This document shows, one piece after another, positions 1-64,000 of a DNA stretch of 64,000 bases. The notes under the pieces were generated by a model. It searched no databases. It had not been told where the DNA came from and was given only the letters and a program-made list of their open reading frames with translations. Position numbers and translations under genes: made by a program. Numbering within the stretch: the stretch's first letter is position 1; every line of letters starts with the position of its first letter. This DNA is from Flectonema sp. DT1601 (taxonomy: Eukaryota). Where the stretch lies: positions 496,001-560,000 of the forward strand of contig OZ025781.1 of NCBI GenBank assembly GCA_964019425.1. The letters run 5' to 3'.

Positions 1-1946
1 CATTCTGAGTAGTCTGCAAACGGTGTGCCTTTAAAAAAAAGAACACATTCTTAAGGAAAATGTCTGTTAGTTATGTCGGATGCGGCATCCGATTTTTGAA
101 AACAGTTTGAACTCCCTTTCATCGAAATTTATTAATTTCTTTACGGAATAGCCCCGCGGGCAACCAGGGATACCAAACTTATTGTACGAACTGAAGACAG
201 CGACTGCTAACTGTCACTTGGTCAGGCATCAGCTGCGGCAACTTGTCATTCAGCAATTTGGCACCCCGAAAGTCTTATTTTCTGTCTTCTGACTTGTCGA
301 GGAAGTTGAGGGGAAAGCTGTAAATTCCCGAGTGAGGAATGAGGAATCCATGCCGAAGGCACAATTGAAAAATTGTCGCTGAAGGAAGCCGTTGTTGTTG
401 TTGTTGTTGTTGATGTCTGTAGCATCAGGAATACTTTGAAGGTTTTCGGTTCCCCCTTCTTCTTATATTGTATGTCTCGCTTGTTATTGTTCTTGTTGTA
501 CTCTTACTGCAGCCCCTCCCTCAAGGCTGCTCAATTGGACACAAGAATGAGAGGTTCATTAATACATATTGTGAGGTAAAAACAACAACAACAACAACAA
601 CAAACACACACTACGATTGTATCATAAACGCAGGCATCACATCGCATAGCATAGTTGACATGTAGTGATGTTAAAAATAAAAAATCCCATTCACCATTTT
701 TTTTTCATACATTTTTTTTCTCTCCCCTTTTCTTCCTAAGTCCTTATAAATCTGGCTGCTTGGAAGAGAGTGGGTTTTCCTTCGAAATATGTCACGACTC
801 AGCCATTGTTGGAGAGAACATGAATTGAAAAACTGCTAAAATAATTTTGCTAACATTTGGCTGCAATGTTCTTGGTCAAAACTTTCACTTTTTTTTGATC
901 GGTGGAACATGAAATTCTTTTCTTCCTTCAAATAAGGCGAATGTTGACTCTTGCAAGGAAGGAAGACTGCAGTTGAGACAAGAAAAAAAACGAAAAAAAA
1001 TAACAACACACACAACGACTGTGAGGACTACACATTCCTATCAGTTTCCTTGACCCCGACGCAATAAACCCTCGTCGTTTTGGTCCGTTTATGTACTTCT
1101 GAATATTTATTTATCTATTTTGTTTCCCCCCCCCCTTTTTTTTTTTTCTCTTTTCTTTTTCGAATTAGTTTCTTCTGCAGTGACAGATTTGCACATTTTG
1201 GGTCTTCTTTTAATGTGTGTTTGATCGGCACAGGGAAGGGTCCATAGATTGCATTATTTCAGATGGTAACTTTGTTGCCATCTGAAAAAAAAAAAAAAAA
1301 AAAGAAATACAGGAAACTATTTGATATGTAACTATTTTATTAGATTCTTCAGCCACTGTGCTGAGGATGATTTTTTTTTTTTTTTAAAAAACACTGGATG
1401 AGGGGAAGAAAAAAAAAAAAAAAAAAAGTACCCATTTTGGTAGGAATACTTCCTTCCTCGATGGGAACCAACGTCTATTTAGCAAGAAATGGAAGCAACT
1501 GTGAGAGCCATCATAAACATAACTTGCATGTTGGTAACTGTTACGTACTAAATACAAAAAAAAAAAAAAAAAAAAAAAAAAAGAGTGGGATGGAAAATAA
1601 AAAGTTAACCATCGACATGCTCACATTGAGGACAGTATTGAGTGAAGTTGAAAACTATTGCTTTATAAAGAATGAAAAAAAAGAAGGGGAAAAAAAAAAA
1701 ATAAGTTTACGTCTCTGTTTCGGTCACACCCGCTCCTGGCAATTGCGATCTCCCGACGCTCTCCTGCCTTTCCTAAATATGTAAGGAAAGACATAATGAT
1801 TGCTTTCTAGTCAGGTATTGTGTTGAGTTAATTGTTGTGTTGTATTCTCTTTACCAGGTTTGTTCTAAACTGCAAGCCGAATAACAGGTTGAAACAGATA
1901 GAAGTGATTAATAATCATCCCACTTCTACTAACAGGTGGCAACAAA

Positions 1947-4466
1947 ATGAGTTCACAGGATGGTGAGCCGTGCAGTCGCTTATGGCGTTCGGAAGACATG
2001 TCGTTAGTGTCGATCACGTTTCAAAGAGAAGGATTAAAGAAAGATTTACTGGAGCTTGGTAGAATGGGATGCCTTGAACTCTGTGACATGAACGCCAACA
2101 AAAATAGTTTCGCGAGAGAATTTTCAAAAGATGTTCGAAGTTCTGAAACAGTTCAACGAACGTTGAGATCATTCAAATTACTACTAACGAAGTGGCACAC
2201 AGTTCTTCCTAAGGTAACTAGCAGTCCAGATGCTTATAAAGAAGGAACACTCGAAGAGACAGAAGAAGAAGTTAAAAATGTCGCAAGAGAACTTGACAAG
2301 CTGAGTGAGAACTTAGAAAGCCTCGAATCTCAATGGCTTCGCTCCTACTCAGTGTGGCAAACAATGGAATCTGACGCACTGCGAGGCGCTAGTCGTTCAA
2401 CTGGTGTTGAGGGAGGTCTCGGTGTCATTGCCGGTACGATCTGTTCTTCAAAAGTATTACAATTTCGTCGTTTAGCTCACCGCGCAACCAGGGGATACGC
2501 AACTCTCAGTTTGAGTGAATGGCAATACCCCGGAGGAGAGTTTTACCCAGTCGCTTCTGCCTTTAAAAAAGATGACCTCTCCCGCCATGTCTTTGTTTCG
2601 GTTTTTGGAGCCGGAAATGCCGGCATTCGGTTGAGAAAATTAGCGGAATCCATGGACGTATGAAATTCCCTTTGTTTTTTGTTGTCTTTATTTTACGAAC
2701 AATAACACAAAAAAAACAAAAAACAGGCCACTGTAGTCTTAGAGAAGTCGATATCATCGGAAGACTTACAAAAACGATCGAGTGAGGAGAGTGTTATTGT
2801 TCAAGACTTGACAAAATTGATCATCGAAGCGAAGAATACCTTCCGAAGACTTCTCCATCATTCAGTCGTACCGAAATATAACCATTGGAGAGAGACTGCT
2901 GTTGTTCACAAAGCTGTAGCACATTCAATGAATAAAATTCAGGTTCAACCTTACACAGCACTTGGTGTTGCGTGGATTCCCTCAAACAAGCTTCAGTTAA
3001 TTAGAGACAAGTTAGGAGCTGGCAGATCATCTGCTGAAAGTATTATAATCGAATTACCAATACCATCACATGTCCTACCTCCGACTTACTTTGAAACGAA
3101 TGACTTCACTGGAACATTTCAGGGTATTGTTGATTCTTATGGTGTTCCTAGATATAAGGAGATTAACCCAGCTGTGTTTACGATTGTTACTTTTCCATGG
3201 ATGTTTGGAATGATGTATGGTGATGTTGGTCACGGTTTAATAATTACGTTCGTAGCGGGTATGATGATATTATTTCAAAAAAGACTCTCTGAAATTAGAT
3301 TAAACGAAATGATTGCGATGGTTTTCGGAGCCAGGTATCTTCTATTTTTAATGGGACTCTTCGGAATATACTTTGGATTCTTATATAATGATACTTTCGG
3401 ACTGATGCTTAATACTTCAGACCGAACAAACATGAGCTCTTCATTCCCTCAAGGCTCTGGCTATGGAGTTTCCCACGAGTATGAACCTCCTTTATTCGGA
3501 ATGGATTCACAGTGGGCAGGTGATGCAAGAAAGATTGAAGTGTACAACTCATTTAAAATGAAGAACGCGGTCATTGTTGGAGTTCTTCAAATGATGTTAG
3601 GATTGATTCTTCAGCTTCAAAACTCCAGATATTTTAAAGATTGGAAACATATTTATTTTGGTTTCATTCCTGAAATGTTATTCTTAACTTTAACCTTTGG
3701 ATACATGTGTTACCTTATCATAATGAAATGGAATAATCTTTGGCATCCAGAACCGAATGAAGTGACTCACACTGTTGAGTTGTCAATCTTGAAGAGGATG
3801 GTTGACTTCTTCTTACAACCTGGATCAGGAGGCTGGTACGAGGGATTATTTTTATTTGTAGCGGCAATCTGTGTGTTTCCATTTATGCTCATACCAATCC
3901 CCTACATCGAATGGAAATCTCACAACAAAGGAAGATCTCGCTACCAACACGATGATGATGATGAGGATGACGGTAATCCTTTAGTTCCTGTTGAGATGAG
4001 TCCTGCTCATGTTGATGAGGGTAGTGAAGTTACTTTGCAATTATTTCCTATTCCTCCTCCTCATTTTGATATGCAGGAAATTGTTATAAAACAAGTCATC
4101 CACAGTATTGAATACGTTCTTGGATCAGTATCGAATACCGCATCTTACCTTCGTCTCTGGGCGTTGTCTTTGGCTCACGCTCAGTTGAGTGAAGTCTTTT
4201 TAGAACAAGTTATTATGAAAGGTCTTGAATCTTGTGAAGGTGGTATGTCAGGTTGGATTATTGCGTATGCATCTTTTGCAGTCTGGTTAACGGTAACCCT
4301 CGGTGTCCTTATCGGTATGGAAGCCTTGTCTGCATTCTTGCACGCTCTTCGTCTTCACTGGGTTGAATTTCAAAATAAATTTTACTTCGCTGACGGAGTT
4401 GCCTTTACTCCAATCGATTTCGGTCGATTGGTCAGCGAGGAAGTAGAGAATGAAGTAGAAGAATAG
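1947..4466 (+). CDS. ATP6V0A: V-type H+-ATPase V0 subunit a (2 exons: 1947-2657, 2727-4466)
   Basis: Family motifs LWRSEDM, PPTYF..N.FT..FQGIVDSYG, GMMYGDVGHG, SNTASYLRLWALSLAHAQLS and LHALRLHWVEFQNKFY. The intron 2658-2726 (GTATG...CAG, phase 0) joins the two ORF-track segments in frame. Confidence 0.96.
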
Positions 4467-4803
4467 TATTTTCGTTTTCCCCCCCCGCCCTTCCCTCTCC
4501 ATTCACCGTATTTGGAGTGTCCTGTCTGTACGGTGGCATTCATCATGTTCAAGGATATGGATTTCTTAGTAGACACACAGATTCCGTCTGCTCGACTACC
4601 CACTTGCAATAGTTAATTTGTTGCGGTTTTTTAATCAAATGTTGGGTAGTTGATATTTCTTGAGATATGGACTTTGATGTGAGATTTTAAACTTTTTCTT
4701 TTTCTTTTTTTTTTTTTGGTTCCCTTTCCTTCCTCTTTTTTCTCCCCCTTTTTTTAAATAAAAAATCGTTATCGCCGTCCAAATCCGTTTTTTTACTGGT
4801 ATC

Positions 4804-4843
<40 letters not shown>

Positions 4844-6882
4844 CATTTCTAAGGTAAACTTTGATACAATACATATATTTATGTCATTATAAATATGCTC
4901 TTACAATTTTTTTCAAGTCAAGCACTTGAAATTAATCCCCGTGTCAATACTTAAAAATTGTTACTGTTTTTTTTTTTTATATTGTCAAAGTTTCGCCCCC
5001 ATTTGTGTAGGGTCTCAATGATAAGCCGAAAATCAAAATTTACCTTATTTATTTATTTGTTTATTTTATTTACTTTTTTTTTTTTTTTGTGTTTCCACTT
5101 GATTTTCCCTCCCTTTTTTGAGAACCAGCTCTGTGTTGATGTCAGATTGCGAAAACTATATAAAAAAAAAAAAAAAAAAAAACAAGAGAGAAAAAAAAAA
5201 AAAAAAAAAAAAAAAAAACCCCTTTCAAATCCCCCCGTTTTTTAACAGATTGTTAAATTATCGTTTTTATGTTATGATACAATAGTTGTATTTTATTAAA
5301 GTCAAGCACTTGTCATCACTCTTGGTTTTCTTTTATTTCTTTTTTAAATACCCTTTGCTGTGATTCTTAAAAAAAAAAAAAAAAAAATTTAGATGTTCTT
5401 ATCCCAAGGGAAGATACTTTTAGTTGGGGCTCTATTTTTGATAACTGAGATTTCAAATTTTTTTTTGATGTGAGCTGCCTCGCATTTTGTGCAGCGAGGG
5501 AACGGTTTTCAAGTGTTGCTGTTCCCCAGGTTATTCAGAATGAGGTGCTCCTTTCATTCTTTGATTTAAAAAGATATTTTTTGTTGCTTATCTGAAAAAA
5601 AACAACAACAAAAAGACAAAACAAACCCAATTGATTGCCGTTGGTTTCAGCCTCTCTTAGTTTTGAAGAATTCTTTTATTTTTGCTCAAATCCATCTGAA
5701 TTGAGCAGTATAATAAATTTATATATTTCACTTCACAAAAAAAATTGGATGTGTTACGAATGACTTCAGAGCCTCAAAGTCATGGCATTTTTATTCATCA
5801 TTTCTCTTTGTCTTGTTATCTTGTAATGCTTCGCTCTTTCTATTGGCATTGTAACTGGCTTCCATTTCTTTTTTTTTTTCTCCCTTAGCGGTTTCTTTCT
5901 ATCACCGGAAACCTAATATTTGTACGTTGTGATGACTGAAGTCTAATATACGTGGTAGTTAAGGAAGGCAAATCTTCAGTTTATAAGGAGGGTAATGTCC
6001 GATTTTTTTTTCCTTTTTTTTTTTCCCCTCCAGAGGATCATTTTCTGGTTGTGTGTTTGGGGTGTCAAAAAAAAAAAAAAATAAGATTCTAGTGATGAGC
6101 TGCGATAACAGCAAAGTGTGCTTTCTTTTACCTCAAACCATATAAATTGGGATCGGGCACCGTTGTGGGTCTCTCCCCCATATTTAAAAAAAAAAAAAAA
6201 AATTTAAAAAAGGGGAAAGAAGCAAAGCCTCAGTATATTTTCAATTACGTCATGATTTCTGTTTTTTGAGACCTCCTTTTTCTTTTTATTGTATATTACT
6301 TCTTATGCATGTTACAATGTTACTGTTTTTTTTCTTCTTTTTTTTCCCCCTTTTTTCTTCTTCTTTTTCTAAATGTTTAAGGAAAAAAAAAAAAAAAAAG
6401 CTTATCATGTTTGAATTGACTGGTAGGAAATAAGTACGAAAACACACACAGCTGTGGTATTTTTATTAAGAAAACATGACTTCAATGTATTTAGTGATGT
6501 AAAAAGGGAAAAAAAAAATAAAAAAAAAATAAATAAACACACAAAATTGGGGGGGGATGATCGGAAACGAAAAAAAAAAAAAAAAAAAAAAGAATAAAAA
6601 AAAAAAGAGAGAGAGAAGAGGAGTACCAAAATAAAAATAAATTAAAACACAAAAAAAGGAAAGGGAAGTCTAAACTTCTGTTATTAACCAAATTAACATT
6701 TCAGGTATCATTTTTTATATTTCCCATTCCTTTTTAACAACTACTTAGTTACAGGAGCCTAACTTCACATTGCAGAGTGTCATTTATGAATTTTTTTTAA
6801 AAAAAACCTTTTCTTTTCATCAAATAACTCGTTAATTTAACAGCAAAAGAAAAAACCCCCCCAAAGAAAAAAAAAGAAAACG

Positions 6883-9800
6883 ATGAGCTGGTTACGACCT
6901 TCTGTCCTAATTGGGACGGTGTTATTAGCAGACGTCGCTAGTGCTCAGTGTGACTCAAGTAAGACTGTTTGTGTTGGCACTGGTCCAGTCTGCAATGACA
7001 TGTGTGATGGGAATTTAGCTTGTAAGCTGATGGCTAAAACTTACGGATGTGCGCAGATCGTTACCTACAGCAACTGTAACATGGGAAGATGTGACTGTAC
7101 TTGTCCTCCTGGTGCTCCAGTCCCGGCACCGACTGCCGCAAAGACCGGTTCCTGCACCGGGCAAACATCAGCCTGCTACTCCGATCTTGCACAGTGGCAA
7201 ATCGACAGCGTTGTGGCCAAACACAACGAGTTTCGTGCCGAACACGGAGCCTGTCCTCTCATTTATGATACCGACATCGCTACTTATTCTGTTGGAAGTT
7301 CTGGTTTTCAAAGAACCTGTTCCCAAATGTCACTCAGTCACAACAACCCTCCACAGTACTCAAAGGGAAGACTTGGTGAGAATTTAGCATCAGTTGGAGG
7401 TAGTACCGATTTACATAATTGGGACCCAGCTAACGGTGTCATCAATTGGTATTGTGGTGAAGAAGGATGTTGGAATTACAACACAGCTACTGAGAGTGGT
7501 GTAACTGGTCACATGACTCAAGTTGTTTGGAAAGACACTACCAAGGTGGGATGTGGTTTGTGTCACAAACAAGGAGGTGGTTTCCTCAACGTCTATCTGA
7601 TTTGTAACTACGAGACTGCCGGTAACTTCGGTAGCATGGGTACGGGTGGCGGCTACGACACAAATGTCGGGAGGTACGGTGAGACTCCAAGCGGATGTAC
7701 AACCACACCAAGTGGTACCAATGAGTGCGACAGTAACCCCTGTGGAGCTATGCAGACTTGTAATGACCCAGACACCAGTAATACTAATGACTACACTTGT
7801 ACTTGTGATCAATATTCTTCAATTGTTGCAACTGGTGGACAGGCTACTTGTGAAACCAAAGAATGCGATGCCACTCCATGTGGTGCTGACCAGACTTGTA
7901 ACGATCCGAATGAGGCCGCAAACTCCCTTCACGATTTCGTATGCACTTGCACTGCTGACACTTCCATCACAAAGGTTGATGGTCCAGCAACCTGCTCCAA
8001 GAATGAGTGCGATGCTAACCCTTGTGATGCCGCACAGATGCAGACATGTAACGATCCAAACCCAACACAGGGAAGTGTCAGGGATTACACCTGCACCTGT
8101 CCTAACAACGTGATGGCAACTGGTGGACCAGTTACCAAGTGTATCGAAAATGAATGTGATGCCAACCCTTGTGGAACTGCTAACGACCAGGATTGTGTTG
8201 ATCCAGACACTGCCTCGAACGTTCTCCACGACTTCACTTGCACCTGTAAATCCGACACCTCAATTATGAAGGTTGATGGTGCGGCTACTTGCTCGAAGGA
8301 TGAATGCGCTGCCAACCCGTGTGATGCCGCACAGATGCAGACATGTAACGATCCAAACCCTACATTAGCTTCTATTGGTGACTACACTTGCACCTGTCCA
8401 AACAACGCTGTAGCCACTGGTAGTGCCGTCACTAAGTGTATCGAAAATGAATGTGATGCCAACCCTTGTGGAACTGCTAACGACCAGGATTGCGTTGATC
8501 CAAACACTGCCTCGAACGTTCTCCACGACTTCACTTGCACCTGCAAATCCGACACTTCAATTATGAAGGTTGATGGTGCGGCTACTTGCTCGAAGGACGA
8601 ATGTGCTGCCAACCCGTGTGACGCCGCACAGATGCAGACATGTAACGATCCAAACCCTACATTAGCTTCTATTGGTGACTACACTTGCACTTGCCCAAAC
8701 AACGCTGTAGCCACTGGTAGTGCCGTCACTAAGTGTATCGAAAATGAATGTGATGCCAACCCTTGTGGAACTGCTAACGACCAGGATTGCGTTGATCCAA
8801 ACACTGCCTCGAACGTTCTCCACGACTTCACTTGCACCTGCAAATCCGACACTTCAATTATGAAGGTTGATGGTGCGGCTACTTGCTCGAAGGACGAATG
8901 TGCTGCCAACCCGTGTGATGCCGCGCAGATGCAGACATGTAACGATCCAAACCCTACAGTAGCTTCTATTGGTGACTACACTTGCACCTGTCCAAACAAC
9001 GTTGTAGCCACTGGTAGTGCCGTCACTAAGTGTATCGAAAATGAATGTGATGCCAACCCTTGTGGAACTGCTAACGACCAGGATTGCGTTGATCCAAACA
9101 CTGCCTCGAACGTTCTCCACGACTTCACTTGCACTTGCAAGGCTGACGCCTCACTGATGAAGGTTGATGGTGCGGCTACTTGCTCGAAGGACGAATGTGT
9201 CGCTATGCCCTGTGGAGCACAGACCTGCACTGATCCTAACCCTTCCCTGTCTTCGTTGAACGACTTCAAGTGCGAGTGCATGAACATGGTGAGCGCTATT
9301 GGTGGTCCAGCTAACTGTGAGACTGATGAGTGCGTAGCATTTGACTGTGGAACAGGTCAGACCTGTAATGACGTAAACAAAGCTGCCAACTCCCTTCATG
9401 ACTTCGAATGTATTTGTAGTAACGATATGAACTTAAAGAAGGTTGACGGACCAGTTGCTAGCTGTGTTAACGATGAGTGTTCAACATCACCTTGTGGTAG
9501 TCAAACATGTGCTGACCCAAATACTTCTGCTGCTTCAACTGGTGACTTCACTTGTACCTGTCCTGCTCCAAATCAGAATGTTGTTGAGACTGGAAGGCCA
9601 GCCACCTGTTCGATGGGAATGATGGATGAGTGTACTACTACTCCTTGTGGTACTGGTCAGACTTGTAATGATCCAGACACTACTGCCATGGGTAGTGGTG
9701 ACTTTATTTGTACCTGTACAACAGGGACGGGAAGTGCCACTGGTATGATGGCTACTTGCAAGTTGAATGAATGTGACGCCTCCCCTTGTGGAAATGGTCA

Positions 9801-12800
9801 AGACTGTACCGATGCCAATGACGATGTCGCGTCGAGTGGTGACTACACTTGCACGTGCAGAGCTCCAAAGACTGGAGACATGGTAGGATCAGCGGCTACT
9901 TGTGCTCAAGATGAGTGTCTCAGTACTCCTTGTGGAACAGGTCAGATGTGTAATGACCCAGTTAAGACTCCAGCTTCTTTATTAGACTTTGTTTGCTCAT
10001 GTACCAATGGTGCTCAGGCTACTGGTGCTCAAGCTACTTGTGAAATCGATGAGTGCGTTGAATTGATGAACCCTTGTGGTACCGGCATGGACCAGACTTG
10101 TGCCGATCCAGATACTAGGTCCACTAGCCAGCATGATTTCGTATGCACTTGCACTGCTGACACTTCCATCACAAAGGTTGATGGTCCAGCAACCTGCTCC
10201 AAGAATGAGTGCGATGCTAACCCTTGTGATGCCGCTCAGATGCAGACATGTAACGATCCAAACCCAACTCGTGCCTCTGTTAAGGATTTCACCTGCACCT
10301 GTCCTAACAACGTGATGGCAACTGGTGGACCAGTTGCCAAGTGTATTGTCAATGAATGTGATGCCAACCCTTGTGGAACTGGTAACGACCAGGATTGTGT
10401 TGATCCAAACACCAATGCCAACGTCCTTCACGATTTCACTTGCACTTGCAAGGCTGACACTTCAATTATGAAGGTTGATGGTGCGGCTACTTGCTCGAAG
10501 AATGAGTGCGATGCTAACCCTTGTGACGCTACCCAGAGCCAAGTTTGCAACGATCCAAACCCAACTCGTGCCTCTGTTAAGGATTTCACCTGCACCTGTC
10601 CTAACAACGTGATGGCAACTGGTGGACCAGTTGCCAAGTGTATTGTCAATGAATGTGATGCCAACCCTTGTGGAACTGGTAACGACCAGGATTGTGTTGA
10701 TCCAAACACCAATGCCAACGTCCTTCACGACTTCACTTGCACTTGCAAGGCTGACGCTTCAATTATGAAGGTTGATGGTGCGGCTACTTGCTCGAAGAAT
10801 GAGTGCGATGCTAACCCTTGTGACGCTACCCAGAGCCAAGTTTGCAACGATCCAAACCCAACTCGTGCCTCTGTTAAGGATTTCACCTGCACCTGTCCTA
10901 ACAGCGTGATGGCAACTGGTGGACCAGTTGCCAAGTGTATTGTCAATGAATGTGATGCCAACCCTTGTGGAACTGGTAACGACCAGGATTGTGTTGATCC
11001 AAACACCAATGCCAACGTCCTTCACGATTTCACTTGCACCTGCAAGGCTGATGCCACAAAGATGAAGGTTGATGGACCGGTGACCTGTTCGAAGAACGAG
11101 TGTGATGCCAGCCCATGTGATGCCTCACAGAATCAGGTTTGTGATGATCCAGTACAAACTATTGCTTCAGTTGGTGACTACACCTGCACCTGTCCAAATG
11201 GAGTGAAGTCTACTGGAGCAGCAGTCACTGCTTGTATCGATGATGAGTGTTTGGCTATGCCTTGTGGTGATGATCAGGACTGTGTGGACCCAAACACTAA
11301 TGCTGATGTCCACCATGACTTTATTTGTTCATGTAAGGCTGATGCAACAAAGATGAAGGTTGATGGACCGGTGACCTGTTCGAAGAACGAGTGTGATGCC
11401 AAGCCATGTGGTGATCAAGGTTGTGTTGACCCTGATCAATCTCTTGCGGTACTTCATGATTATATCTGTTCTTGTCCAAACAATGGACCAACTGCTACTG
11501 GTGCTAAAGCTAATTGTGGAGTTGATGAATGTCTTTCTAATCCATGTAGTGAAGGTCAGGTCTGTAATGACTTTGATAGAAACAGTCTCAACAACTTCGA
11601 CTGTGCTTGTCCATTCGGATTGACTCACAACGTGGGAGGACCAGTTGCTGAATGTGATGAATGCAAACAGGGTAGCTCCAGGAATCCATGTGCATGGGGT
11701 GGTCACCCGAATGTTATTGAAACCTGTACAGATATGAACCCGCAGGCTAACAGTCTTGATGACTTCAAGTGCACCTGTGCAAACGGAGTATTCAAAATCG
11801 GTGGAGCAGCTGATTGCGATAAGACTGGTGAGTGTGTTTCAGACCCATGTGGAGCTCATCAGATTTGCAGCGACCCAGACGTCAATGTTGATAACGACTT
11901 TGTTTGTACTTGTGAAGCTGATCACGTTGAGAATGTCGGAGCTCCAGTGATGAGTTGTCAGTTTGATGAATGCAATCCACCAATGGGAGTACCTCCATGT
12001 CCTATTGATACTCAGACTTGTACTGATCCAGACTCTGCACCAGGTTCATTGTATGACTTCATCTGTAAGTGTAAAAACATGAACGGTATGAACATGTACG
12101 GAGAGAAAACGGGAGCTCAGGCTGATTGTTCCACAACGGTATGTAGTAGTCTGCGTCTTGTTGTTGTCGTTGTCGTTGTATTTCGATTTTTTTTTTTTTT
12201 TTTTTTGCATTTAACAAATATTATAAGAGCCAGGAATAATGTTAGCAGCGCTCGTTCACTTTAAATCAGGCGGTTGGTGCACAAAACAAACTATTCGGTT
12301 ATTACATTGTGATTGTGATTTTTGAAGGGGAAAAAAAAAAAAAAAAAAAAAACAGCCGGCTGTTGCAGCAACTCCAGTCCCAAACACTGAGGCACCAGCA
12401 GGTAGTACTGGAACTCCAGTACCAAATACTGGTGCACCAGCTTTACCTACTATGATGCCAGCAGCCGTAGCATCGACACCAGTCCCAAACACTGATGCTC
12501 CGCAAGGAAGTACTGGAACTCCAGTACCAAATACTAATTCACCAACTACTCCTACTATGATGCCAGCAGTCGTAGCATCGACACCAGTTCCAAACACTGA
12601 TGCCCCACACGGAACCAAGAATACTCCTGTACCTGATACTAGAGCACCATCATCGGGTAGCACTTCTAGTCCAAACACATCAGCTCCAGCAGGAGTATGT
12701 ATAGTTATCCTTTTGTTGATTAGGGTGAAGTAGACAATTATAAAAAAAAACAAAACAAAACAAAACAAAACAGGGCAACCAGCAGTCGACAGGCGAAGAA

Positions 12801-13016
12801 GACAAAGACAAAGACAGCGATAGCAAATGGTGGATTTATGTTCTTATTGCTGTTGGAGGATTGCTTGCAATCTGTGGTGCCTTAGGAGCCTACCTCGTTA
12901 AGAAGAGACAAGCCGACAATGTTTCGTTTCAAGACTTCGTTTCAGCTGTTGAACCGAGCGGAGCAAATGATGTCCCTATGGTTGGTTCAGGTAATGCTGA
13001 AGGAATGAGAATCTAA
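6883..13016 (+). CDS. Large type I membrane protein: signal peptide, CAP/SCP domain, ~30 EGF-like Cys-rich repeats, Pro/Thr stalk, TM helix, short tail (exons 6883-12138, 12356-12694, 12774-13016; ~1945 aa)
   Basis: CAP motifs HNEFRAEHG, GENLA, GHMTQVVWKDTTKVGCG and ICNY..AGN. Repeats follow NEC..NPC...Q.C.DP......D[YF]TCTC. Two phase-0 GTATG..CAG introns give an open frame ending in WWIYVLIAVGGLLAICGALGAYLV-KKR and TAA at 13014-13016. Confidence 0.85.
7900..9200 (+). repeat. Near-identical 297-bp (99-aa, two EGF-like modules) coding tandem repeat, block 1
   Basis: Antisense ORFs recur at a 297-bp period (8085, 8382, 8679, 8976). Boundaries are approximate. Confidence 0.85.
10130..11110 (+). 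repeat. Near-identical 297-bp coding tandem repeat, block 2
   Basis: 297-bp period (10428/10725, 10462/10759). Boundaries are approximate. Confidence 0.85.
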
Positions 13017-16000
13017 TTTTTCTTTCATTAGTTAGTTTTTTTAAATTAGTTTTGGTCACTTTTTCCCACTCCTCCGCTTTTTTTTCTTTTTTTTTTTTTT
13101 TCCCCCATTCCCTCCCAATAAATAATAATTGACATCATTTTTCCTCCTTTCACTGCTTGGAGGACTCAACAAGAGCAAAGAAAAAAAAAAATTTATTCGG
13201 AAGAAAATGTTCGAAAATGATATCTCAAAACTCTTATAAACAGAAATGGAATGATTTGAACGTTCTTCTGAAGAAAAAAAAAACCCTGGGAATAAAGATG
13301 CGAACCGCCTGGTGACATGTGGTGTGGACTGTCTGACTTGTCCCCATGGCTTGTTCCTACCTTTAGGCTTTCCGTTGATAAGCATTCGCCAACCGCGAGC
13401 ACCCACTTGATATATTCGATATGAAAAACAAATAATAAAAGTGTGAGTTGGAATTGTTTTATATTTTTTTTTCTGTTAGCAAGCCTTCGCGAAGCTTCTC
13501 TTGAGCAGTACTGACGCTTGTCAGCAGAATTCCGTTCGTTTTGAGTAGTGGTTATAAGCGAGGTGAAGTAGGAAAAAAAAAAAAAAAACAAAACAACCAT
13601 ACGTTTCTTGAAGTCTCTTTTTTTTTTTTTATTCCTTCCCCGGAATTGAAGTTTTTTTAGCGGGAAAGAAGAAAAAAAAAAAAAAGAAAAAAATGAACTA
13701 CGTTTCTTATTTACAAGGGAATCATACAGCAGGACCAATTTGCTTTGTTCTTGGAACGAAAAAACAAAACAAAAGACAAAAAAAAAAAAAAAAAAAAATG
13801 CTTATTCGTTAAAAACAAACAAACAATCAAAAAAAAAAAAAAAAAAAAAAAAAGAATTCTCTCTTCGTTTTAATTACCTGAACAAAACGTGCTCAACCTG
13901 CAACTCAGATAGAAGGATGCCAATGCTGTTGTGCATCTGTGTCTGTAAGCGGAGTAAGTGAGCAGGGAAAAATAAAAAATAAAAAATAAATAAATTAGAA
14001 TACTAACATTCTTAACACTTGCAAACTTTTACTTTTATCATAATGTACCGTAAGTTAGAATGTATTCGAAGCAAAGTCGAGAATAGCATTTTAGGTTTTC
14101 CCAAAATAAGGATTTATTTCCTTTTTTTTTACGTTTCCTGGATAATTCCAGGATTGTTCAGCAACCACAATCAATGTTAAATAGTAACTGCACGAAAGGT
14201 GTGCTTGCTTAAAATATTTTTCCCCCCATTTTTTTTTTATTTTTTTCTGTATTTGTTTTTTTTTATTTTTTATTTGTTTTTTTTTTTCGCATCTTGTTAC
14301 CGGCAAGCCGCAAGTTCCGAGGCAACCGGCCATCGGACTTTTCACCTGTTTCAAAAAATAGAATATAACATAGTAAGGAAATAAGTAATTAAAAAAACTA
14401 GCTGAACTGACTATGTTTTTTTTTTATTACTTATTTTATTCACCAACTGACTTAAAAGTGATCAAAAAAAAAAAACTTCTTATTTTTGTGCGTTCCATTT
14501 TCTTTTTCTCCCTCTGCATTCTTTTTTTTCTCTTTTTTTCTTTTTTTTTTTCTTGACCCTACTTAAATAACACCTTGTAGTTTGCTGTTGTGAAAAAAAA
14601 AAAAAAAAAAAAAAAAAAAGGAAAACAACAACAACAATCGAGATAAAGAACAAAGCTTTATAACATAACGTGAATGGAAGTATAATGGGAATCGTTAAGC
14701 AGGGCAAGTAAGTTACTAAATAGTGGTTAGCACGCAATTTTTTTGTGCAACCATTTATTAATTTTTTTTATATAAAAAAAAAAAAGAAAAAAAAAAAGAA
14801 GAAAAAAAACCACAGACGACGTCACACCTTTTAATATGCCGCTTGCGGTGTTGCAGCGGTGCTTTTTTCAATTATTTTTTTTTTTTTCATCCCCTTTTTT
14901 TTAAAAAAACTTTTTTCGCCATTCATTTCCCTATTTCCCTCCCCCTTTATAATTGCCATTGGCATCGGTGTTATCTATAAATGTTTTGAGCAGCCAAGTT
15001 TGGTCTATTCACTGCACTGTTTCTCTCTCGATGGGAACAACGGAAAAAAAAAACAAGACGTGTCCGCGGATAAGTTAAAAAAACGTTTGTTATAACATTA
15101 ACTTCGGATACTGTCTTATAACTGACGTTGGCGTTAGTTAGCCCCCCTTTCTTTTTTAGGTTTGTCACTCAGTGATAGATCGTTTATTGTTTCGAGCAGT
15201 CAAAAAGTCAAGTTTAGTCTTTTTTTTTTCGGAAATAGTTTTTCCAATACTGTTCCTTCCTCCCCGCTGTGTTTCTTGTCGCAAATACTGTCGGTTCATT
15301 TGTGTCATGTTTCCAAAATATCATTTTATTATTATTATATATAGTTTCTACCATGTTGTATAAATGCACGGACCTGTAAAAATACCTCTTTTGATTGTTT
15401 TTGTACTAGGAATCACTGGTGCTTTTAGAAAAAAAAAAAAAAAAACATTAAAAAAAAACATTAAAAAAAAAAATGAAATAAGTGGAAATTAGCTTTTGAA
15501 CAAAAATTTCTTTTTTTTTTTTTGATACTTAAGCTTATTAACAAGTACTTTGTTGGCCTTCTGCCAGTCATATTTTTTTTCCAATAAAAAAGCCATTCCA
15601 CTGCCTCGCTTTACTTGTTGTGTGGATTTGAAAATACCTTTTTTCCCCCCTTTTTTTTTTGCGTCTAGCATTGAATTGGCGAATACAATCTACTCTCGCT
15701 GCATCGGCGTTGGGTCTGGCCCCCTTTTTTTTTTCTCTTTTTTTTTTTTTTTTCCATCCCTTATCGCATATTGAAAAGTAGTATTTCCGTTTTGGAAAAT
15801 GGCGTTGAAGGGCAAAAAAAAAAAAAAAAAAAAAAAAATTACAAAATCAACACACCTTTCCCTCTCGCGCGAAGCTGTTGCAGATGGATTCGTGTTTCAG
15901 TTGTGTGACCTGATATTTTTATAGGTGCTAGACTAGCTAAAACAAACCCATAAACTCGAAAAAAAAAAAAAAAAAAAAAAAAAAAACATAAGGCGCGAAC

Positions 16001-16489
16001 GATTGGGCTTAAAAAAAAGCTTTGTTTTCTTTTGTTTTCTTCCCTGTCTTTTATCTTTCCTCCCTTATGAACCCTCCCTCAGAAGCACGATAGCTTTGGC
16101 TATGCGACAAAAAAAAAAAAGTGGAAAAAAAAAAAAAAAAAAAAAAATATCCATTTGAGTTTAATGATCCATTTACGACTAATATCTCTAGCTGTGGATA
16201 GGTTTCGTGTGGCGTCTTCAGCAGATATTAACTTTCGCCCAACGATTGTTGACTAAACTGTTTTTTTTTCAGTGCGTCTCCCTTCCCATTCCTGTTTTTG
16301 CCTTGTTTTGAGATGACTTTATAAACGTCTTTTTCATCACCTCACAGGATCATAAAATATGACGGCAAACTCGCAATAAATATATTTTTTTTTCTTTGGT
16401 GTGGTTTCCCTCTTCCCGAATGAATTTTTTTTTTTTTTTTTTTTTTTTTTGTTAGTCAGTTGAAAAAAAAAAAAAAAAAAAAAAAATTA

Positions 16490-17629
16490 ATGAAATGGGT
16501 GGTACTCTCACTAGTAATTCGTTTGTTAGTACTCACACTTGGTGTTGTAAACGACAGTAGCTCTGAACTACAACTTCTCCCTGTTAAATATGGAGATATT
16601 GATTATGATGTTTACACAGACGCGGCTGACTATATTGTTAAAGGTAAAAGTCCTTATGAACGACAGACATATCGTTATCCCCCAATACTGGCTCAGCTAC
16701 TTACGGTGAATATATTTGTTGGAAAAGCTGCTGGAAAGGTTTTATTTGTAGTGGTGGACATATTATGTGGGATTGTCTTGTATTCGATGTCAATCTCTGA
16801 TAAAGATCGTTTTTTAACTCGAATTTTCTGGTTTTTAAACCCTGTGGTCATTAACATTTCTACTCGTGGGAATGCAGATTCGATTGTGTTGCTACCGATT
16901 CTACTTTCTTTGTCGTTTTTAGTCAAACAAAAACCAAACTGCTTCTCTTCAGGATTATTTCTTGGTATCGCAATTTATCTAAGGTTATTTCCTGTTATTT
17001 ATATTTTTAATTGTGTTTTTTATTTGATGATAGTCTCAACTTGTTGGAAAGACTTTTTATTAAAATTTTCTGCTTTTGGAAGTTCGGTAGTGGCGACCGT
17101 ATCAATTCTTATATATATCGGTTACTGTCAGTTTGGTTCTGAATATCTGTGGGCTTCATATGGTTATCACTACGGTAGAATAGATCACAGGCATAATTTA
17201 AGTTCATTTTTTTTACCGTCGTATTTGGGAAGTTCAGTTCCAGGAGGGTTCTTGCCGCAATTGCTATCAATCGTGGTTGTGTCTTTCAGGTTTAGAAGTG
17301 CTCCAGAATTTTCATGGTTCGTTTCGACGATGTTGTTTGTAAGTCTAAACAAGGTCATAACAATTCAGTATTTTAGCTGGTATTTTGCTCTAGCACCCTT
17401 AGCACTTCGGTATGTCACGATGTCTACTAAGATAGCTGTTTCCATTTTAATTATTTGGGTGCTAACTCTCTTGAATTGGTTATTTTGGGCTTTCCTTTTG
17501 GAATTCAGAGCTCGTGATGTTTTCATTCCTCTTTGGATTTCATCGTTGTTGTTTTTGTTTGGTAACACGACGGTCATACTTTCTGTTATTTATTGTTATT
17601 CGAATCCTGTTAAAGTAAAGAACGAATAG
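16490..17629 (+). CDS. PIGM: GPI mannosyltransferase 1 (PIG-M/GPI14)
   Basis: DIDY (DxD) motif, SPY.R.TYRYPP, ISTRGNADS, R.DHRHN, NKVITIQYF.WY, many TM helices, and C-terminal KVKNE (KxKxx ER retrieval). First ATG is at 16490. Confidence 0.93.
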   Translation: MKWVVLSLVIRLLVLTLGVVNDSSSELQLLPVKYGDIDYDVYTDAADYIVKGKSPYERQTYRYPPILAQLLTVNIFVGKAAGKVLFVVVDILCGIVLYSMSISDKDRFLTRIFWFLNPVVINISTRGNADSIVLLPILLSLSFLVKQKPNCFSSGLFLGIAIYLRLFPVIYIFNCVFYLMIVSTCWKDFLLKFSAFGSSVVATVSILIYIGYCQFGSEYLWASYGYHYGRIDHRHNLSSFFLPSYLGSSVPGGFLPQLLSIVVVSFRFRSAPEFSWFVSTMLFVSLNKVITIQYFSWYFALAPLALRYVTMSTKIAVSILIIWVLTLLNWLFWAFLLEFRARDVFIPLWISSLLFLFGNTTVILSVIYCYSNPVKVKNE

Positions 17630-17779
17630 AACGATACCATAAACCTGTCTCTTTTTCTATAACTCCTCCCTCTGTTCAGACTGTTGGAACAACAGAGAGG
17701 ATTTTGTCATATAAAAAGAAAAAAAAGCAACAACAAAAAACGTTATTACTGCTCTTTCAAACAGAGAAGGAAACATAAG

Positions 17780-20700
17780 ATGTACGATGGCAATGATGAC
17801 CATCAAGCTGATGGTTTGCTTCAGAAACATGGAGTTCTCCCACATGCGACGGGACTATTAAAATCACCAACGAGAAAGGCAAACAATCCAAGAAAAGGAA
17901 CTACCATGTTAGCCAGAGATGCGGCTGTTTCATTACTTCAATTGCTAATCGAAAATTTGGATTCTCTAAAACAGAAGTTGGGAACTCAACACCACGAAAT
18001 CAATCACATTGTTAATATTATAAGTGAAGAGGTTGTTGAAATTTTAATGAACAGAAGTATGGATAGCGACATCGGACTTGCTACTTTAACTGGAACCTCA
18101 TCACACGACAAACTAATACTAGCAGTGGTTCAGGCAGCCGATGTCAGCGGCAATGGTAAAGTAACATGGGATGATATTCTAACTCTTATGATTGATGCTG
18201 GTATGAAAGGACGAACAGTTGACATGAATACAACATTTAAAGGATACAGTGAAGTTCAAACAAACCAATCTGAAAAATTAACAACAATAACATCATTAAA
18301 ATACATACCAGAACGTCAGCTTGGTCTTATGTGTGAAGGAAGTCAATTGAGGTGGATATTCGTTAATGCAACAGGTTCTGGTGTTGTTCCGAACACTAAG
18401 CCGATGATCGTTCCTTCAAATGAGAAAAGAGGAACACCTCCATCGATAATAACATATGATTATTTACACTCTCATCAATCAGTTGTTGCTGGCTGTGGAG
18501 ATCTTTCAATAGTCTTACTCAACAGTGAAACAGGAGCAGTCGTTCAACAACTAAGTTGCGATACCACAACCACCACAATAAATTACATCAACGGAAAGTT
18601 ATATTCAGGTGATCGCGATGGAAAGATTTGGTTATGGAGGATAAAACGAGAAAATGCCAGAGGTGACACTGAAAAAGCCAAAGCTGGAAATGTTGCAATC
18701 GGAGCAGTCCTCGTTATTGAAGTAATAAGGAAGATATCACCTCACAATGGAGCTGTTACAGGTATTCTGTTGGCTTCATCTCATGGATGTTTAGTGTCTG
18801 CTAGCGCTGATCAGACTTTGGCGATTATATCTCCGGCTGGAGAGTTGATTCGTTCAATTTGTAATCACAGTGCGATGCCTTTCAGTGGAATTACTTATTC
18901 ACCTGAAGCTGATGTTGTAATTACTTGTGGGTCTTCACCTGATCCAATGGTATGGCTGCTTAGCAATGCGTCAACAAAAAAACCTTTCTTACTTACTGAT
19001 ACCCAACGACCTCACATTGGAAGTTTATGCGGCATTGAATCGATCGCAGGAACCCAACAGGTTATATCTTGTGACTCCAGAGGTGGAGTCAAGATTTGGT
19101 GTTTGTCGAGATACAGTTGCTTGCAAAGTATTCAATGTGGAGCTCAACAAGCAGTCATTAGGAAGAACCAATCACCAATACGATCACTAATGCTTGCGAC
19201 TCACAGCAGAATGTTAGTTGTTTCCAGTGCAGTCAGATCGTGGATATTTGAGTACGATTCTTCTGTGGGGTTGAGAACATCTGCTAACGACGCACCAGTC
19301 ATTTCAATTTATTTCTGCGCATCCGACAACACAGTCGTCACAGCTGGTGGTAACACAATAAGAGTGTGGGCTCTATCAACTGGAAAGATATTAACAAAAT
19401 ATGACATCTCGCACGATGTCAATACATGCTGTCTTTCTGAAGATGGGAATTACTTCATAGTCGGTGGTCCAACAGGAGTATTAAGTATTCATAGTATGGC
19501 AAGTGGTAAGAAACTTAGAGAGATAAAAACAAAACACAATGCAGACATTACAAGCATAACATATTGTAAAGGTAAGAATGCTTTACTATCAACTGCATGG
19601 AATGGGTCTGTCACAATGAGTACTCTTGACGAGGAACGGTTTCCAAGATCGATTGAGGCTGGATTCGATGCGTGGGCTCCCGTTGAAAGAAAATCATCAC
19701 CAGACACAAAAAGATCATCGTCACTCAGGAGGAGTACTTTACATTCAATAAATATGTTACACCAAGCTGGGGATTTACTCTCTTTTCAAGGATCTCCAGA
19801 GAGAACAACACCCCAACGAGGTAAAGAAATTGATGGAAAATGCACCGCTTACTCTGAACTACTTCACTTGTGTGCTATTGGTGACTCGAGAGACTCCATA
19901 ACTGTGTGGTCAACTACTGCTGATAAATCTATCGATTTACGACCACTTGCAAAATGTCAAAGTGAAGCCGCACTTCGAAATGCTGAAAAATCAATGTTAA
20001 GAGACATCACTGCTGTTACATTTGTTTATAATTATCCAGTTGTGATTGCGTCTAACAGTTTGGGTAATGTTCATGTTTGGTCAGTCGCTCCGTATACTTA
20101 TCCTAACCAATGCTTAGCTTGGTGGACGACTTTAAATAATAATGCTGCTGTTGGTGTTGGTTGTATGTCAACAGCGACAGATGACTTGACCGATTCTATA
20201 ATTTTATATGTTGGTGATGATGATGGGTTTATTTCTTGTTATAATATTGGTCTTTTACTGTCAGAATACGGGATGCACGACAGTAGTATCCCACCTCAGT
20301 ATCCGGCACCATCAAAGCACTCAATCCATAGAATCCAAAGATGGAGAGCTCATGCCTCTGGTATTCTCTCTTGTTGTATTATCCAAAAACATAATTTAAT
20401 TATAACAAGTGGCTTAGACCGACAAGTCACTGTCTGGTCGTTTTATGGATCCCTCGTAGGATCGTTGGATCAGAATGGTATTGCTCCGTATAAAATATTA
20501 ACTGATAAGCACAAGCTTTATTCTAATGACATTCCAGTATCCGCATTACAACCAAAAGACTATCACCTTGTTAACATTGAAGCAATGGATCAACAAGACT
20601 CACCTCAGGATGATACTCTAGATGTTTCTTCAATTCAAAAACCAAAAATTCAACCGAAATTTAGAATGGCTGGCAGAAAAGGTATTCGAAAACCACCACT

Positions 20701-21427
20701 TGGTAAGAGACGACATTCACGTTTCAACGATGGTGCTAGTGAGACTGATAGATACACAAGAAGAGGATCTTTAGGAGGGACGACAACATATTCAGCGTTA
20801 CCGGGAGAGTTGTCAGCATCCGTAGCGTTTAAGGATGAATTGTCATTCGAAAAAAAGAAAAGTTCGAGGCAAAGTAGAAGTGGATCTCCCACCCAATCAG
20901 TCAGCACACGACTATCTCCATCGAGGAGGAGTTTAAAATTACCAACACTCTCAGAAACTGTTAGCGCGGTCAGCATGAAGAGTGGCAGCAGTAGAAATAA
21001 AAGTAAATCAGTAATCTCAAGTCCGACTTCGAGAAAATCAAAGAGACGGCAATCTCAGTTTGCGATACCTGTACCTCCACCATCGGAACCCCCACAACCA
21101 CCGGTAAGAGCTCTGCCTGAGGGGTATTTAGAAATATTATCAAACATTAATAGTGACTCTGCGGCTCCTTCATTTCTTACGACCAATGAAACTCCAGGGA
21201 GATCTGACTTCTTGTCTCCTTCTCTCTCTTCACTTCCTCCGGGATCTCATGAATACCATTCACGTTCGAGGAAAATCCCTCGTGAGAATATTCAGGTTGA
21301 GGTAACAAATCGACTCACGGGTCAATCAAAAATGATGACTATGAAACAAGTCGCTGCACCGCAAGATGCGCATAGTGGATCTGAATTGCCATGGTGGGAG
21401 GAATTAGAAAAATTTTCCTTAACGTAA
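17780..21427 (+). CDS. EF-hand + WD40-repeat protein (WDR49/EFCAB8-like architecture) with low-complexity Ser/Arg/Pro tail
   Basis: EF-hand-like DVSGNGKVTWDDI and multiple WD repeats (LYSGDRDGKIWLW, ISCDSRGGVKIW, ITSGLDRQVTVW). First ATG is at 17780. Confidence 0.8.
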   Translation: MYDGNDDHQADGLLQKHGVLPHATGLLKSPTRKANNPRKGTTMLARDAAVSLLQLLIENLDSLKQKLGTQHHEINHIVNIISEEVVEILMNRSMDSDIGLATLTGTSSHDKLILAVVQAADVSGNGKVTWDDILTLMIDAGMKGRTVDMNTTFKGYSEVQTNQSEKLTTITSLKYIPERQLGLMCEGSQLRWIFVNATGSGVVPNTKPMIVPSNEKRGTPPSIITYDYLHSHQSVVAGCGDLSIVLLNSETGAVVQQLSCDTTTTTINYINGKLYSGDRDGKIWLWRIKRENARGDTEKAKAGNVAIGAVLVIEVIRKISPHNGAVTGILLASSHGCLVSASADQTLAIISPAGELIRSICNHSAMPFSGITYSPEADVVITCGSSPDPMVWLLSNASTKKPFLLTDTQRPHIGSLCGIESIAGTQQVISCDSRGGVKIWCLSRYSCLQSIQCGAQQAVIRKNQSPIRSLMLATHSRMLVVSSAVRSWIFEYDSSVGLRTSANDAPVISIYFCASDNTVVTAGGNTIRVWALSTGKILTKYDISHDVNTCCLSEDGNYFIVGGPTGVLSIHSMASGKKLREIKTKHNADITSITYCKGKNALLSTAWNGSVTMSTLDEERFPRSIEAGFDAWAPVERKSSPDTKRSSSLRRSTLHSINMLHQAGDLLSFQGSPERTTPQRGKEIDGKCTAYSELLHLCAIGDSRDSITVWSTTADKSIDLRPLAKCQSEAALRNAEKSMLRDITAVTFVYNYPVVIASNSLGNVHVWSVAPYTYPNQCLAWWTTLNNNAAVGVGCMSTATDDLTDSIILYVGDDDGFISCYNIGLLLSEYGMHDSSIPPQYPAPSKHSIHRIQRWRAHASGILSCCIIQKHNLIITSGLDRQVTVWSFYGSLVGSLDQNGIAPYKILTDKHKLYSNDIPVSALQPKDYHLVNIEAMDQQDSPQDDTLDVSSIQKPKIQPKFRMAGRKGIRKPPLGKRRHSRFNDGASETDRYTRRGSLGGTTTYSALPGELSASVAFKDELSFEKKKSSRQSRSGSPTQSVSTRLSPSRRSLKLPTLSETVSAVSMKSGSSRNKSKSVISSPTSRKSKRRQSQFAIPVPPPSEPPQPPVRALPEGYLEILSNINSDSAAPSFLTTNETPGRSDFLSPSLSSLPPGSHEYHSRSRKIPRENIQVEVTNRLTGQSKMMTMKQVAAPQDAHSGSELPWWEELEKFSLT

Positions 21428-22231
21428 AAACAGGAAGGAGAGGAGGAGAAGAAATAAATAAAATAAAAAAAAAACGACACTGACGCGGATGTTTGAAAAA
21501 AATATCTCGTTTTTTTTATTTTCGTCGTTTTTTCTTTTTTTTATTATTATCTAAACCTAGTGTATGTATTCCTGTGACTCTAAAAATTATATCGTCGTTA
21601 TTGTTATGTCTAATAGGCTTGAGTAATCTTTTATTTAATACCAAGCTTAACTCTCCTGTTCGTGTATTGGAATAAAAAAAAAGTAGAGCAGCGATGTGGA
21701 AATCATTCTCTCTTCTTGTTTCTGTTTACTATTTTTTTTAAATTTAATATTTGTGAGGCTCTCATCACAATATACATCAAAAAAAAGGGGAAAAAAAAAA
21801 AAAAAAAAAAAAAAAAACCCCTTTTCACTCTTCTTTCCAACCCCTTTTGTTTGCTATGCCACTATTTTATGTTTTGTTCATTCTTGTCATTGACCAGAAA
21901 TGGTTTTTTTTTTCGTATTTCTTTTTTTTAAAAATCTTTTTTTTATTCTTTTACGACTATGTGCGTAAAAAGTGAAGTCCTTTTTATTATTTCTGTAATA
22001 CTGTGTACACACTATGTGACTAATGTATTTCCTCTTTGAATGATACACATCAGAAGTGGTGTTGTTGTTGTTACTTTTCATATTCTAGTACCAAAAATAT
22101 TGAAAAAAAAAAAAAAACTACGTGTTTTTACTTTTTTTTTTGTGTTATTATTTTTGTTTGTAAAATTACATATTTTTTTCATTGATGTCAGTTTACACGT
22201 TTTTTTTTAAAAAAAAAAAAAAAAAACTCCA

Positions 22232-22471
22232 ATGCCGGTTACTGCAGCTGCTGCTCCTGCAGCACAGAATCAAATGACGGTGTATTCTCAACCAATAACT
22301 TCAACTGGTGGAAATAAAACAGCAGCGGCATCGTCAGGATCTCATAAAAAGAAACATGACATGGGAAAGTTTACGAGGATGAAGTTAGGTAACGCCATTG
22401 GAAACCTGAGCGATACAACATTCGATTCTGTGGCAGGAGGTTCTGTTGGTTCAAATATTGACTTTTTGTGA
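22232..22471 (+). CDS. Small hypothetical protein (79 aa)
   Basis: ATG-started, coding-like composition, isolated between homopolymer tracts and preceded by the A-rich leader seen before other genes. No recognisable domain. Confidence 0.45.
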   Translation: MPVTAAAAPAAQNQMTVYSQPITSTGGNKTAAASSGSHKKKHDMGKFTRMKLGNAIGNLSDTTFDSVAGGSVGSNIDFL

Positions 22472-22548
22472 ACTAAATTGAATAACTCAAACAGATCAAC
22501 AGGCTGGTATTCATTATAACATTCGAGTAGTAACCGTGACTCGTGTTG

Positions 22549-22596
<48 letters not shown>

Positions 22597-22918
22597 CACC
22601 AATAGTAGTATTTTGGTTCATTTCGTCGGTGGATTCGCTAACCAGTTAGTTTGTCATTCGAGTTTTTTTTTTACACGCTCATCACACTGATCCTGTTGTT
22701 CAGATGAGATGACTGGCGTAGCTGATGTTGTTATCGTGAAGAAGTAACATGGTCTTTTTTTATTATTATTCACATTCCCTTTTTTTTTATACAGCAGTAG
22801 ATGAAAAAAAAAGAAAAAAAAAAAAAAAAGGCTGACATTGAAATTGAACTTTCCATTGTTACCCTTTTATAATAAGTTTATTTCTCTCTTATTTCAGCAC
22901 ACAGCCCCAATCAGGGCG

Positions 22919-25900
22919 ATGGATACTTCAAATATGGAGGCCAGCAGCATGCTGGTTAAGTTTGAGACCCGATCAAACAAAGTTAAGGGATTGAGCTTTC
23001 ACGCAACAAGACCTTGGATCTTAACGTCGCTACATAATGGTAATATTCAACTCTGGGATTATCGAATGGGAATCATGATCGACATGTTTCAGGAGCACGA
23101 CGGACCTGTCAGAGGAATTGACTTCCACGACACTCAACCGCTCTTCTGTTCAGGTGGTGATGATTTTAAAATTAAGTTGTGGAATTATAAACTTCGTCGA
23201 TGTCTGTTTACCCTCGTTGGTCACTTGGACTACATCAGAGGTGTTCAATTTCACAAAGCGAACCCTTACATCATTTCTGCTTCTGATGATTTAACGCTGA
23301 GAATTTGGAATTGGCAGGGACGTACCTCAATGTACGTTTTAACTGGTCACAATCACTACGTTATGAGTGCTTGTTTTCATCCAACTAAAGATCTCGTGTT
23401 GTCAGCATCGTTAGATCAGACTCTGAGACTGTGGGATGTTTCTGGATTTGAGACTCCTCACTTGTCGAGAAATCAAACATTTGGAGGAAGTGTCGCTCAA
23501 GACATCTTCGGGTCATCTGATGTGATGGTGAAGTATATTCTTGAAGGTCACGAGAGAGGTGTTAACTTTGCATCTTTCCATCCAACGATGCAAAGAATTG
23601 TTTCAGGAGCTGACGACAAGTCAGTCAGAACCTGGACTTATGATGACTACAGCGTTCGTGAAGTTAACAACATGAAAGGAGGTCATGGTAGTAATGTAAC
23701 CTGTGCGATGTTCTTCAAAGATTACATTGTCAGTACCAGTGAAGACAGAACTATCAAAGTCTGGGACGCTGTAAACGGAACAGTCGTCAGAGCAGAACGA
23801 CGTGAATACGATCGCTTTTGGATGATTGCAGTTCACCCTGAGAAGAATTTAATAGCTGCTGGTCATTGTAATGGAATGATCGTCTACAAGTTAGAACGTG
23901 AACGTCCTGCAATGCAACTCGTAGGTGACACTCTTTACTGGGTCTTGAAAGCAAACTCATCTGACTGCGTGTTGTTCTCATACGATTTCAAGACTAAGGT
24001 TGAGACCCGACTTACAACACTAAACAGACGTTACAAGTCTTCTCCAACAAGTCTCTCTGTCAGTAAAGAAAACGATATCGTTGCAGTCTACTACGCTCAT
24101 GATGGTGGTGTTGTTGAAGTTTATCAACTAGGAAACCGTGAAGAAGTTAAGAAGTGGTACATGAAATCAGCGGTATTCTTTCATCGTAATAAATATGCGT
24201 GTCTTGACAAGGGAAGACAAATCATTATAAGAAACACAAAGAACGTGGTCGTTTCTATCATACCAGCAGTTGAGAATGCTGATGAAATCTGGTGGGCTCC
24301 ACACGGAAATCTTCTTCTAAAGGGATCTGACAGAGTCTACATGTACGACCCAGCTCAGAGTAAGGTCGTTGCCGATATGACTATTCCAAAACCAAAAAGT
24401 GTTGTCTGGTCTCCTGGTCCAGATTACAGCAAATTCGCTATTCTTTCAAAGCACTCTATCGTCGTCTTCTCAAAGAAGAAGTTGCTATGCAGCCTTCACG
24501 AAAACAGTAAAATTAAGTCTGCTTGTTTTGATGAAAAGGGTCAGGTTCTTTTGTACACCACAACAAACCACTTGAAATATTGCCTTCAGAATGGAGACAC
24601 GGGTACAATAAGAACTCTTGAACAACCAATATACCTCGTAAGAGCGCAAGGTAATGAAATCGCTTACATAGAAAGAGGTGAAAACAAACTAAACGCAATG
24701 CAGATCGACTCTGTTGAGTACAGGTTTAAGCTTGCTCTTCTAGCAGAGAAGTGGAATGAAGTAATTAAATCAGTGAAGACAACCGTCACTACTGGTCAAG
24801 CTCTTGTCTCATACCTCCAACAGAGAGGTTACTCAGAGATTGCAATGCATCTGGTTAAGGATCCAAAGATTAAATTTAAACTCGCCATTGACAGCGGTAA
24901 CCTTGATGCTGCATTAGAATGTGCAAACCAAATAGATGATCCTGACTGCTGGGTGTCCCTCGCAGATGCTGCTTCAAAATACGGAAAGGTAAACCTCGTA
25001 AGCAGCTGTTTGAACAAAGTTGGAGCAAAAGGTCATCAGAAATTATTCTTCCTAAACTTCCTTCTTGGTAACGATGAGAAGACTCGCGACTACGCTGATA
25101 TGCAACGCGATGATACGAATGTAAGATTCCAAGCAGCGTTGTTTACGGGAGATGTCGATGCTCGTATTAAGATTTTGGAAGAAGCTGGTCAGTACACTCT
25201 GGCTCACCAGGTTGCATCCTCCAACGGCATGACTGAGAAGGCCAGTGCCCTCCTCCGCCAAGCTGGAGTAGCTATCGAGGAATCAATGGGTCCTGTGAAG
25301 GCTGATGAAGAAGAAGATGAACAGACTGAGGATGTACTTGAGGCTCGTCGTACTCAAGAGATGGTTGCAAAGGAACGTTCTTATGAAATCATGAACCGCC
25401 TGGCTGAGACCACATCAAAGACGATCACTCTTCCAGAGAAGACAGCTATCGATTCTGATTGGCCACTCACTGTAATTAATGAAAGCCATATCATGTCTAC
25501 TTTAAAGAAAGGAATTGCAGGAGGTGCTGTTGTTGAAGAAGATCTTCCTGGAGATGATGATGAGAAGGGTTGGGGATCTGATGACTCTGATGACGGACTT
25601 AAAGAAGATGGTTCAGATGACGAAGGTGGACTCGGAGAGGGAGGAGGTTGGGATGACTTGTCTTCAGATGACTTGGGTTCTGTTGGAGAAGTTCTCGATC
25701 AGGACTGCGCTCTTCCAAATGAAGGGTTCCCAGCTACCCGCCACTGGATTGATAACTCTCGTATTCCTGCTGATCACGCTGCTGCTGGAAGCTTTGAATC
25801 CGCCATGCGACTACTCAAAGCACAGTACGGAGTTAAGAACTTCCACCCCCTCAAGCATTTGTTCATTCAGTGCTTTGTCAGCGCCACGGCCTCCCTTCCA

Positions 25901-26853
25901 GTGTCTGGTCTTCTTCCTTCCCACAACATGTACCAAACTCGTGCTCAACGTACTCCACTTTGTGGATTAGATATTCAGACCCTTCGTGATTTAATTCAAC
26001 AAGGTATTAGTAAGGTACCTGACTTTAAAGGATCAAGAGCTATATTCCAACAGGCTCTTCAATTCTCTGTTTTGTTGATTCCGAAATCTGAAGAAGAACA
26101 GAAAGAAATTCTTCAACTCAGCAAGCAAGCCACTCAGTACGTCTCTGCCTTTGCTCTGCAGTTGGCTAGAGCTGGTAAGGATGTCGTTAAATCGAGTGAG
26201 ATGGCTGCTCATTTCACTCACTACGATTTAGTTCCAAAGCAAAAGTGTGATCTTCTTCACTACGCAATGAAGCAGTTGCACAAGGCTGAAATGTACGCCA
26301 CTGCCGGTGCTGTTGCAAAACGTCTCCTGGACTACAACCCTGGCGCCAAGAAGGAGCAAGACGCTAAGCAGGTAATCAAAAAATCCGATGCTGGAGACAA
26401 GCAACCTGTATGTGTAAAATCTGTTTATTTAATTCTAGTTAGCAATTGTTAGACCTGATCATTACGAATAAAAAAAAAAAAAAACACAGTTGAACTACAA
26501 CCCAAGATGCCCATTTACTGTGTGCGTCAAGTCATGGGAACCAATGTTTGCGGTATGTGTTTAACCTATCTTTGTAGATGAAAAATATTTTTTTGAATTT
26601 TTTTTGCATAAAATAAACACCTCACAGGGATCATCGAACCCAATAACTTGTCCATGTTGTGCTTCACCAGCGAGACCTGATTTCACGGGTATGATATCTT
26701 TTTATTTATTTTTATCCAGAAAAAAAAAAAAAAAAAAAAACGTTGAAAGGAAGCAATAAAAAAATAATAACAACAACAGGTGCCGTGTGTCCTATTTGTG
26801 ACTTGGGTGAGTTTGGAAAGACTCAGAACCTGCCGCCAATGAAATTTAACTGA
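22919..26853 (+). CDS. COPA: Coatomer subunit alpha (exons 22919-26407, 26490-26552, 26628-26688, 26780-26853)
   Basis: N-terminus MLVKFETRSNKVKGLSFH..RPWIL.SLHNG, WD40 propellers and an acidic GW-D linker. Three GTATG..CAG introns restore the C-terminus LNYNPRCPFTVC...CPCC...CPICDLGEFG. The start may instead be the ATG at 22949. Confidence 0.95.
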
Positions 26854-28122
26854 GGAACTGTAGAATTGCGACCAAAACTAATATACATATAATAGTGCAA
26901 TTGGGTCCCTTTCCACCAAACCACGTAGTGTTTCTCTTCCCCAACTTTAGGTTTAGTGCACAAATTTTTTTTTTGCTCGTTTTTTTTCTTTATAATCTGG
27001 TTTTCTGCCCTCCTCCCATCACCCAATAAAAATTGACGGCAATCAAGTCCAGATTACAAATATTTAACTAGTAAGGTGTTGCACTCTTGCACGAGTTTAT
27101 GGATTCTTGTCTGTTGGGTTCCCCTTTTTGTTTTATTTTATTCTTTGTTTCTGCTCCCTACCACGACCGTTGCTGGCATGTTTTTTTTTTTTTTTTTTTT
27201 AAATGCTTTGCCCTAAAGTATATCTTTTTAGGTCTTTTTATGTGAGAGTTCCTTTCTTTTTTTTTTTTTAATAAAAATTGGGAGAGATGCCCCAACACGC
27301 TGCTTGAGAAGTATCTCTTTTTTTAGTGCAGCAAAAAAAAAAAAAAAATAATAAAAAAAATCCACCAACTTGAGTACTGCAACTCGACCACCACTGTGAT
27401 GAAGCGACATGCTGTGGTTTGATTAACCAGTTGGATTGCTTTGTGTGTTGTGGTATAGTCCGCTTCTATCCTCGCCAGCTTTCCTTTTTTTTTCTTCTTT
27501 TTTTTTTTTTTTTTTTTCCTCTACCAAAGTGTTTATGATGACTTCTGACTCTCTTCCCTGTTTTTGGAGAGAGGCAACTACTGGCATCAAGGAAAAAAAA
27601 AAAAGAAAAAAAACAATGTGGGGAGGGGCGAAAAAAAATAGGGAAAAAAAAAAAAAATTGATATGGAGGTGTGGACAAGAAGCAAATTCAAATATTATTA
27701 CTTTCCCCTCTCTCCCCCTTTTTTTTTTATTATTTGTCATACAGGTAGTGTGCCACGACAACTGTCTTTGCGAAGGCCAGGAGAGAATGTTTTGGACGGG
27801 GAATTCCTTTTTGCTTCTTAACAAGAATACTAATCGCCTCCTCCATGCGAAGGGGGAAAAAAACAAAAAAAAAGAGAGAGAGAGAGAGAGAGATTAAAAA
27901 AAAAGAGAGAAAAAAAGAAATGAGAAAAAAAAAAGAGAAATCTCTTATCCCAGGCAGGTTATGTGGAAAAGTCAAGCTTCACGAAGAGTCTTTTTTAATA
28001 TTTTTTCTTTTCAAAACAGCAACCATGATCTTATCGCAAAAAAAGAGAAAAAAAAAAACGATTTGTGTGTTCTGAGTAAATGATTCCCTAACCTCATTAC
28101 ATATCAACTTCAACAGTAAATT

Positions 28123-28896
28123 ATGGAAGTAATTTTTATCAGCGAAGCCTCTGACACTACTGAAGTGGTCACAGTACGTGCTGATGACACAATTTTACAG
28201 GTGAGAGACGTTGTTAGCATTGCACTTAACGTTGAATACTTTGATTTTGAATATGAAGGAAAAATAATTGACAACAGCGATCAAACAAATTTCATTGAAG
28301 CTGCGGCATTGCAGCCAGGGGCTGAAATGATTGTAAAATACAGTCTGCGAAGACAAATTAAAATGATAAGAAATAATGAAAAAACACTATCAGATTTTCC
28401 GAGCGATGTGCGTCACGACTACAGAGTAGTCGCTGCGGCAATTGGAGTTAATGTGACACAGATAACTGAATTAGATAAAGAGAAACTTCACAACGATTAT
28501 AAACTACAACAAGTCATAGCATCAACTGACGGTTTAGCCTTAGCATACCTCCCTCATTCTACGTGTAACGATAAGGACATCGTCATCAGAGCTGTTACAA
28601 ACAATGGATGTGCTCTCCATTTTGCTTCTAGTAGGTTACAAGATGACAAAGAAATAGCCATCGCGTCAATATCGTCAAGGGTCGAGGCATTGACTTTTAC
28701 GAGTGACAGATTACGAAATAACTTCGATGTTGTAAAGGCTGCTGTATCCCAAAAAGGCACAGCAATCAGACACGCTTCTCTTGAAATGCGACGCAACATT
28801 GAAATCTGTACTGAAGCATATAGTAATGACAACTGGGCAATTAACCATATCGATCCTTTAATTAGGGATCGAATTGTGAACACTTCACAAAAATGA
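28123..28896 (+). CDS. Ubiquitin-like N-terminal domain + DUF4116-like repeats
   Basis: Repeats of the form DKDIVIRAVTNNGCALHFASSRLQDD and NFDVVKAAVSQKGTAIRHASLEMR. The N-terminal ~75 aa have Ubl-like spacing. Confidence 0.7.
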   Translation: MEVIFISEASDTTEVVTVRADDTILQVRDVVSIALNVEYFDFEYEGKIIDNSDQTNFIEAAALQPGAEMIVKYSLRRQIKMIRNNEKTLSDFPSDVRHDYRVVAAAIGVNVTQITELDKEKLHNDYKLQQVIASTDGLALAYLPHSTCNDKDIVIRAVTNNGCALHFASSRLQDDKEIAIASISSRVEALTFTSDRLRNNFDVVKAAVSQKGTAIRHASLEMRRNIEICTEAYSNDNWAINHIDPLIRDRIVNTSQK

Positions 28897-29000
28897 GATT
28901 GGAGTGTAGGTTCGCTACATTAATGTTTTTTTTTTTTAATTATGAATGAAATTATTTATTTTTATTTTTATTTCACAACTCAGTAGTGGGAAAGGGGGAG

Positions 29001-32000
29001 ATGTGGGTAGCTGTCACCCTGCTGTTGTTTGTACATTTGTTGGGGAGTTCAGTCACAGCACAAGTCGTCAATGATACAAATGGAACATATGTCGTGGAGA
29101 AGGGAATTACAAAATGTAAATCGAGAGATATTGAAATAGACAATAATGGAACAGCAGATATGCAAACAGCCATCTGTCCGATGGCACCTCAGCTACGATA
29201 CCTTGTTGATGATGGAGCAGGAGCAAGTATTAACACTTATGTGTTCTCAGCTTGTGGATTCATTCTTTGGATGATCGGCTGGGGATTTATAAGTAAATAC
29301 ACAGTCGACAGTGGGTATGTCGACATCCCAAGGACCATCGAATCATCGACAGCAAATCAACGCAGAGCTGCTTCTCTTTGTATTGTCTTCATAGAACTCC
29401 CTCAGCTACTTGCCATATGTTTCAACAGTGCTATGAAAAACGAATACTCACCTGACATGAGTCGTTTACGTGATGTGCTTCTCTATTGGTTACTAAGATT
29501 TGATGATTCTTTTCAGAGTGGAATGTTCGCTCTTATCATTGTCGTTACGTGGTTTTTGATTATTGTTATTTATGTGCCATTGGCCGTTGCGATCTTATCT
29601 CCAGAATGGTACGCAAGATACGCCAGTAAAATATCACCAACGACAGTGTGGGTTACAGAATGGTCTCGCGACGTTTATTTGTATTATCTACCGCTACCGA
29701 TATTTGTTAATTTATTGAAACCATTCTTTTGTACTGACTACGCTCCTCCTCCAGCTGGTTTCGGAGAAAAATCCACCGCAAGCTGGGATAACAACGTCGT
29801 ATGCTGGGAAGGTAATCATATCGCTATGTTAGTAGTTGGTGGAATTACGTTGTTTGTTTATTACTTATCGTGTCTCGCAGCGGGGATGGTTCCTGTTCTT
29901 GTCGCAAAAGCAACAGATCTGGTTACTAATGGAAGGTACACAGCCATCTCTATTCAGTGCAAACTGTGGATTGCTGGAGTATTTTGTCTTTGCGAAACAA
30001 AATACAGATGGGCGCATGTCTCAACTGTTTTTGCTGGTCTTTCAACGTTGACGTTGTTTTCGATTACAATGAGGCCTTGCAGGGTTGAGCGAATTAATTT
30101 TTATAAGTCATCTTGCTTAGCTGTTGCTGTTTGGGTTTGTATAACAAATATGTTCGTAGCTGCTCTAGATGATCCATCAGCTCTATCACCATTTCGAATG
30201 GCATACGGAGGATCAGTTGTGTTGTTAGTAGTAATCTCATGCCGTTATTACCTCATTCCTGATAGCAGAATATTCCCACCAATCCTAGTTGAGGACGGAA
30301 CATATGAAGGCGCAGTCTCTCTCGCAACACTACTCCGACACGGATATGGTACTCAGCGTTGGTCTGATGGTGCTGAATACGTTGGGTCTTTCTTTTTTGG
30401 AAGAATAACAGGACGTGGTGTCCTTCGACTTGCTAATCAAATGTACTACGAAGGCCAATGGTCAAATGGTAAACGACATGGGTTTGGAAAAACCAACATG
30501 ATAAACAGTGCTGATGTCAAGGAATACGAAGGCTATTTTCAAAACGATGAATTCGAAGGATTTGGGAAGAAGACATTCTTAGACTGTGAGACTTACGAAG
30601 GGGAATGGAAAAAAGGACAAGAACACGGAATCGGTATTTGGAAATTTCCAGACGGGTCAACAGTTTACGGCGACTGGGACGAAGGAGAAATAAAACTTCC
30701 CGACAAGAGACATGAAATTGATAAGGCATCCCTCCAAGGAACAATGAGGTATGGTGTACTTCATGGATCAGGTGCCCGTAGTTATGAAGACGGAGGTAAG
30801 TACGATGGCCAATTCTCATGCGGAGTCCGACATGGAGAAGGTCGAATGCTATGGTCTGACAGCTCAACATATCATGGAGGATGGAACAACGATCGCCAAC
30901 ACGGTGATGGTCACTTTGAGTCCCCTGACGGAACAAGCTACGAAGGCGATTGGCTCAACGGAAAGATGGACGGTTTTGGTATCCTTCTCTCTTCAACTGG
31001 TGAAACCTTCGAAGGTAACTTCAAGTCTGGAGAACGCAAAGGCTACGGCAAATGTACCTACAACGACAGCAATAAGTTCATCGAATACACTGGCTCTTGG
31101 TCTAACGGAACTCATACAGGTAAAGGAACAATGTTATACCAGAATGGTGATAAATACGAAGGCCCCTGGCTACACGGACTCCGCAATGGAAATCCGGGAG
31201 TTTATATCTTTGCCGACGGGTCTTGGTATGAAGGCGATTGGGCATACGATGACGAAGACGGTGAAGGAATACTTTATCTAACTGATGTCGGACAATACAC
31301 GGGATCATTTAATAAAAGTATGAGAGATGGTCAAGGAAGGTTCGAATGGCTTGATGGTTCTCTTTATCAAGGACAGTGGCAATCTAATACAATGCATGGT
31401 CATGGTGTACTTAACTTTAGGTCTGATATTTTAATAACTTCAATAAAGAGTGCTTGTGTTGAGTATAAACCTGTTACGAATATCTGTAAGGAGGTCCTCG
31501 ATAATAAAAGCACTGTAAGCAGTGGTCATACTAACACACCAGGGTTCATAGAAGAGGATAACCCTGGACAGGATGCTGATCCTGGACAGGAAGTCGATCC
31601 TCAACAAGAAGAACAGGAGATGAAAGAAATTGTTCCTACTCTCAATTTATCACCATACCCTGAACTACCTCGTCCAGAAGTAGAAGTTAAAATAAGTCCT
31701 AGGTCAACTGATGATGTTCCGGTACTGGCTAATATAACTGGAGGTAAGTATGAGGGAGACTGGCATAACGGAGAGATGCATGGAAACGGAAGTATAGTTT
31801 TCGCTGATGGCTCTCAATATGACGGTGAATGGAAGCACAACCGACCTCAAGGTAAAGGAACTCGCACATACGCATCTGGAGAAGTCTACAGAGGAATGTG
31901 GTTTGATGGAAGGAGACAGGGGATTGGTGAAATTATATATCCTGATAAACGAAAGTTTACGGGACAATGGCTGAACGATCTCAGACATGGAGCTGGTAAG

Positions 32001-32600
32001 TTACAACACCCTGAGCGTATCATACCTGGTTATTGGAAGCATGACGTCTTCGTTGGAGATTCAATTACTCATTTCAAGAATGTAGAAATGGAAGGCTACG
32101 GTATCAAAAGACAACCAAAACTATTAATTGATATTCCAGAGACTGAATACGTACCTTCCATACCACCTACTCTACCTGATGAAGAGGAAATGATAAGTGG
32201 TTTAAATGGATTATTTACCACAACAACACCAGCTGTTTTTATTAATCAAACTCATGCTATCGATGCAAGTCATTCGCTTGAACCCGTCCTACCAGACAAT
32301 GAAAGCAGCTGCTGTAATGAAGTTGAAGTTGACGTTGCATTTCCATCAAGCTCTTCTTTACCTGGAAAGAAGTTAAATGCTTGGAAGGTTACATTTTTTG
32401 AAACACACGGTCGTCATCCAACTAAGAAAGATATTAATAAGAATCCTGACATCCTACTAATGTATTCGGAATACGAATCGAAGGAAGGTCGAAAGGAAAA
32501 GAAAAAGAAAAAGAAGAAGAAAACCAGGAAACGGATTGGTACCAAAACCCCACAGAGCCATCCTACAGTACGCGAAACAACTGATAGTGAGTCAAACTAG
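29001..32600 (+). CDS. Multi-pass membrane protein with C-terminal MORN repeats
   Basis: Signal peptide, several hydrophobic helices, then many Y.G.W......G.G MORN repeats and a Lys-rich tail. First ATG is at 29001. Confidence 0.85.
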   Translation: MWVAVTLLLFVHLLGSSVTAQVVNDTNGTYVVEKGITKCKSRDIEIDNNGTADMQTAICPMAPQLRYLVDDGAGASINTYVFSACGFILWMIGWGFISKYTVDSGYVDIPRTIESSTANQRRAASLCIVFIELPQLLAICFNSAMKNEYSPDMSRLRDVLLYWLLRFDDSFQSGMFALIIVVTWFLIIVIYVPLAVAILSPEWYARYASKISPTTVWVTEWSRDVYLYYLPLPIFVNLLKPFFCTDYAPPPAGFGEKSTASWDNNVVCWEGNHIAMLVVGGITLFVYYLSCLAAGMVPVLVAKATDLVTNGRYTAISIQCKLWIAGVFCLCETKYRWAHVSTVFAGLSTLTLFSITMRPCRVERINFYKSSCLAVAVWVCITNMFVAALDDPSALSPFRMAYGGSVVLLVVISCRYYLIPDSRIFPPILVEDGTYEGAVSLATLLRHGYGTQRWSDGAEYVGSFFFGRITGRGVLRLANQMYYEGQWSNGKRHGFGKTNMINSADVKEYEGYFQNDEFEGFGKKTFLDCETYEGEWKKGQEHGIGIWKFPDGSTVYGDWDEGEIKLPDKRHEIDKASLQGTMRYGVLHGSGARSYEDGGKYDGQFSCGVRHGEGRMLWSDSSTYHGGWNNDRQHGDGHFESPDGTSYEGDWLNGKMDGFGILLSSTGETFEGNFKSGERKGYGKCTYNDSNKFIEYTGSWSNGTHTGKGTMLYQNGDKYEGPWLHGLRNGNPGVYIFADGSWYEGDWAYDDEDGEGILYLTDVGQYTGSFNKSMRDGQGRFEWLDGSLYQGQWQSNTMHGHGVLNFRSDILITSIKSACVEYKPVTNICKEVLDNKSTVSSGHTNTPGFIEEDNPGQDADPGQEVDPQQEEQEMKEIVPTLNLSPYPELPRPEVEVKISPRSTDDVPVLANITGGKYEGDWHNGEMHGNGSIVFADGSQYDGEWKHNRPQGKGTRTYASGEVYRGMWFDGRRQGIGEIIYPDKRKFTGQWLNDLRHGAGKLQHPERIIPGYWKHDVFVGDSITHFKNVEMEGYGIKRQPKLLIDIPETEYVPSIPPTLPDEEEMISGLNGLFTTTTPAVFINQTHAIDASHSLEPVLPDNESSCCNEVEVDVAFPSSSSLPGKKLNAWKVTFFETHGRHPTKKDINKNPDILLMYSEYESKEGRKEKKKKKKKKTRKRIGTKTPQSHPTVRETTDSESN

Positions 32601-32840
32601 TTTGTGTGATAGGATTCTTCTGCGTTCAACGAAATATCAGGTTGGTCTGAATGTTTTTAATACTTCATTACTTCGAGTACGGATCTGGAAGAGAACAATC
32701 TCATCTTTTTTATCGAACGGTAAACTCGAATCCCTTTTGGGAGAAAAAAAGAAAAAAAAGAAAAAAAGTAAAAAAAATTCTAGCTAAACCAACATTGCGA
32801 ATACTTCCTAACTTCATTGCATTCTTATTTCTTTTTCTTC

Positions 32841-35800
32841 TAAAAAAAAATTATTTGAAGGTGCATTTCACAGGCCTCAAAATTGGACCCCCAGGTACCA
32901 CGCGGTCCACACTTTTTGAGATTTTTCATTCCTTTGCCGAAATCAGCCAAATCGAGGTTTTTTCGGCCCCGAAATCACATTTTTGGGGGTTCTGATGGGG
33001 TCCTGGGTATTTTTTGCCCCCGGGAAGGTTATATTTACCAAAATTCGGAAAAAGTACTTTATCAAAAAGTAAAAAATTTCTAGCTTAACCAACATTGCGA
33101 ATACTTCCTAACTTCATTGCATTCTTTGTTCCTGTTGTCGTATTATTGGTTGGGTGTAGTTGATATCTGTTAGAGTTATTTTATTGTTGTTTCAGGGACC
33201 CTTCTGGGAGCTCAGTACATCATTTTATATTTTAGTCCTCTCTCTTTGAATATTAACTCTGGTTACGTTACATTCAGGTTTGGTTGGTTGTAAGTTGCTT
33301 TTTAAAAGTTTAAATATTTTAATTCGAATTCAGAACAAACATAAAATGAAGTTGTCGCTCGCCCTTTTGTCGCTCCCTTGTTTGGCTGCCGGACTTACGG
33401 CCTCGGCCGAAGACGTTGCCCACCTTGCGTTTGACTCGTTCAAGAGCCAGTACAACAAGAAGTACGTCAGCGAGGTTGAGGAAGCGAAGAGATACGAAGC
33501 CTTCAAGGCGTCGCTCGACAGAGTTGCGGCCTCTGGAAACCCAACTCATGGAATCACGAAGTTCAGTGACATGACTCCTGAGGAGTTCAAGGCAACGTAC
33601 TTGAGCGCCCGTCCTCTTCAGAAGAGCAGCCCACCTGTTGCGGAATGGGATGGTGAGTGCACTGCTTGCAAGAGATTCCCTGAACTCAGCAACCTGAAGA
33701 ACGCAACCTCATTCGACTGGACTACCAAGGGAGCAGTGACCAAGGTGAAGAACCAGGGACAGTGTGGATCTTGCTGGAGTTTCGGAACTACCGGAGACAT
33801 CGAGGGGACCTGGTTCTTGGCTGGAAACGACCTCACTTCCCTCTCTGAGCAAGAGTTGGTGTCGTGTGACAAGACCGACGATGGCTGTGGTGGAGGTCTT
33901 CAAGAGACAGCTTTCGCTTGGGTGATCAAGCAGGGAGGACTGACCACTGAAGCTAACTACCCATACAACTCAGGTGGTGGCCGTGTAGATGCTTGCGAGG
34001 AGGCGAAGAAGAAGCCAATCGCCGCTTCAATCAAGACCTGGTACCAGGTGTCGAAGAACGCTGGCGGGGAATCGAAGATTGAATCGCAGCTTCCCCACGT
34101 TGGACCGATCACCATCGGAATCAACGCCACCCCTATGCAGGACTACAAGGGTGGAGTTGACAACCCAAGATTGTGCTCTGGACTTCAGCTCGACCACGCT
34201 GTGTTGATTGTTGGATTCGGAACTGACAACGGTGTTGACTACTGGAAGATTAAGAACTCATGGGCAGCTGACTGGGGAGAGGAGGGTTACTACAGAATCG
34301 TTCGTGGTCACAACAAGTGTGGTCTGGCGAACGACGCTGTCCACAGTGTTGCCGGTAAATAGGCTGTGGGGTTGTATTATAATTATTTCGTGTTTACACG
34401 TTTTCTCATCCATCTTATTTAGTGTGAAATGTTTGACGAAAGAACAACAACCAGTGAAAATGGATGTAAGTTCAGAACATGGCAGCCATTTCTTATATAA
34501 ATAGTTCTAGAATGACTGCCACCTATTCCTCTCTTGTCTAATATAGGAATAGCCTGTGTGTCGTATCGCACAGCATATTATCTATACTTTTATTTTTGAA
34601 TCTTATAAAGAGGTTTTTGGACATCGATTCTGTTCAAGTCCTGCTTACGAGTGAATGATGTATCTTGTTTGTGCTATTAAATGGTGACTGGAGTTCTTCT
34701 ACAAAAGCATCTGGTGCCTAACTGTTCGATATTCACGTACTTTTCCTTGTTTAAAGAAGTGTCTGTTGTCAAGGATTAGTAAACAAAGAATCTTTGAACT
34801 GCTCTCTGTATTGTCGTGGTGGTCTTAACCGTATAGCATTATTGTATTCCATCAAACAGTTAACCGAACCACACACAAAATGAAGTTGTCGCTCGCCCTT
34901 TTGTCGTTAAGGGAAGTAGCACAGTACTGAGGAGGTGGATGAAAGATTGCTCTTGCGGAATTACAGAATTCAATTATTAAGTTATCGATTCTGTGTTTTC
35001 TAAGTCGGAATGTGTTCTTAAGTTAGTTAATTTATTTATTATTTACTGCAACAGGATGTATGACAACAATCAAAACTGTTCTTTAGTTGCCTTTGCTAGA
35101 CAGATACCTCAATCCCGTATAATTTACAGGGGAAATTCGGTGTATTTTGGGCCACTTTTTGTTGGCCTTTTTTTTGGTGCATTTTGGGGCTGGGTAAGGG
35201 GAACGGTCCGAAGAAAAGATTATTTTTAATCATAGCCCGAAACCAACTTGTTTGTTGTCCTACGAACTTTTGCATTCGATTGAATTTTCCCGCCCTCTCC
35301 CCTTCTTTTGACTGATAACCATTAATACTAACACATTGGTATTCCGCGTTCCCTGATATATTTATATAGGGGGACTGTGTTAAATGGTAAAAGAAATAAC
35401 CATGTTGACGTGGTTCCCTTGGCTGAGAAGGGCAAACGCGATGAGTAGGACAGGCCAGACACCGCAGTGTCTCCCTTGCTTTCTTCGCTGAAGAGGGCTG
35501 GGTAAGGGGAATGGTCCGAAGAAAAGATTATTTTTAATCATAGCCCGAAACCAACTTGTTTGTTGTCCTACGAAATTTTGCTTTTTTTTTGATTGTATTA
35601 ATACTAACTCATTTGTTTGAAAAAATGATTTCCAATTAATGTCTTTGCTGAAAAAACCCGTCGATGCCACCACCCCGACATTATTTGTTAGGATTATACA
35701 GCCCCCTCATGTTTTCTAACTGAATTCTGGATAACACTACCATAATTTATGTAAAGTGAGTACTCCGCTATTAGTGTTACTACGAACTAGCAATATGGGT

Positions 35801-36670
35801 AGGCCATCAAATTCTGATGGATAGATTAGGGGGGGGGGGTGTGTCCTGTCGGTTCCGTATGTGAAATCTATTACAATTAATGAAGACTTGGTTGTGGATT
35901 TAATTATTAATTTATTAGAGGATTCAGACATTCTAGTTTTTAGAGAAGAGCAAGACGGGTCATGTTATTTTATAGGAAATTACAACTACAGAATATGTTG
36001 CACTATTCAGGAATCGAAGCTGCTTTTTCAGTTTTTCCTTATTACTTTACGATTGTTGCCGTCGTTTTGGAACGCTTCATCAATATTAATAAACCTTTTC
36101 GTCTTTCAGTAGATTCCAAAAAAAAAGGAAACAAATAAAAACAACAACAGCAATGCAAGTTTTTGTGACGTGTCCGGATTTGGGATTCCCTGCGGTGTCA
36201 GTCACGGTTGGTGCTGATTCTGTTGTGAGCGACGTGTTGATGGAAGCGGCTGGCGAGTGGGATGTCGATGCGGAGGAAGTTGAACTGTTGTTCGCTGGTG
36301 ATGTCCTTTGTGAAAGTGAGCGGCTGGCAGATCATGGAGTGGGTGGAGACAGCGAGTTGGAAATGCGGAAGAAGCTGATTCGGATCTTCGGTAAAAACTG
36401 GTTTGTTGATGATAGAAAAAGGGAGATGCTGCTTCTTTGGATTAGAGACCACAATACGGAGGATTTATATCTGGACACTCCCACATTCTTGGAGGATGGT
36501 TGCCTCACTGTTGACAAAAGATTGCTTCCTTCAGATGCCAAACGGATTTCCTTCCGCCATTCAAACTCCAACAGCACGGTCATCTCACAAGTTACTTCTA
36601 TTGGAGATGACTTTTTATATGATTGTTCAGAAATCACTTCTCTTGATCTTTCAAGTATTAGTAGTGTCAC
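32841..36670. repeat. Segmental duplication, copy 1 (pairs with 55560-59389, offset 22719)
   Basis: ORF-track entries are identical at offset 22719. Only two amino-acid differences are visible in the Ubl part (M/T, E/V). Confidence 0.95.
33346..34362 (+). CDS. Papain-family (C1A) cysteine protease, cathepsin L/F-like preproenzyme, copy 1
   Basis: Signal peptide, I29 prodomain (GITKFSDMTPEEF), QGQCGSCWSF, LDHAVLIVGFG and YWKIKNSW. Confidence 0.95.
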   Translation: MKLSLALLSLPCLAAGLTASAEDVAHLAFDSFKSQYNKKYVSEVEEAKRYEAFKASLDRVAASGNPTHGITKFSDMTPEEFKATYLSARPLQKSSPPVAEWDGECTACKRFPELSNLKNATSFDWTTKGAVTKVKNQGQCGSCWSFGTTGDIEGTWFLAGNDLTSLSEQELVSCDKTDDGCGGGLQETAFAWVIKQGGLTTEANYPYNSGGGRVDACEEAKKKPIAASIKTWYQVSKNAGGESKIESQLPHVGPITIGINATPMQDYKGGVDNPRLCSGLQLDHAVLIVGFGTDNGVDYWKIKNSWAADWGEEGYYRIVRGHNKCGLANDAVHSVAGK

Positions 36671-39600
36671 TAGTATTGGAAATCATTTTTTATTTCGTTG
36701 TTCAGAAATCACTTCTCTTGACCTTTCAGGTCTTTGTGGTGTCACCAGTATTGGAAGTTCTTTTTTGTCTAATTGTTCAGAAATCACTTCTGTTGACCTT
36801 TCAGGTCTTAGTAGTGTCACCAGTATTAAAAGTTCTTTTTTGTCTTATTGTTCAGAAATCACTTCTCTTGACCTTTCAGGTCTTAGTAGTGTCACCAGTA
36901 TTGGATATCAATTTTTGTCTAATTGTTCAGAAATCACTTCTGTTGCCTGTTTTTACAGGCTATGGGGCTGTATACGTATGGAAAAGGATGTAATGGAGTG
37001 GCAAGAGAAGTGGGCTCACGACGGGCAGTACGGCTACCGGAAGGGGAGATCTACGCTCGACCTCAGCTGGAAGATAGCACTAGACGTGGAACACGCAACT
37101 CTCTACGGAGAAGAGATTGCAGGAGTGACCACGGACTTCAGGAAGTGTTTCGACCTGATCCCGCACGACATCCTCCTGAAATTGGTGAAGGAATTGGGCC
37201 TCGGTGATAAGATCCTGAGAACTGTGACGGATGTCTACCGGCGACTCAGAAGGAGATTCAAGTTCCCGAGCGGCGTCGGAGAAGAATTTGCCACCACCAA
37301 CGGAATACTGCAAGGATGCCCGCTCAGCGTGGTGCTCTTCAATGCGCTGAGCTCGATACTCAGCAAAGCAATCGAGAGGGAAGCCGATGTGACGCCCGGA
37401 TCGTATGCGGACGACCTGACATTGTTTGGATCACGAACGAAGCTACAAGAAGGCGTAGAAGTCGTTGCGGAGTTCTGCACCCTGACCGGACAAGAACTCG
37501 CGCCTCAGAAATGCAAGTGGTTCTCGAACAGAGACCAGGGCCAGACCAACATCACAATGGGGGACACAACACTGGACTTCGATGACAGTGTCGATATCGT
37601 GGGATGCCACCTCAGTATGAAAGGAACCACCAAGCAGATGGGGAGGATCACGGAAGAAGTGCTCGATAGAGCGAGGCGAATCCGGTTACTTCCGCTCAGA
37701 TATCAAGCGAAGGAACAGATAGCTGCAGCTAGTGTCATGCCCAAGGCGCTCTTCGGAACGGCACTGTACGATCCCGATGCGACGCGACTCGGACTGCTGA
37801 GAAGAGCAATGGCAACGGGGATTTTCCGCAAACTTGGAGGGAAAAGAACTAAGATGTCGCACACCATGGGCCTAACGCTACTCTGCAAGGGACATTGTGT
37901 GGATCCCGCGACGTACATTAGGTACAACAGACTCCTTGCACTCACCAGAATGCTACCGAAGCTAACTGAGAGGATACGCAGGGTATGGGAACACCTGCAG
38001 GAGCACACTGAAGCGACGAGAGGACCAGTCGGCCTCGCCCTGAGTACTCTGAAGGAACTTGGATGGGAATGGTCAACTTTCTCGGTCTTCGAAGGTCCGG
38101 GAGGGATGACCGAACACGGAAGGCTGGATGCGGGGCGCTGGCGGCACGATGTCAGAGAGGCGTGCAGGCGTTTCACCTGGAACAAAACAATTGCGGAAAC
38201 GAGACGGGTAAACCTGAGAGGTATTGAAGCGGGCATCGACCGGAAAGAGACCCTGAAGGTCCTGAAGGAAGGAAAGGGCGACCCCTACCTGCGCGGAGTA
38301 GTGAAGCACTGCCTCCTGGACAACGTGTACACTGGCTCGATGAAGGCGGGAAACAAGAACTGCGCGCACTGCGAGGAGGTTGACGACGTAGAGAGGACGG
38401 AGACCCTCGAGCACGTGAACTGGGATTGCAGAGCTTATGACACAATACGACAGGAATATCCGCAAGTGATGCTACAAGTTCGATGCGATTGGCCCAATTG
38501 CCTGAGGCTACTCGGCATCAAGCCCGACAATGTGGAACTGCCGGCGGGGCTCACCGGAGACCTACAACGAATGTTCGCACGGATCAGGCTCCGCAGGGAC
38601 GACTACCAACAACTGGAGGAGAGACGGCTGACGGTTGTGGAATACGCTGGGAACAAGGAACCGGAAGTAGTTATGCGATACAACAACAAACTGGAAAAGT
38701 ACATGCCAGTATACACCCAATGGCCCGAAGCCCTTGGATTGACCTTGTACTTAGCGCTTGCGAGCTACCTGAGGGAACTGAAGTGGCCTCGACAGCCAGA
38801 CGGGGTCGGAGTCACCTTCCTGGAATTAGCGATCGACTTCGAAGCGTATGCGGGGGTTGACATACCGACCACAGTCCACGAAGGCCACGTAGCGAAGTGC
38901 ACCAAAGACAGAGCCGCCGGGAAGAAAGCTGACGTCATGTGTGGACTGATGCTAAGATTGAACTTGGTTCACAAGCATTTAGAAGGCGAGGAACAAAGAA
39001 CCTTTCCCGACTACTGCGTAGGAAGCAACAAAGCCTTACGTCCACTAGGAGCCCCGGTACTGAAAGGTTTGAAGAAACGACCAGCTTTTCTGATGGGAGA
39101 CGAAACAGTAGACACAATTCGGAGGACGGTCCAGGAGGCGAACGACGGAAAAGCTGACAAAATCAGATTCGGCTTCGAGACTGAGTGCAGGCACTCGAGC
39201 GAGAGGGAAGGGAGAGCGGAGAAATGGATAACCGCGGCACGACTTTTCCCATCAAAGGAAAAAGACGTACAGCTGAGGAGGGAGCTCTGCGAGCGAGGAC
39301 CGACACGCCCGCCACCCGAGGTCGTCAAGAGACCGGGCATCGCGGAGGGACAAGGAACGATGAACTCGACGTGCTACGGGCACTTCAAGAAGAAATGCAA
39401 TAGTTGTCGACGGGCCGGAAACACCATCTACCAGTGCTGCCACAACCATCACACTCTGGGGGATGAAGATGGACAAATACCGATATGGGACTTTTGCAGC
39501 AAGCACAAGCTTACTCCATGTGCAGTCTGCATAGTGATCGGCAGAGGATCTGAGCAATGTTGCAGAAACAGCCACCACCGATGCCGTCACCACGAGATGG

Positions 39601-39836
39601 CTCCCTGCAACGACTGCAAGCGGAATCCGGATCCGGAACAACGGACTGCCACGAAATGCTGCAACAAAAAGCATCACGGGCCAATTATAAGGACGTTGAC
39701 GAGGAGGGCGAAGCAGCCGACGAAGCATGATACGCAAACCAGCACATCGCTTCTAAAATTAGGTTTCACCAAACAAATGAAACCGAAAGCAGAGGAAACC
39801 CCGGAAAGGGAACCACAGGACAAGGGGTTAACTTAG
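36153..39836 (+). CDS. Chimeric ORF: ubiquitin-like domain + 25-aa LRRs fused in frame to 5'-deleted retrotransposon ORF2 (RT core + Zn-binding tail)
   Basis: Open 1227-codon frame. MQVFV..Ubl and 4 full LRRs are followed from ~36952 by YRLWG..QYGY..DFRKCFD..GILQGCPLS..YADD, identical to the full element. Confidence 0.8.
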   Translation: MQVFVTCPDLGFPAVSVTVGADSVVSDVLMEAAGEWDVDAEEVELLFAGDVLCESERLADHGVGGDSELEMRKKLIRIFGKNWFVDDRKREMLLLWIRDHNTEDLYLDTPTFLEDGCLTVDKRLLPSDAKRISFRHSNSNSTVISQVTSIGDDFLYDCSEITSLDLSSISSVTSIGNHFLFRCSEITSLDLSGLCGVTSIGSSFLSNCSEITSVDLSGLSSVTSIKSSFLSYCSEITSLDLSGLSSVTSIGYQFLSNCSEITSVACFYRLWGCIRMEKDVMEWQEKWAHDGQYGYRKGRSTLDLSWKIALDVEHATLYGEEIAGVTTDFRKCFDLIPHDILLKLVKELGLGDKILRTVTDVYRRLRRRFKFPSGVGEEFATTNGILQGCPLSVVLFNALSSILSKAIEREADVTPGSYADDLTLFGSRTKLQEGVEVVAEFCTLTGQELAPQKCKWFSNRDQGQTNITMGDTTLDFDDSVDIVGCHLSMKGTTKQMGRITEEVLDRARRIRLLPLRYQAKEQIAAASVMPKALFGTALYDPDATRLGLLRRAMATGIFRKLGGKRTKMSHTMGLTLLCKGHCVDPATYIRYNRLLALTRMLPKLTERIRRVWEHLQEHTEATRGPVGLALSTLKELGWEWSTFSVFEGPGGMTEHGRLDAGRWRHDVREACRRFTWNKTIAETRRVNLRGIEAGIDRKETLKVLKEGKGDPYLRGVVKHCLLDNVYTGSMKAGNKNCAHCEEVDDVERTETLEHVNWDCRAYDTIRQEYPQVMLQVRCDWPNCLRLLGIKPDNVELPAGLTGDLQRMFARIRLRRDDYQQLEERRLTVVEYAGNKEPEVVMRYNNKLEKYMPVYTQWPEALGLTLYLALASYLRELKWPRQPDGVGVTFLELAIDFEAYAGVDIPTTVHEGHVAKCTKDRAAGKKADVMCGLMLRLNLVHKHLEGEEQRTFPDYCVGSNKALRPLGAPVLKGLKKRPAFLMGDETVDTIRRTVQEANDGKADKIRFGFETECRHSSEREGRAEKWITAARLFPSKEKDVQLRRELCERGPTRPPPEVVKRPGIAEGQGTMNSTCYGHFKKKCNSCRRAGNTIYQCCHNHHTLGDEDGQIPIWDFCSKHKLTPCAVCIVIGRGSEQCCRNSHHRCRHHEMAPCNDCKRNPDPEQRTATKCCNKKHHGPIIRTLTRRAKQPTKHDTQTSTSLLKLGFTKQMKPKAEETPEREPQDKGLT

Positions 39837-39909
39837 GTTGGCCGAACCAGTGCCTCGTCATCTCACCGTGCTAGCAAGCCTGAATGACAGCACTCAAAAT
39901 GGTACATAT
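36952..39909 (+). mobile_element. Non-LTR retrotransposon copy A (5' 4.8 kb missing)
   Basis: Identical to 48620-51577. Lacks the ribozyme, ORF1 and the endonuclease. Confidence 0.92.
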
Positions 39910-40834
39910 AATTGTTCACAAATCACTTCTCTTGACCTTTCAGGTCTTAGTAGTGTCACCAGTATTGAAAGTTTTTTTTTGTCTAATTGTTCACAAATCA
40001 CTTCTCTTGACCTTTCAGGTATTAGTAGTGTCACCAGTATTGGAGTTTGTTTTTTGTCTAAGTGTTCAGAAATCACTTCTCTTGACCTTTCAGGTCTTAG
40101 TAGTGTCACCATTATTGAAAGTTCTTTTTTGTCTTATTGTTCTGAAATCACTTCTCTTGACCTTTCAGGTCTTAGTAGTGTCACTAGTATTGGAAATCAT
40201 TTTTTATTTCGTTTTTCAGAAATCACTTCTCTTGACCTTTCAGGTCTTTGTGGTGTCACCAGTATTGGAAGTTCTTTTTTGTCTAATTGTTCACAAATCA
40301 CTTCTCTTGACCTTTCAGGTCTTAGTAGTGTCACCAGTATTGAAAGTTTTTTTTTGTCTAAGTGTTCACAAATCACTTCTCTTGACCTTTCAGGTCTTAG
40401 TAGTGTCACCAGTATTGAAAGTTTTTTTTTGTCTAAGTGTTCACAAATCACTTCTCTTGACCTTTCAGGTCTTAGTAGTGTCACCAGTATTGAAAGTTTT
40501 TTTTTGTCTAAGTGTTCACAAATCACTTCTCTTGACCTTTCAGGTCTTAGTAGTGTCACCAGTATTGGAGATTGTTTTTTGTCTGAGTGTTCAGAAATCA
40601 CTTCTCTTGACCTTAGTAGTGTCAACTCTTGGTCTTAGTAGTGTCACCAGTATTGAAAGTTCTTTTTTGTCTAATTGTTCAAAAATCACTTCTGTTGACC
40701 TTTCAGGTCTTAGTGATGTTAAAGAAATTGGTGATGCCTTCTTCGATAATTGCAGTGCCCTGGAATCTGTTCAGCTGCCTGAAAATAATGGCGCTCTCTT
40801 TGAACCGTCTGTGAAAGCTGCGATTAATCATTAA
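39910..40834 (+). pseudogene. 3' half of the interrupted Ubl-LRR gene (~11 x 75-bp LRR units, frameshift near 40612-40635), copy 1
   Basis: CS[EQ]ITSLDLSGLSSVTSIxxxFLxx repeats. The C-terminal cap (…KEIGDAFFDNCSALESVQLP…AAINH*) is in a different frame. Confidence 0.85.
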
Positions 40835-43830
40835 ATGTAAAGTGTTGAATTGATTATTGGTTGTCATGTATTTTATATTTTTAATGTTTTGTTGTCAATA
40901 AAACGTGGTATCAACTTTTACCAAGTGACGAGACCTCGGAATCTATGATTCTCCTCGCGTCTCATCACTTCTCTTCCGATGATATTATTCTGCCAAGTTA
41001 TCTTTTTTTCCCTGAGCGTTTAGTATTACTGTTTGCGATTATACAAAAATCTACGTCTGTTTTCTGAGTAATCTTTTTTTTTGTTCCGACGAAGTCAGAG
41101 AAGAAACTATTCAGATTGAAAGTCGATATTTCTTATGGTCATGATTAATTTTCACCATGCGACAGGATTTTATCTGTGTTCAACGAAATATAAGGCTGAT
41201 CTGAATGGTTTTTTTGTTCTTATTTTGTGTCAAACCCCCGTCCTTGGATCTGACAGGTATTTTTCAGTTGAGTACTTTGATATTAATTTAATTTCAATAT
41301 CAAAATTCCATTTTTGGTAACGTGCCGCTAACAATGAATGAAGAGGGAGAAAAGCTTCTGTTTGGTTGGGTCAACCAACTGAACGTTTCTCCGCCGATAT
41401 CGGGACGGAAATTATTTACAAGATATTCGTAAAATGTATCAAGCGAAAGTTATTTTGTAGTGTTCATTCTTTTATCAGACTTTCAAGCCTTTCCCCGTTT
41501 TCAATAATAAATCTTAATCCCACCCGCCATTCCTCGTAGTGCCGATCCTCCCCAAGAGAAGATCGGCACATTAATGTTCATGAAGCAGATACTCTAAGGC
41601 AGACGTCTACTCGTCGTCAAGGGTAGACCGCCAAGTTGACGACCCTATATGTATATGATTACCGAGTGAATTGTTTTCTATCCTTCATCATCATCTTTCT
41701 TTCATCAGGTGCAAAAAGAATGCAATAGTTGATTACCGAGTACAACAAAGTTTTTATATTTATCACTCTAATTTACTAACTCAGTAGATGTAAATTCATG
41801 TAGCGTTGGTGCATCAAAGTAGTTGAGAATTTGAATCGAAACTGCCTCGAAGATTCTGTTTTTAAGTTGTCAAAGTTTCACCCCAACCTTCGGATTTAAT
41901 AAAAGAGCTGTTTTATTATTTTTAATATAAGCTAACTCATTTGTTTGAAAAAAATGATTTCCAATTAATGTCTTTGCTGAAAAAACCCGTCGATGCCACC
42001 ACCCCGACATTATTTGTTAGGATTATACAGAGCCCCCTCATGTTTTCTAACTGAATTCTGGATAACACTACCATAATTTATGTAAAGTGAGTACTCCGCT
42101 ATTAGTGTTGCTACGAACTAACAATATGGGTAGGCCATCAAATTCTGATGGATAGTTTAGGGGGGGGAGTAGGGGGGGGGTACAAGCATCGAATTTACGG
42201 AGATTTTGGGCACTTTCGGTTTTTTTCCGGAGAACAAGTTTTTTGGGCACCCAAACTATGAAAACTGCAACATATACCCCAAAAATGGGGATTGCGATCC
42301 AAAGAAACAGTTCTTCGGCACTTTAGAGCAAGTCTTTGAAAAATCTCAAAAAGTGTGGACCGTGTGGGTACCTGAGGGGGGTGAAAACAAGGGGTGTGTT
42401 AGGAGGGCTCACAAAAATTACAAGTAATTCCGTGCATTGAGCAATCCATAACCAGGGTTTCCCTCTGAGTTGAGTGGGGAATGAAATGGGAACCCAAGTT
42501 TTATTTTTATCGACCTGATTTGAACCTTAATAATATGCTCCACCAGACCGGGCTTGTTAATTCCCCCATGTCCGATGTTTAGGCTACTGGCCTTCTCTTG
42601 AGCATCCCATGTGCTCAGCTTTTGAAATTCGGCTCGAAGCTGTGCTTCTTTCTGTACAAGATAGACAGAGGACCAATCCTTGGATACAGATGGCAGATTA
42701 GTATTAGACCTTGCTGTCTAGAGGTCTTCCCTGTGAGGACGGGGTGGTACGTTCAGCCCCTGTAGCGCCTCCTGTTGTGCTTGTTCTTGCCAATTTGAAG
42801 AGGGTCGGTGGTCCTGCGTTGATGTGGTAGCCTTTGGAAGTCCGTGTACCTCTGGAATATGTTGTACGTTATCAGTAGAGTAGCATTCACGCCACTGGTT
42901 CCATCAGTTGACCAAGAACTATCAACAACACTGAATAACCTCCCCATCCCTTGAGGGGTGCAGGATGACAACGAACGCCACGGTTGTTAGCTTCATCCCA
43001 CGAACACGACGGTACCAGAGGAAGTATCATGCTGCAGCAATTTGACGGAGGGTGAGGAGGAAGCTGCTGCTTCAAGAAGTCAGGTCACCGACAGATCACC
43101 TGTGAATCCATCAAGTCGGACTGTCCTTCGAGATACAGTTGGTGACTTCGACCCGCTTCTCTTCTGTCTGCGCACCTGCGACAGCTTCAACTATGTCACT
43201 CACTCAGGACTTAGTTAGATCTCTCTGCGCCGATCCCTTCTTGCCGCAATATCTGCAGTGTAGTTACGACTCCAAGACTCTAGGAGTATGTCCCCCTCGT
43301 TTGGGTACAGTTGCAAGCGGATGTGTCTTCCGTACTTCTTCGTATGCCGCATGTACTGAAGTGTCTTGTATGCCCTGCTGGTGAGTATGGTTGGGTCTTG
43401 AGTGATGCCTTGAACGGCTTTTTGGACGGGGCATGTTGCCCTATGTCGCTGTTGCTATCTATGGCACTGCTATTTGATGCACTACCACTACAGCTGTCTT
43501 CAGGCTTATCCCTGTTTGGGGTACAGACGTGGCGCTTTGTCTATTCTGTGAGCCTTCTGTGATCACGATTCAGATACTGGACGTTTTTGGACCCCTTTCT
43601 CACGCGTATCTTGCTTCTGACTGTCCAAGTGCTGTTGAGTGACTTCAGGGATGCCTCGGGAGGTGTTTTCATGCACTCCGGGATCAATGCTCTCTTCCGC
43701 AGAATGACTTTGTGAGCTGCCCTGCAGAACGTCGTTTTCCGCTGCGTTATCCTGCCTCTTGACCTTTCAGGTCTTAGTAGTGTCACAAGTATTGGAAATC
43801 ATTTTTTTGTCTGAGTGTTCAGAAATCACT

Positions 43831-46767
43831 TGGGATCACGACACCTGCCTCCTCGCGGCGGTCCCGGACGACTTCGATAGGGGTCGACAAGACGGTGTCA
43901 AACGCAAGGGATGCGAACAACATCAACACCAACCACCACATCAAGAGCATCCGAACACTGGATGTTTCTTATCCAACAAAGAAAGAAACAGGCTGGCCCA
44001 TGCCTTGAATGGCAATGGTGGAACAAGGAAGGACAGCAGAGACCGACGCCCGCGGGACGACACTCGCGACAGGGACGAGGACCGCACGGACAAGGAAGAA
44101 CGCCGGCTGGCGAAACTCGAGAAGGAAAAACTCGAGTCGCTAGACGAAATCGAGGAAGAGAAGCAGCGGCTGGGGCAACAGAGAATGGCCATGGAGCAGC
44201 ACCACCACCAGAAGGAAACCAACCTTCAAGGACAAGAAAAACAGTTGGAACAGCAACGCCAACACCAACAACAAGAACTGCAAAGTCAGTACCACCAACA
44301 ACAGCAGCAACTGCAAAGCCACCATCAGCTGAAGGAAACGGAAAGTCTCCAGAAGGAGCAAAACCTACAGGCTCAACTCAAAGAGCAACATCAGCACCAA
44401 CAGAAGGAATTGGAGAAGCAATACCGCCAACGACAACAGCAACTGGAAAGCCAGCAGCAGAAGAAGGACGCCGAGTCTGAACAGCAAACGCATCTGACTC
44501 GGTCACAACTACAGAAGGAAAAGGAATCCTTCCAGACGGAGAAGGAACGGCTCCACCTCCAGCTGGATCAGCAGCTAAAGAACGAGAAGGAGCACCTCCA
44601 CCGAAAGCTCAAGGAGCAGATTGGACAAGAAAAAGTCCAACAACAACAAAAGCTCCAACAGAAGGAAGACGAGATCCAACGGCGTGAGGAAGAGGTGAAC
44701 CGAGGACAGCAGCAACTACACCAACAGCAGCAACAACTAGAGCAACAGCAACAGCAATCGCAACATCAGCAACTGGAACTACAACAACAACGGCAACAAC
44801 AACAACAACAGCATCAACAACTGGAACTGGAACAACAACAACTACAACAGCAACTGCAACTGCAACAACATCGACAACCGCAACAACAACCGCAACAGCA
44901 ACCCGTACACTACATGCAACATCAACCGTATGCAACGTACGACACCTACGCCCAGCAGCAGCAGCAGTCTTCCCACTACGAAGGACTACAACAGGAACTG
45001 AAGCGCGAGAGAGAGGAGAAAAGCGAACTACGCGAGATGCTCCGAACTCTCCAACAACAACTGGACGGATTGAGAGAAGAACTCAAGGCCCAACATGCTG
45101 AGGCGAAGAGGCAGCAGGAAACGGCGGGACGGGAAGCGAGAGAGATGCAAGAACGTTTCTTGCTAGAACTCGAAGCGGAACGGGTCCAGATCAGAGGACT
45201 CAACTCGCTGAGAGAAGAGGAAGAGGAACATCAGATGGACACCACCCCTGATCAGGAAGCAAACACGGAAGTGAAGCAAACGCCACCGGTGAAGCTGCCC
45301 CAAGACGGTATGAGGGAGCTGGACGCCTCACGCAAGAAGCTGATGAAAGAAATCAATGAAGGGCAGGTAGCCGGACGATCGGCCATCCAAGAGCAGATGG
45401 TCCGAGAGGCCGGGAGACTGGCGCAGACTCAGAAGAGCTGGGAGAACGCAGCACGCAAGGAGCGATCCAGGGTGGATAACCTCTCGCTGGCACCGGAGTA
45501 TTGGCCAGAGGGAATGGCAATTACGAAGGAGCAGTACGACGCCGGTACAAAGGGAGTACACCTCACCACCAGAGAGGAGGCAAGGAAGAGGATGTCGGGA
45601 ACACCTCCGGGAGCCTGGGAAACGTTATCCCTAGTAACCCTGGAACCACCATCAGACACGGCGCAGAAAGTACAGGTAGTACTTAAGGAGACGACGAGCG
45701 ACGGCGAGAAGAGAATTCTCAAGCAGCTCTGGATGACAACACTGGGAAGAGTGGTTGTACCATCCGGAACAGACGTCGTGCGGACGGAAAGCACGAGGGA
45801 GATGGTTGTCCGAGTGGACAAAAAATGGTCCGGAGAGAAGAGATGGTCGGAAGTGAAGCGCTCCCCGATCAGGGCAACGGAAGAGTTGAGGAAGATGCAG
45901 GGGTATGTCGATACGTACAACCCGCGGATCGGAGACCAGAGCGTCACGGTGATGCTCAGGGTGAAGGTAGCCGAAGTGAAGAACTTCCTCCGAGAATCGG
46001 GGAAGGACGGCGTCTTCACCAAGGAAAAGGATCCGAGAGAAGAACGAGCAGTGAAGGCGGCGGTCATTTGGCTACCGAAGGACGAGACACTCGGAATCGC
46101 TCGGGACAAGGCTGTAGAAGTCGATGGAGGGCTGGGACTTGTGGTAAACGAACACGGACTCGGGCTTCGAGTGACCAGCTGGCAGGAAACGGCGGCGAGG
46201 GAGAAACTGCACCTGCCGGCTAAGCTACCGGAAACAAAGATCACGGGTATCCCGATCGGCACAACCACCGACGAAGCGATCAAGTGGCTGATCACGAAGG
46301 AAGGCTGGGAAGTGAGGAAGACGAAGGAAGGCGTACGGAACGGCATGCGATGGATGGTCGTCCGCGGTCCGGTGAGAACGCAGGAAACCATCACGGTGGA
46401 TGGCGTCCTGTGCATGGTGGAGGCTGGGAAACAGAAGGTGGAAGTCGACCCGAAACGGAAGGAGACCAAACGCCCGAATGCGACACCGACAAAACCGGAG
46501 AAAAGGCGTGACCCGACGGAGGGAACGGGAGGAAAGTGGTACACTCGATTGGAGTTCATCGAGTTTCATGGGAAGAAGAAGGGACAACGCCTATGGTTAG
46601 AAGCCAGCAACCCAACACCAACTACGACGGCACCTACGAAGGCAGCGACCGCAACGACAACAGCGAAAAAGGAGCCCAAGTCGACAAAAAAGAAGGAGAA
46701 CAGCTCAGTGGACGAGAGATTGGACCGACTGGAACGTCTACTGATGGCGTTCATGGAACGGAATTGA
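43831..46767 (+). CDS. Retrotransposon ORF1 (Gln-rich coiled coil, RRM-like C-terminal region); true start unclear
   Basis: Frame is open from the insertion junction to TGA at 46765-46767. First in-frame ATG is at 44185. The frame is preserved across indels in copy C. Confidence 0.85.
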   Translation, partial: WDHDTCLLAAVPDDFDRGRQDGVKRKGCEQHQHQPPHQEHPNTGCFLSNKERNRLAHALNGNGGTRKDSRDRRPRDDTRDRDEDRTDKEERRLAKLEKEKLESLDEIEEEKQRLGQQRMAMEQHHHQKETNLQGQEKQLEQQRQHQQQELQSQYHQQQQQLQSHHQLKETESLQKEQNLQAQLKEQHQHQQKELEKQYRQRQQQLESQQQKKDAESEQQTHLTRSQLQKEKESFQTEKERLHLQLDQQLKNEKEHLHRKLKEQIGQEKVQQQQKLQQKEDEIQRREEEVNRGQQQLHQQQQQLEQQQQQSQHQQLELQQQRQQQQQQHQQLELEQQQLQQQLQLQQHRQPQQQPQQQPVHYMQHQPYATYDTYAQQQQQSSHYEGLQQELKREREEKSELREMLRTLQQQLDGLREELKAQHAEAKRQQETAGREAREMQERFLLELEAERVQIRGLNSLREEEEEHQMDTTPDQEANTEVKQTPPVKLPQDGMRELDASRKKLMKEINEGQVAGRSAIQEQMVREAGRLAQTQKSWENAARKERSRVDNLSLAPEYWPEGMAITKEQYDAGTKGVHLTTREEARKRMSGTPPGAWETLSLVTLEPPSDTAQKVQVVLKETTSDGEKRILKQLWMTTLGRVVVPSGTDVVRTESTREMVVRVDKKWSGEKRWSEVKRSPIRATEELRKMQGYVDTYNPRIGDQSVTVMLRVKVAEVKNFLRESGKDGVFTKEKDPREERAVKAAVIWLPKDETLGIARDKAVEVDGGLGLVVNEHGLGLRVTSWQETAAREKLHLPAKLPETKITGIPIGTTTDEAIKWLITKEGWEVRKTKEGVRNGMRWMVVRGPVRTQETITVDGVLCMVEAGKQKVEVDPKRKETKRPNATPTKPEKRRDPTEGTGGKWYTRLEFIEFHGKKKGQRLWLEASNPTPTTTAPTKAATATTTAKKEPKSTKKKENSSVDERLDRLERLLMAFMERN
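43832..43899 (+). ncRNA. Predicted HDV-like self-cleaving ribozyme at the element 5' end (copy B)
   Basis: P1 GGGAUC/GGUCCC; P2 GACACC/GGUGUC; P3-L3 GCC-UCCUCGC-GGC; P1.1 GG; P4 CGACUUC-GAUA-GGGGUCG; J4/2 ACAA with candidate catalytic C43888. Folded by eye. Confidence 0.88.
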
Positions 46768-49700
46768 CCGGCGGAGGACGGAAGGAACTGGGCGGAGACA
46801 CGGAGACGTCTCCTGCTACAAGCTGGCGACGTTGAGAGGAACCCCGGACCGAGACCACGAATCGATGGGCTCACCGTGGGAACAATCAATGTCACCACAC
46901 TAGAAGGAAAAATAGATGCCATCACAGATCTGAACCTAGATCTGATAGCTCTACAGGAAACTTCTCTGACGGGCCCACAGCAACGCCAGATGAAAAAACA
47001 GCTCGGTGAGAGAGGATGGGAAGCGACGTTCGGGTTAGAGTGCAAATTACTAACCGATGGGCAAAAGACGTGGACGGCGGCGGGAGGCGTGGCCATCTTG
47101 ACGCGCACTGGTACACCGGTGAGAAGGATAAAACACGATCGGCTCGACAACACAGGACGATTCGTACACGCGGGAGTGTCGTACGGAAATGGCAAGGTAC
47201 TGCACGTATTCTCGTTCTACGGAGACGTACGTTCGGCGGTCTACACGGAAGAGTTGATTGCGGAGATGCTCGTGGAAGCAGCAGCTCTGGGTGATGTTCC
47301 CGTATTTATAGCGGGGGACTTCAACGTCGAAACAACGGAATCGCCGGCGCTTCTGTCGGCTTTCGCACACGGACTCTGGATAGATGCCGCCGTCTCGATG
47401 GGAAACATGACACCGACAAGCGAAGCGGGAAAAGGACTTCGTAGAATCGATGCTATTCTGATGAACCGCGGGGCGGCGACAGCAATCTCGAATGACACAA
47501 CGATTCATGTGCATAAGAGTGAGCTGATCCCGACACACAAGCCGGTCATCATTAGAAAGCTCAGCATCTCACGCTACAACGAGAAGGCTCCTAGGCTGAT
47601 AGTACCGAAACAGTTGGATACCTCCGAGACAACGGACCCGAGTGAGGGGAAGGCCGAAAGGCAACTCCACTGGACGCGAGCTGTAGCGACGGAAGATCCT
47701 GACAAGATGCTGGAGGCGCTTGGAGAGATCATCGAAAGATACCTTCTGACGGGAAAGCTGGAGATAAGTAACCCAGCCAAGTACAAGGGACGCGGGAAGA
47801 AGCGTGAGCCTGTGATGTGGACGAACGCGGCGAAACAAGACGGGAGAGGAGCGACGTGCAGGGAAACGCGGAGAAGACTGCAGAAGATACGTGTTCTGGA
47901 GGAAGTGATGAAAATCACAAAGCAACGCGATGGTCCGACGGTGCCGTCCCACGAAGTAATGAAACTCTGGAAAAAATTACGAAAACTCGATCCGACGACG
48001 GGATCCGAAATACCACAGACGGAGGAGCTTCGGATACTACTACAACAAGCGAGACAGGAGCAAGCGATAGAAAGCAAGAAGCTCCGAACTGAACGCATCC
48101 GCATGTGGAAACGGAATGTTGTCGACAATTGGAATGACGACCGCACGAAGGTTTTCCAGTGGATCAGGAACGTCGAGCAATCGAAGACTGTTCTGATGGA
48201 AAAGGCAGATGGAAGCTGGACGGCCAACTGCTCCGAGATGGATGAGGCCATGCACGCGGCATGGGACCCCATACTCAAAAAGTACTTATCAGACCCGGAA
48301 CCAGACTGGATGAAGTTCGAAGAACGGTACAGCAACTACATCGAGGAACACCCGATGCGATGCGAAGATATCACCGGGGAGGACGTTGCAAAAGCCCTCA
48401 GAAGGACTAGCTCGCGCAAAGCAGCTGGGGTAGACGGCTTCAGGATATCGGAGCTCAAGTCGCTACCGGAGGACATGATTCAGATGATAGCGGAATTCTA
48501 CAACATAGTGGAGAGAACACACTGGCCGGAAGCACTTCTCACGGCACTGGTGTCGGCCATACCCAAAGGGGCAGGGACGAAACCACTGGAGCAGAGACCC
48601 ATTACGGTGACATCCGCACTTTACAGGCTATGGGGCTGTATACGTATGGAAAAGGATGTAATGGAGTGGCAAGAGAAGTGGGCTCACGACGGGCAGTACG
48701 GCTACCGGAAGGGGAGATCTACGCTCGACCTCAGCTGGAAGATAGCACTAGACGTGGAACACGCAACTCTCTACGGAGAAGAGATTGCAGGAGTGACCAC
48801 GGACTTCAGGAAGTGTTTCGACCTGATCCCGCACGACATCCTCCTGAAATTGGTGAAGGAATTGGGCCTCGGTGATAAGATCCTGAGAACTGTGACGGAT
48901 GTCTACCGGCGACTCAGAAGGAGATTCAAGTTCCCGAGCGGCGTCGGAGAAGAATTTGCCACCACCAACGGAATACTGCAAGGATGCCCGCTCAGCGTGG
49001 TGCTCTTCAATGCGCTGAGCTCGATACTCAGCAAAGCAATCGAGAGGGAAGCCGATGTGACGCCCGGATCGTATGCGGACGACCTGACATTGTTTGGATC
49101 ACGAACGAAGCTACAAGAAGGCGTAGAAGTCGTTGCGGAGTTCTGCACCCTGACCGGACAAGAACTCGCGCCTCAGAAATGCAAGTGGTTCTCGAACAGA
49201 GACCAGGGCCAGACCAACATCACAATGGGGGACACAACACTGGACTTCGATGACAGTGTCGATATCGTGGGATGCCACCTCAGTATGAAAGGAACCACCA
49301 AGCAGATGGGGAGGATCACGGAAGAAGTGCTCGATAGAGCGAGGCGAATCCGGTTACTTCCGCTCAGATATCAAGCGAAGGAACAGATAGCTGCAGCTAG
49401 TGTCATGCCCAAGGCGCTCTTCGGAACGGCACTGTACGATCCCGATGCGACGCGACTCGGACTGCTGAGAAGAGCAATGGCAACGGGGATTTTCCGCAAA
49501 CTTGGAGGGAAAAGAACTAAGATGTCGCACACCATGGGCCTAACGCTACTCTGCAAGGGACATTGTGTGGATCCCGCGACGTACATTAGGTACAACAGAC
49601 TCCTTGCACTCACCAGAATGCTACCGAAGCTAACTGAGAGGATACGCAGGGTATGGGAACACCTGCAGGAGCACACTGAAGCGACGAGAGGACCAGTCGG

Positions 49701-51504
49701 CCTCGCCCTGAGTACTCTGAAGGAACTTGGATGGGAATGGTCAACTTTCTCGGTCTTCGAAGGTCCGGGAGGGATGACCGAACACGGAAGGCTGGATGCG
49801 GGGCGCTGGCGGCACGATGTCAGAGAGGCGTGCAGGCGTTTCACCTGGAACAAAACAATTGCGGAAACGAGACGGGTAAACCTGAGAGGTATTGAAGCGG
49901 GCATCGACCGGAAAGAGACCCTGAAGGTCCTGAAGGAAGGAAAGGGCGACCCCTACCTGCGCGGAGTAGTGAAGCACTGCCTCCTGGACAACGTGTACAC
50001 TGGCTCGATGAAGGCGGGAAACAAGAACTGCGCGCACTGCGAGGAGGTTGACGACGTAGAGAGGACGGAGACCCTCGAGCACGTGAACTGGGATTGCAGA
50101 GCTTATGACACAATACGACAGGAATATCCGCAAGTGATGCTACAAGTTCGATGCGATTGGCCCAATTGCCTGAGGCTACTCGGCATCAAGCCCGACAATG
50201 TGGAACTGCCGGCGGGGCTCACCGGAGACCTACAACGAATGTTCGCACGGATCAGGCTCCGCAGGGACGACTACCAACAACTGGAGGAGAGACGGCTGAC
50301 GGTTGTGGAATACGCTGGGAACAAGGAACCGGAAGTAGTTATGCGATACAACAACAAACTGGAAAAGTACATGCCAGTATACACCCAATGGCCCGAAGCC
50401 CTTGGATTGACCTTGTACTTAGCGCTTGCGAGCTACCTGAGGGAACTGAAGTGGCCTCGACAGCCAGACGGGGTCGGAGTCACCTTCCTGGAATTAGCGA
50501 TCGACTTCGAAGCGTATGCGGGGGTTGACATACCGACCACAGTCCACGAAGGCCACGTAGCGAAGTGCACCAAAGACAGAGCCGCCGGGAAGAAAGCTGA
50601 CGTCATGTGTGGACTGATGCTAAGATTGAACTTGGTTCACAAGCATTTAGAAGGCGAGGAACAAAGAACCTTTCCCGACTACTGCGTAGGAAGCAACAAA
50701 GCCTTACGTCCACTAGGAGCCCCGGTACTGAAAGGTTTGAAGAAACGACCAGCTTTTCTGATGGGAGACGAAACAGTAGACACAATTCGGAGGACGGTCC
50801 AGGAGGCGAACGACGGAAAAGCTGACAAAATCAGATTCGGCTTCGAGACTGAGTGCAGGCACTCGAGCGAGAGGGAAGGGAGAGCGGAGAAATGGATAAC
50901 CGCGGCACGACTTTTCCCATCAAAGGAAAAAGACGTACAGCTGAGGAGGGAGCTCTGCGAGCGAGGACCGACACGCCCGCCACCCGAGGTCGTCAAGAGA
51001 CCGGGCATCGCGGAGGGACAAGGAACGATGAACTCGACGTGCTACGGGCACTTCAAGAAGAAATGCAATAGTTGTCGACGGGCCGGAAACACCATCTACC
51101 AGTGCTGCCACAACCATCACACTCTGGGGGATGAAGATGGACAAATACCGATATGGGACTTTTGCAGCAAGCACAAGCTTACTCCATGTGCAGTCTGCAT
51201 AGTGATCGGCAGAGGATCTGAGCAATGTTGCAGAAACAGCCACCACCGATGCCGTCACCACGAGATGGCTCCCTGCAACGACTGCAAGCGGAATCCGGAT
51301 CCGGAACAACGGACTGCCACGAAATGCTGCAACAAAAAGCATCACGGGCCAATTATAAGGACGTTGACGAGGAGGGCGAAGCAGCCGACGAAGCATGATA
51401 CGCAAACCAGCACATCGCTTCTAAAATTAGGTTTCACCAAACAAATGAAACCGAAAGCAGAGGAAACCCCGGAAAGGGAACCACAGGACAAGGGGTTAAC
51501 TTAG
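46768..51504 (+). CDS. Retrotransposon ORF2: 2A peptide + APE endonuclease + reverse transcriptase + CCHC knuckle + triple Cys/His repeat
   Basis: APE motifs GTINV, IALQET, GGVAIL, GDFNV and RIDAIL; RT motifs RPITV, DFRKCFD, GILQGCPLS and YADD; C-x2-C...H-x4-C. Same frame as ORF1, no ATG before the APE domain, no RNase H recognised. Confidence 0.93.
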   Translation, partial: PAEDGRNWAETRRRLLLQAGDVERNPGPRPRIDGLTVGTINVTTLEGKIDAITDLNLDLIALQETSLTGPQQRQMKKQLGERGWEATFGLECKLLTDGQKTWTAAGGVAILTRTGTPVRRIKHDRLDNTGRFVHAGVSYGNGKVLHVFSFYGDVRSAVYTEELIAEMLVEAAALGDVPVFIAGDFNVETTESPALLSAFAHGLWIDAAVSMGNMTPTSEAGKGLRRIDAILMNRGAATAISNDTTIHVHKSELIPTHKPVIIRKLSISRYNEKAPRLIVPKQLDTSETTDPSEGKAERQLHWTRAVATEDPDKMLEALGEIIERYLLTGKLEISNPAKYKGRGKKREPVMWTNAAKQDGRGATCRETRRRLQKIRVLEEVMKITKQRDGPTVPSHEVMKLWKKLRKLDPTTGSEIPQTEELRILLQQARQEQAIESKKLRTERIRMWKRNVVDNWNDDRTKVFQWIRNVEQSKTVLMEKADGSWTANCSEMDEAMHAAWDPILKKYLSDPEPDWMKFEERYSNYIEEHPMRCEDITGEDVAKALRRTSSRKAAGVDGFRISELKSLPEDMIQMIAEFYNIVERTHWPEALLTALVSAIPKGAGTKPLEQRPITVTSALYRLWGCIRMEKDVMEWQEKWAHDGQYGYRKGRSTLDLSWKIALDVEHATLYGEEIAGVTTDFRKCFDLIPHDILLKLVKELGLGDKILRTVTDVYRRLRRRFKFPSGVGEEFATTNGILQGCPLSVVLFNALSSILSKAIEREADVTPGSYADDLTLFGSRTKLQEGVEVVAEFCTLTGQELAPQKCKWFSNRDQGQTNITMGDTTLDFDDSVDIVGCHLSMKGTTKQMGRITEEVLDRARRIRLLPLRYQAKEQIAAASVMPKALFGTALYDPDATRLGLLRRAMATGIFRKLGGKRTKMSHTMGLTLLCKGHCVDPATYIRYNRLLALTRMLPKLTERIRRVWEHLQEHTEATRGPVGLALSTLKELGWEWSTFSVFEGPGGMTEHGRLDAGRWRHDVREACRRFTWNKTIAETRRVNLRGIEAGIDRKETLKVLKEGKGDPYLRGVVKHCLLDNVYTGSMKAGNKNCAHCEEVDDVERTETLEHVNWDCRAYDTIRQEYPQVMLQVRCDWPNCLRLLGIKPDNVELPAGLTGDLQRMFARIRLRRDDYQQLEERRLTVVEYAGNKEPEVVMRYNNKLEKYMPVYTQWPEALGLTLYLALASYLRELKWPRQPDGVGVTFLELAIDFEAYAGVDIPTTVHEGHVAKCTKDRAAGKKADVMCGLMLRLNLVHKHLEGEEQRTFPDYCVGSNKALRPLGAPVLKGLKKRPAFLMGDETVDTIRRTVQEANDGKADKIRFGFETECRHSSEREGRAEKWITAARLFPSKEKDVQLRRELCERGPTRPPPEVVKRPGIAEGQGTMNSTCYGHFKKKCNSCRRAGNTIYQCCHNHHTLGDEDGQIPIWDFCSKHKLTPCAVCIVIGRGSEQCCRNSHHRCRHHEMAPCNDCKRNPDPEQRTATKCCNKKHHGPIIRTLTRRAKQPTKHDTQTSTSLLKLGFTKQMKPKAEETPEREPQDKGLT
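46789..46851 (+). other. 2A (StopGo) ribosome-skipping peptide WAETRRRLLLQAGDVERNPG|P (copy B)
   Basis: Exact D[VI]ExNPGP consensus at 46828-46851, preceded by LLxQAG, immediately before APE motif I. Confidence 0.92.
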
Positions 51505-54500
51505 GTTGGCCGAACCAGTGCCTCGTCATCTCACCGTGCTAGCAAGCCTGAATGACAGCACTCAAAATGGTACATATAATTGTTCACAAATCACTTCTCT
51601 TGACCTTTCAGGTCTTAGTAGTGTCACCAGTATTGAAAGTTTTTTTTTGTCTAATTGTTCACAAATCACTTCTCTTGACCTTTCAGGTATTAGTAGTGTC
51701 ACCAGTATTGGAGTTTGTTTTTTGTCTAAGTGTTCAGAAATCACTTCTCTTGACCTTTCAGGTCTTAGTAGTGTCACCATTATTGAAAGTTCTTTTTTGT
51801 CTTATTGTTCTGAAATCACTTCTCTTGACCTTTCAGGTCTTAGTAGTGTCACTAGTATTGGAAATCATTTTTTATTTCGTTTTTCAGAAATCACTTCTCT
51901 TGACCTTTCAGGTCTTTGTGGTGTCACCAGTATTGGAAGTTCTTTTTTGTCTAATTGTTCACAAATCACTTCTCTTGACCTTTCAGGTCTTAGTAGTGTC
52001 ACCAGTATTGAAAGTTTTTTTTTGTCTAAGTGTTCACAAATCACTTCTCTTGACCTTTCAGGTCTTAGTAGTGTCACCAGTATTGAAAGTTTTTTTTTGT
52101 CTAAGTGTTCACAAATCACTTCTCTTGACCTTTCAGGTCTTAGTAGTGTCACCAGTATTGAAAGTTTTTTTTTGTCTAAGTGTTCACAAATCACTTCTCT
52201 TGACCTTTCAGGTCTTAGTAGTGTCACCAGTATTGGAGATTGTTTTTTGTCTGAGTGTTCAGAAATCACTTCTCTTGACCTTAGTAGTGTCAACTCTTGG
52301 TCTTAGTAGTGTCACCAGTATTGAAAGTTCTTTTTTGTCTAATTGTTCAAAAATCACTTCTGTTGACCTTTCAGGTCTTAGTGATGTTAAAGAAATTGGT
52401 GATGCCTTCTTCGATAATTGCAGTGCCCTGGAATCTGTTCAGCTGCCTGAAAATAATGGCGCTCTCTTTGAACCGTCTGTGAAAGCTGCGATTAATCATT
52501 AAATGTAAAGTGTTGAATTGATTATTGGTTGTCATGTATTTTATATTTTTAATGTTTTGTTGTCAATAAAACGTGGTATCAACTTTTACCAAGTGACGAG
52601 ACCTCGGAATCTATGATTCTCCTCGCGTCTCATCACTTCTCTTCCGATGATATTATTCTGCCAAGTTATCTTTTTTTCCCTGAGCGTTTAGTATTACTGT
52701 TTGCGATTATACAAAAATCTACGTCTGTTTTCTGAGTAATCTTTTTTTTTGTTCCGACGAAGTCAGAGAAGAAACTATTCAGATTGAAAGTCGATATTTC
52801 TTATGGTCATGATTAATTTTCACCATGCGACAGGATTTTATCTGTGTTCAACGAAATATAAGGCTGATCTGAATGGTTTTTTTGTTCTTATTTTGTGTCA
52901 AACCCCCGTCCTTGGATCTGACAGGTATTTTTCAGTTGAGTACTTTGATATTAATTTAATTTCAATATCAAAATTCCATTTTTGGTAACGTGCCGCTAAC
53001 AATGAATGAAGAGGGAGAAAAGCTTCTGTTTGGTTGGGTCAACCAACTGAACGTTTCTCCGCCGATATCGGGACGGAAATTATTTACAAGATATTCGTAA
53101 AATGTATCAAGCGAAAGTTATTTTGTAGTGTTCATTCTTTTATCAGACTTTCAAGCCTTTCCCCGTTTTCAATAATAAATCTTAATCCCACCCGCCATTC
53201 CTCGTAGTGCCGATCCTCCCCAAGAGAAGATCGGCACATTAATGTTCATGAAGCAGATACTCTAAGGCAGACGTCTACTCGTCGTCAAGGGTAGACCGCC
53301 AAGTTGACGACCCTATATGTATATGATTACCGAGTGAATTGTTTTCTATCCTTCATCATCATCTTTCTTTCATCAGGTGCAAAAAGAATGCAATAGTTGA
53401 TTACCGAGTACAACAAAGTTTTTATATTTATCACTCTAATTTACTAACTCAGTAGATGTAAATTCATGTAGCGTTGGTGCATCAAAGTAGTTGAGAATTT
53501 GAATCGAAACTGCCTCGAAGATTCTGTTTTTAAGTTGTCAAAGTTTCACCCCAACCTTCGGATTTAATAAAAGAGCTGTTTTATTATTTTTAATATAAGC
53601 TAACTCATTTGTTTGAAAAAAATGATTTCCAATTAATGTCTTTGCTGAAAAAACCCGTCGATGCCACCACCCCGACATTATTTGTTAGGATTATACAGAG
53701 CCCCCTCATGTTTTCTAACTGAATTCTGGATAACACTACCATAATTTATGTAAAGTGAGTACTCCGCTATTAGTGTTGCTACGAACTAACAATATGGGTA
53801 GGCCATCAAATTCTGATGGATAGTTTAGGGGGGGGAGTAGGGGGGGGGTACAAGCATCGAATTTACGGAGATTTTGGGCACTTTCGGTTTTTTTCCGGAG
53901 AACAAGTTTTTTGGGCACCCAAACTATGAAAACTGCAACATATACCCCAAAAATGGGGATTGCGATCCAAAGAAACAGTTCTTCGGCACTTTAGAGCAAG
54001 TCTTTGAAAAATCTCAAAAAGTGTGGACCGTGTGGGTACCTGAGGGGGGTGAAAACAAGGGGTGTGTTAGGAGGGCTCACAAAAATTACAAGTAATTCCG
54101 TGCATTGAGCAATCCATAACCAGGGTTTCCCTCTGAGTTGAGTGGGGAATGAAATGGGAACCCAAGTTTTATTTTTATCGACCTGATTTGAACCTTAATA
54201 ATATGCTCCACCAGACCGGGCTTGTTAATTCCCCCATGTCCGATGTTTAGGCTACTGGCCTTCTCTTGAGCATCCCATGTGCTCAGCTTTTGAAATTCGG
54301 CTCGAAGCTGTGCTTCTTTCTGTACAAGATAGACAGAGGACCAATCCTTGGATACAGATGGCAGATTAGTATTAGACCTTGCTGTCTAGAGGTCTTCCCT
54401 GTGAGGACGGGGTGGTACGTTCAGCCCCTGTAGCGCCTCCTGTTGTGCTTGTTCTTGCCAATTTGAAGAGGGTCGGTGGTCCTGCGTTGATGTGGTAGCC

Positions 54501-55424
54501 TTTGGAAGTCCGTGTACCTCTGGAATATGTTGTACGTTATCAGTAGAGTAGCATTCACGCCACTGGTTCCATCAGTTGACCAAGAACTATCAACAACACT
54601 GAATAACCTCCCCATCCCTTGAGGGGTGCAGGATGACAACGAACGCCACGGTTGTTAGCTTCATCCCACGAGCACGACGGTACCAGAGGAAGTATCATGC
54701 TGCAGCAATTTGACGGAGGGTGAGGAGGAAGCTGCTGCTTCAAGAAGTCAGGTCACCGACAGATCACCTGTGAATCCATCAAGTCGGACTGTCCTTCGAG
54801 ATACAGTTGGTGACTTCGACCCGCTTCTCTTCTGTCTGCGCACCTGCGACAGCTTCAACTATGTCACTCACTCAGGACTTAGTTAGATCTCTCTGCGCCG
54901 ATCCCTTCTTGCCGCAATATCTGCAGTGTAGTTACGACTCCAAGACTCTAGGAGTATGTCCCCCTCGTTTGGGTACAGTTGCAAGCGGATGTGTCTTCCG
55001 TACTTCTTCGTATGCCGCATGTACTGAAGTGTCTTGTATGCCCTGCTGGTGAGTATGGTTGGGTCTTGAGTGATGCCTTGAACGGCTTTTTGGACGGGGC
55101 ATGTTGCCCTATGTCGCTGTTGCTATCTATGGCACTGCTATTTGATGCACTACCACTACAGCTGTCTTCAGGCTTATCCCTGTTTGGGGTACAGACGTGG
55201 CGCTTTGTCTATTCTGTGAGCCTTCTGTGATCACGATTCAGATACTGGACGTTTTTGGACCCCTTTCTCACGCGTATCTTGCTTCTGACTGTCCAAGTGC
55301 TGTTGAGTGACTTCAGGGATGCCTCGGGAGGTGTTTTCATGCACTCCGGGATCAATGCTCTCTTCCGCAGAATGACTTTGTGAGCTGCCCTGCAGAACGT
55401 CGTTTTCCGCTGCGTTATCCTGCC
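48620..55424. repeat. Segmental duplication, copy 2 (pairs with 36952-43756)
   Basis: Offset 11668, near-complete identity. Confidence 0.95.
51578..52502 (+). pseudogene. 3' half of the interrupted Ubl-LRR gene, copy 2
   Basis: Identical to 39910-40834, including the frameshift. Confidence 0.85.
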
Positions 55425-55559
55425 CGTGAGCCTCGTGGCATGGCCGAGCGAGAGCGCTGCTCTTTTTCGTGGCGTGTTCTTGAAGCGGAAACTGATACGG
55501 AAATGGTATATTAGCACACTGCGTGCACAGGGACACACTAAGGTCACCTCTTCTCATTG

Positions 55560-58500
55560 TAAAAAAAAATTATTTGAAGGTGCATTTCACAGGCCTCAAA
55601 ATTGGACCCCCAGGTACCACGCGGTCCACACTTTTTGAGATTTTTCATTCCTTTGCCGAAATCAGCCAAATCGAGGTTTTTTCGGCCCCGAAATCACATT
55701 TTTGGGGGTTCTGATGGGGTCCTGGGTATTTTTTGCCCCCGGGAAGGTTATATTTACCAAAATTCGGAAAAAGTACTTTATCAAAAAGTAAAAAATTTCT
55801 AGCTTAACCAACATTGCGAATACTTCCTAACTTCATTGCATTCTTTGTTCCTGTTGTCGTATTATTGGTTGGGTGTAGTTGATATCTGTTAGAGTTATTT
55901 TATTGTTGTTTCAGGGACCCTTCTGGGAGCTCAGTACATCATTTTATATTTTAGTCCTCTCTCTTTGAATATTAACTCTGGTTACGTTACATTCAGGTTT
56001 GGTTGGTTGTAAGTTGCTTTTTAAAAGTTTAAATATTTTAATTCGAATTCAGAACAAACATAAAATGAAGTTGTCGCTCGCCCTTTTGTCGCTCCCTTGT
56101 TTGGCTGCCGGACTTACGGCCTCGGCCGAAGACGTTGCCCACCTTGCGTTTGACTCGTTCAAGAGCCAGTACAACAAGAAGTACGTCAGCGAGGTTGAGG
56201 AAGCGAAGAGATACGAAGCCTTCAAGGCGTCGCTCGACAGAGTTGCGGCCTCTGGAAACCCAACTCATGGAATCACGAAGTTCAGTGACATGACTCCTGA
56301 GGAGTTCAAGGCAACGTACTTGAGCGCCCGTCCTCTTCAGAAGAGCAGCCCACCTGTTGCGGAATGGGATGGTGAGTGCACTGCTTGCAAGAGATTCCCT
56401 GAACTCAGCAACCTGAAGAACGCAACCTCATTCGACTGGACTACCAAGGGAGCAGTGACCAAGGTGAAGAACCAGGGACAGTGTGGATCTTGCTGGAGTT
56501 TCGGAACTACCGGAGACATCGAGGGGACCTGGTTCTTGGCTGGAAACGACCTCACTTCCCTCTCTGAGCAAGAGTTGGTGTCGTGTGACAAGACCGACGA
56601 TGGCTGTGGTGGAGGTCTTCAAGAGACAGCTTTCGCTTGGGTGATCAAGCAGGGAGGACTGACCACTGAAGCTAACTACCCATACAACTCAGGTGGTGGC
56701 CGTGTAGATGCTTGCGAGGAGGCGAAGAAGAAGCCAATCGCCGCTTCAATCAAGACCTGGTACCAGGTGTCGAAGAACGCTGGCGGGGAATCGAAGATTG
56801 AATCGCAGCTTCCCCACGTTGGACCGATCACCATCGGAATCAACGCCACCCCTATGCAGGACTACAAGGGTGGAGTTGACAACCCAAGATTGTGCTCTGG
56901 ACTTCAGCTCGACCACGCTGTGTTGATTGTTGGATTCGGAACTGACAACGGTGTTGACTACTGGAAGATTAAGAACTCATGGGCAGCTGACTGGGGAGAG
57001 GAGGGTTACTACAGAATCGTTCGTGGTCACAACAAGTGTGGTCTGGCGAACGACGCTGTCCACAGTGTTGCCGGTAAATAGGCTGTGGGGTTGTATTATA
57101 ATTATTTCGTGTTTACACGTTTTCTCATCCATCTTATTTAGTGTGAAATGTTTGACGAAAGAACAACAACCAGTGAAAATGGATGTAAGTTCAGAACATG
57201 GCAGCCATTTCTTATATAAATAGTTCTAGAATGACTGCCACCTATTCCTCTCTTGTCTAATATAGGAATAGCCTGTGTGTCGTATCGCACAGCATATTAT
57301 CTATACTTTTATTTTTGAATCTTATAAAGAGGTTTTTGGACATCGATTCTGTTCAAGTCCTGCTTACGAGTGAATGATGTATCTTGTTTGTGCTATTAAA
57401 TGGTGACTGGAGTTCTTCTACAAAAGCATCTGGTGCCTAACTGTTCGATATTCACGTACTTTTCCTTGTTTAAAGAAGTGTCTGTTGTCAAGGATTAGTA
57501 AACAAAGAATCTTTGAACTGCTCTCTGTATTGTCGTGGTGGTCTTAACCGTATAGCATTATTGTATTCCATCAAACAGTTAACCGAACCACACACAAAAT
57601 GAAGTTGTCGCTCGCCCTTTTGTCGTTAAGGGAAGTAGCACAGTACTGAGGAGGTGGATGAAAGATTGCTCTTGCGGAATTACAGAATTCAATTATTAAG
57701 TTATCGATTCTGTGTTTTCTAAGTCGGAATGTGTTCTTAAGTTAGTTAATTTATTTATTATTTACTGCAACAGGATGTATGACAACAATCAAAACTGTTC
57801 TTTAGTTGCCTTTGCTAGACAGATACCTCAATCCCGTATAATTTACAGGGGAAATTCGGTGTATTTTGGGCCACTTTTTGTTGGCCTTTTTTTTGGTGCA
57901 TTTTGGGGCTGGGTAAGGGGAACGGTCCGAAGAAAAGATTATTTTTAATCATAGCCCGAAACCAACTTGTTTGTTGTCCTACGAACTTTTGCATTCGATT
58001 GAATTTTCCCGCCCTCTCCCCTTCTTTTGACTGATAACCATTAATACTAACACATTGGTATTCCGCGTTCCCTGATATATTTATATAGGGGGACTGTGTT
58101 AAATGGTAAAAGAAATAACCATGTTGACGTGGTTCCCTTGGCTGAGAAGGGCAAACGCGATGAGTAGGACAGGCCAGACACCGCAGTGTCTCCCTTGCTT
58201 TCTTCGCTGAAGAGGGCTGGGTAAGGGGAATGGTCCGAAGAAAAGATTATTTTTAATCATAGCCCGAAACCAACTTGTTTGTTGTCCTACGAAATTTTGC
58301 TTTTTTTTTGATTGTATTAATACTAACTCATTTGTTTGAAAAAATGATTTCCAATTAATGTCTTTGCTGAAAAAACCCGTCGATGCCACCACCCCGACAT
58401 TATTTGTTAGGATTATACAGCCCCCTCATGTTTTCTAACTGAATTCTGGATAACACTACCATAATTTATGTAAAGTGAGTACTCCGCTATTAGTGTTACT

Positions 58501-59389
58501 ACGAACTAGCAATATGGGTAGGCCATCAAATTCTGATGGATAGATTAGGGGGGGGGGGTGTGTCCTGTCGGTTCCGTATGTGAAATCTATTACAATTAAT
58601 GAAGACTTGGTTGTGGATTTAATTATTAATTTATTAGAGGATTCAGACATTCTAGTTTTTAGAGAAGAGCAAGACGGGTCATGTTATTTTATAGGAAATT
58701 ACAACTACAGAATATGTTGCACTATTCAGGAATCGAAGCTGCTTTTTCAGTTTTTCCTTATTACTTTACGATTGTTGCCGTCGTTTTGGAACGCTTCATC
58801 AATATTAATAAACCTTTTCGTCTTTCAGTAGATTCCAAAAAAAAAGGAAACAAATAAAAACAACAACAGCAATGCAAGTTTTTGTGACGTGTCCGGATTT
58901 GGGATTCCCTGCGGTGTCAGTCACGGTTGGTGCTGATTCTGTTGTGAGCGACGTGTTGACGGAAGCGGCTGGCGAGTGGGATGTCGATGCGGAGGAAGTT
59001 GTACTGTTGTTCGCTGGTGATGTCCTTTGTGAAAGTGAGCGGCTGGCAGATCATGGAGTGGGTGGAGACAGCGAGTTGGAAATGCGGAAGAAGCTGATTC
59101 GGATCTTCGGTAAAAACTGGTTTGTTGATGATAGAAAAAGGGAGATGCTGCTTCTTTGGATTAGAGACCACAATACGGAGGATTTATATCTGGACACTCC
59201 CACATTCTTGGAGGATGGTTGCCTCACTGTTGACAAAAGATTGCTTCCTTCAGATGCCAAACGGATTTCCTTCCGCCATTCAAACTCCAACAGCACGGTC
59301 ATCTCACAAGTTACTTCTATTGGAGATGACTTTTTATATGATTGTTCAGAAATCACTTCTCTTGATCTTTCAAGTATTAGTAGTGTCAC
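55560..59389. repeat. Segmental duplication, copy 2 (pairs with 32841-36670)
   Basis: Offset 22719, near-complete identity. Confidence 0.95.
56065..57081 (+). CDS. Papain-family (C1A) cysteine protease, copy 2
   Basis: Protein identical to 33346-34362. Confidence 0.95.
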   Translation: MKLSLALLSLPCLAAGLTASAEDVAHLAFDSFKSQYNKKYVSEVEEAKRYEAFKASLDRVAASGNPTHGITKFSDMTPEEFKATYLSARPLQKSSPPVAEWDGECTACKRFPELSNLKNATSFDWTTKGAVTKVKNQGQCGSCWSFGTTGDIEGTWFLAGNDLTSLSEQELVSCDKTDDGCGGGLQETAFAWVIKQGGLTTEANYPYNSGGGRVDACEEAKKKPIAASIKTWYQVSKNAGGESKIESQLPHVGPITIGINATPMQDYKGGVDNPRLCSGLQLDHAVLIVGFGTDNGVDYWKIKNSWAADWGEEGYYRIVRGHNKCGLANDAVHSVAGK

Positions 59390-62300
59390 CAGTATTGGAG
59401 TTTGTTTTTTGTCTGAGTGTTCAGAAATCACTTCTCTTGACCTTTCAGGTCTTAGTAGTGTCACTAGTATTGGAAATCATTTTTTATTTCGTTGTTCAGA
59501 AATCACTTCTCTTGACCTTTCAGGTCTTAGTAGTGTCACCAGTATTAAAAGTTCTTTTTTGTCTTATTGTTCAGAAATCACTTCTCTTGACCTTTCAGGT
59601 CTTAGTAGTGTCACCAGTATTGGATATCAATTTTTGTCTAATTGTTCAGAAATCACTTCTGTTGACCTTTCAGGTCTTAGTAGTGTCACTAGTATTGGAA
59701 ATGATTTTTTATTTCGTTGTTCAGAAATCACTTCTCTTGACCTTTCAGGTCTTAGTAGTGTCACCAGTATTAAAAGTTCTTTTTTGTCTTATTGTTCAGA
59801 AATCACTTCTCTTGACCTTTCAGGTCTTAGTAGTGTCACCAGTATTGGATATCAATTTTTGTCTAATTGTTCAGAAATCACTTCTGTTGACCTTTCAGGT
59901 CTTAGTAGTGTCACCAGTATTGGAGATTGTTTTTTGTCTTATTGTTCAGAAATCACTTGGGATCACGACACCTGCCTCCTCGCGGCGGTCCCGGACGACT
60001 TCGATAGGGGTCGACAAAACAGTGTCAAACACAAGAGATGCCAACAACATCAAAACCATCAAAACCAGCTACAACATCCAGAGCATACAAACCCTGGCTT
60101 GTCAAATAAAGAACGGAATAAACTAGCCCATGCCTTGAATGGCAATGGTGGACCAGGAAAGGACAGCAGAGACCGACGCCCGCGAGACGATACTCGCGAC
60201 AGGGACGAAAACCGTCCAAACAAGGAGGAACGTCGCATAGCGAAGCTCGAGAAAGAGAAACTCGACTCGCTAGACGAGATAGAGGAAGAGAAGCAACGAC
60301 TGGGGCAGCAGAGAATGGCCATGGAACAGCACCACCACCAGAAGGAAACCAACCTTCAAGGACAAGAAAAACAGTTGGAACAGCAACGCCAACACCAACA
60401 ACAAGAACTGCAAAGTCAGTACCACCAACAACAGCAGCAACTGCAAAGCCATCATCAGCTGAAGGAAACGGAAAGTTTCCAGAAGGAGCAAAACCTACAG
60501 GCTCAACTCAAGGAGCGACACCAGCACCAACAGAAGGAATTGGAGAAGCAATACCGCCAACAACAACAGCAACTGGAAAGCCAACAGCAGAAGAAGGACG
60601 CCGAGTCTGAACAGCAAACACATCTGACTCGGTTACAACTACAGAAGGAAAAGGAATCCTTCCAGACAGAGAAGGAACGGCTCCACCTCCAGCTGGATCA
60701 GCAGTTGAAGAACGAGAAGGAGCACCTCCACCAACAACTCCAACAGAAGGAAGACGAGGTTCGTAAAGAAAAGTTAGCAGAGAGAATAGAACTCCAACAA
60801 CTACGAGATGAACTAACTCAACAAGAACAGAACATCCAACGACGTGAGGAAGAGGTGAACCGAGGACAGCACCAACTACACCAACAACAACAACAACTAG
60901 AGCAGCAGCAACAGCAATCGCAACATCAGCAACTGGAACTACAACAACAACGGCAACAACAGCAACAGCAACAACAGCATCAACAACTGGAACTACAACA
61001 ACAACAACAACAACAGCACCAACAACAGCATCAACAACTGGAACTGGAACAACAACAACTACAACAGCAACAGCAACTGCAACAACATCGACAACCGCAA
61101 CAACAACCGCAACAGCAACCCGTACACTACATGCAACATCAACCGTATGCAACGTACGACACCTACGCCCAGCAGCAGCAGTCTTCCCACTACGAAGGGC
61201 TACAACAGGAACTGAAGCGCGAAAGAGAGGAGAAGAGCGAACTACGCGAGATGCTCCGAACTCTCCAACAACAACTGGACGGATTGAGAGAAGAACTCAA
61301 GGCCCAACATGCTGAGGCGAAGAGGCAGCAGGAAACGGCGGGACGAGAAGCGAGAGAGATGCAAGAACGTTTCTTGCTAGAACTCGAAGCGGAACGGGTC
61401 CAGATCAGAGGGCTCAACTCGCTGAGAGAAGAGGAAGAGGAACTTCAGATGGACACCACCCCTGATCAGGAAGCAAACACGGAAGTGAAGCAAACGCCAC
61501 CGGTGAAGCTGCCCCAAGACGGTATGAGGGAGCTGGACGCCTCACGCAAGAAGCTGATGAAAGAAATCAATGAAGGGCAGGTAGCCGGACGATCGGCCAT
61601 CCAAGAGCAGATGGTCCGAGAGGCCGGGAGACTGGCGCAGACTCAGAAGAGCTGGGAGAACGCAGCACGCAAGGAGCGATCCAGGGTGGATAACCTCTCG
61701 CTGGCACCGGAATACTGGCCAGAGGGAATGGCGATCACGAAGGAGCAGTACGACGCCGGTGCAAAGGGAGTACACCTCACCACCAGAGAGGAGGCAAGGA
61801 AGAGGATGTCGGGAACACCTCCGGGAGCCTGGGAAACGTTATCCCTGGTAACCCTGGAACCACCATCAAGCACGGCCCAAAAAGTACAAGTGGTACTGAA
61901 GGAGACGACGAGCGACGGCGAGAAGAGAATTCTCAAGCAGCTCTGGATGACAACACTGGGAAGAGTGGTTGTACCATCCGGAACAGACGTCGTGCGGACG
62001 GAAAGCACGAGGGAGATGGTTGTCCGAGTGGACAAAAAATGGTCCGGAGAGAAGAGATGGTCGGAAGTGAAGCGCTCCCCGTTCAGAGCAACGGAGGAAT
62101 TGAAGAAGATGCCGGGGTACGTCGATACGTACAACCCGCGGATCGGAGACCAGAGCGTGACCGTGATGCTCAGGGTGAAGGTAGCCGAAGTGAAGAACTT
62201 CCTCCGAGAATCGGGGAAGGACGGCGTCTTCACCAAGGAAAAGGATCCGAGAGAGGAACGAGCAGTGAAGGCGGCGGTCATTTGGCTACCGAAGGACGAG

Positions 62301-62981
62301 ACGCTCGGAATCGCTCGGGACAAGGCTGTAGAAGTCGATGGAGGGCTGGGACTCGTGGTAAACGAACACGGACTCGGGCTTCGAGTGACCAGCTGGCAGG
62401 AAACGGCGGCGAGGGAGAAACTGCACCTGCCGGCTAAGCTACCGGAAACAAAGATCACGGGGATACCGATCGGCACAACCACCGACGAAGCGATCAAGTG
62501 GCTGATCACGAAGGAAGGCTGGGAAGTGAGGAAGACGAAGGAAGGCGTACGGAACGGCATGCGATGGATGGTCGTCCGCGGTCCGGTGAGAACGCAGGAA
62601 ACCATCACAGTGGATGGCGTCCTGTGCATGGTGGAGGCTGGGAAACAGAAGGAGGAAGTCGACCCGAAACGGAAGGAGACCAAACGCCCGAATGCGACAC
62701 CGACGAAACCAGAGAAAAGGCGTGACCCGACGGAGGGAACGGGAGGAAAGTGGTACACTCGATTGGAGTTCATCGAGTTTCATGGGAAGAAGAAGGGACA
62801 ACGCCTATGGTTAGAAGCCAGCAACCCAACACCAACTACGACGGCACCTACGAAGGCAGCGACCGCAACGACAACAGCGAAAAAGGAGCCCAAGTCGACA
62901 AAAAAGAAGGAGAACAGCTCAGTGGACGAGAGATTGGACCGACTGGAACGTCTACTGATGGCGTTCATGGAACGGAATTGA
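58872..62981 (+). CDS. Chimeric ORF: Ubl + 8 LRRs (58872-59958) fused in frame to retrotransposon ORF1 (59959-62981)
   Basis: Open 1369-codon frame with junction ...FLSYCSEIT|WDHDTCLL... Confidence 0.85.
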   Translation: MQVFVTCPDLGFPAVSVTVGADSVVSDVLTEAAGEWDVDAEEVVLLFAGDVLCESERLADHGVGGDSELEMRKKLIRIFGKNWFVDDRKREMLLLWIRDHNTEDLYLDTPTFLEDGCLTVDKRLLPSDAKRISFRHSNSNSTVISQVTSIGDDFLYDCSEITSLDLSSISSVTSIGVCFLSECSEITSLDLSGLSSVTSIGNHFLFRCSEITSLDLSGLSSVTSIKSSFLSYCSEITSLDLSGLSSVTSIGYQFLSNCSEITSVDLSGLSSVTSIGNDFLFRCSEITSLDLSGLSSVTSIKSSFLSYCSEITSLDLSGLSSVTSIGYQFLSNCSEITSVDLSGLSSVTSIGDCFLSYCSEITWDHDTCLLAAVPDDFDRGRQNSVKHKRCQQHQNHQNQLQHPEHTNPGLSNKERNKLAHALNGNGGPGKDSRDRRPRDDTRDRDENRPNKEERRIAKLEKEKLDSLDEIEEEKQRLGQQRMAMEQHHHQKETNLQGQEKQLEQQRQHQQQELQSQYHQQQQQLQSHHQLKETESFQKEQNLQAQLKERHQHQQKELEKQYRQQQQQLESQQQKKDAESEQQTHLTRLQLQKEKESFQTEKERLHLQLDQQLKNEKEHLHQQLQQKEDEVRKEKLAERIELQQLRDELTQQEQNIQRREEEVNRGQHQLHQQQQQLEQQQQQSQHQQLELQQQRQQQQQQQQHQQLELQQQQQQQHQQQHQQLELEQQQLQQQQQLQQHRQPQQQPQQQPVHYMQHQPYATYDTYAQQQQSSHYEGLQQELKREREEKSELREMLRTLQQQLDGLREELKAQHAEAKRQQETAGREAREMQERFLLELEAERVQIRGLNSLREEEEELQMDTTPDQEANTEVKQTPPVKLPQDGMRELDASRKKLMKEINEGQVAGRSAIQEQMVREAGRLAQTQKSWENAARKERSRVDNLSLAPEYWPEGMAITKEQYDAGAKGVHLTTREEARKRMSGTPPGAWETLSLVTLEPPSSTAQKVQVVLKETTSDGEKRILKQLWMTTLGRVVVPSGTDVVRTESTREMVVRVDKKWSGEKRWSEVKRSPFRATEELKKMPGYVDTYNPRIGDQSVTVMLRVKVAEVKNFLRESGKDGVFTKEKDPREERAVKAAVIWLPKDETLGIARDKAVEVDGGLGLVVNEHGLGLRVTSWQETAAREKLHLPAKLPETKITGIPIGTTTDEAIKWLITKEGWEVRKTKEGVRNGMRWMVVRGPVRTQETITVDGVLCMVEAGKQKEEVDPKRKETKRPNATPTKPEKRRDPTEGTGGKWYTRLEFIEFHGKKKGQRLWLEASNPTPTTTAPTKAATATTTAKKEPKSTKKKENSSVDERLDRLERLLMAFMERN
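59959..60026 (+). ncRNA. Predicted HDV-like ribozyme (copy C)
   Basis: Core identical to copy B. Two changes lie near the 3' strand of P2 (GACAC/GUGUC retained). Confidence 0.82.
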
Positions 62982-64000
62982 CCGGCGGAGGACGGAAGGA
63001 ACTGGGCGGAGACACGGAGACGTCTCCTGCTACAAGCTGGCGACGTTGAGAGGAACCCCGGACCGAGACCACGAATCGATGGGCTCACCGTGGGAACAAT
63101 CAATGTCACCACACTAGAAGGAAAAATAGATGCCATCACAGATCTGAACCTAGATCTGATAGCTCTACAGGAAACTTCTCTGACGGGCCCACAGCAACGC
63201 CAGATGAAAAAACAGCTCGGTGAGAGAGGATGGGAAGCGACGTTCGGGTTAGAGTGCAAATTACTAACCGATGGGCAAAAGACGTGGACGGCGGCGGGAG
63301 GCGTGGCCATCTTGACGCGCACTGGTACACCGGTGAGAAGGATAAAACACGATCGGCTCGACAACACGGGACGATTCGTACACGCGGGAGTGTCGTACGG
63401 AAATGGCAAGGTACTGCACGTTTTCTCGTTCTACGGAGACGTACGTTCGGCGGTCTACACGGAAGAGTTGATTGCGGAGATGCTCGTGGAAGCAGCAGCT
63501 CTGGGTGATGTTCCCGTATTTATAGCGGGGGACTTCAACGTCGAAACAACGGAATCGCCGGCGCTTCTGTCGGCTTTCGCACACGGACTCTGGATAGATG
63601 CCGCCGTCTCGATGGGAAACATGACACCGACAAGCGAAGCGGGAAAAGGACTTCGTAGAATCGATGCGATTCTGATGAACCGCGGGGCGGCGACAGCAAT
63701 CTCGAATGACACAACGATCCATGTGCATAAGAGTGAGCTGATCCCGACACACAAGCCGGTCATCATTAGAAAGCTCAACATCTCACGCTACAACGAGAAG
63801 GCTCCTAGGCTGATAGTACCGAAACAGTTGGATACCTCCGAGACAACGGACCCGAGTGAGGGGAAGGCCGAAAGGCAACTCCACTGGACGCGAGCTGTAG
63901 CGACGGAAGATCCTGACAAGATGCTGGAGGCGCTTGGAGAGATCATCGAAAGATACCTTCTGACGGGAAAGCTGGAGATAAGTAACCCAGCCAAGTACAA
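62982..64000 (+). CDS. Retrotransposon ORF2, 5' part (2A at 63042-63065 + APE endonuclease), truncated by the window
   Basis: Same TGA-2A-GTINV arrangement as copy B (offset 16214). Confidence 0.9.

What the first reader, a model, noticed from the sequence alone, without database searches (positions are those of the whole stretch)
43810..43840. Two diverged elements sit at the identical nucleotide of the LRR repeat (site-specific insertion)
Seen: copy B (43832) and copy C (59959) both follow ...tgttcagaaatcactt|GGGATC. Their upstream LRR cassettes differ (GNHF..SE vs GDCFLSY) and their ORF1s differ by many substitutions and indels, while the host duplications here are nearly identical. The 3' junction resumes at aattgttcacaaatcactt, giving a 16-19 nt TSD-like overlap. 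Inference: two independent insertions at a fixed target in the invariant part of the LRR. Known site-specific APE elements (R1, Tx1 groups) mostly target rDNA, snRNA, tRNA, telomeric or microsatellite repeats or other transposons, so a protein-coding repeat target would be unusual.
Basis: partly seen in the sequence, partly recalled or inferred. Interest (0 to 1): 0.88.

Follow-up and report, generated by a model that had tools for sequence, protein, structure and literature searches.

The report
Retrotransposon targeting a protein-coding repeat
A jumping gene in a marine single-celled eukaryote sits at the same spot of a repeated unit in several different leucine-rich-repeat genes, which likely means it aims at a protein-coding repeat rather than at the RNA genes or simple repeats that most aimed jumping genes use.

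Summary
Observation confirmed and extended. B (43832) and C (59959) are copies of a 7.7-kb non-LTR retrotransposon (ORF1; in-frame UGA; 2A-like peptide; APE, RT, CCHC) in a diplonemid. Both start at the same nucleotide of a 75-bp BspA-type LRR unit. B and C alone do not prove two insertions: the locus is a rearranged tandem duplication and the copies are mosaics. Public proteins supply better evidence. All 5 copies with a visible 5' end abut LRR (four at this nucleotide, one 2 nt short), in different paralogs whose host domains are 83% identical while the elements are about 99% identical. A second, different insert truncates 3 of 18 LRR paralogs at the same codon, in three unrelated branches. 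Sister families show non-LRR flanks. The element's first 68 nt fit an HDV-like ribozyme predicted to cut exactly at the junction. Limits: only one 3' junction is known, no TSD is perfect, and most copies have unseen flanks. Precedents for protein-coding targets exist in trypanosomes (RHS hot spot, TcTREZO in MASP), so this is a new variant, not a new category.

The parts
43756..43831 (+). single LRR unit upstream of copy B (target remnant behind a rearrangement joint; one extra T in its T-run)
43832..51577 (+). element copy B, full length, no poly(A) tail; 3' end uncertain by about 2 nt
43832..43899 (+). predicted HDV-like ribozyme (P1 6 bp, P3 GCC/GGC, L3 UCCUCGC, P1.1 GG, P4, P2); predicted cut at the junction
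   Evidence: (Rfam RF00094, 16.5 bits, below threshold 50)
43831..46767 (+). ORF1: open from the junction codon TGG, first AUG only at 44185 (codon 119); Q/E-rich region, then a domain with weak tandem-RRM resemblance; ends in UGA
46768..51504 (+). ORF2, in frame directly behind the ORF1 UGA; no AUG before residue 75
46801..46851 (+). 2A-like peptide ending DVERNPGP
   Evidence: motif D(V/I)ExNPGP
46867..47577 (+). APE endonuclease domain; N41, E64, D184, N186, D228, H257 invariant in 22 rows; fold closest to LINE-1 endonuclease
48583..49209 (+). reverse transcriptase (RVT_1, YADD)
50029..50097 (+). CCHC-type zinc finger; a Cys/His-rich tail follows near the C-terminus
51578..52502 (+). 3' half of the interrupted LRR gene; its first 19 nt are the TSD-like overlap; frame changes near 52272-52314
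58872..59958 (+). 5' half of host gene (ubiquitin-like N-terminal domain, named by eye, plus about 8.5 BspA-type LRR units), in frame with ORF1 of copy C
59959..64000 (+). element copy C (runs off the window); predicted ribozyme 59959-60026; ORF1 to 62981
36153..36945 (+). 5' half of LRR gene upstream of copy A
36952..39909 (+). element copy A, 5'-truncated inside RT; joined 6 nt past the canonical site through a 6-nt filler; identical to the 3' part of B
39910..40834 (+). 3' half of LRR gene behind copy A (duplicate of 51578-52502)

Best explanation
This is an APE-type non-LTR retrotransposon family of a diplonemid that sits at the same nucleotide of the 75-bp repeat unit in several different LRR genes and likely inserts there by its own target preference. 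Shown: the anatomy; LRR flanks at 5 of 5 visible 5' ends; host paralogs older than the elements; a second insert at the same codon. Inferred steps: (1) the element is co-transcribed with the host LRR gene in a polycistronic unit; (2) the HDV-like ribozyme cuts the RNA at G1, which fixes the element's 5' end; (3) ORF1 is translated without its own upstream AUG, and ORF2 is reached by read-through of, or reinitiation after, the UGA and trimmed by the 2A-like peptide; (4) the APE domain nicks the bottom strand about 16-19 nt upstream of the 5' junction, just 3' of the T-tract of the Phe-Leu codons, and reverse transcription is primed there, possibly helped by pairing with LRR sequence on an RNA that reads through and has no poly(A); (5) the top strand is opened after ATCACTT. 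The second (WVTKLG) insert is a ribozyme-headed partner or sister family using the same site. A repeat present about 5-18 times per gene in a large gene family is a multicopy, expendable target, like rDNA for R1/R2.
For: 5 of 5 visible 5' ends lie in LRR: B, C, P0037 (..YTCERIT|WDHDT, 608-kb contig), P0047 (..YRCSRIT|WDHDT, 411-kb contig), P0130 (LRR in another frame, 12/13 identity to a window unit, junction 2 nt short, 769-kb contig). The last three were found through ORF1, not through LRR. Host domains of C and P0047 are 83% identical, element ORF1 C-termini 98.8-99.6%; P0047's nearest paralog is uninterrupted and a C+P0047 clade is rejected (p-AU 0.018). Flanks differ from the third codon before the junction, so little or no flank was co-copied. 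3 of 18 LRR proteins end at [IN]T|WVTKLG, each sister to a paralog without the insert; one clade rejected (p-AU 1e-79). The longest such tail can be back-translated into an HDV-like fold whose G1 is the junction base (null 4 of 1265 windows, 12 of 2000 shuffles). One X1 contig runs from a divergent LRR to ACTT-GGG and then 196 nt unlike this element (record 7). 9 N-terminal extensions of sister-family ORF1s are not LRR (4 are poly-K, as behind a poly(A) tail). Intact ORFs and APE residues; pN/pS 0.09-0.24 along ORF1 beyond codon 30.
Against: The family lies on at least 15 contigs but flanks are visible for 5 copies on 4 contigs; truncated copies with unrelated flanks would be invisible. Flanks outside the window are protein-level only, and a junction is visible only if a called ORF spans it. 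Only one 3' junction is known, and a search for proteins starting in the 3' UTR found none among 24 candidates. No perfect TSD. Copy A joins 6 nt off the site with filler. In R2, ribozyme cleavage at the element's own 5' end goes with variable 5' junctions (PMC3774820 passages), whereas these are mostly uniform. The ribozyme scores below the Rfam threshold, has a 6-bp P1, and my descriptor was written after seeing the sequences. WVTKLG hosts were found through LRR, so they say nothing on where else that insert goes.
Confidence: 0.75

Rival explanations
1. Relative specificity only, as for ingi/L1Tc: the endonuclease prefers a loose motif (a T-tract then A), the LRR unit is a hot spot, and many copies sit elsewhere.
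For: The ingi6 signature TTTTxxxxxA^A (PMC3820030 passages) occurs in 7 units of the downstream LRR array at the phase of the 3' junction; most of the family's copies have unseen flanks; RHS is such a hot spot.
Against: The signature occurs 201 times in the window, so 5 of 5 LRR flanks are not expected from it alone; sister families in the same collection do show non-LRR flanks.
Confidence: 0.3
2. Target choice comes from RNA-DNA pairing, not from the endonuclease: the untailed transcript reads through into downstream LRR, anneals to a nicked LRR unit and primes there, so the site perpetuates itself. Compatible with the best explanation as to the site; differs in the mechanism.
For: No poly(A) at the one known 3' end, while sister families appear tailed; the 3' side of the overlap mismatches all three 5' sides, as expected if it came from a donor; target sequence on the RNA makes R2 junctions uniform.
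Against: Does not by itself explain a fixed 5' junction with variable flanks, nor a second family at the same base; recombination within the array can also give the mismatches.
Confidence: 0.3
3. One old insertion spread among paralogs by segmental duplication, unequal crossing-over and gene conversion through LRR homology; no targeting.
For: It explains A and B (identical 3' part and flank) and possibly B versus C: the locus is a tandem rearrangement and the elements are mosaics.
Against: Hosts 83% versus elements about 99% identical; hosts not one clade; flanks vary within three codons of the junction; a second, different insert at the same base in three unrelated paralogs.
Confidence: 0.1
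4. The repeated junctions in the window are assembly artefacts of collapsed or chimeric repeats.
For: A 6.8-kb duplicate with one difference; no read-level support was obtained for the junctions of A and B.
Against: C's junction is in an X1 contig; junctions on three other contigs have their own flanks.
Confidence: 0.04

Closest known systems
Trypanosome ingi/RIME and L1Tc/NARTc at the RHS hot spot
   Same: Euglenozoan host; APE-RT element; 5' HDV-like ribozyme; 2A-like peptide before APE; a fixed site inside the coding region of a multigene family; the ingi6 motif fits the LRR unit (passages of PMC7563717, PMC5814959, PMC3820030).
   Different: Those have one ORF, RNase H, a poly(A) tail, 12-bp TSDs and only relative specificity; this one has a long ORF1, no RNase H hit, no tail, a 16-19-nt overlap, and targets a tandem coding repeat that offers many sites per gene.
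TcTREZO of Trypanosoma cruzi
   Same: Listed as site-specific and mostly inserted into a protein-coding family, MASP pseudogenes (PMC5814959 passage; the primary paper was not held).
   Different: Described as composed of sequences from different genome regions, not as an autonomous APE-RT element; different target.
R1 and Tx1 clades (sequence-specific APE elements)
   Same: Two ORFs, APE-RT-zinc finger, fixed site in a multicopy sequence.
   Different: [quoted passage not shown]
R2
   Same: Co-transcription with the target and release by a 5' HDV-like ribozyme (PMC3774820 passages).
   Different: Restriction-like endonuclease, single ORF, rDNA target.
Unclassified diplonemid and Symbiodinium APE-RT elements
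   Same: Nearest sequences: 53-63% (same collection and Flectonema neradi transcripts), 34-48% Diplonema papillatum, under 30% Symbiodinium-labelled clusters.
   Different: Sister ORF1s start at an AUG inside the ribozyme and show non-LRR flanks; no target analysis in the D. papillatum genome paper passages read.

Membership tests
APE-type non-LTR retrotransposon | APE endonuclease N-terminal to RT in ORF2 | tested here: met
   Pfam PF03372 and PF00078; model pLDDT 86, best fold match LINE-1 endonuclease E 1e-13
APE-type non-LTR retrotransposon | Dispersed, variably truncated copies | tested here: met
   22 ORF2 cluster members, 15 listed on 10 contigs; copy A 5'-truncated
APE-type non-LTR retrotransposon | Target-site duplication | tested here: inconclusive
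   16-18 of 19 matches, one 3' junction, repeat target
Ingi clade (ingi/L1Tc) | 5' HDV-like ribozyme | tested here: inconclusive
   Structure fits by descriptor; Rfam 16.5 bits, E 5.4; activity untested; Pr77 sequence identity not compared
Ingi clade (ingi/L1Tc) | 2A-like peptide before APE | tested here: met
   DVERNPGP at 46801-46851; activity untested
Ingi clade (ingi/L1Tc) | Single ORF with RNase H after RT | tested here: not met
   Two ORFs; no RNase H family at E 0.001
Ingi clade (ingi/L1Tc) | Poly(A) tail and 12-bp TSD | tested here: not met
   No tail at 51577; overlap 16-19 nt
Ingi clade (ingi/L1Tc) | RT phylogeny | not testable with these tools
   No named reference RT sequences were returned by any search
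R1 or Tx1 clade | RT phylogeny | not testable with these tools
   As above; phmmer of the APE domain against PDB gave 0 hits at E 10
R1 or Tx1 clade | Strict target sequence across copies | tested here: inconclusive
   5 of 5 visible 5' flanks, 1 3' flank; most copies unseen
HDV-like ribozyme | Nested double pseudoknot P1, P1.1, P2, P3, P4 with conserved L3 | tested here: met
   All helices can form; P1 has 6 bp; C has one P2 mismatch
HDV-like ribozyme | Self-cleavage 5' of G1 | not testable with these tools
   No RNA run listed

The most novel reading that the evidence does not exclude
The family has given up its own start codon and lives as an in-frame parasite: it aims at the one LRR nucleotide that fuses ORF1 to the host gene, borrowing the host's trans-splice site and AUG to make an LRR-ORF1(-ORF2) fusion, while ribozyme-cut RNA serves as template. 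In sister families the AUG lies inside the ribozyme (MPPRGG...); here that codon is CUG and its frame closes after 10 codons, the first ORF1 AUG is codon 119, yet codons 51-118 are under purifying selection (pN/pS 0.11) and keep the sister N-terminal motif; three copies (C, P0037, P0047) are uninterrupted fusions. Against: an open frame across 20 codons in the host's frame is not improbable by chance, the WVTKLG insert closes that frame, B and P0130 are out of frame, and non-AUG initiation from the ribozyme region would explain the same data.
Probability: 0.2. Interest if true: 0.88.

Novelty: new variant of a known kind. Interest (0 to 1): 0.67.

Why it matters
It adds a tandem protein-coding repeat to the targets of aimed non-LTR elements and, if the RT falls outside R1 and Tx1, a further origin of sequence specificity in APE elements. 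Untargeted-looking sister families (53-63% identical ORF2 relatives) exist in the same organism group, so the residues or RNA features that create specificity can be found by comparison and domain swaps, a long-standing question that also bears on retrotransposon-based gene insertion tools. It parallels the trypanosome RHS hot spot in a free-living relative, and it shows an element pseudogenising and reshuffling a variable LRR gene family.

Tried and rejected
No whole genome is held, so flanks could not be tabulated from DNA. No RNA holder listed. Runs X2 and X4 gave only short or repeat matches. I first read an X1 contig as a sixth flank; one search showed it equals copy C (0 differences), so it was dropped from the count. 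Loose ends before the Cys codon in X1 are mixed consensuses, probably divergent LRR units; not used. N-termini of P0089 and P0091 looked like flanks but are other frames of the element. The 3'-junction protein search returned 16 LRR paralog clusters of 24 candidates and none began in the element's 3' UTR. A metagenome scan for junction plus ribozyme core gave 18 loci, 0 of 18 similar to the window or the proteins. Thermodynamic folding of the 5' end is no better than shuffles (z 0.19 and -0.18; pseudoknots are not modelled). ORF1 has no Pfam hit; its model is poor (pLDDT 58) with RRM-type matches only at E about 0.01. The Atlas gave no answer. Earlier findings: none in 3 look-ups. Literature searches that found no report of an LRR-targeting element; only listings were seen, the library lacks most subscription papers and Repbase could not be searched. 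Bringaud 2002, Souza 2007 and the paper on ribozyme-driven translation initiation were not held. No supplements were read.

Full report
Observation. The two junctions are as described: TGTTCAGAAATCACTT then GGGATC at 43832 and 59959, 2 of 37 AAATCACTT sites in the window. The target is a 75-bp unit (25 aa, Pfam LRR_5, BspA type) of a gene with a 145-aa N-terminal domain that looks ubiquitin-like by eye. The window holds three copies in a rearranged tandem: A (36952-39909, 5'-truncated), B (43832-51577, full) and C (59959 onward). 36952-43756 equals 48620-55424 but for one base, so A and B share one 3' junction; 32830-36945 equals 55549-59664 but for 27 bases; B's upstream LRR is a 76-nt remnant behind a joint. 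The 19-nt overlap matches 18, 16 and 17 of 19 for A, B and C. B and C differ mainly in the first kilobase. The window alone therefore cannot separate two insertions from recombination.

Host. The window's cathepsin is in a 90% cluster with transcripts labelled Flectonema neradi, and ORF2's nearest named relatives are from that species (61-63%) and Diplonema papillatum (34-48%). The host is a diplonemid. D. papillatum genes are described as likely co-transcribed in groups and its elements as not rigorously classified (PMC10161547 passages).

Anatomy. ORF1 is open from the junction codon to a UGA at 46767. ORF2 follows in the same frame with no AUG before residue 75: a 2A-like DVERNPGP, an APE domain with invariant catalytic-type residues whose model is closest to the LINE-1 endonuclease, RT (YADD), a CCHC finger and a Cys/His tail; no RNase H hit and no poly(A). 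The first 68 nt fit an HDV-like ribozyme. Rfam aligns RF00094 there at 16.5 bits, below threshold; a descriptor written from this sequence hits only 43832 and 59959 on both strands of the window. The predicted cut is the junction itself, which explains why full-length copies start at the same element base; it does not explain the same host base.

Other copies. A search with ORF1 gave 6 clusters. In this family's cluster 2 of 6 members include the 5' end, both as in-frame LRR fusions with new flanks: YTCERIT|WDHDT and YRCSRIT|WDHDT, on contigs other than the window's; 4 of 6 are internal fragments. A second search with the first 120 codons gave one true hit of 5, P0130, whose upstream residues are LRR DNA in another frame (12 of 13 identical to a window unit), 2 nt short of the canonical junction. 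With B and C that is 5 of 5 visible 5' ends in LRR. The host domains of C and P0047 are 83% identical against 98.8-99.6% for the ORF1 C-termini, P0047's closest paralog is uninterrupted, and a clade of the two hosts is rejected (p-AU 0.018; 17 rows; P0117, P0121, P0122, P0037 and P0130 left out). The insertions postdate the paralogs. The family occurs on at least 15 contigs, told apart by length, so most flanks are unseen.

A second insert. A search meant for 3' junctions found none but returned 16 LRR paralog clusters (18 proteins with members); 3 of 18 stop at [IN]T|WVTKLG. They fall in three branches, each beside a paralog without the insert (one clade rejected, p-AU 1e-79). The longest tail can be back-translated into an HDV-like fold with a 7-bp P1 starting at the junction base and at none of the other 8 offsets tried; 4 of 1265 control windows and 12 of 2000 shuffles fit (I noticed the fit by eye first). 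An X1 contig leaves a divergent LRR at ACTT-GGG into 196 unrelated bases. This is probably a partner or sister element using the same site; its identity is unknown.

Control. Sister ORF1 families (5 clusters) begin with MPPRGG or MPSRGG, which is the ribozyme core read as codons. Nine N-terminal extensions among their listed members are not LRR; four are poly-K (short peptides, weak test, some may be frameshift artefacts). The method can thus show non-LRR flanks.

Mechanism. Shown: anatomy, flanks, relative ages. Inferred from established target-primed reverse transcription: co-transcription with the host gene, ribozyme release, bottom-strand nick 16-19 nt upstream of the 5' junction, top-strand opening after ATCACTT. 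The ingi6 signature TTTTxxxxxA^A (PMC3820030 passages) fits 7 units of the downstream array at this phase but occurs 201 times in the window and is incomplete in the units before B and C. Whether the endonuclease or a read-through RNA reads the site is open; in R2, uniform 5' junctions go with target sequence on the RNA (PMC3774820 passages).

Translation puzzle. The first ORF1 AUG is codon 119, but codons 51-118 show 22.5 synonymous against 8.5 non-synonymous differences between B and C (pN/pS 0.11) and carry a motif shared with sister N-termini. The sister AUG is CUG here, in a frame that closes after 10 codons. Either non-AUG initiation or the host AUG supplies the start; C, P0037 and P0047 are open fusions, B and P0130 are not. 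A review links 2A to elements lacking ORF1 (PMC3894237 passages); this element has both.

Comparison. Target-specific APE elements are listed as R1 and Tx1 clades with RNA-gene, transposon, microsatellite or telomeric targets (PMC4640811 passages). Protein-coding targets are known in trypanosomes: the RHS hot spot for ingi and RIME (PMC7563717 passages) and TcTREZO in MASP pseudogenes (PMC5814959 passage). The element works like ingi/L1Tc at RHS (ribozyme, 2A, coding target) but fails Ingi membership on ORF number, RNase H, tail and TSD length; its clade could not be tested. Other papers seen: PMC12278014 and PMC4035085 passages, PMC3708506 listing only. Searches showed no report of an LRR-targeting element.

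Verdict. A real feature, most likely true target preference (0.75), with loose hot-spot behaviour the main alternative. New variant of a known kind; interest 0.67.

Noticed in passing
window 54168-55548 (-) and its truncated duplicate 42500-43755: GC-richer minus-strand stretch that reads like the 3' part of an unrelated retroelement (CxxC...H motif, broken frames); B's rearrangement joint lies in it. No match to 12 element proteins tried.
   Followed up: partly
window 46765-46851: ORF1 ends in UGA followed by C (a leaky context, from recall), in frame with a 2A-like peptide and APE; relatives P0002, P0003 and P0006 have a longer N-terminal domain before APE (OTU-like by eye) that this family lacks.
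   Followed up: partly
P0040, P0056, P0065, P0071: Sister-family copies, 5'-truncated, sit directly behind poly(A); two read MVHS-polyK, matching the ATGGTACAT at this element's 3' end, so sisters seem tailed and inserted behind each other.
   Followed up: partly
window 36599-36945, 39910-40714, 59310-59958: The LRR arrays are mosaics of a few unit types that vary at four codons, like a shuffled variable-repeat family; at least 18 paralogs on 12 other contigs.
   Followed up: partly
window 36946-36951: 6-nt filler at copy A's joint makes an uninterrupted 1247-codon LRR-RT frame (36093-39836).
   Followed up: no
window 6841-12264: 1807-aa ORF with a CAP domain and two arrays of 297-bp Cys-rich repeats, then 105-bp repeats.
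   Followed up: no
window 35580-35836, 41907-42167, 53575-53835, 58299-58555: A 260-bp non-coding repeat lies both upstream and downstream of the LRR gene copies.
   Followed up: no
window 33250-34362 and 55969-57081: Duplicated papain-family protease gene inside the tandem unit; a short copy of its start lies near 57599.
   Followed up: no

Follow-up and report, generated by a model that had tools for sequence, protein, structure and literature searches.

A diplonemid non-LTR retrotransposon lies in frame within a protein-coding LRR unit and may borrow the start codon of its host gene

How does a non-LTR retrotransposon make its proteins when neither of its open reading frames has a usable AUG? 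The question is raised by one element, hereafter copy B, in the 64,000-nucleotide stretch of DNA analysed here (the window). Copy B comes from a diplonemid and is an intact APE-RT non-LTR retrotransposon with two ORFs. ORF1 and ORF2 occupy one frame split by a single TGA, as an earlier note on this DNA had recognised.

43832..51576, plus strand: copy B, the full-length non-LTR element, its 3' end placed to within 3 nt, without poly(A)
43831..46767, plus strand: ORF1, open from a host-derived first base; first in-frame ATG at 44185; terminated by TGA
45796..46446, plus strand: predicted RRM-like folds in ORF1 (structure model, residues 97-178 and 238-313)
46765..46767, plus strand: the one in-frame TGA separating ORF1 from ORF2, with C as the next base
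46768..46851, plus strand: 28-codon linker lacking Met and ending in the 2A motif GDVERNPG/P (from sequence)
46768-51504, plus strand: ORF2, in the frame shared with ORF1
46870..47544, plus strand: APE endonuclease domain (Pfam Exo_endo_phos)
48583..49209, plus strand: reverse transcriptase domain RVT_1 (Pfam, E 2e-23)
50029..50097, plus strand: CCHC zinc knuckle (from sequence)
51040..51345, plus strand: three Cys/His repeats, C-x2-H-x4-C-x2-C...CC..HH, 3' of the CCHC knuckle
51505..51576, plus strand: 3' UTR of 72 nt without poly(A), adjoining LRR directly

The start that the earlier note gave for the element, 43832, holds, but its end, 51577, had to be moved, since that base belongs to the host and the last base of copy B is 51576, possibly 51573. 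ORF1 comprises 978 codons under purifying selection, with a Gln/Glu-rich, coiled-coil-like half followed by predicted RRM-like domains (best Z 8.2, rmsd 2.2 across 63 residues, for the predicted model); an atlas search with ORF1 returned scores of only 0.80-0.81. With its end at 46851, the 2A motif LLLQAGDVERNPG/P lies six codons upstream of the APE domain, confirming the order already proposed, and the triple Cys/His tail was likewise found as described and is common to copy B and its Flectonema and Diplonema papillatum relatives. RNase H was not detected in copy B (Pfam, E<=0.1) with a library that does detect it in the relative P0012.

The surroundings of copy B, and two further copies in the window, show where the element inserts.

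43757..43831, plus strand: one 75-bp BspA-type LRR unit, upstream flank of copy B
43812-43831, plus strand: upstream copy of a ~20-bp target duplication, inside the LRR unit
51577-51596, plus strand: downstream copy of the target duplication, first bases of the host 3' half
51577..52502, plus strand: host LRR gene, 3' half, downstream of copy B
36153..36948, plus strand: host ubiquitin-like and LRR gene, 5' half, upstream of copies A and B
36952..39908, plus strand: copy A, 5'-truncated, within a 6.8-kb duplication of the 3' half of copy B and its downstream flank
58872..62981, plus strand: single unbroken ORF running from the host ATG through a ubiquitin-like domain and 8.5 LRR units into copy C ORF1
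59959..64000, plus strand: copy C, extending past the window end; 5' junction, TGA and 2A as in copy B

Both flanks of copy B bear out the earlier claim of an insertion in a protein-coding 75-bp LRR unit, and the 20-bp target duplication is imperfect, with 3 mismatches. Copy B retains one upstream LRR unit only, because the 6.8-kb duplication (36952-43756 equals 48620-55424, with 1 difference) splits off the host 5' half, severing copy B from the host ATG. The 3' junction of copy A is part of this duplication and hence not independent, leaving one independent 3' junction. Contigs from run X1 are identical to copy C across its 5' junction and TGA, which shows that copy C is real but adds no independent evidence; neither a B-type 5' end nor a 3' junction was found in X1, and run X2 gave short pieces only.

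The junctions of copies B and C with BspA-type LRR units fall at one register. Beyond the window, copies were seen solely as gene calls; the 5' end is covered in three of the eight ORF1 cluster members (P0236, P0242 and P0247), each of which sits in a further LRR gene with its junction at the same codon, so that all five visible full-length junctions share an identical register with each other and with a relative from Flectonema neradi. P0242 has R in place of W at the junction codon; therefore, that codon takes its first base from the host and the element begins at 43832. Insertion is very likely confined to one fixed position in the BspA-type LRR coding unit, in line with the earlier proposal of site-specific exploitation of a multicopy LRR family. 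A looser hot spot, with most copies elsewhere, has a precedent in the ingi/RIME elements of trypanosome RHS genes (PMC7563717), and the gene calls are indeed biased toward junctions with an open upstream frame, but the uniform register speaks against it, as does the fact that none of the eight ORF1 members starts at the first ATG, as a full-length non-coding insertion might. We consider such a hot spot improbable.

At all junctions seen, including that of Flectonema neradi, ORF1 is in the reading frame of the host gene. This in-frame junction is the most unusual point of the element and was absent from the earlier note. Insertion at a fixed site also fixes the frame, which means that the in-frame copies do not count as independent cases, and the chance of a frame match is a priori 1 in 3. 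ORF1 has no AUG for 118 codons, yet is selected at the protein level there, a combination that, as read from sequence comparison, is new here: between copies B and C, dN/dS is 0.11 for codons 50-117, 0.18 for codons 20-117 and 0.42 for codons 20-49, all upstream of the first ATG. This pattern shows coding selection ahead of the first AUG of ORF1, and translation would have to begin upstream of that AUG. Flectonema neradi transcripts P0241 and P0267 fuse host LRR units to ORF1 in the same register and frame; being transcripts, they indicate host-element co-transcription in that species. Their first 19 residues are 14/19 identical to those of copy B, compared with 36% over the ORF1 core.

A start at the host AUG accounts for these observations, and we hold it plausible, at slightly under even odds. 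The main competitor is an AUG-independent, IRES-like start within the first ~50 codons of cleaved, uncapped RNA, the frame match being incidental. Such a start would fit the weaker selection at codons 20-49 than at codons 50-117, a ribozyme region in which two of three frames are open throughout, and the finding of no 2A or other release site between host LRR and ORF1; HDV-like ribozymes are also reported to aid cap-independent initiation in R2 and L1Tc (review PMC6765202). It does not explain why Flectonema retains frame and register despite deep divergence and a differing 5' length, nor why B/C indels within the first 350 nt preserve the frame. Sister ORF1 families (ENA records) argue against it too: they read the same 5' core in a different frame and start at an ATG within that core (in P0259 the Met is internal), an ATG missing here, and their truncated copies come after poly-Lys (A-tracts), not LRR. 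An own AUG thus seems to pair with non-LRR sites, and its absence with in-frame LRR sites. We regard the IRES-like start as a serious minority possibility. A crude pyrimidine count gave no good trans-splice acceptor ahead of ORF1 or ORF2.

The host-AUG reading requires an RNA in which host and element are still joined, and the element's 5' end carries a candidate device for separating them.

43832..43899, plus strand: predicted HDV-like ribozyme (descriptor scan, Rfam covariance position)

Copy B has the HDV-like layout of a nested double pseudoknot P1-P4 with P1.1, a conserved L3 and a J4/2 C. P1 (43832-37/43860-65) has 6 bp, a seventh being possible only with a host U; P2 (43840-45/43894-99) has 6 bp; P3 (43847-49/43857-59) has 3 bp and encloses a 7-nt L3 (43850-56); P1.1 is CC:GG, with GG at 43866-67; P4 (43869-75/43880-86) has 7 bp; and the candidate catalytic C is at 43888 in J4/2. 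A descriptor, composed from a consensus after the sequence had been seen, matched once in 128 kb (the window, both strands), at 43831/43832, with no match in 24.06 Mb of shuffled element or in 217,466 shuffled versions of the leading 100 nt. The Flectonema P2 contains one compensatory A-U to U-A pair, which is fixed by the code (D4/V23 to V4/D23). Against this stand the Rfam model RF00094, which places the fold correctly but scores 16.5 bits against a gathering threshold of 50 (E 8.1), and copy C, which has a C-A pair at the top of P2 and does not pass the descriptor. Plain folding of the 5' end, a method that cannot model pseudoknots, gave z -0.05 against shuffles. The first 59 nt are identical between copies B and C, followed by 60 differing columns in the next 295 nt, but we weigh this lightly because the remaining element is 98-99% identical and the copies look mosaic. 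An exact 30-nt ribozyme-core pattern had no match in metagenome contigs, and the core was not found upstream in eight metagenome loci, most without a 5' end. The ribozyme-like fold that the earlier note placed at nucleotide +1 is, on these models, very probably a real HDV-like ribozyme. Cleavage of R2 exactly at its 5' end leads to variable junctions (PMC3774820); the junctions here are uniform, and cleavage at +1 may therefore be partial.

If ORF1 is read from upstream, how is ORF2 reached? Its first ATG, at 46990, lies behind the conserved APE N and E motifs. The stop and the 2A, noted earlier in copy B, proved fixed across copies: TGA is present in both B and C, and six of eight ORF1 cluster members end at the same terminal residue, the other two being cut earlier; copy C matches copy B in TGA, 2A and LRR site, with a weaker P2 in the 5' fold. 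Among the 15 of 22 ORF2 cluster members listed, 8/15 start directly after the 2A, and there is no longer member; one, P0033, is identical to copy B. The D(V/I)ExNPG/P motif is accompanied by an upstream helix-like tract, and that of P0003 (Flectonema) is near-identical; a 2A motif by itself is reported to be insufficient for skipping (PMC3708506). Six metagenome relatives were informative, and four of them show an upstream ORF that shares the frame and stops at a TGA (for a shared frame in four of six, chance P is about 0.10 by hand calculation); in two of these four, Met is absent before the 2A-like motif, and in two the upstream ORF is truncated by a contig edge. Flectonema ORF1 terminates at the matching place.

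We slightly favour UGA readthrough as the source of ORF2. The ORF2 start is described as open for most two-ORF elements, with SART1 using stop-start coupling (PMC3894237), and a ribosome might instead terminate and reinitiate behind the UGA without an AUG, the 2A then trimming and down-tuning the product. At five TGA sites, no common readthrough motif or strong stem was found downstream, and the 27 post-stop codons alone suffice for a 2A, both of which suit reinitiation; it requires no common frame, however, yet four of the six relatives have TGA and the same frame, and in P0191 a single ORF without any stop spans both the ORF1 domain and APE-RT. Reinitiation would fit as well, but we hold it to be the less likely route. 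P0191 also shows an unbroken form within the wider group, which would suit a single-ORF element disabled by the TGA and spread via duplication. This we judge very improbable: the stop is common to copies differing at 7-24 ORF2 residues, dN/dS is 0.08-0.09 on either side of it, and the Flectonema ORF1 end matches. UGA reassignment was rejected, as 2/9 host ORFs end in TGA, one possibly in an intron. Readthrough with 2A, if used here, is not universal even within the closest clade: the Flectonema ORF2s have a Met of their own, from which they start with a Josephin-like stretch, and in P0002 and P0004 the 2A is not intact.

Together, these observations suggest a pathway. The APE domain would nick the LRR unit at positions ~20 bp apart, and the element RNA would probably be transcribed as a portion of host LRR mRNA. 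Ribosomes starting at the host AUG would make a ubiquitin-like/LRR-ORF1 fusion whose RRM-like domains could coat the RNA, while a small fraction would cross the UGA, with the 2A freeing an ORF2p whose N-terminus is uniformly Pro. The ribozyme would cut slowly, leaving enough uncut RNA for translation and trimming the host part afterwards. We assign this reading as a whole, from in-frame LRR insertion through host mRNA and AUG, UGA readthrough and 2A skipping to ribozyme release, a rough probability of 0.45. The further idea of a lineage without start codons of its own, aimed at one codon of a host repeat, in which host transcript, cap and AUG drive an ORF1 fusion, gag-pol-style UGA readthrough and 2A release follow, and a slow ribozyme times the switch from message to template, is more speculative and, in our view, rather unlikely as a complete account.

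Single parts of this arrangement have precedents in L1Tc, R2 and the RHS hot spot. L1Tc/ingi elements share with copy B a 5' HDV-like ribozyme, a 2A directly before APE, APE-RT and a euglenozoan host (PMC4035085, PMC3708506); their ribozyme is reported to release the element from polycistronic transcripts (PMC4035085, PMC3708506, PMC7563717, PMC12278014), and the L1Tc 5' end is described as ribozyme and promoter at once (PMC12278014). Ingi/RIME also favour a single site in the multicopy protein-coding RHS family (PMC7563717), where insertions are described as yielding nonsense or frameshifted pseudogenes. The Ingi elements themselves are described as single-ORF elements that encode RNase H, end in a poly(A) tail and have a promoter within their first 77 nt. 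Copy B differs in its 978-codon ORF1 with RRM-like folds, its lack of RNase H and poly(A) (the latter judged from one independent junction), its ~20-bp duplication and its in-frame junction, and resembles the Pr77 hallmark in fold type only. The L1Tc comparison drawn earlier is therefore apt for mechanism, but membership of the Ingi clade was rejected on architecture, with ORF1 present and RNase H and poly(A) absent. R2 is likewise site-specific with a 5' HDV-like ribozyme, and is reported to be co-transcribed with its target and translated without the normal cap/AUG route (PMC3774820, PMC6765202), but differs in having only one ORF, in using a restriction-like endonuclease and in a target that is non-coding; with its APE, two ORFs and LRR target, copy B was not placed in the R2 clade. 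The combination of two ORFs, APE and a strict multicopy target is that of the R1/Tx1-type target-specific elements (PMC4640811), and copy B shares it. In CR1-26_BF, CR1-53_BF and CR1-1_LG, ORF1 is followed by a 2A starting ORF2 (PMC3708506), and Cordylochernes proteins have a 2A between ORF1 and ORF2 domains (PMC13405545); the passages on them in these sources do not report a same-frame stop before the 2A, a 5' ribozyme or target specificity.

We found no description of in-frame targeting of a coding repeat in the literature. To our knowledge, target-specific non-LTR elements sit in non-coding repeats; a protein-coding repeat targeted at a fixed codon position, also in the Flectonema neradi relative, widens that rule. 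The element provides a new site-specific APE endonuclease and could truncate or fuse members of a large LRR gene family. It also makes the translation of AUG-less non-LTR ORFs testable, since the junction, the stop and the 2A are each short and well delimited, and close relatives that have an AUG of their own serve as natural controls.

The closest RTs (35-48% identical) belong to APE-RT elements from Diplonema papillatum, D. japonicum, D. ambulator, Eupelagonema and Polarella, many of which also have 2A-like motifs, a Cys/His tail and a related ORF1 domain; these elements are annotated under automatic names only, and LRR targeting was not seen in them. Rigorous element identification in the D. 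papillatum genome is described as still ahead (PMC10161547). In PDB, the RT matched L1 (E 8e-17) and R2 (E 3e-10) only, and it is 25% identical to P0017, a single-ORF 2A-APE-RT-RNase H element. A quick tree of 73 rows, without named clade references, with L011 dropped for want of a match and the frameshifted L001 omitted, grouped the window element with Flectonema (SH-aLRT 100), apart from the Ingi-like architecture of P0017. L008 showed no ORF1 likeness, and L011 a weak one (E 0.002 pairwise, 0.11 by profile). Dualen/RandI elements combine a Josephin protease with both APE and restriction-like endonucleases. Pfam gave neither Josephin nor a second endonuclease in copy B, and a weak Josephin match (E 0.012) in P0003 from Flectonema, a domain whose link to Dualen/RandI is reported in PMC13405545.

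Copy B of the APE-RT non-LTR retrotransposon is a real, intact element. As the earlier note had described, its two ORFs lie in one frame split by a single TGA, a 2A motif precedes the APE endonuclease, and the C-terminus carries three Cys/His repeats. Its coding parts, and the two further copies in the window, are as follows.

43831 to TGA 46765-46767: ORF1 of copy B, 978 codons, one open frame
after TGA 46767 to TAG 51502-51504: ORF2 frame of copy B, 1578 codons, same frame as ORF1
59959 onward: copy C, in a second ubiquitin-like + BspA-LRR gene
36952-39908: copy A, the beginning of a 6805-bp segment

The TGA is followed by a Met-free linker of 28 codons ending in the 2A motif, and then by the APE endonuclease, reverse transcriptase (RT), a CCHC knuckle and the three Cys/His repeats; no RNase H was found in copy B by Pfam. 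The 3′ UTR of copy B, 72 nt long, abuts host DNA without poly(A). A structure model of the C-terminal part of ORF1 (mean pLDDT 68 overall and 70-90 where folded) aligns with RRM domains (Z up to 8.2, with an rmsd of 2.2 over 63 residues; Foldseek top match raver1 RRM1-3, E 7e-4), middling Z values that are evidence of fold only, and ORF1 therefore looks like an ordinary coiled-coil + RRM ORF1p.

Insertion into a protein-coding LRR unit holds for copies B and C, which meet the unit at the identical base. At the 3′ junction of copy B the unit resumes 20 bp earlier than at the 5′ junction, implying a target duplication of ~20 bp (20-23, as three bases are assignable to host or element), whose two copies mismatch at 3 of 20 bases. 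Searching with ORF1 yielded two clusters of the copy B/C family with eight members. Three of them (P0236, P0242 and P0247) reach the 5′ end, each joined to a different LRR gene at the identical codon; the other five are partial and do not include the flank. None of the eight starts at ORF1's first ATG, as would be possible for a full copy in non-coding DNA, a count that carries the bias of gene calls toward in-frame junctions. The junction residue of P0242 is R instead of W, so the first base of the junction codon is host and the element begins at 43832. In Flectonema neradi, two isoforms of one transcript (P0241, P0267) fuse LRR units to a relative, with an ORF1 core 36% identical to the element's, in the same register and frame. 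The proposal that the element parasitises an LRR gene family thereby gains a fixed register in B, C, the three junction proteins and F. neradi; the element would, as also proposed, be promoter-less and excise itself.

Site specificity, in the junctions available, and AUG-less coding are both evident at the sequence level. The first in-frame ATG of ORF1 is codon 119 (44185), and the stretch ahead of it is, judging from its substitution pattern, translated: between B and C, codons 50-117 differ by 22.5 synonymous and 8.5 non-synonymous changes (dN/dS 0.11; 0.18 for codons 20-117 and 0.42 for codons 20-49, all from uncorrected counts), and a motif around codons 48-64 is common to the element, Flectonema and sister ORF1 families. 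In copy C, a single ORF running from the host ATG at 58872 spans the ubiquitin-like domain, the LRRs and ORF1, and P0242 and P0247 show the same arrangement; because the frame is set by the site, such copies count once per lineage. Sister ORF1 families have an ATG within their 5′ core, and several of their truncated copies lie behind A-tracts. Together, these observations narrowly favour translation of ORF1 from the host gene's AUG, to which we assign a probability of roughly 0.45. Copy B is now separated from its host ATG.

A ribozyme could itself drive non-AUG initiation, as proposed for R2 and L1Tc (PMC6765202, excerpts), a route we consider only somewhat less probable than the host AUG. 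The ribozyme-like fold noted at +1 is borne out in copy B, where every structural part of an HDV-like ribozyme is predicted. Rfam RF00094 was placed at this position with a score far below cut-off. A descriptor composed from the ribozyme consensus after the sequence was seen has a single match in both window strands, at 43831/43832, and none in 24.06 Mb of shuffled element or when the first 100 nt were shuffled 217,466 times. A single C-A mismatch in P2 makes copy C miss the descriptor; at that site the three ENA junction copies (P0236, P0242, P0247) carry B-type residues. The Flectonema relative shares 14 of its first 19 residues with the element. Its D4/V23 to V4/D23 swap requires, by the genetic code alone, that one pair of P2 changed from A-U to U-A. 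Sister families P0237-P0240 (55-63% identical) open with the same 5′ core in a different reading frame, a pattern indicating that the RNA rather than the peptide is constrained. Cleavage by this fold, which we infer, may be slow or partial, given the uniform junctions and imperfect duplication; in R2, cleavage at +1 gives variable 5′ junctions, which are uniform when target sequence remains on the template (PMC3774820, excerpts).

ORF2 also lacks a usable start: the conserved APE N and E motifs (residues 38-65) precede its first ATG, which is at 46990 (residue 75), and the interval from the TGA to the 2A is free of ATG in all frames. The stop between the ORFs is fixed across copies. It is shared by B and C, six of the eight ORF1 members stop at one common residue, and among the ORF2 members listed (15 of 22 in the cluster) eight begin just behind the 2A and none is longer; P0033 is identical to copy B. 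The region before APE is visible in six of 13 metagenome loci (L001, L002, L005, L007, L008, L011). Four of these have a same-frame upstream ORF closed by TGA (codons seen: L001, 32; L002, 244; L007, 79; L011, 1236), a proportion with P ~0.10 by chance in a hand calculation; in L001 and L007 this ORF is cut by the contig end, with no Met before the 2A-like motif. The upstream ORF of L005 and L008 is in a different frame. P0191 joins an ORF1 domain, an OTU-like stretch, APE and RT within one unbroken ORF. ORF2 may be expressed by AUG-independent reinitiation, but TGA readthrough followed by 2A skipping would be the simpler reading, and on balance we lean towards it. Readthrough plus 2A would not be universal, as Flectonema ORF2s begin at their own Met and an intact 2A is missing from P0002 and P0004; no common readthrough signal is visible near the TGA sites. 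The suggestion that recoding sets the ORF ratio retains a fixed stop and an intact 2A motif, with readthrough as its conditional step. L011 (2-3709) carries an extra 2A-like GEATHPGP near residue 379 of its long ORF1, besides the pre-APE one.

The closest named relatives are from F. neradi and Diplonema species, which makes a diplonemid the most likely host. The phylogenetic placement that the earlier note had called for is so far a quick 73-row RT tree that unites the window with ENA family P0004 and two Flectonema elements in a single group (SH-aLRT 100). The element resembles the L1Tc/ingi design of ribozyme, 2A and APE-RT (PMC4035085, PMC12278014, PMC3708506, excerpts) in its ribozyme-like 5′ fold, 2A and APE-RT, whereas Ingi elements have no ORF1 and possess RNase H and poly(A); with ORF1 present and the latter two absent, we do not assign it to Ingi. 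Most 2A-bearing elements lack ORF1, with a few CR1 exceptions (excerpts of PMC3708506, PMC3894237), and in Cordylochernes a 2A lies between ORF1 and ORF2 domains (PMC13405545, excerpts). Multicopy RHS genes contain a hot spot for ingi/RIME, and insertions there are described as causing nonsense or frameshift changes (PMC7563717, excerpts). The targets listed for sequence-specific elements comprise rRNA, spliced-leader, tRNA and snRNA genes, transposons, microsatellites and telomeres (PMC4640811, excerpts), to which excerpts of PMC12846837 and PMC3747384 add none; the main text of the D. papillatum genome paper, in the part available, leaves elements unclassified (PMC10161547). Searches of the open literature turned up neither LRR-targeting elements nor diplonemid elements of such build, and those on same-frame readthrough and on in-frame host fusion gave none either. 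Every single part of the element has precedent; what is new is that a host coding repeat is targeted at a fixed position and in frame, in two genera, by an element whose ORFs both lack a usable AUG.

The sister ORF1 families (P0237-P0240 and P0248-P0265) number 22 members, whose ATG lies inside the shared 5′ core, read in a different frame, and which have A-tract neighbours; RT searches found no matching ORF2 for them, so they may be non-autonomous. P0017 (cluster of 37) is a single ORF of Ingi-type architecture, Met-2A-APE-RT-RNase H-like, with a 2A nearly the same as the element's and an RT 25% identical. Josephin-like or OTU-like deubiquitinase stretches stand ahead of APE in P0002, P0003 (a weak Pfam match to Josephin), P0006, P0282 (PF02338) and P0191, while the targeted host genes start with a ubiquitin-like domain.

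Copies B and C are 98% identical along most of their length; positions 60-350 are ~80% identical against 99% for ORF2, and the Gln-rich part of ORF1 (44600-44900 in B, 60730-61120 in C) differs in length and sequence, so the copies look mosaic. The 6805-bp segment (36952-43756 = 48620-55424, one difference) duplicates the 3′ half of copy B plus 3.85 kb of downstream flank and lies within the LRR array, between copy B and the 5′ half of its host gene. It may stem from 3′ transduction, templated DNA insertion or assembly error, and copy A provides no independent 3′ junction. The duplication also joins host LRR in frame to RT (ORF 36093-39836). A tandem unit (32838-36948 / 55557-59668, 99.4% identical) holds a papain-family protease gene and a ubiquitin-like + BspA-LRR gene, and the element is present in both LRR genes. 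GC-richer stretches 3′ of the LRR gene (42580-43756 / 54250-55557) contain no ORF of at least 150 codons on either strand, and 6841-12264 (+) is an 1807-codon ORF with 297-bp tandem repeats.

Follow-up and report, generated by a model that had tools for sequence, protein, structure and literature searches.

A predicted HDV-like ribozyme within the ORF1 frame of a LINE fused to host LRR repeats

The window, a stretch of 64,000 nucleotides that likely comes from a marine diplonemid protist, contains copies of an APE-type LINE that lie inside the BspA-type LRR repeats of the host, at one register; two of them are headed by an HDV-like ribozyme fold. All features described here are on the forward strand. 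In copy B, a single host LRR repeat belonging to a rearranged flank (43756..43831) is followed by the predicted ribozyme (43832..43899), which makes up the first 68 nt of the retrotransposon. ORF1 (43831..46767; 979 codons) is Q-rich and has no Pfam match; its first AUG is at 44185, and it ends with a UGA stop followed by C. Comparison of its C-terminal part with the ESM Atlas gave no usable match. ORF2 (46768..51504) encodes an APE endonuclease (PF03372, E 1.9e-6), a reverse transcriptase (PF00078, E 2.1e-23), and C-terminal Cys/His-rich repeats; its closest PDB entry is LINE-1 ORF2p (E 5e-17), and Pfam gave no RNase H match in it. The short 3′ UTR (51505..51576) lacks a poly(A) tail. The host LRR repeat restarts at ~51577 with a 20-nt stretch that matches the 5′ flanks at 17–19 of 20 positions and can be described as imperfect and TSD-like; the flank of copy B is rearranged, and the 3′ end of copy C lies beyond the window.

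The three copies differ in how they join the host gene. To the left of copy B, the LRR repeat carries a run of seven T, compared with six in the repeat consensus, which shifts the LRR frame, and this one-repeat flank contains no host AUG. An intact host ORF joined to a ribozyme copy is present only at copy C, where a ubiquitin-like and BspA-type LRR coding sequence built of 75-nt repeats (58872..59958) is open from its ATG into ORF1 (59958..62981), in frame. Copy A (36952..39908) comprises the 3′ half of the element without the ribozyme and is fused in frame to a Ubl-LRR gene starting at 36153. Because copies A and B share a 6805-bp duplicate at 99.985% identity, copy A is not an independent insertion.

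The boundary between host and element can be placed to the base. The sequence AAATCACTT occurs at 37 sites in the window. At 35 of them the host LRR repeat goes on (CTCTTG/CTGTTG), while at the other two, 43832 and 59959, GGGATC follows. Since only these two continue in this way, G1 is the first non-host base, and the claim of an earlier, sequence-only reading that the first G of P1 coincides with the first base of the element stands for both copies. In six junctions, including one in a Flectonema neradi transcript, the host LRR runs into ORF1 in a single register and at the same 5′ boundary; four of the six came from a protein search, which can detect in-frame fusions only. The residues at the junction are xIT followed by W in copies B and C and in P0106 and P0111, xIT followed by R in P0144, and SLV followed by W in Flectonema. 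If G1 and G2 are kept, the arginine of P0144 requires A or C at nt −1. In the sister subfamilies, K, L, or Q precedes GPHKM, and all of these fit G1 with a variable upstream base. The host LRR is fused to ORF1 in frame in two species.

Both ribozyme copies contain every element of a nested double pseudoknot, with P1, P2, P3, P1.1, and P4 in order, which confirms what the sequence-only reading had noted for 43832..43899. In copy B, P1 (43832-37/43860-65) and P2 (43840-45/43894-99) are 6 bp each, P3 pairs 43847-49 with 43857-59, L3 reads UCCUCGC (43850-56), P1.1 pairs 43851-52 with 43866-67, and P4 (43869-75/43880-86) has 7 bp including two U.G pairs. The predicted cut is 5′ of G43832, and C43888 is the candidate catalytic residue. 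Copy C (59959..60026; candidate catalytic C60015) differs from copy B at 2 of 68 nt, a G>A in J4/2 and a G>A in P2 that leaves 5 bp. The 6-bp P1 and the weaker P2 of copy C had earlier been raised as a concern; the lengths are correct, but both fall within the range that PMC3774820 gives for R2 ribozymes, ‘typically 6 or 7 bp’ for P1 and no fewer than 5 bp for P2. Relative to the descriptor presented in PMC6326823, the conserved L3 residues (U, the C-C of P1.1, and C-G) and the G-G partners of P1.1 are present as UCCUCGC and G43866-67, and J4/2 has C43888 followed by A-A-G/A-A, 1–2 nt longer than the C-R-R-A of that design descriptor. This extra length counts against the fold, as do the pairing of G1 with C and the U15.C62 mismatch.

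Searches with an HDV descriptor, which the sequence-only reading had called for, and with Rfam gave a divided answer. A strict descriptor, written with the sequence already seen, matches copy B and misses copy C, which fails on P2. It found nothing in 150 block-shuffled windows or in 1000 shuffles of element B (~35 Mb); its C-to-A control, which ought to fail, matches copy B as well and so has no discriminating power. For the P3/L3 13-mer there are two occurrences, versus 0.02 expected. Across the whole window, Rfam returned no HDV match, its nine matches all being either located in stretches rich in A/T or well under the threshold. When 43800-43930 was compared with 4227 families, the sole match was RF00094 (HDV_ribozyme), a weak one at 16.5 bits and E 1.8 that does not reach the gathering score of 50 bits; this alignment makes G43832 the first paired position of the model. 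MFE z-scores of 0.42 and 0.61 are not significant, as expected because the fold is a pseudoknot.

Comparison of copies B and C shows that the 68 nt are under nucleotide-level selection as RNA. The ribozyme shows no synonymous difference at its 15.3 synonymous sites, versus a pS of 0.476 in the next 93 codons (P ~5e-5), and 59 of 59 nt are identical at 43832-43890, compared with 71% in the linker. Recombination could partly mimic this conservation of the 5′ end because B and C diverge to different degrees in successive parts of ORF1 (pS 0.48, 0.13, and 0.06).

Covariation was read indirectly, through the codons of relatives. The protein of the F. neradi transcript (P0142) differs at 9 of 23 residues with no forced break in the modelled pairs, and it forces a swap of A10-U67 to U10-A67 (null 0.05). 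The codons of sister P0175, read in a register whose J4/2 has 4 nt, force four P1 pairs, two P3 pairs, both P1.1 pairs, and five of seven P2 pairs with different letters, and they break none (null 2e-4, ignoring shared ancestry). For the sister P2, this register, shifted by one base from that of the window, was used because it agrees better with the residues upstream. In sister P0152, two P2 pairs are forced to break. The candidate catalytic C is forced in all four sister N-termini examined and is compatible in Flectonema; L3 and P1.1 are also forced in the sister peptides. Taken from sequence comparison, the constraint, the codon-forced pairing, and the common 5′ boundary of the six junctions support an HDV-like fold at the junction.

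The same segment is probably also translated. Over the 93 codons that precede the first AUG of ORF1, pN is 0.080 and pS 0.476 between copies B and C (p 6e-11), placing this region under purifying selection, and the linker indels between the two copies sum to net +3. Among 48 ORF1-family proteins, the LRR frame continues into the ribozyme peptide in 5, the start is an AUG within the ribozyme in 13, and the NGN motif described below is present in 20; none starts at the first internal AUG. The AUG that begins ORF1 in sister subfamilies corresponds to a CUG in the window (43845..43847, ribozyme nt 14-16), and a TAG at 43878-43880 closes the frame of this CUG. No strong near-cognate start is common to B and C ahead of the NGN motif, the only ones being AGG and AAG. 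The Flectonema linker is unalignable, yet open and in frame; the linkers of the window would be stop-free by chance with a probability of ~0.26. The grouping of the LRR-fused lineages appears once as an open fork and once with a support of 50. A route by trans-splicing to the internal AUG is disfavoured, as no polypyrimidine-AG acceptor was found from 43852 to 44190; it also leaves the selection upstream unexplained.

The sequence-only reading had suggested that the 68 nt may be both ribozyme and coding sequence on the ground that they are stop-free. That reason falls away, an open stretch of 69 nt being unremarkable alone (P=0.54), while the dual role itself is supported on other grounds, namely the selection before the AUG, the frame kept in two species, and the sister AUG located inside the ribozyme.

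Two peptide motifs mark possible protein boundaries. About 60 codons into ORF1 lies the NGN motif, N-x-L-A-H-A-L-N-G-N, which reads NRLAHALNGN in copy B (43987..44016) and NKLAHALNGN in copy C (60117..60146) and is a predicted protein-level release site. The sequence-only reading does not mention it. The motif resembles the NKxMHxxNGN of IMNV and Omono River virus, with which it shares N-x-x-x-H-A-L-N-G-N at a protein boundary (PMC7968656); the NHVMHALNGN of OmRV CM-2 is identical to it at 7 of 10 residues. Copy C fits the viral consensus at all positions except M, where it has A, and copy B additionally has R for K. The element differs from the viruses in this A, in the G that follows the site, and in being a retrotransposon, and processing is predicted here by analogy. 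For OmRV, PMC7968656 describes N-termini after both NKxMHxxNGN-type motifs in cryo-EM maps. Subfamily P0139 lacks the motif. The second motif is a 2A-like (StopGo) peptide ending in GDVERNPGP (46789..46851), in the ORF1 frame behind the UGA, and this 2A region contains no AUG ahead of the APE domain. GDVERNPGP is present in both copies and agrees with the core G-D-V/I-E-x-N-P-G-P, with a matching peptide in Flectonema P0003; as stated in PMC3708506, the 2A core by itself is insufficient for peptide-bond skipping.

We consider it probable that the element combines cleavage at G43832, use of the cut RNA as template, and translation through the ribozyme in the ORF1 frame. First, the HDV-like fold would cut the host-element co-transcript by Mg2+-dependent self-cleavage 5′ of G43832, an event that we hold as very probable, with a small share of the cleavage probability falling to the register at T43831. 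Second, the cut 5′-OH RNA would be the template for target-primed reverse transcription, and full-length copies would start at G1 because of this. Third, the message would be the uncut host mRNA, on which ribosomes would start at the host AUG and pass through the ribozyme into ORF1; we lean slightly towards this route over a cap-independent start at a non-AUG codon of the cut RNA. The host part of the ORF1 protein would be trimmed off at the NGN motif, and by the viral analogy separation after the final N of NGN is somewhat favoured. ORF2 would result from read-through of the UGA-C stop and then StopGo at the 2A peptide, a proposal we hold as evenly balanced. Put together, we tentatively suggest a retrotransposon lineage that has lost a start codon of its own and inserts in frame into a protein-coding repeat, where the cut transcript would serve as template and the uncut capped transcript as host-AUG message. 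A totivirus-like NGN would free the ORF1 protein from the LRR protein, and UGA read-through plus 2A would free the ORF2 protein; this full scheme is possible but less probable than its parts.

A mode like that of R2 and L1Tc is the strongest competitor, and we give it roughly a third of our belief. There, cutting would be efficient, the cut RNA would be both template and message with an IRES-like, AUG-less start of ORF1 in or at the ribozyme, and the in-frame fusion would be a by-product of the fixed target register. An IRES role has been proposed for the HDV-like ribozymes of R2 and L1Tc, as reviewed in PMC6765202; the sister subfamilies that start inside the ribozyme imply that ribosomes load there in the element family, and the selection upstream of the AUG fits this mode equally well. 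It accounts poorly for the closure of the ancestral-looking AUG frame, by CUG and then TAG, for the shift of ORF1 into the frame of the host in two species, and for the lack of a good near-cognate start in the ORF1 frame. The LRR-ribozyme-ORF1 chimera in the transcriptome-derived protein set (P0142/P0164) also speaks against it; the frame argument adds modest evidence, as a host frame open through the ribozyme has a chance of ~1 in 6 (1/3 × 0.54).

An unlikely alternative to ribozyme-cut templates is that the fold is a relic or weakly active, that uncut host-element RNA is copied while its upstream LRR anneals to the target, and that the 68 nt persist because they act as a structural element, a promoter, or a protein-binding site. 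In R2, as described in PMC3774820, cleavage at the 5′ end goes with variable junctions, whereas cleavage further upstream, which leaves host sequence on the RNA, goes with uniform ones. The junctions of the element are uniform, unlike the R2 pattern for 5′-end cleavage, and this counts against the reading we prefer. Some well-folded trypanosomatid ribozymes are inactive in vitro (PMC4035085), and the chimeric Flectonema transcript exists. Against a relic, the flanks diverge within a few codons (SEI, ERI, SRI, SQI), also at nt −1 in P0144, which argues that the element carries hardly any host sequence along, if any, and the catalytic C, L3, and P1.1 are retained across subfamilies in two reading frames.

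A cut one base upstream, at host U43831, is similarly unlikely. It would use a 7-bp P1 closed by U43831.G43866 and a 1-bp P1.1, a register that is sterically possible in copies B and C and equal in energy within 0.2 kcal/mol; L1Tc shows a 1-bp P1.1 (PMC3185411). This register loses a G-C pair of P1.1, the −1 base varies in P0144 and the sister subfamilies, and the Rfam alignment begins pairing at G43832. Against the reading we prefer, host U(−1) can pair with G35 in competition with P1.1, and competition of this kind weakens the L1Tc and R2 ribozymes (PMC3185411); in its favour, U is given as the best base at −1 for the genomic HDV ribozyme (PMC1874588). A chance likeness to the HDV fold, to which the sub-threshold Rfam score, the unremarkable MFE, and a descriptor tuned after the fact might point, is largely refuted by the empty shuffles, the position exactly at the element boundary, the nucleotide constraint, and the forced compensatory pairs.

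LINEs headed by ribozymes are already known from R2 and L1Tc; the coding overlap of ribozyme and ORF1 is new. L1TcRz/Pr77 of L1Tc and ingi, as described in PMC3185411 and PMC4035085, is closest in kind: it belongs to a euglenozoan APE-RT LINE with a 2A before the APE domain, and it is a compact HDV-like ribozyme in the first 68–77 nt that cuts at +1 (predicted for our element) and gives release from co-transcripts. L1Tc is described as having one ORF, which includes RNase H, along with a poly(A) tail and near-random insertion, whereas the element has an ORF1 of its own ahead of ORF2, neither an RNase H match nor a poly(A), one coding-repeat register, and the ribozyme within a translated frame; the separate ORF1 departs from the single APE-RT-RNase H ORF that PMC12278014 and PMC3708506 give for ingi and L1Tc. 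R2 likewise combines site-specific insertion in a tandem host repeat with an HDV-like ribozyme at the junction (PMC3774820). It has a restriction-like endonuclease and a non-coding 28S rRNA target in which a host AUG would be unusable, in contrast to the APE endonuclease of the element and its protein-coding target, entered in frame. Other APE-type LINEs have GDVExNPGP immediately ahead of the ORF2 APE domain, mostly without an ORF1 and with three exceptions in the accounts of PMC3708506 and PMC3894237; the element described here does have an ORF1, which shares the frame of ORF2 and is set apart from it by a single UGA-C. A multicopy repeat as target is shared with the sequence-specific non-LTR retrotransposons covered in PMC5035012.

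How uncapped, ribozyme-cut LINE RNAs are translated is an open question, to which an IRES-like ribozyme is the usual answer. The element family offers a natural comparison, since the same ribozyme contains an internal AUG in some subfamilies and is AUG-less and in the host frame in others. The scheme would further widen the target classes of site-specific LINEs to include a protein-coding repeat, and it would bring diplonemids into the range of HDV-like ribozymes. It would also offer a minimal setting in which to ask whether the NGN motif acts as a stand-alone separation signal. If only the ribozyme part holds, the element is one more case of an already known type.

Relatives outside the window were also sought. 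Sequencing run X1 yielded one contig that spans the 5′ junction and does not cover the 3′ end; because its letters are copy-C-type, it was not counted as an independent insertion. Its 23-nt tail at 51085 presumably derives from a library adaptor. A reading of X1 as cDNA was rejected, since the tail does not lie at an A-rich site (7 A in 20 nt, as many as at 44% of element positions), and X1 is not used as evidence of expression. No relatives of the element were found in the viral collection. In metagenomes there are 56 related loci with an RT identity of 23–52%, most on contigs without a 5′ end; a loose ribozyme descriptor gave 7 matches among them, versus 10.6 per shuffled pass, none convincing. 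One metagenome contig carries the NGN motif five times (0.1 expected in total), three of them just ahead of an APE-like start, where relatives have 2A. If the proposed separation is true, the NGN motif would represent, alongside 2A itself, a second class of such separation signals that has been overlooked and is common to RNA viruses and LINEs.

The window contains long ORFs without introns. From about 32.8 kb, a unit made up of a papain-family gene and a ubiquitin-like/BspA-type LRR (Ubl-LRR) gene with 75-nt repeats recurs in tandem. The LRR repeats are broken at three places by an APE-RT non-LTR retrotransposon: copy A, the 3' half of the element; copy B, full-length and spanning 43832 to about 51576; and copy C, from 59959 to the end of the window. 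Copies A and B share a 6805-bp segment at 99.985% identity and thus represent one insertion. The near-identical segmental duplicates (36952-43756 and 48620-55424, 99.985%; 32838-36948 and 55557-59668, 99.4%) reflect either tandem duplication in the very recent past or an error of the assembly. In copy A (36153-39836), the Ubl-LRR gene is joined in frame, through a few filler bases, to the RT-containing half of ORF2, leaving a 1247-codon open frame. The named relatives nearest to the RT come from Flectonema neradi (73% and 71%) and then Diplonema papillatum (45%), pointing to a diplonemid as the likely host.

The HDV-like fold proposed by the sequence-only reading is present in copies B (43832-43899) and C (59959-60026), and the first G of P1 is indeed the first non-host base in both: among 37 AAATCACTT sites in the window, 35 run on as host repeat and two run into the element, at G43832 and G59959. 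A strict descriptor, adjusted with the sequence already known, matched copy B and gave 0 matches in 150 window shuffles and 1000 element shuffles. Of the Rfam families, only that of the HDV ribozyme matched the 131-nt region, and its score of 16.5 bits lies below the threshold of 50. The 6-bp P1 and the weaker 5-bp P2 of copy C, earlier noted as departures, are both usual among R2 ribozymes (PMC3774820). An alternative register, with a 7-bp P1 drawing on host U43831, is possible. Judged from sequence, the element very likely begins with a genuine HDV-like ribozyme fold.

Selection on the RNA bears on the same point. Copies B and C show no differences over 43832-43890 and 71% identity in the linker behind. 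In the ORF1 frame, none of the ribozyme's 15.3 synonymous sites differs, versus a pS of 0.476 in the next 93 codons (P about 5e-5), and the two changes that do occur are non-synonymous. Because B/C divergence is uneven along ORF1, part of this conservation could be mimicked by recombination between subfamilies. The relatives are protein sequences only and were therefore back-translated to allowed bases for pairing tests. In Flectonema P0142, 9 of 23 residues are changed relative to the window, no modelled pair is broken, and a swap from A10-U67 to U10-A67 is forced (null 0.05). P0175, a protein from the sister subfamilies whose ORF1 AUG lies inside the ribozyme, uses another reading frame of the same RNA. 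It breaks no pair and forces four in P1, two in P3, two in P1.1 and five of seven in P2 (null 2e-4, a figure that takes no account of common descent). The back-translated sister P0152 breaks two P2 pairs; the catalytic C is forced in all four sister N-termini. The synonymous constraint and the forced pairs make it very likely that the fold is real and maintained. Self-cleavage is predicted from knowledge of the family, and the ribozyme would work like those of L1Tc (PMC3185411) and R2 (PMC3774820); some well-folded trypanosomatid HDV-like ribozymes proved inactive (PMC4035085). The ribozyme-coded 5' end of P0152 is partly duplicated (GPHKMPPRGG twice), possibly by a template jump during insertion.

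One register is common to six host/element junctions: B, C, P0106, P0111, P0144 and Flectonema, whose P0142 and P0164, two isoforms from a single assembled gene, count once. No more than a few codons from the junction, the host flanks already differ; the junction codon of P0144 encodes Arg, so that base -1 is A or C provided G1G2 are kept; and K, L or Q precedes GPHKM in the sisters. Together, these variable neighbors indicate that the element 5' end is G1. Two points speak against it: in R2, cleavage at the element's own 5' end goes with variable junctions (PMC3774820), and four of the six junctions came from a search able to detect in-frame fusions only. At the 3' junction, a 20-nt stretch shares 17-19 of its 20 positions with the 5' flanks, and there is no poly(A) tail. 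The sisters apparently end in poly(A) and lie head to tail, the LRR lineage being tailless. P0138, P0154 and P0170 begin M-V/K-H-S-K-K-K, corresponding to the element 3' end ATGGTACAT (window 51563-51576) followed by poly(A).

The suggestion that the ribozyme is also coding stands on selection upstream of the first AUG and not on the open frame, a stop-free stretch of 69 nt being at chance level (0.54). ORF1 of copy B has its first AUG at 44185. The 93 codons aligned between the ribozyme and this AUG have a pN of 0.080 versus a pS of 0.476 (p 6e-11), which argues that translation begins further up. Of 48 ORF1-family proteins, with eight members of one cluster left unlisted, five have an LRR or Ubl-LRR N-terminus followed by the ribozyme peptide, 13 start at an AUG located at nt 14-16 of the ribozyme, and the first internal AUG is the start of none. 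In the window, nt 14-16 read CUG and a TAG closes that frame; the only near-cognate codons ahead of the NGN motif in the ORF1 frame common to B and C are AGG and AAG. The Flectonema linker is unalignable to that of the window, still open and in frame, and the origin of the P0142/P0164 record as a Trinity assembly implies that a chimeric LRR-element RNA exists in Flectonema. The Ubl-LRR-ORF1 fusion is intact in copy C, and in copy B the host AUG has been lost.

The ORF1 motif N-K/R-L-A-H-A-L-N-G-N ends 62-63 codons past the junction. NGN-type motifs occur in 20 of the 48 listed proteins, and subfamily P0139 has none. In IMNV and Omono River virus (OmRV), NKxMHxxNGN is the motif behind which the capsid N-terminus arises; OmRV has two such motifs, among them NHVMHALNGN, and cryo-EM shows a new N-terminus following each (PMC7968656). 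The viral motif has M where the window motif has A, and release by the latter is predicted. One metagenome contig carries the NGN-type motif five times on the RT strand versus 0.1 expected, as RNxxxHxxxGN at LINE-like ORF starts (locus L018, 4670 and 10040; locus L020, 832, 8511 and 14681). Three of the five directly precede the APE-like first strand, the site of 2A-type peptides in other relatives, which have GDVExNPGP or GEAxNPGP/GEAxHPGP there.

The stop codon of ORF1 is a single UGA with C as the next base, and ORF2 lies in the same frame. UGA-C is a leaky stop context. The front of ORF2 carries a 2A-like peptide and then the APE domain, with no AUG between UGA and APE, making this arrangement (46765-46851 and 62979-63065) a candidate for read-through plus StopGo. 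Most LINEs bearing 2A have no ORF1 (PMC3708506; PMC3894237). Repeated Cys/His units (CxxHxxxxCxxC ... CCxxxHH), found near the ORF2 C-terminus (about 51000-51400) and in diplonemid relatives, may form a zinc-binding array for target recognition. Extra N-terminal domains precede APE in the relatives P0002, P0003, P0020, P0027, P0063 and P0067: P0027 and P0063 have OTU (PF02338), P0067 has ubiquitin (PF00240), and P0002 and P0003 have an unannotated, possibly peptidase-like one.

We propose that transcription of the host gene would run through the element and that a share of transcripts would likely be cut 5' of G1; because the cut RNA would be the template, full-length copies would begin at G1. 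The uncut share would likely be translated from the host AUG across the LRRs and ribozyme, the NGN motif would set ORF1 protein free, and read-through with 2A would yield a small amount of ORF2 protein. The main rival, drawn by analogy (PMC6765202), is IRES-like initiation of ORF1 on the cut RNA. In the AUG subfamilies, the NGN motif would trim a ribozyme-coded leader only, a possible explanation of why the loss of the AUG was tolerable in the LRR lineage.

The literature matches listed include none pairing 'HDV-like ribozyme' with 'Diplonema', and no title on a LINE targeting LRRs in frame, Repbase lying outside this scope. Among the matches listed for diplonemids, ribozymes and retrotransposons is a paper that names diplonemids in a reference only. 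The main text of the D. papillatum genome paper does not contain 'ribozyme'; its supplements may bear on this. The NGN motif search returned one paper, PMC7968656, and a tie to retrotransposons appears neither among the matches listed nor in the accessible parts of PMC7968656 and PMC9961563. The target list for sequence-specific retrotransposons of the non-LTR type in the portion seen of PMC5035012 does not include coding repeats. The element differs in architecture from the Ingi clade and is placed outside it on that ground. Elsewhere in the window, a 1807-codon ORF (6841-12264) has a CAP domain together with repeats of 297 nt and 105 nt that are rich in Cys or in Pro/Thr; its product is likely a secreted or surface protein.

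Follow-up and report, generated by a model that had tools for sequence, protein, structure and literature searches.

We describe here a non-LTR retrotransposon whose second open reading frame (ORF2) probably reaches translation by two successive recoding events: readthrough of the in-frame UGA that closes ORF1, followed by skipping at a 2A peptide placed directly ahead of the APE endonuclease. According to this leading model, a small fraction of ribosomes would read through the UGA, and the conserved 2A would then free an endonuclease-reverse transcriptase (RT) protein with Pro as its first residue. The ORF1p:ORF2p ratio would be high as a consequence, and the 2A would have been retained since the endonuclease must be detached from ORF1p. 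Copies A, B and C of the element lie in the window, that is, the whole 64-kb stretch of DNA that was analysed, with the following features.

36946..39902, + strand: copy A, 5'-truncated and beginning within the RT; another ubiquitin-like/LRR gene, with its AUG at 36153, reads into it in frame; the 3' part of copy A duplicates copy B
43708..43831, + strand: remnant of a host leucine-rich-repeat (LRR) gene 5' of copy B, broken at ~43756 by a rearrangement junction
43831..46767, + strand: ORF1 of copy B, 978 codons plus TGA; putative Q-rich coiled coil followed by predicted domains of RRM-like type
46765..46768, + strand: UGA-C stop closing ORF1 of copy B, in the same frame as ORF2
46768..46851, + strand: spacer/2A of 27 codons plus the next Pro, copy B, AUG-free
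46849..51504, + strand: ORF2 of copy B past the skip; APE endonuclease, RT (YADD), Cys/His-rich C terminus
51505..51570, + strand: 3' end of copy B, ~66 nt, without poly(A), joined to LRR repeats
58872..59958, + strand: 5' part of a host ubiquitin-like/LRR gene, including its AUG and reading in frame into ORF1 of copy C
59959..62981, + strand: ORF1 of copy C, closing with the same TGA as copy B
62982..64000, + strand: 2A and APE of copy C, continuing beyond the window edge

The frame that contains ORF1 of copy B is open from 43708 to 46767 and ends in MERN-TGA, and the ORF2 frame (46768-51504, 1578 codons) opens with CCG directly after the TGA and in the frame of ORF1. The 2A core GDVERNPG/P predicts a skip between codons 27 and 28 (46848 and 46849), and AUG is absent from every frame of the interval between the stop and this point. 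The earliest in-frame AUG of ORF2, at 46990 (codon 75), falls past the catalytic residues N41 and E64, which are invariant in 28 related APEs, so that ORF2 of copy B is left without a usable AUG. The junction of copy C (62979-63092) has the same layout, and the 656 nt around the stop are identical in both copies, an identity that was not counted as evidence of an RNA signal because ORF2 divergence is low throughout. Coordinates and frames thus bear out the earlier note on this DNA, which had reported a TGA, an in-frame 2A and no ATG before the APE domain in B as well as in C. One 6.3-kb record from sequencing run X1, carrying C-type letters, crosses the stop with no change there; it makes an assembly slip less likely but, as a possible source of the window, is no independent evidence. 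Run X2 gave seven short pieces, one of them from a related 2A that differs at 14 of 73 letters and ends short of the stop; runs X3 and X4 gave none.

By its domains and copies, the element is a multi-copy, site-specific LINE of the APE-RT type. In the ORF2 of copy B (1578 codons), Pfam places the APE endonuclease at residues 50-239 (PF03372, 28.2 bits, cut-off 24.5) and the reverse transcriptase, with its YADD motif, at residues 606-814 (PF00078, 83.5 bits). A profile built from 28 relatives matches the L1 endonuclease (E 2e-7), the match to L1 ORF2p starting at residue 2-3; a PDB search with a single APE sequence gave no match. ORF1 had no Pfam match, and Foldseek run on its model returned nothing at E<=0.001; the model (pLDDT 65) contains long helices, and its top structural match, an RRM (Z 8.2, rmsd 2.8, 70 aligned), is near background. 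The copies are dispersed and 5' truncation occurs, copy A opening inside the RT and ORF1 being joined to differing LRR paralogues. Both element ends sit in one LRR register, with flanks that proved rearranged and non-identical when checked for target-site duplications. Class A 2A peptides are defined by a GD[VI]ExNPG/P core behind a leucine-rich stretch, over 18-23 residues (PMC13405545); both core and leucine-rich stretch are present here, with 27 codons available for the 18-23 residues. Among named organisms, the diplonemid Flectonema neradi holds the relatives closest to the element, so that the host, probably a marine protist, is itself likely to be a diplonemid. Flectonema ORF1 likewise ends in RN at the aligned position. 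A metagenome scan yielded 14 loci, all of which were dropped: none had an RT motif or a 2A, and most looked like bacterial exonuclease III-like genes.

Initiation of ORF1 also appears to depend on its surroundings. The first Met of its own in copy B is codon 119 and, as ORF1 has no early AUG, ORF1p is likely a fusion to the N terminus of a host protein; from the arrangement of the genes, the start codon of ORF1 is likely supplied by the host LRR gene that the element enters in frame. In-frame fusions of ORF1 to differing LRR paralogues at the same register were found in P0031, P0037, P0042 and copy C of the window, and also in Flectonema P0036 and P0062, and this diversity of partners at one register indicates separate, site-specific insertions. 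The genes entered, in this host and in Flectonema, are of the ubiquitin-like/LRR kind; insertion keeps their frame and falls at a single register of the 75-nt LRR repeat (58872-62981 and 36153-39836 in the window).

Judged from called database proteins, through which the family copies were counted, the TGA before the 2A is a family-wide feature and no one-off lesion. Six of the eight ORF1 members in the database end at MERN, the remaining two breaking earlier. Fifteen of the 22 members of the ORF2 cluster were listed; eight of these contain the APE start, and all eight are called from codon 37 (GTG in the window). Upstream AUG starts and fusions are absent among these eight, one of which is identical to copy B. 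A full-length, 4.7-kb intact ORF2 is present in 4 of the 15 listed members, and three further full-length ORF2s differ from copy B at 24, 9 and 7 residues. No ORF1-APE fusion protein occurred among 15 matches of 867-2762 aa, among 3 matches of 238-758 aa, or in the best 150 of 444 HMMER matches to the read-through query; beyond 2762 aa, only the 50%-cluster search could have revealed a fusion. Copies B and C differ at 29 synonymous and 7 non-synonymous codons in 596 codons of ORF1, and at 4 and 1, respectively, in 339 codons of ORF2. The possibility raised in the earlier note that most copies carry a sense codon here, the stop being a shared inactivating mutation, is thus contradicted by the ORF1 copies ending in MERN and by a sister family with the same UGA.

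The junction of this sister family is represented by one defective copy, P0064, read through its protein alone. P0064, retrieved by the HMMER search, is frameshifted, and its ORF1 is 59% identical to that of the window. Read one base back, its run-on tail is compatible with 25 of the 26 residues of the window 2A, compared with 17 for the runner-up among 440 frame sets and at most 16 in 300 shuffles. The shifted protein pins down bases two and three of the native codons and thereby reveals the selection on them: second codon positions are identical to the window 2A at 18 of the 19 determinable sites and third positions at 9 of 25 (Fisher p=1e-4), which shows conservation of the 2A as a peptide rather than as RNA. 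On these counts, selection acts on the window 2A as a peptide, beginning with codon 4 past the stop (with codon 2 in the sister family). ORF1 of P0064 ends in a codon that can be either TGA or CGA, and because 22 of 22 family members end there we read it as TGA. In the junction so decoded, the base next to the TGA is C or T, and a single codon separates the TGA from the 2A, which lies in the frame of ORF1; the chance rate of the three-position stop context is 0.02. The frame is maintained between the window and the sister family despite a 2-codon difference in spacer, an agreement whose value as support is limited by its chance rate of 1-in-3. The 24 codons past the 2A of P0064 match no APE start, and no ORF2 of the sister family occurred among the 15 protein matches of 867-2762 aa. 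For sister ORF1 families (P0032-P0035 and 18 cluster members), several of which have an AUG of their own, no intact ORF2 was found; they may be non-autonomous, or their ORF2 may have been missed.

Other relatives arrange the same junction differently. P0070 is a shifted copy of a third family, with an ORF1 41% identical and the family C terminus matched at 22 of 22 positions. Its decoding forces an AUG that overlaps the UGA (AUGA) and opens the -1 frame as far as an APE start that agrees with P0002 at 22 of 33 positions; no 2A was seen between the AUGA and this APE start. Members of this third family were also found as in-frame fusions to cathepsin-like genes and to another gene (P0066, P0211, P0212; P0208, P0209, P0213, P0214). 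The Flectonema proteins P0002 and P0003 are Met-initiated and carry a Josephin-like leader of ~190 residues that closes in RGGG motifs; the Josephin-like call for P0003 has a Pfam E of 0.012, below the cut-off. P0003 keeps a nearly identical 2A and has 56% ORF2 identity to the window; in P0002 the 2A is absent. The RGGG motifs, which we take to resemble the ubiquitin C terminus, may form a self-cleavage site and may substitute for the 2A in P0002. A profile of the two Flectonema leaders found nothing in the six frames of the window. In a quick tree that omitted 15 near-identical family members, P0002 and P0003 form a clade of their own (support 99), so the leader may be a gain instead of having simply been lost from the window's element. 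We infer that the stop-2A cassette, the AUGA overlap and the Josephin-like leader may be three solutions to one need, a free APE N terminus.

Among the relatives at large, 2A-like motifs (D[VI]xx[NH]PGP) occur in 16 of 145 HMMER matches, 11-295 residues from the called start; because many of them follow short called leaders, a 2A alone is no proof of a long upstream fusion. In 27 of the 145 matches (P0077, P0086, P0090 and 24 more), a variant GEAx[NHKV]PGP, mostly directly before the APE, replaces the canonical 2A core. The Flectonema protein P0217 begins at a Met within the APE, which may reflect either the lack of an upstream AUG or a 5'-partial transcript.

Altogether, the junction is real and conserved, and probably functional. 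Conservation of the peptide from codon 4 in the window, and from codon 2 in the sister family, indicates that ribosomes are elongating in the frame of ORF1 within three codons of the stop (one in the sister family), and readthrough is favoured because it explains the joint retention of frame and 2A. The predicted skip product has a conserved Asn at position 14, where the corresponding Asn of L1 ORF2p presumably lies as well. The stop is in a leaky context, UGA-C in the window and UGA-(C/U) in the sister family; this UGA-pyrimidine context may, notwithstanding, be inherited, since the third family shares it without any need for readthrough. Contexts of the UGA-CUAG type are leakier, and none is present at the window junction. 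A hairpin had been suggested as a readthrough stimulator. The fold itself can form (GGAGAC/GTCTCC, 46791-46817, + strand, ~24 nt past the stop; z -2.17 for 136 nt, with 7 of 200 shuffles equally good), but its stimulatory role is not supported, because pairing is not conserved in the sister copy, where 2 of the 6 pairs are broken and 1 is weakened to a wobble. Rfam returned nothing at gathering level for 46300-47300. More tentatively, the group may represent a LINE clade that lives on borrowed and recoded signals, with a host AUG for ORF1 and UGA readthrough plus 2A for ORF2, the latter cassette having been swapped in evolution with an AUGA stop-start and a Josephin-like self-cleaving leader.

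The earlier claim that ORF2 is reachable only by readthrough was too strong, as AUG-independent reinitiation and splicing are alternatives. In the first of these, ribosomes would terminate at the UGA and reinitiate without AUG on the early codons, or hop over the stop, and the 2A would trim a short leader. Human L1 ORF2 translation has been described as AUG-independent, perhaps by reinitiation (PMC11485995), the overlapping AUGA of the third family indicates that coupling is native to the clade, 2As behind short leaders are common, and the gag-UGA-pol junction of Candida Tca2, taken alone, gave no readthrough in yeast (PMC2194720). We nevertheless consider this route less likely than readthrough for several reasons: (i) conservation of the peptide sets in at codon 4 past the stop, and at codon 2 in the sister family, (ii) the codons found there (CCG, GCG, GAG; CCT/CTT/TCT/TTT) are not near-cognate starts, (iii) the sole CTG would leave just 11 codons up to the skip, too few for a 2A of 18-23 residues (PMC13405545), and (iv) both 2A families retain the frame of ORF1, whereas the reinitiating third family does not.

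Removal or bypass of the UGA by RNA processing, whether by cis-splicing, possibly non-canonical, or by trans-splicing, appears improbable. Diplonemids do trans-splice, some with non-canonical introns (PMC12621601), and a GT-AG intron exists in the V-ATPase gene of the window. Against this, the region is purine-rich, with no AG in 46500-46830 that has at least 16 pyrimidines among the preceding 30 nt; a trans-spliced RNA would still require an AUG, the earliest in-frame one of which would delete N41 and E64; and a spliced RNA, once copied back, would tend to drop the stop, which the copies retain. It is just as doubtful that ORF2 is silent in these copies, an AUG-bearing leader having been lost, the elements spreading in trans and the 2A being a relic. 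The Met-initiated leaders of P0002 and P0003, the near-identical 2A of the latter and the lack of any leader trace in the window would fit such a history, but ORF2 has stayed intact over 4.7 kb in several listed members, B and C show a synonymous excess, the 2A is selected as a peptide across families, the separate clade of P0002 and P0003 allows the leader to be a gain, and no leader-bearing ORF2 of the long-contig assembly occurred among the 15 protein matches of 867-2762 aa. Stop codon recoding occurs in some euglenozoans. A host that decodes UGA as an amino acid, making ORF1-2A-ORF2 one ordinary ORF, is nonetheless barely conceivable here, since seven host ORFs (6849 codons) contain TGG 110 times and in-frame TGA 0 times, a DUF4116 gene terminates in TGA ahead of an AT-rich spacer, and ORF1 of the third family stops at UGA with ORF2 in a different frame. 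UGA readthrough followed by 2A skipping is the likeliest of these readings.

That a 2A can stand before the APE of a LINE is already well known; what appears new is its pairing with an in-frame UGA and no AUG, readthrough and skipping being devices that mostly occur apart from each other. 2As ahead of the APE were described in six LINE clades (L1Tc, Ingi, CR1, L2, Rex1 and Crack), mostly without ORF1 (Odon 2013, PMC3708506), and 2As are common among reverse-transcribing contigs (10.64898/2026.09.24.754024). The window's element resembles these LINEs in its canonical 2A immediately before the ORF2 APE, but here ORF2 has no AUG and follows a long ORF1 that ends in an in-frame UGA, ORF1 being mostly absent from those LINEs (exceptions CR1-26_BF, CR1-53_BF and CR1-1_LG; PMC3708506). 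In the Ingi/L1Tc clade there is a single ORF without ORF1 (PMC3708506), as opposed to the ORF1 of 978 codons seen here. The portions of PMC3708506 consulted describe neither an in-frame stop just 5' of the 2A nor readthrough, and those of PMC8310308, PMC10161547 and PMC12338488 hold no precedent for readthrough combined with 2A. In the largely open-access literature covered, we found no LINE for which readthrough and a subsequent 2A skip had been described. Josephin/OTU-2A-ORF2 elements have been reported, including Dualen/RandI in Haematococcus (PMC13405545). These, together with Flectonema P0002 and P0003, share the 2A before the APE (P0003) but have a Met-initiated protease-like leader that is absent from the window's element. 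Dualen/RandI elements carry a second, restriction-like endonuclease.

Parallels in layout exist outside LINEs. In Moloney MLV gag-UAG-pol (PMC5009743) and Candida Tca2 gag-UGA-pol (PMC2194720), structural and enzyme ORFs lie in one frame with a single stop between them. Both are LTR elements with a 3' pseudoknot, whereas the window's element is a LINE with a 2A instead of a protease and no conserved 3' structure found. In LTR elements of the MLV/Tca2 type, the products are processed by a protease. In cardioviruses, serial recoding events also set the structural-to-enzyme ratio (PMC5009743), but StopGo skipping comes first and a -1 frameshift second, whereas here the stop comes first and the skip second. 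SART1, with its UAAUG coupling, and human L1 are likewise bicistronic LINE RNAs in which ORF2 relies on ORF1 translation (PMC3708506, PMC5972666, PMC11485995). They use an AUG and no 2A, while the window's element has the 2A and no AUG; the AUGA overlap of the third family resembles the UAAUG coupling of SART1.

How ORF2 is produced from a two-ORF LINE RNA and what role LINE 2As play are both open questions (PMC3708506, PMC11485995, PMC13405545). The window's element unites them in a 90-nt cassette, and its relatives supply three natural alternatives. If the model is true, it would provide a clear function for a cellular 2A, the detachment of ORF2p from a readthrough fusion, and two serial recoding events in one eukaryotic mobile element. 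Many annotated ORF2s with a 2A and a short or missing leader are candidates for re-examination with this layout in mind.

The genes of the window are eukaryotic, intron-poor and of standard code, and no tRNA gene was found in its 64 kb. Near-perfect segmental duplications, which include cathepsin and LRR genes, link 36952-43756 with 48620-55424 (1 difference in 6805 nt) and 32838-36948 with 55557-59668 (99.4% over 4112 nt), and are either recent duplications or an assembly artefact. A long secreted-type protein, encoded at 6841-12264, is CAP-like in its N-terminal part and has numerous EGF-like repeats that are rich in cysteine and recur with a period of 297 nt (domains named by eye). In the V-ATPase a subunit gene, the short GT-AG intron at ~2658-2727 contains a TGA that divides the two ORFs of the gene.

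Follow-up and report, generated by a model that had tools for sequence, protein, structure and literature searches.

The 64-kb window analyzed here (the whole 64,000-nucleotide stretch of contig OZ025781.1 from Flectonema sp. DT1601) contains three copies, denoted A, B and C, of one non-LTR retrotransposon, all located in genes that encode a ubiquitin-like (Ubl) domain followed by LRR units. The element is a real, target-specific retrotransposon with an unusual, conserved in-frame relation to its host genes. Considering the conservation of its ORF1 upstream of the first AUG of that frame, we lean toward the interpretation that the host AUG starts ORF1 as a fusion protein on uncleaved mRNA, with the cleaved RNA serving as the template.

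The host genes in the window are all on one strand, and the coordinates given below refer to this forward (+) strand unless stated otherwise. Copy B (43832..51576) is a full-length element of 7.7 kb that consists of a ribozyme, an ORF1 frame extending to 46767, an ORF2 frame (46768-51504) with APE and RT domains and a Cys/His-rich tail, and a 3' UTR of about 70 nt without poly-A; a single 76-nt LRR unit (43756..43831) remains upstream of it. Copy C, which begins at 59959, is cut short by the end of the window. The segment 36952..43755 includes copy A, a 5'-truncated element, together with 3.85 kb of the flank downstream of copy B; it differs from 48620-55424 by 1 mismatch in 6805 nt and ends at the canonical target cut, one LRR unit upstream of copy B. 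Copy B is the likely source of copy A, and the segment is likely to be a 3' transduction that parted copy B from the host ATG at 36153, with DNA-level duplication or misassembly as explanations that may apply instead. The element was likely active recently. The second Ubl-LRR 5' part (36153..36951) shares its frame with the truncated copy A RT, yielding, via a short non-matching junction, a Ubl-LRR::RT ORF of 1227 aa (36153-39836), a single case with a 1-in-3 probability by chance. Among the other features of the window are a duplicated 4.1-kb block that encompasses a cathepsin gene and a Ubl-LRR 5' part (32838-36948 and 55557-59668, 99.4% identity), two GC-richer segments of the transduced flank with short open frames only (42400-43756 and 54070-55556), possibly a decayed minus-strand element, and an ORF of 1793 aa (6883-12264) whose product, with many Cys-rich repeats behind an N-terminal domain, is likely secreted or located at the surface.

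By its domain organization, the element is an APE-type non-LTR retrotransposon: in ORF2 of copy B, the APE domain (PF03372) is N-terminal to the RT (PF00078), both above the cut-off, and comparison of copies A and B reveals 5' truncation with a shared 3' end. The best PDB match is the L1 ORF2p (E 5e-17), and a search for RNase H gave no match at E 0.01. The named relatives of ORF2 are nearly all proteins of Diplonema papillatum (33-46% identity), which, with the one-strand arrangement of the host genes, points to a likely diplonemid source. The part of the copy C ORF2 that lies in the window (63063..64000, with the APE domain) is 99.5% identical to copy B before it runs off the end. The 90% cluster of ORF2 has 22 members and, among the 15 members listed, one is identical to the ORF2 of copy B. 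Some related ORF2 proteins contain a deubiquitinase-like domain before APE, namely OTU (PF02338) in P0014, P0034 and P0141; P0002 belongs to this group as well, and the relative P0003 shows a weak Josephin match (E 0.012, below the cut-off). The 19 nt on each side of copy B are LRR-like and not identical to one another, and the repeats obscure any target-site duplication. The 3' ends of the element, which lack poly-A, carry about 19 nt of LRR-like sequence unlike the 5' flank (51577-51596 and 39909-39928), which is either a tail that mimics the target or a duplication that has changed.

The host gene of copy C begins with a start codon and a Ubl domain (58872..59096) that is recognized through weak single-domain matches (UBL4A, E 0.004; the summed matches to polyubiquitin chains are stronger); in the near-identical Ubl paralog at 36153, Rad60-SLD of Pfam is matched at E 0.0086, below the cut-off. 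A BspA-type LRR array follows (59301..59958; PF13306, E 4.8e-23), with 75-nt units spaced by 75 in 8 of 8 intervals and with 0, 0 and 32 stops in the three frames, so that frames 0 and +1 are both open. Upstream of the gene, a pyrimidine tract with AG at 58807..58831 is the candidate spliced-leader acceptor (its AGs, about 40 nt before the ATG, end at 58828 and 58831 and follow a stretch of 70% pyrimidines), and there is no ATG between 58780 and 58871.

As the original prediction stated, a stop-free frame of 1369 aa (58872-62981) runs from this host ATG through the Ubl domain, the LRR units and the ribozyme fold into ORF1. That misassembly created this frame, or that it is a dead chimera without a role, is very improbable. 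The window does include duplications that are nearly identical (99.985% over 6.8 kb), as can result from misassembly, but a depth-2 Logan contig from run X1 spans the copy C junction (59910-60330) with 0 differences, which largely refutes an artefact for the junction itself; X1 is possibly the source sample, and the match accordingly tests the assembly only. Moreover, the junction recurs on four other contigs, and the region ahead of the first AUG of ORF1 is under purifying selection (see below). At 80% identity over the junction, runs X1-X3 yielded no contigs from other copies or sister ribozymes; the element was not covered by X2 or X3, which carries no weight either way.

The junction falls after the first base of a codon, immediately downstream of the left half of the target site, ATCACTT (59952..59958), and copies B (43832) and C (59959) both open with the same G directly after this heptamer. 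The prediction that copy B shares the junction phase holds to this extent, but copy B is not an open fusion today because it has no host ATG, its one remaining LRR unit is one base longer than the usual 75, and a stop lies upstream in the ORF1 frame. Because the LRR unit is 75 nt, that is, 25 codons, every insertion at the fixed site takes one phase, so that the agreement of copy B is no independent evidence of selection and the argument that had been built on the shared phase loses its force; for the same reason, we rejected phase statistics within the family as a test of the host-start idea. The 3' UTR was also said to run stop-free into the downstream LRR frame. The frames from 39838 and 51506 are indeed open for 266 codons, up to the stops at 40636 and 52304, where the downstream LRR array has its single longer unit (88 nt), but they contain no Met, and a 69-nt 3' UTR is stop-free in 37% of shuffles; we therefore do not regard this frame as continuing the element functionally. 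Nor do we take the ORFs at 39884, 51552 and 59128 (316 and 332 aa) for genes, since the +1 frame of the LRR unit is open by coincidence.

Searching proteins in two length classes (752-2396 and 30-751) and the members of a cluster, we identified four more 5'-intact copies as predicted proteins, P0064, P0098, P0117 and P0118; the collection lacks ORF1 of copies B and C, and the count of copies outside the window is therefore partial. All 6 of the 5'-intact copies have LRR-derived flanks, with the exact register in five; these five (C, B, P0064, P0098 and P0117) are in phase. Three of the six (C, P0098 and P0117), each in a different paralog, are unbroken from a Ubl start: P0098 matches copy C in 117 of 140 residues, and both P0098 and P0117 continue into the same junction peptide. 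In P0064, 83 LRR residues precede the junction, and the out-of-phase P0118 joins the +1 LRR frame and itself breaks off after about 140 residues. Judging from these junctions, the element inserts at one fixed position of a multicopy LRR sequence.

A predicted HDV-like ribozyme, detected by a descriptor scan and a pairing table, occupies 59959..60026, starting from the first base of the element. It comprises P1 (6 bp), P2, P3, L3, GG for P1.1, P4 and J4/2 with its C, the parts being named after those of the HDV fold; by sequence, the nested double-pseudoknot elements are present, and in copy C there is one C-A mismatch in P2. On both strands of the window, a hand-written HDV descriptor matched only at 43832 and 59959, compared with 0.08 matches per shuffled window (60 shuffles). 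Rfam gave no match to the ribozyme, a pattern scan of metagenome contigs gave 0 matches, and single-strand folding of the region does not stand out (z -0.14 and -0.09), in keeping with a pseudoknot. Self-cleavage is predicted to occur 5' of G1. All 6 of the 5'-intact copies begin at the G1 position with paralog-specific flanks, and the residues next to the junction differ between copies right up to it, which indicates that the donor flank is not carried along, as would be expected if the RNA is cut at G1. In copy C, the fold is read through in the ORF1 frame; of its 3 frames, 2 are open, and 44% of shuffled versions likewise lack a stop.

The first in-frame AUG of ORF1 is located 356 nt after G1, and the 72 codons upstream of it (60099..60314) are, as their substitution pattern attests, under purifying selection. 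Between copies B and C, pN/pS over these codons is 0.09 in the ORF1 frame versus 1.55 and 9.94 in the others, with about 25 synonymous and 8 nonsynonymous differing sites, and relatives share a NKxAH.NGNG motif in this region. The B-C indels between the ribozyme and this region (9 and 6 nt) preserve the frame; for the 20 codons right after the ribozyme, constraint is not significant (0.67, p 0.38). The purifying selection and the in-frame indels imply that ribosomes enter upstream of 60099. The rest of ORF1 (60315..62981) encodes a Gln-rich coiled coil and a conserved C-terminal domain and ends with TGA; the C-terminal domain has no Pfam match, and a PDB profile search of ORF1 gave coiled-coil-type matches only. 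On the minus strand, ORFs of 376 and 176 aa (45429-46559 and 46566-47096 in B; 61643-62773 and 62780-63310 in C) cross the end of ORF1 and the 2A region in both copies, likely as a by-product of codon bias.

The main rival to a start at the host AUG, which we consider the less likely of the two, is that the RNA is cut by the ribozyme before translation and then, uncapped, is read from a non-AUG start near its 5' end under the lead of the ribozyme; agreement with the host frame would then be a frozen accident of one ancestral target, with the LRR arrays serving as a multicopy safe haven. Such initiation could draw on the IRES-like, cap-independent activity reported for the HDV-like ribozymes of R2 and L1Tc (PMC6765202) and on the translation of unspliced L1Tc transcripts described in T. 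cruzi (PMC4748587). It would account for the AUG-less front of ORF1, for the intact ORFs that copy B retains without a host start and for the signal-like leader of a distant relative, P0123, discussed below, and the phase would arise by chance in 1 case out of 3. The codons, however, offer little for such a start, as the sole in-frame near-cognate codon inside the fold is AGG. From the ribozyme to the conserved region, copies B and C have a single near-cognate start in common, an AAG at codon 26.

Two further routes into ORF1, taken together, are improbable. Initiation could occur at a CUG, located where sister families have their AUG, followed by a +1 shift: there is a CTG at 59972, and although its frame closes at the TAG at 60005-60007 (59972..60007), CTT CGA stands just ahead of this TAG. 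The combination of a weak start with a frameshift would, however, be a poor route to an abundant protein. Alternatively, a spliced leader could be added at the pyrimidine-AG 9 nt before the junction, followed by a non-AUG start. Every LRR unit has a T-rich tract and AG, and 80% pyrimidines are found at 59949, but the first AUG downstream of this site (60038) is out of frame. Within the first 356 nt of the element, none of the 33 AGs is preceded by more than 55% pyrimidines.

The distribution of starts among relatives is informative with respect to these possibilities. Three sister families, with 61-64% identity in the ORF1 domain, begin with a peptide encoded by the same ribozyme fold but in a different frame; it opens with a Met that corresponds to CTG in the family of A, B and C, in which this frame ends at the TAG 11 codons on. 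In the sister P0106, this Met is seen internally, so the start is an ATG at least there; the same protein contains a tandem partial duplication of the 5' part of the ribozyme, read as a repeated peptide. In one sister family, three truncated copies have Lys runs (A tracts) ahead of them and none has LRR there; these flanks pertain to 1 of the 3 sister families, the other two showing no flank. For P0066, P0067 and P0103, no sister-level ORF2 stood out, and the own-AUG sisters may be ORF1-only and non-autonomous.

A search of 1.84 billion protein representatives produced 47 matches, including P0120 (41%) and P0123 (43%). P0120, with about 40% ORF1 identity, joins LRR in frame at the same register as the A/B/C family, reads the ribozyme fold in the frame of that family and has no Met until 289 residues past the junction. 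Its peptide forces 10 base changes in the 69 nt of the fold in this frame versus 43 and 35 in the other frames and points to a compensatory change in one P2 pair; the target residues have diverged (SEIT in the A/B/C family versus TSLV). P0123, another AUG-less relative, is in frame with a cathepsin that is 45% identical to the one encoded in the window; its first Met comes after 101 residues, and the cathepsin part opens with an apparent signal peptide, as judged by eye. Cluster representatives are likely to be biased toward the longest, in-frame member, and P0120 and P0123 each come from a single representative.

We built a tree of 19 ORF1 domains and rooted it at its midpoint with 10 distant rows. 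The families with their own AUG group together in it (97/97) as the sister clade of the A/B/C family (96/98), and P0120 and P0123 fall outside both. Given that the own-AUG clade is nested inside, lack of an AUG together with an in-frame host is likely the ancestral condition, from which an internal AUG likely arose once. This comparison provides a single contrast rather than many. The tree also bears on the alternatives. It makes the sisters' frame derived rather than ancestral, which argues against the CUG start with a frameshift; ribozyme-led initiation, for its part, predicts neither the gain of an AUG with a change of frame in a clade with non-LRR flanks nor the retention of frame and register in P0120 despite the divergence of the target residues.

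The UGA that ends ORF1 (at 62979) is in frame with ORF2. It is the single in-frame stop ahead of a linker (62982..63065) with a 2A-like peptide that ends in NPG/P and has a homologous 2A in P0003. The 2A-like peptide lies within 28 codons of the UGA, there is no Met for 74 codons, and this arrangement is identical in B and C, both of which contain the motif DxExNPG/P described previously (PMC3894237). The intact 2A after the stop suggests that ribosomes cross it or restart right at it. Folding downstream of the UGA (z 0.67 for 102 nt and -2.07 for 142 nt) gave no clear readthrough structure.

Combining these observations, we propose a tentative scheme for the expression of the element from the host AUG. 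The host transcription unit would be capped by spliced-leader trans-splicing at the host acceptor; a spliced leader is reported on nearly all D. papillatum mRNAs (PMC10161547). RNA that has not yet cleaved itself would be translated from the host AUG to give Ubl-LRR-ORF1, some ribosomes would pass the UGA by readthrough or AUG-independent reinitiation, and 2A StopGo would then free APE-RT from the variable host leader. Cleavage at the first G of the ribozyme would strip the host part and set the exact 5' end of the template, which would be copied into another LRR unit at the corresponding site, in frame once more. Within the element, this reading is supported by the selected codons before the first AUG, the lack of a shared near-cognate start other than the AAG and the lack of a pyrimidine-rich acceptor. 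Across copies, support comes from the phase of five of the six, three of them read from the Ubl start of different paralogs. Among relatives, P0120 keeps the register and the fold frame with no Met for 289 residues, the sisters have an AUG in another frame and, in the truncated copies with visible flanks, A tracts in place of LRR, and P0123 is AUG-less and in frame with a cathepsin. Organellar intron ORFs fused to upstream exons, as described in PMC8393795, are a precedent.

Several points weigh on the other side. One ancestral target could have been in frame by a 1-in-3 chance, with a fold that is often stop-free; the full host frame is present in 3 of the 6 copies, and the last LRR unit of copy B has an extra base; the apparent signal peptide of P0123 would misroute ORF1p; P0120 and P0123 are possibly biased representatives, and the host start of P0120 is putative; and the A-tract flanks come from 1 of 3 sister families only. 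If cleavage were near 100%, hardly any mRNA would stay uncleaved. In vitro, trypanosomatid ribozymes are reported to cleave co-transcriptionally to an extent of 0.2% to 94% among the rows listed, with some at about 100% (PMC4035085); by analogy, a sizeable pool of uncleaved RNA is possible. On balance, we favor the mechanism of the original prediction, translation from the host start with cleavage as the toggle, on grounds that differ from those first offered: the phase and 3' UTR arguments proved weaker, and the idea gains comparative support from the conserved ORF1 front upstream of the first AUG, from the in-frame LRR junction in other paralogs and in a distant family, and from the A-tract flanks of the own-AUG clade where flanks are seen.

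If correct, this mechanism would provide a reason for the targeting of protein-coding repeats. The usual answer to the question of how uncapped, ribozyme-cut retrotransposon RNA is translated is an IRES-like role of the ribozyme; use of the host AUG would be another, namely, translate first, cut later. The sisters with their own AUG, apparently in the same assembly, constitute a natural control. Extending the argument, we entertain, with rather less confidence, a broader evolutionary scenario in which an old diplonemid lineage without its own start depends on in-frame insertion into coding multigene families (LRR and perhaps cathepsins). The ribozyme would be read as protein, the timing of cleavage would switch the RNA from message to template, UGA readthrough and 2A would free the RT, and descendants would have left coding targets only via an AUG inside the ribozyme. 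Among the titles and opening lines of abstracts that our literature searches covered, none describes the A/B/C family or a non-LTR element that uses a host AUG, although Repbase or the supplements of the D. papillatum genome paper may contain such a description.

Among the closest parallels are the L1Tc/ingi elements of trypanosomatids. Like the A/B/C element, they are euglenozoan, combine APE with RT, begin at base 1 with an HDV-like ribozyme and carry a 2A ahead of APE; their ribozyme releases the RNA from polycistronic transcripts (PMC4035085, PMC4748587, PMC3894237). However, the ingi clade is reported to lack ORF1 and to have RNase H and poly-A, whereas the element described here has an ORF1 of about 980 codons, no RNase H match and no A tail at the 3' junction; unlike L1Tc/ingi, it also has a fixed protein-coding target. 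A fixed site in a multicopy host sequence and co-transcription with the target are shared with R2, R1, Tx1, CRE/SLACS, NeSL and Utopia, and the release of element RNA by a ribozyme, predicted in the present case, is shared with R2. In contrast to R2 and the other target-specific elements, the target here is a coding repeat with which ORF1 is in frame; protein-coding repeats are not among the targets of sequence-specific elements given in the pertinent part of PMC4640811. 2A is reported usually to accompany the absence of ORF1, and a few elements are named that have both (PMC3894237). One of these is CR1-26_BF, which, like the present element, combines ORF1 with a 2A at the start of ORF2. In the present element, both ORFs lie in the same frame, parted by one UGA, and no Met precedes the 2A; the named elements may or may not share this arrangement. 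Finally, organellar group I and II introns, in the process termed 'core creep', similarly carry an ORF that extends through their own ribozyme and borrows host translation signals, and RNA catalysis parts the message from the mobile RNA (PMC8393795), as predicted here. These introns, however, splice out and restore the gene, whereas the ribozyme of the present element would only cut, and the host gene stays disrupted.

Follow-up and report, generated by a model that had tools for sequence, protein, structure and literature searches.

The closest described parallels to the locus reported here come from trypanosomes, where the RHS genes are a hot spot for ingi/RIME insertions that yield split pseudogenes (PMC7563717). 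The related L1Tc element carries a 5′ HDV-like ribozyme, a 2A sequence and a target-site duplication (TSD) (PMC5814959, PMC4035085), and 2A sequences have been described in APE-type elements (PMC3708506). R2 likewise uses a 5′ HDV-like ribozyme, and the known targets of sequence-specific elements have been listed (PMC5035012). In Tetrahymena, 76% of the copies of the REP element lie together with LRR units, and introns are preferred as targets; the units of the 90-bp-exon LRR genes expand by unequal crossing-over, and help from retrotransposons in their shuffling has been proposed (PMC6564038). On the protein side, the BspA/TpLRR families of Trichomonas and Entamoeba are expanded protist families built from LRR_5 repeats (PMC2843621). 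For D. papillatum many LINE-like ORFs have been reported, uncharacterised, and the term 'leucine-rich' is absent from the main text (PMC10161547).

Here we describe a 64,000-nucleotide stretch of DNA from Flectonema sp. DT1601 (contig OZ025781.1, positions 496,001 to 560,000), referred to below as the window. With a probability of roughly three in four, we think that the units of a Ubl-LRR gene family are gained, lost and mixed under selection at four loop positions, while a retrotransposon sits at one fixed nucleotide of the unit, likely through its own targeting. In the main text of open-access papers we found no prior report of the Ubl-LRR family or of the LRR-targeting element.

Gene copies and their cassette arrays

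The window is intron-poor eukaryotic DNA with genes for V-ATPase, PIG-M, COPI alpha and papain protease. The parts of the Ubl-LRR genes and their neighbour are as follows.

56065..57081, + strand: gene for a papain-family cysteine protease, duplicated along with Ubl-LRR (its counterpart is at 33346-34362)
36153..36945, + strand: Ubl-LRR gene copy 1, 5′ part, with five LRR units
58872..59958, + strand: Ubl-LRR gene copy 3, 5′ part, with ubiquitin-like domain, linker and nine LRR units (59304-59958), cut by the element
39909..40834, + strand: 3′ LRR block that includes a C-terminal cap, with a frameshift near 40615-40636 and a TSD-like 20-base target copy at its start
51577..52502, + strand: second copy of the 3′ LRR block
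43757..43831, + strand: single orphan LRR unit before the full-length element, with a chimeric patch (left half of GNH, right half of SE) and one extra T

A first-pass annotation of this DNA had described LRR cassettes shuffled between near-identical gene copies. Every cassette that it listed was found in its place and order: copy 1 (36660-36945) reads GNHFLFR, GSSFLSN, KSSFLSY, GYQFLSN, and copy 3 (59379-59958) reads GVCFLSE, GNHFLFR, KSSFLSY, GYQFLSN, GNDFLFR, KSSFLSY, GYQFLSN, GDCFLSY. In both copies a shared GDDFLYD unit, absent from that annotation, precedes the list. The near-identity upstream of the arrays is equally real. Positions 32830-36945 and 55549-59664, which span the gene for the cysteine protease and the 5′ portion of Ubl-LRR, give a gap-free alignment of 4116 bases. 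Only 27 of these mismatch: 21 fall in LRR units 2-3, 4 at the left edge and 2 in the Ubl domain.

The arrays do differ between the copies, with the shared units standing in the same order and only whole-unit losses and duplication setting the two apart. A table of unit distances gives 0 differences between the first listed unit of copy 1 and the second of copy 3, that is, in the shifted position. The GSSFLSN unit of copy 1 is one base from a 3′-block unit that likewise stands behind GNHFLFR, and the GVCFLSE unit of copy 3 is one base from each of two 3′-block units. Listed units 2-4 of copy 3 recur as units 5-7 (1 difference over the 55 bases that were compared in each unit). The loss of one unit from each copy and a triplet duplication in copy 3 therefore explain both arrays without any change of order, and the differences are likely to be ordinary coding-minisatellite turnover, with no order inversion. 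The paralogue pair P0009/P0107 similarly differs by one extra unit. The 3′ blocks, which had been put forward as reusing the cassettes, are a single duplicated sequence carrying the frameshift near 40615-40636. All arrays within the window are interrupted, each ending at a retroelement junction.

Repeat unit, recombination and selection

Our set of units from the window comprised 22 LRR units of 75 bases each, 16 of them distinct. Not counted among them are the first units shared by the copies, the cap and orphan units, one partial unit and the second copy of the 3′ block. The 75-bp unit is largely constant, as had been suggested, with 54 of its 75 positions invariant across the 22 units. Recombination among units was also borne out. 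Among the informative site pairs 18 of 120 are incompatible, and the incompatibility climbs with distance (0/23, 2/28, 8/48 and 8/21), as is expected if units recombine; recurrent mutation could add to the count.

The variation itself is anything but evenly spread. The five patch codons have a pN of 0.41 and a pS of 0.04, against 0.04 and 0.06 in the framework codons, giving a non-synonymous rate in the patch about 8 times the synonymous rate, on small counts and with pS that gene conversion can depress. Unit positions 8, 9, 12 and 13 took a minimum of 16 non-synonymous and 0 synonymous changes; set against 3 synonymous changes in the whole unit, this gives a P of 3e-5. In a simulation that is proof against post hoc choice of positions, the uniform placement of 29 changes produced such clustering in about 1/1000 trials (P ~0.001). 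Taken over the whole unit, with 3 of the 29 changes synonymous, non-synonymous change is not in significant excess (P 0.07). The first-pass annotation had set an excess over neutral expectation as a test of its claim, and such an excess is what the patch displays, its pN standing far above a pS of 0.04-0.06 and its changes clustering at four positions. Codons 7-13, next to the nick inferred below, have 1 synonymous change on 3.6 sites. We found no sign of DGR-like, adenine-specific mutagenesis in these units: the silent third A of codon 7 is fixed in 22/22, patch variation extends to C, G and T columns as well, and the RT is of the LINE type.

The same positions stand out among the paralogues, for which protein rather than DNA sequences were compared (206 pattern-matched units from 50 proteins, with 8 more distant matches left out). 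Entropy is again highest at positions 8, 9, 12 and 13, where the residues are rich in Y, F, N, D, S, H, R and C. These 206 units hold 178 distinct patches, and 0 of the 13 window patches recur among them; the small reusable set of cassettes that had been proposed is thus a local feature only. We also compared 13 disjoint close pairs with N-termini at least 90% alike, including one identical pair and the window pair. Differences amount to 55/1556 (3.5%) in the N-terminus, 111/923 (12%) in the framework and 117/355 (33%) in the patch when best-matching units are compared. Since the patch is the most divergent part even between best-matching units, its changes arise both through substitution and through the exchange of units.

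The Ubl-LRR protein

The proposal that BspA/TpLRR-type repeats lie behind a ubiquitin-like domain was supported. Copy 3 scores 90.6 bits against Pfam LRR_5 (cut-off 27.7), the AF2 model of the intact paralogue P0004 reaches a pLDDT of 91.9, and the best PDB fold match found by Foldseek is TpLRR 6mlx, at a modest level (E 1.3e-4, TM(target) 0.52). Ubiquitin is the best fold match alongside TpLRR, the N-terminus having a ubiquitin fold. The model has a long strand at the SLD/SVD positions and a short bridge at SI, with the patch in the loop between, so the predicted structure agrees with the earlier placement of the patch outside the concave strand.

By a crude hydropathy test rather than a dedicated predictor (highest 19-residue hydropathy 1.2-1.7), none of the 4 intact paralogues examined has an evident signal peptide or transmembrane helix, so any binding by the proposed receptor would be intracellular. 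Taken together, the sequences suggest that in this intracellular protein diversifying selection may act on the patch as a surface for binding. The nearest named relative of the LRR protein is from Flectonema neradi (34% identity). A search with the family alignment gave 430 pattern matches in JGI metagenomes and 221 in viral contigs, 0 of them confirmed in either set, and an atlas search with the Ubl-linker returned scores all <=0.81.

Anatomy of the retrotransposon

Three copies of a non-LTR retrotransposon, here called family A, interrupt the arrays. They and the main parts of the copy at the window's end are listed below.

59959..64000, + strand: family A non-LTR retrotransposon with complete 5′ end, continuing past the window
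43832..51576, + strand: full-length element with ribozyme, ORF1, ORF2 and a 72-base 3′ end without poly(A)
36952..39908, + strand: 5′-truncated element, RT domain to 3′ end, joined 6 bases past the usual site via a 6-base filler
59959..60026, + strand: predicted HDV-like ribozyme, G1 being the first base of the element
59959..62981, + strand: ORF1, Q/E-rich, with no Pfam family, first ATG at 60315 and a closing TGA in frame with ORF2
63024..63065, + strand: 2A-like motif DVERNPGP at the start of ORF2 (also at 46810-46851)

In the full-length copy ORF1 runs to 46767 and ORF2 from 46768 to 51504, both in the same frame and parted by one TGA. ORF2 joins an APE endonuclease (PF03372) and an RT (PF00078) in one ORF, followed by three C-terminal Cys/His motifs. 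The best PDB sequence match is human L1 ORF2; Pfam gave no RNase H match in ORF2 at E 0.05, and the 3′ end has neither poly(A) nor an A-run. The nearest named ORF2 relative is again from Flectonema neradi (63%), the next being from Diplonema ambulator, Rhynchopus euleeides and D. japonicum, all of them diplonemids, as the host probably is too. An atlas search with the C-terminal Cys/His region gave scores all <=0.81.

By inspection, the first 68 bases hold every helix of an HDV-like fold (P1, P1.1, P2, P3/L3 and P4), and we predict an HDV-like ribozyme there. The best Rfam match of this region is RF00094, far under the cut-off (20.6 bits, E 0.89). Folding that excludes pseudoknots is uninformative here and puts the region no better than shuffles (z ~ -0.1). 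The DVERNPGP motif fits the 2A consensus DxExNPGP given in PMC5814959. After the TGA of ORF1 there is no stable structure (z 0.39), and read-through of that codon would be favoured only by its frame and context.

The first ATG of family A ORF1 comes only after 356 bases and lies downstream of a motif that it shares with relatives of ~60% identity; these related ORF1 families have their own Met at the start and no LRR. The ribozyme region is open in the host frame, which at copy 3 forms a 1369-codon Ubl-LRR-ORF1 frame ending at 62978, and several junctions join Ubl-LRR in frame to the AUG-less start of ORF1.

The insertion site

Both complete 5′ junctions, at 59959 and 43832, lie directly after CAGAAATCACTT (2/2), and both 3′ ends then carry a 20-base copy of the sequence ending at the 5′ insertion site. 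The 5′ junction falls in the constant part of the unit and the 3′ junction at patch codons 12/13. In the standard model of target-primed reverse transcription the 3′ junction marks the first nick, which would therefore lie at the patch. The first-pass annotation had touched on this main feature in suggesting that the endonuclease might nick the constant part of the unit and so promote shuffling; of the two junctions only the 5′ one lies there, and the inferred first nick does not.

The flanks of the full-length copy differ at 3/20 bases and those of the truncated copy at 1/20, with a 6-base shift. There is thus no perfect target-site duplication in the window: the overlap of ~20 bases is imperfect and the locus has recombined. 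We found no pair of empty and filled sites for the element, and the window has no other element ends on either strand. All element/LRR junctions are in the sense direction. The position of the element at one fixed nucleotide of the LRR unit is likely due to targeting by its own endonuclease and RT.

Insertions across the gene family

A set of 53 family proteins was collected from ENA contigs, which probably belong to the same or a conspecific assembly because their element proteins share 99% identity. Of the 53, 12 are interrupted in the same register; two of these 12 junction proteins had been found via the element, making the unbiased count 10/51. Three breaks read xIT-WDHDT, into family A ORF1, and one is an off-frame reading of the same DNA; seven read x[ILN]T-WVTKLG-stop, with one probable off-frame reading of that junction. 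Of the remaining proteins, 34 look capped under a permissive pattern; another 7 have different ends, four of which lie no more than a codon or two from the site. The WVTKLG junctions, with first bases that are also GG, point to a probable second element family (B) at the same site, of which just six codons are known.

Immediately before the junction the residues vary by gene (CSQIT, CEQIT, CPQLT, CSRIT, CSRNT, CERIT, CSEIT), and the interrupted unit is early or late in the array, depending on the gene. Because these residues fit each gene's own style and the interrupted unit differs, we regard the insertions as separate. The spread of one insertion by ectopic recombination was considered and rejected, given the match of the pre-junction residues to each gene's own unit style.

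A search blind to LRRs, made with the C-terminal half of ORF1, recovered a six-member family-A cluster in which 2/2 members retaining the 5′ end are LRR fusions and the other 4 start inside ORF1; such protein searches could miss family A elements at non-LRR sites. In P0287 the element is joined to an LRR unit ~2 bases off the usual site.

Sequencing runs gave a further view of the copy-3 junction. A 1070-base contig from run X1 includes 49 bases upstream of it, the junction itself and the first 460 element bases, with 0 differences over 511 bases. The run also holds 6.2 kb of the element body at 99% and may be the source sample. Its contigs on the array are <=139 bases long, so that the array is not spanned and the cassette order is not resolved. 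Runs X2 and X3 hold small shares, in short pieces only.

A 6.8-kb duplication

One further feature links the first two elements.

48620..55424, + strand: 6.8-kb segment with element 3′ half, LRR 3′ block and 2.9 kb of downstream DNA (copy at 36952-43756, inside an LRR array)

The two copies differ by 1 mismatch in 6805 bases, and the duplicated piece carries ten LRR units besides the 3′ half of the element. Its left end lies within 6 bases of the target, with filler bases; both junctions of the duplication are non-homologous, one of them having filler bases. The copy at 36952-43756 could be a truncated insertion with 3′ transduction or a repair-templated duplication, and misassembly is less likely. 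The spacer at 42200-43756 is without a long ORF and without a tblastn match to the RT proteins compared.

Discussion

We propose the following account. Unequal crossing-over and gene conversion likely turn over the 75-base units of a BspA/TpLRR-type family, with selection for new residues at loop positions 8, 9, 12 and 13. The element would be co-transcribed with the host gene, as the sense direction of all junctions suggests, and its 5′ HDV-like ribozyme would free the element RNA at the exact first base. Translation of ORF1 might begin at a non-AUG codon or yield a Ubl-LRR-ORF1 fusion; that of ORF2 would depend on reading through one TGA and then on 2A skipping. Target-primed reverse transcription would begin at a nick ~20 bases upstream of the 5′ junction, at patch codons 12/13. 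Insertion would split the gene, and the flanking LRR units would then recombine. The element is best read as a parasite that exploits a redundant, multicopy target. Cassette shuffling is real but mostly ordinary array turnover, atop a real, non-neutral hypervariable patch. The notable feature of the system is a nucleotide-precise LINE target in that coding repeat, probably used by two element families.

Could the retrotransposon itself be the diversifier? In such a scheme the LINE family would be a diversity engine for an intracellular LRR recognition family: a nick at codons 12/13 would prime the copying of LRR units from read-through or host LRR RNA, or 3′ blocks would be transduced, with translation as a Ubl-LRR-ORF1 fusion, and later in-frame removal by recombination of the flanking units would leave new, rearranged arrays. 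The 3′ junction does lie at the patch edge, and cDNA would run across codons 12 to 7. The 6.8-kb piece, with its element 3′ half and ten LRR units, sits inside another array <=6 bases from the target, the flanks are not a perfect duplication, and close pairs with and without the insertion exist (P0027/P0108). However, silent sites beside the nick are not more variable, as the single synonymous change in codons 7-13 shows, which speaks against local or DGR-like mutagenesis. The 3′ end of the duplicated piece is away from the usual nick position, the same variable patch is present in distant relatives without known insertions, and every array beside the elements in the window is broken. On balance we consider a diversifying role unlikely.

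A bleaker possibility is neutral minisatellite drift in dead or dying copies, the patch being variable merely from lack of constraint. The window arrays are all interrupted, the 3′ block is frameshifted, the whole-unit test falls short of significance, and unequal crossing-over alone suffices for order changes. An eightfold excess of the non-synonymous over the synonymous rate in the patch, and the 34/53 paralogues that look intact and have the same hypervariable positions, make drift a very improbable explanation. There is also little chance that misassembly produced the 6.8-kb duplication and the order differences, an idea prompted by the near-perfect identity of the duplicated segments and by the want of read-level data across an array, the X1 contigs there being so short. 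The units differ in frame and have exact matches elsewhere, neither junction of the duplication is homologous and one has filler, unit indels recur in other paralogues, and the copy-3 junction is present without differences in an X1 contig, from what may be the source sample.

Array turnover under selection, with a parasitic element at a fixed site, is thus our preferred reading, and it would have some wider implications. Known targets of sequence-specific LINEs include RNA genes, satellites and telomeres, as well as the RHS hot spot of trypanosomes. A LINE that hits one fixed nucleotide of a coding repeat, itself degenerate and positively selected, and that probably shares this site with a second family, offers a test case for target recognition by an APE-type element, and for whether such elements feed or merely exploit the diversification of gene families. 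The results also point to an undescribed hypervariable, intracellular LRR family in diplonemids, which are abundant marine protists that host bacteria and meet viruses.

Comparison with known systems

Judged by element features, rather than by an RT tree or by homology of the ribozyme to Pr77, the nearest counterparts are ingi/RIME of T. brucei and L1Tc/NARTc of T. cruzi, likewise euglenozoan APE-RT elements with 2A, and with an HDV-like ribozyme for which the element here has a predicted counterpart. As with ingi/L1Tc in RHS, one site of a multigene protein family is hit and genes are split. In contrast to these elements, the target here is a tandem coding repeat with several sites per gene; the element has a long Q-rich ORF1 parted by a TGA, no RNase H match, no poly(A), three C-terminal Cys/His motifs and in-frame host fusions, and the TSD-like overlap is ~20 bases long, whereas the TSD of L1Tc has 9 bases. 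Elements of the R2, R1, Tx1 and Utopia types likewise have a fixed junction in a multicopy target. The endonuclease of R2 is restriction-like, whereas that of the element here is of the APE type.

The REP element of Tetrahymena is likewise a LINE tightly associated with fast-evolving LRR units. REP occupies introns and is removed from the somatic nucleus, whereas here there are no introns, the insertion is at a fixed nucleotide inside the coding unit, and the gene is broken. The unit is 75 bases long and of the BspA type, unlike the 90-bp LRR exons of Tetrahymena. Compared with the BspA proteins of Trichomonas and Entamoeba, those described here have an N-terminal ubiquitin-like domain, 25-residue units, no evident signal or membrane segment, and a framework that is homogeneous at the DNA level (concerted). 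TcTREZO in MASP pseudogenes likewise lies mostly within one variable euglenozoan multigene family; it is a composite element, which PMC5814959 does not present as an autonomous APE-RT LINE of such anatomy. In short, the system works like the RHS hot spot and resembles the REP-LRR association, and it differs from them in its target, in the anatomy of its element and in its host fusions.

The family A element and its relatives

The boundary between the two ORFs of the family A element, an APE-RT non-LTR retrotransposon, has the same form in both window copies that contain it.

46765-46851 and 62979-63065: end of ORF1 (the Q/E-rich first ORF) and start of ORF2 (APE endonuclease, RT and Cys/His motifs)
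about 51010-51345: three Cys/His repeats (ORF2 residues about 1415-1525)

ORF1 stops at a TGA whose next base is C, and the frame runs on into ORF2, which has no Met before the one within its APE domain. Roughly 20 codons past the TGA comes a 2A-like motif; ORF2 could possibly be expressed by read-through of this stop and ribosome skipping. The three repeats of ORF2, C-x2-H-x4-C-x2-C...CC-x3-HH, match no Pfam family and are also present in diplonemid relatives. They are a candidate target-recognition domain.

The closest ORF2 relative, P0112 from Flectonema neradi, carries approximately 180 additional residues at its N-terminus, with Cys and His motifs in place of the 2A motif; our impression, and only that, is that this extension might be a protease. 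At least three more element families have an ORF1 related at about 60% (P0080-P0083 and cluster members), beginning MPPRGG or MPSRGG. One of these may be the WVTKLG family, a probable second element at the same LRR-unit register.

The Ubl-LRR gene and its surroundings

1908-4466: V-ATPase a subunit, two ORFs
6841-12264: CAP-domain protein, 1807 residues, with Cys-rich repeats of 297 bases
12374-12649: 105-base repeats
34870-34906; 35187-35276/35495-35584; 35580-35836/41907-42167: short local duplications near the Ubl-LRR gene
42200-43756 and 53860-55549: GC-richer spacer

The V-ATPase ORFs differ in frame, a split that would reflect either an intron or a frameshift. One of the duplications repeats the start of the protease over 37 bases; another is a 257-base block that flanks the LRR gene, with one copy upstream and one downstream. 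The spacer, possibly a decayed element, ends in an A-run at 55561, has no long ORF and matches none of the fetched RT proteins.

A second Ubl and LRR_5 subfamily (P0045, P0050 and P0288-P0290), encoded on long contigs, has a ubiquitin-like domain of a different type and shares the variable xxFLxx patch with the window family.
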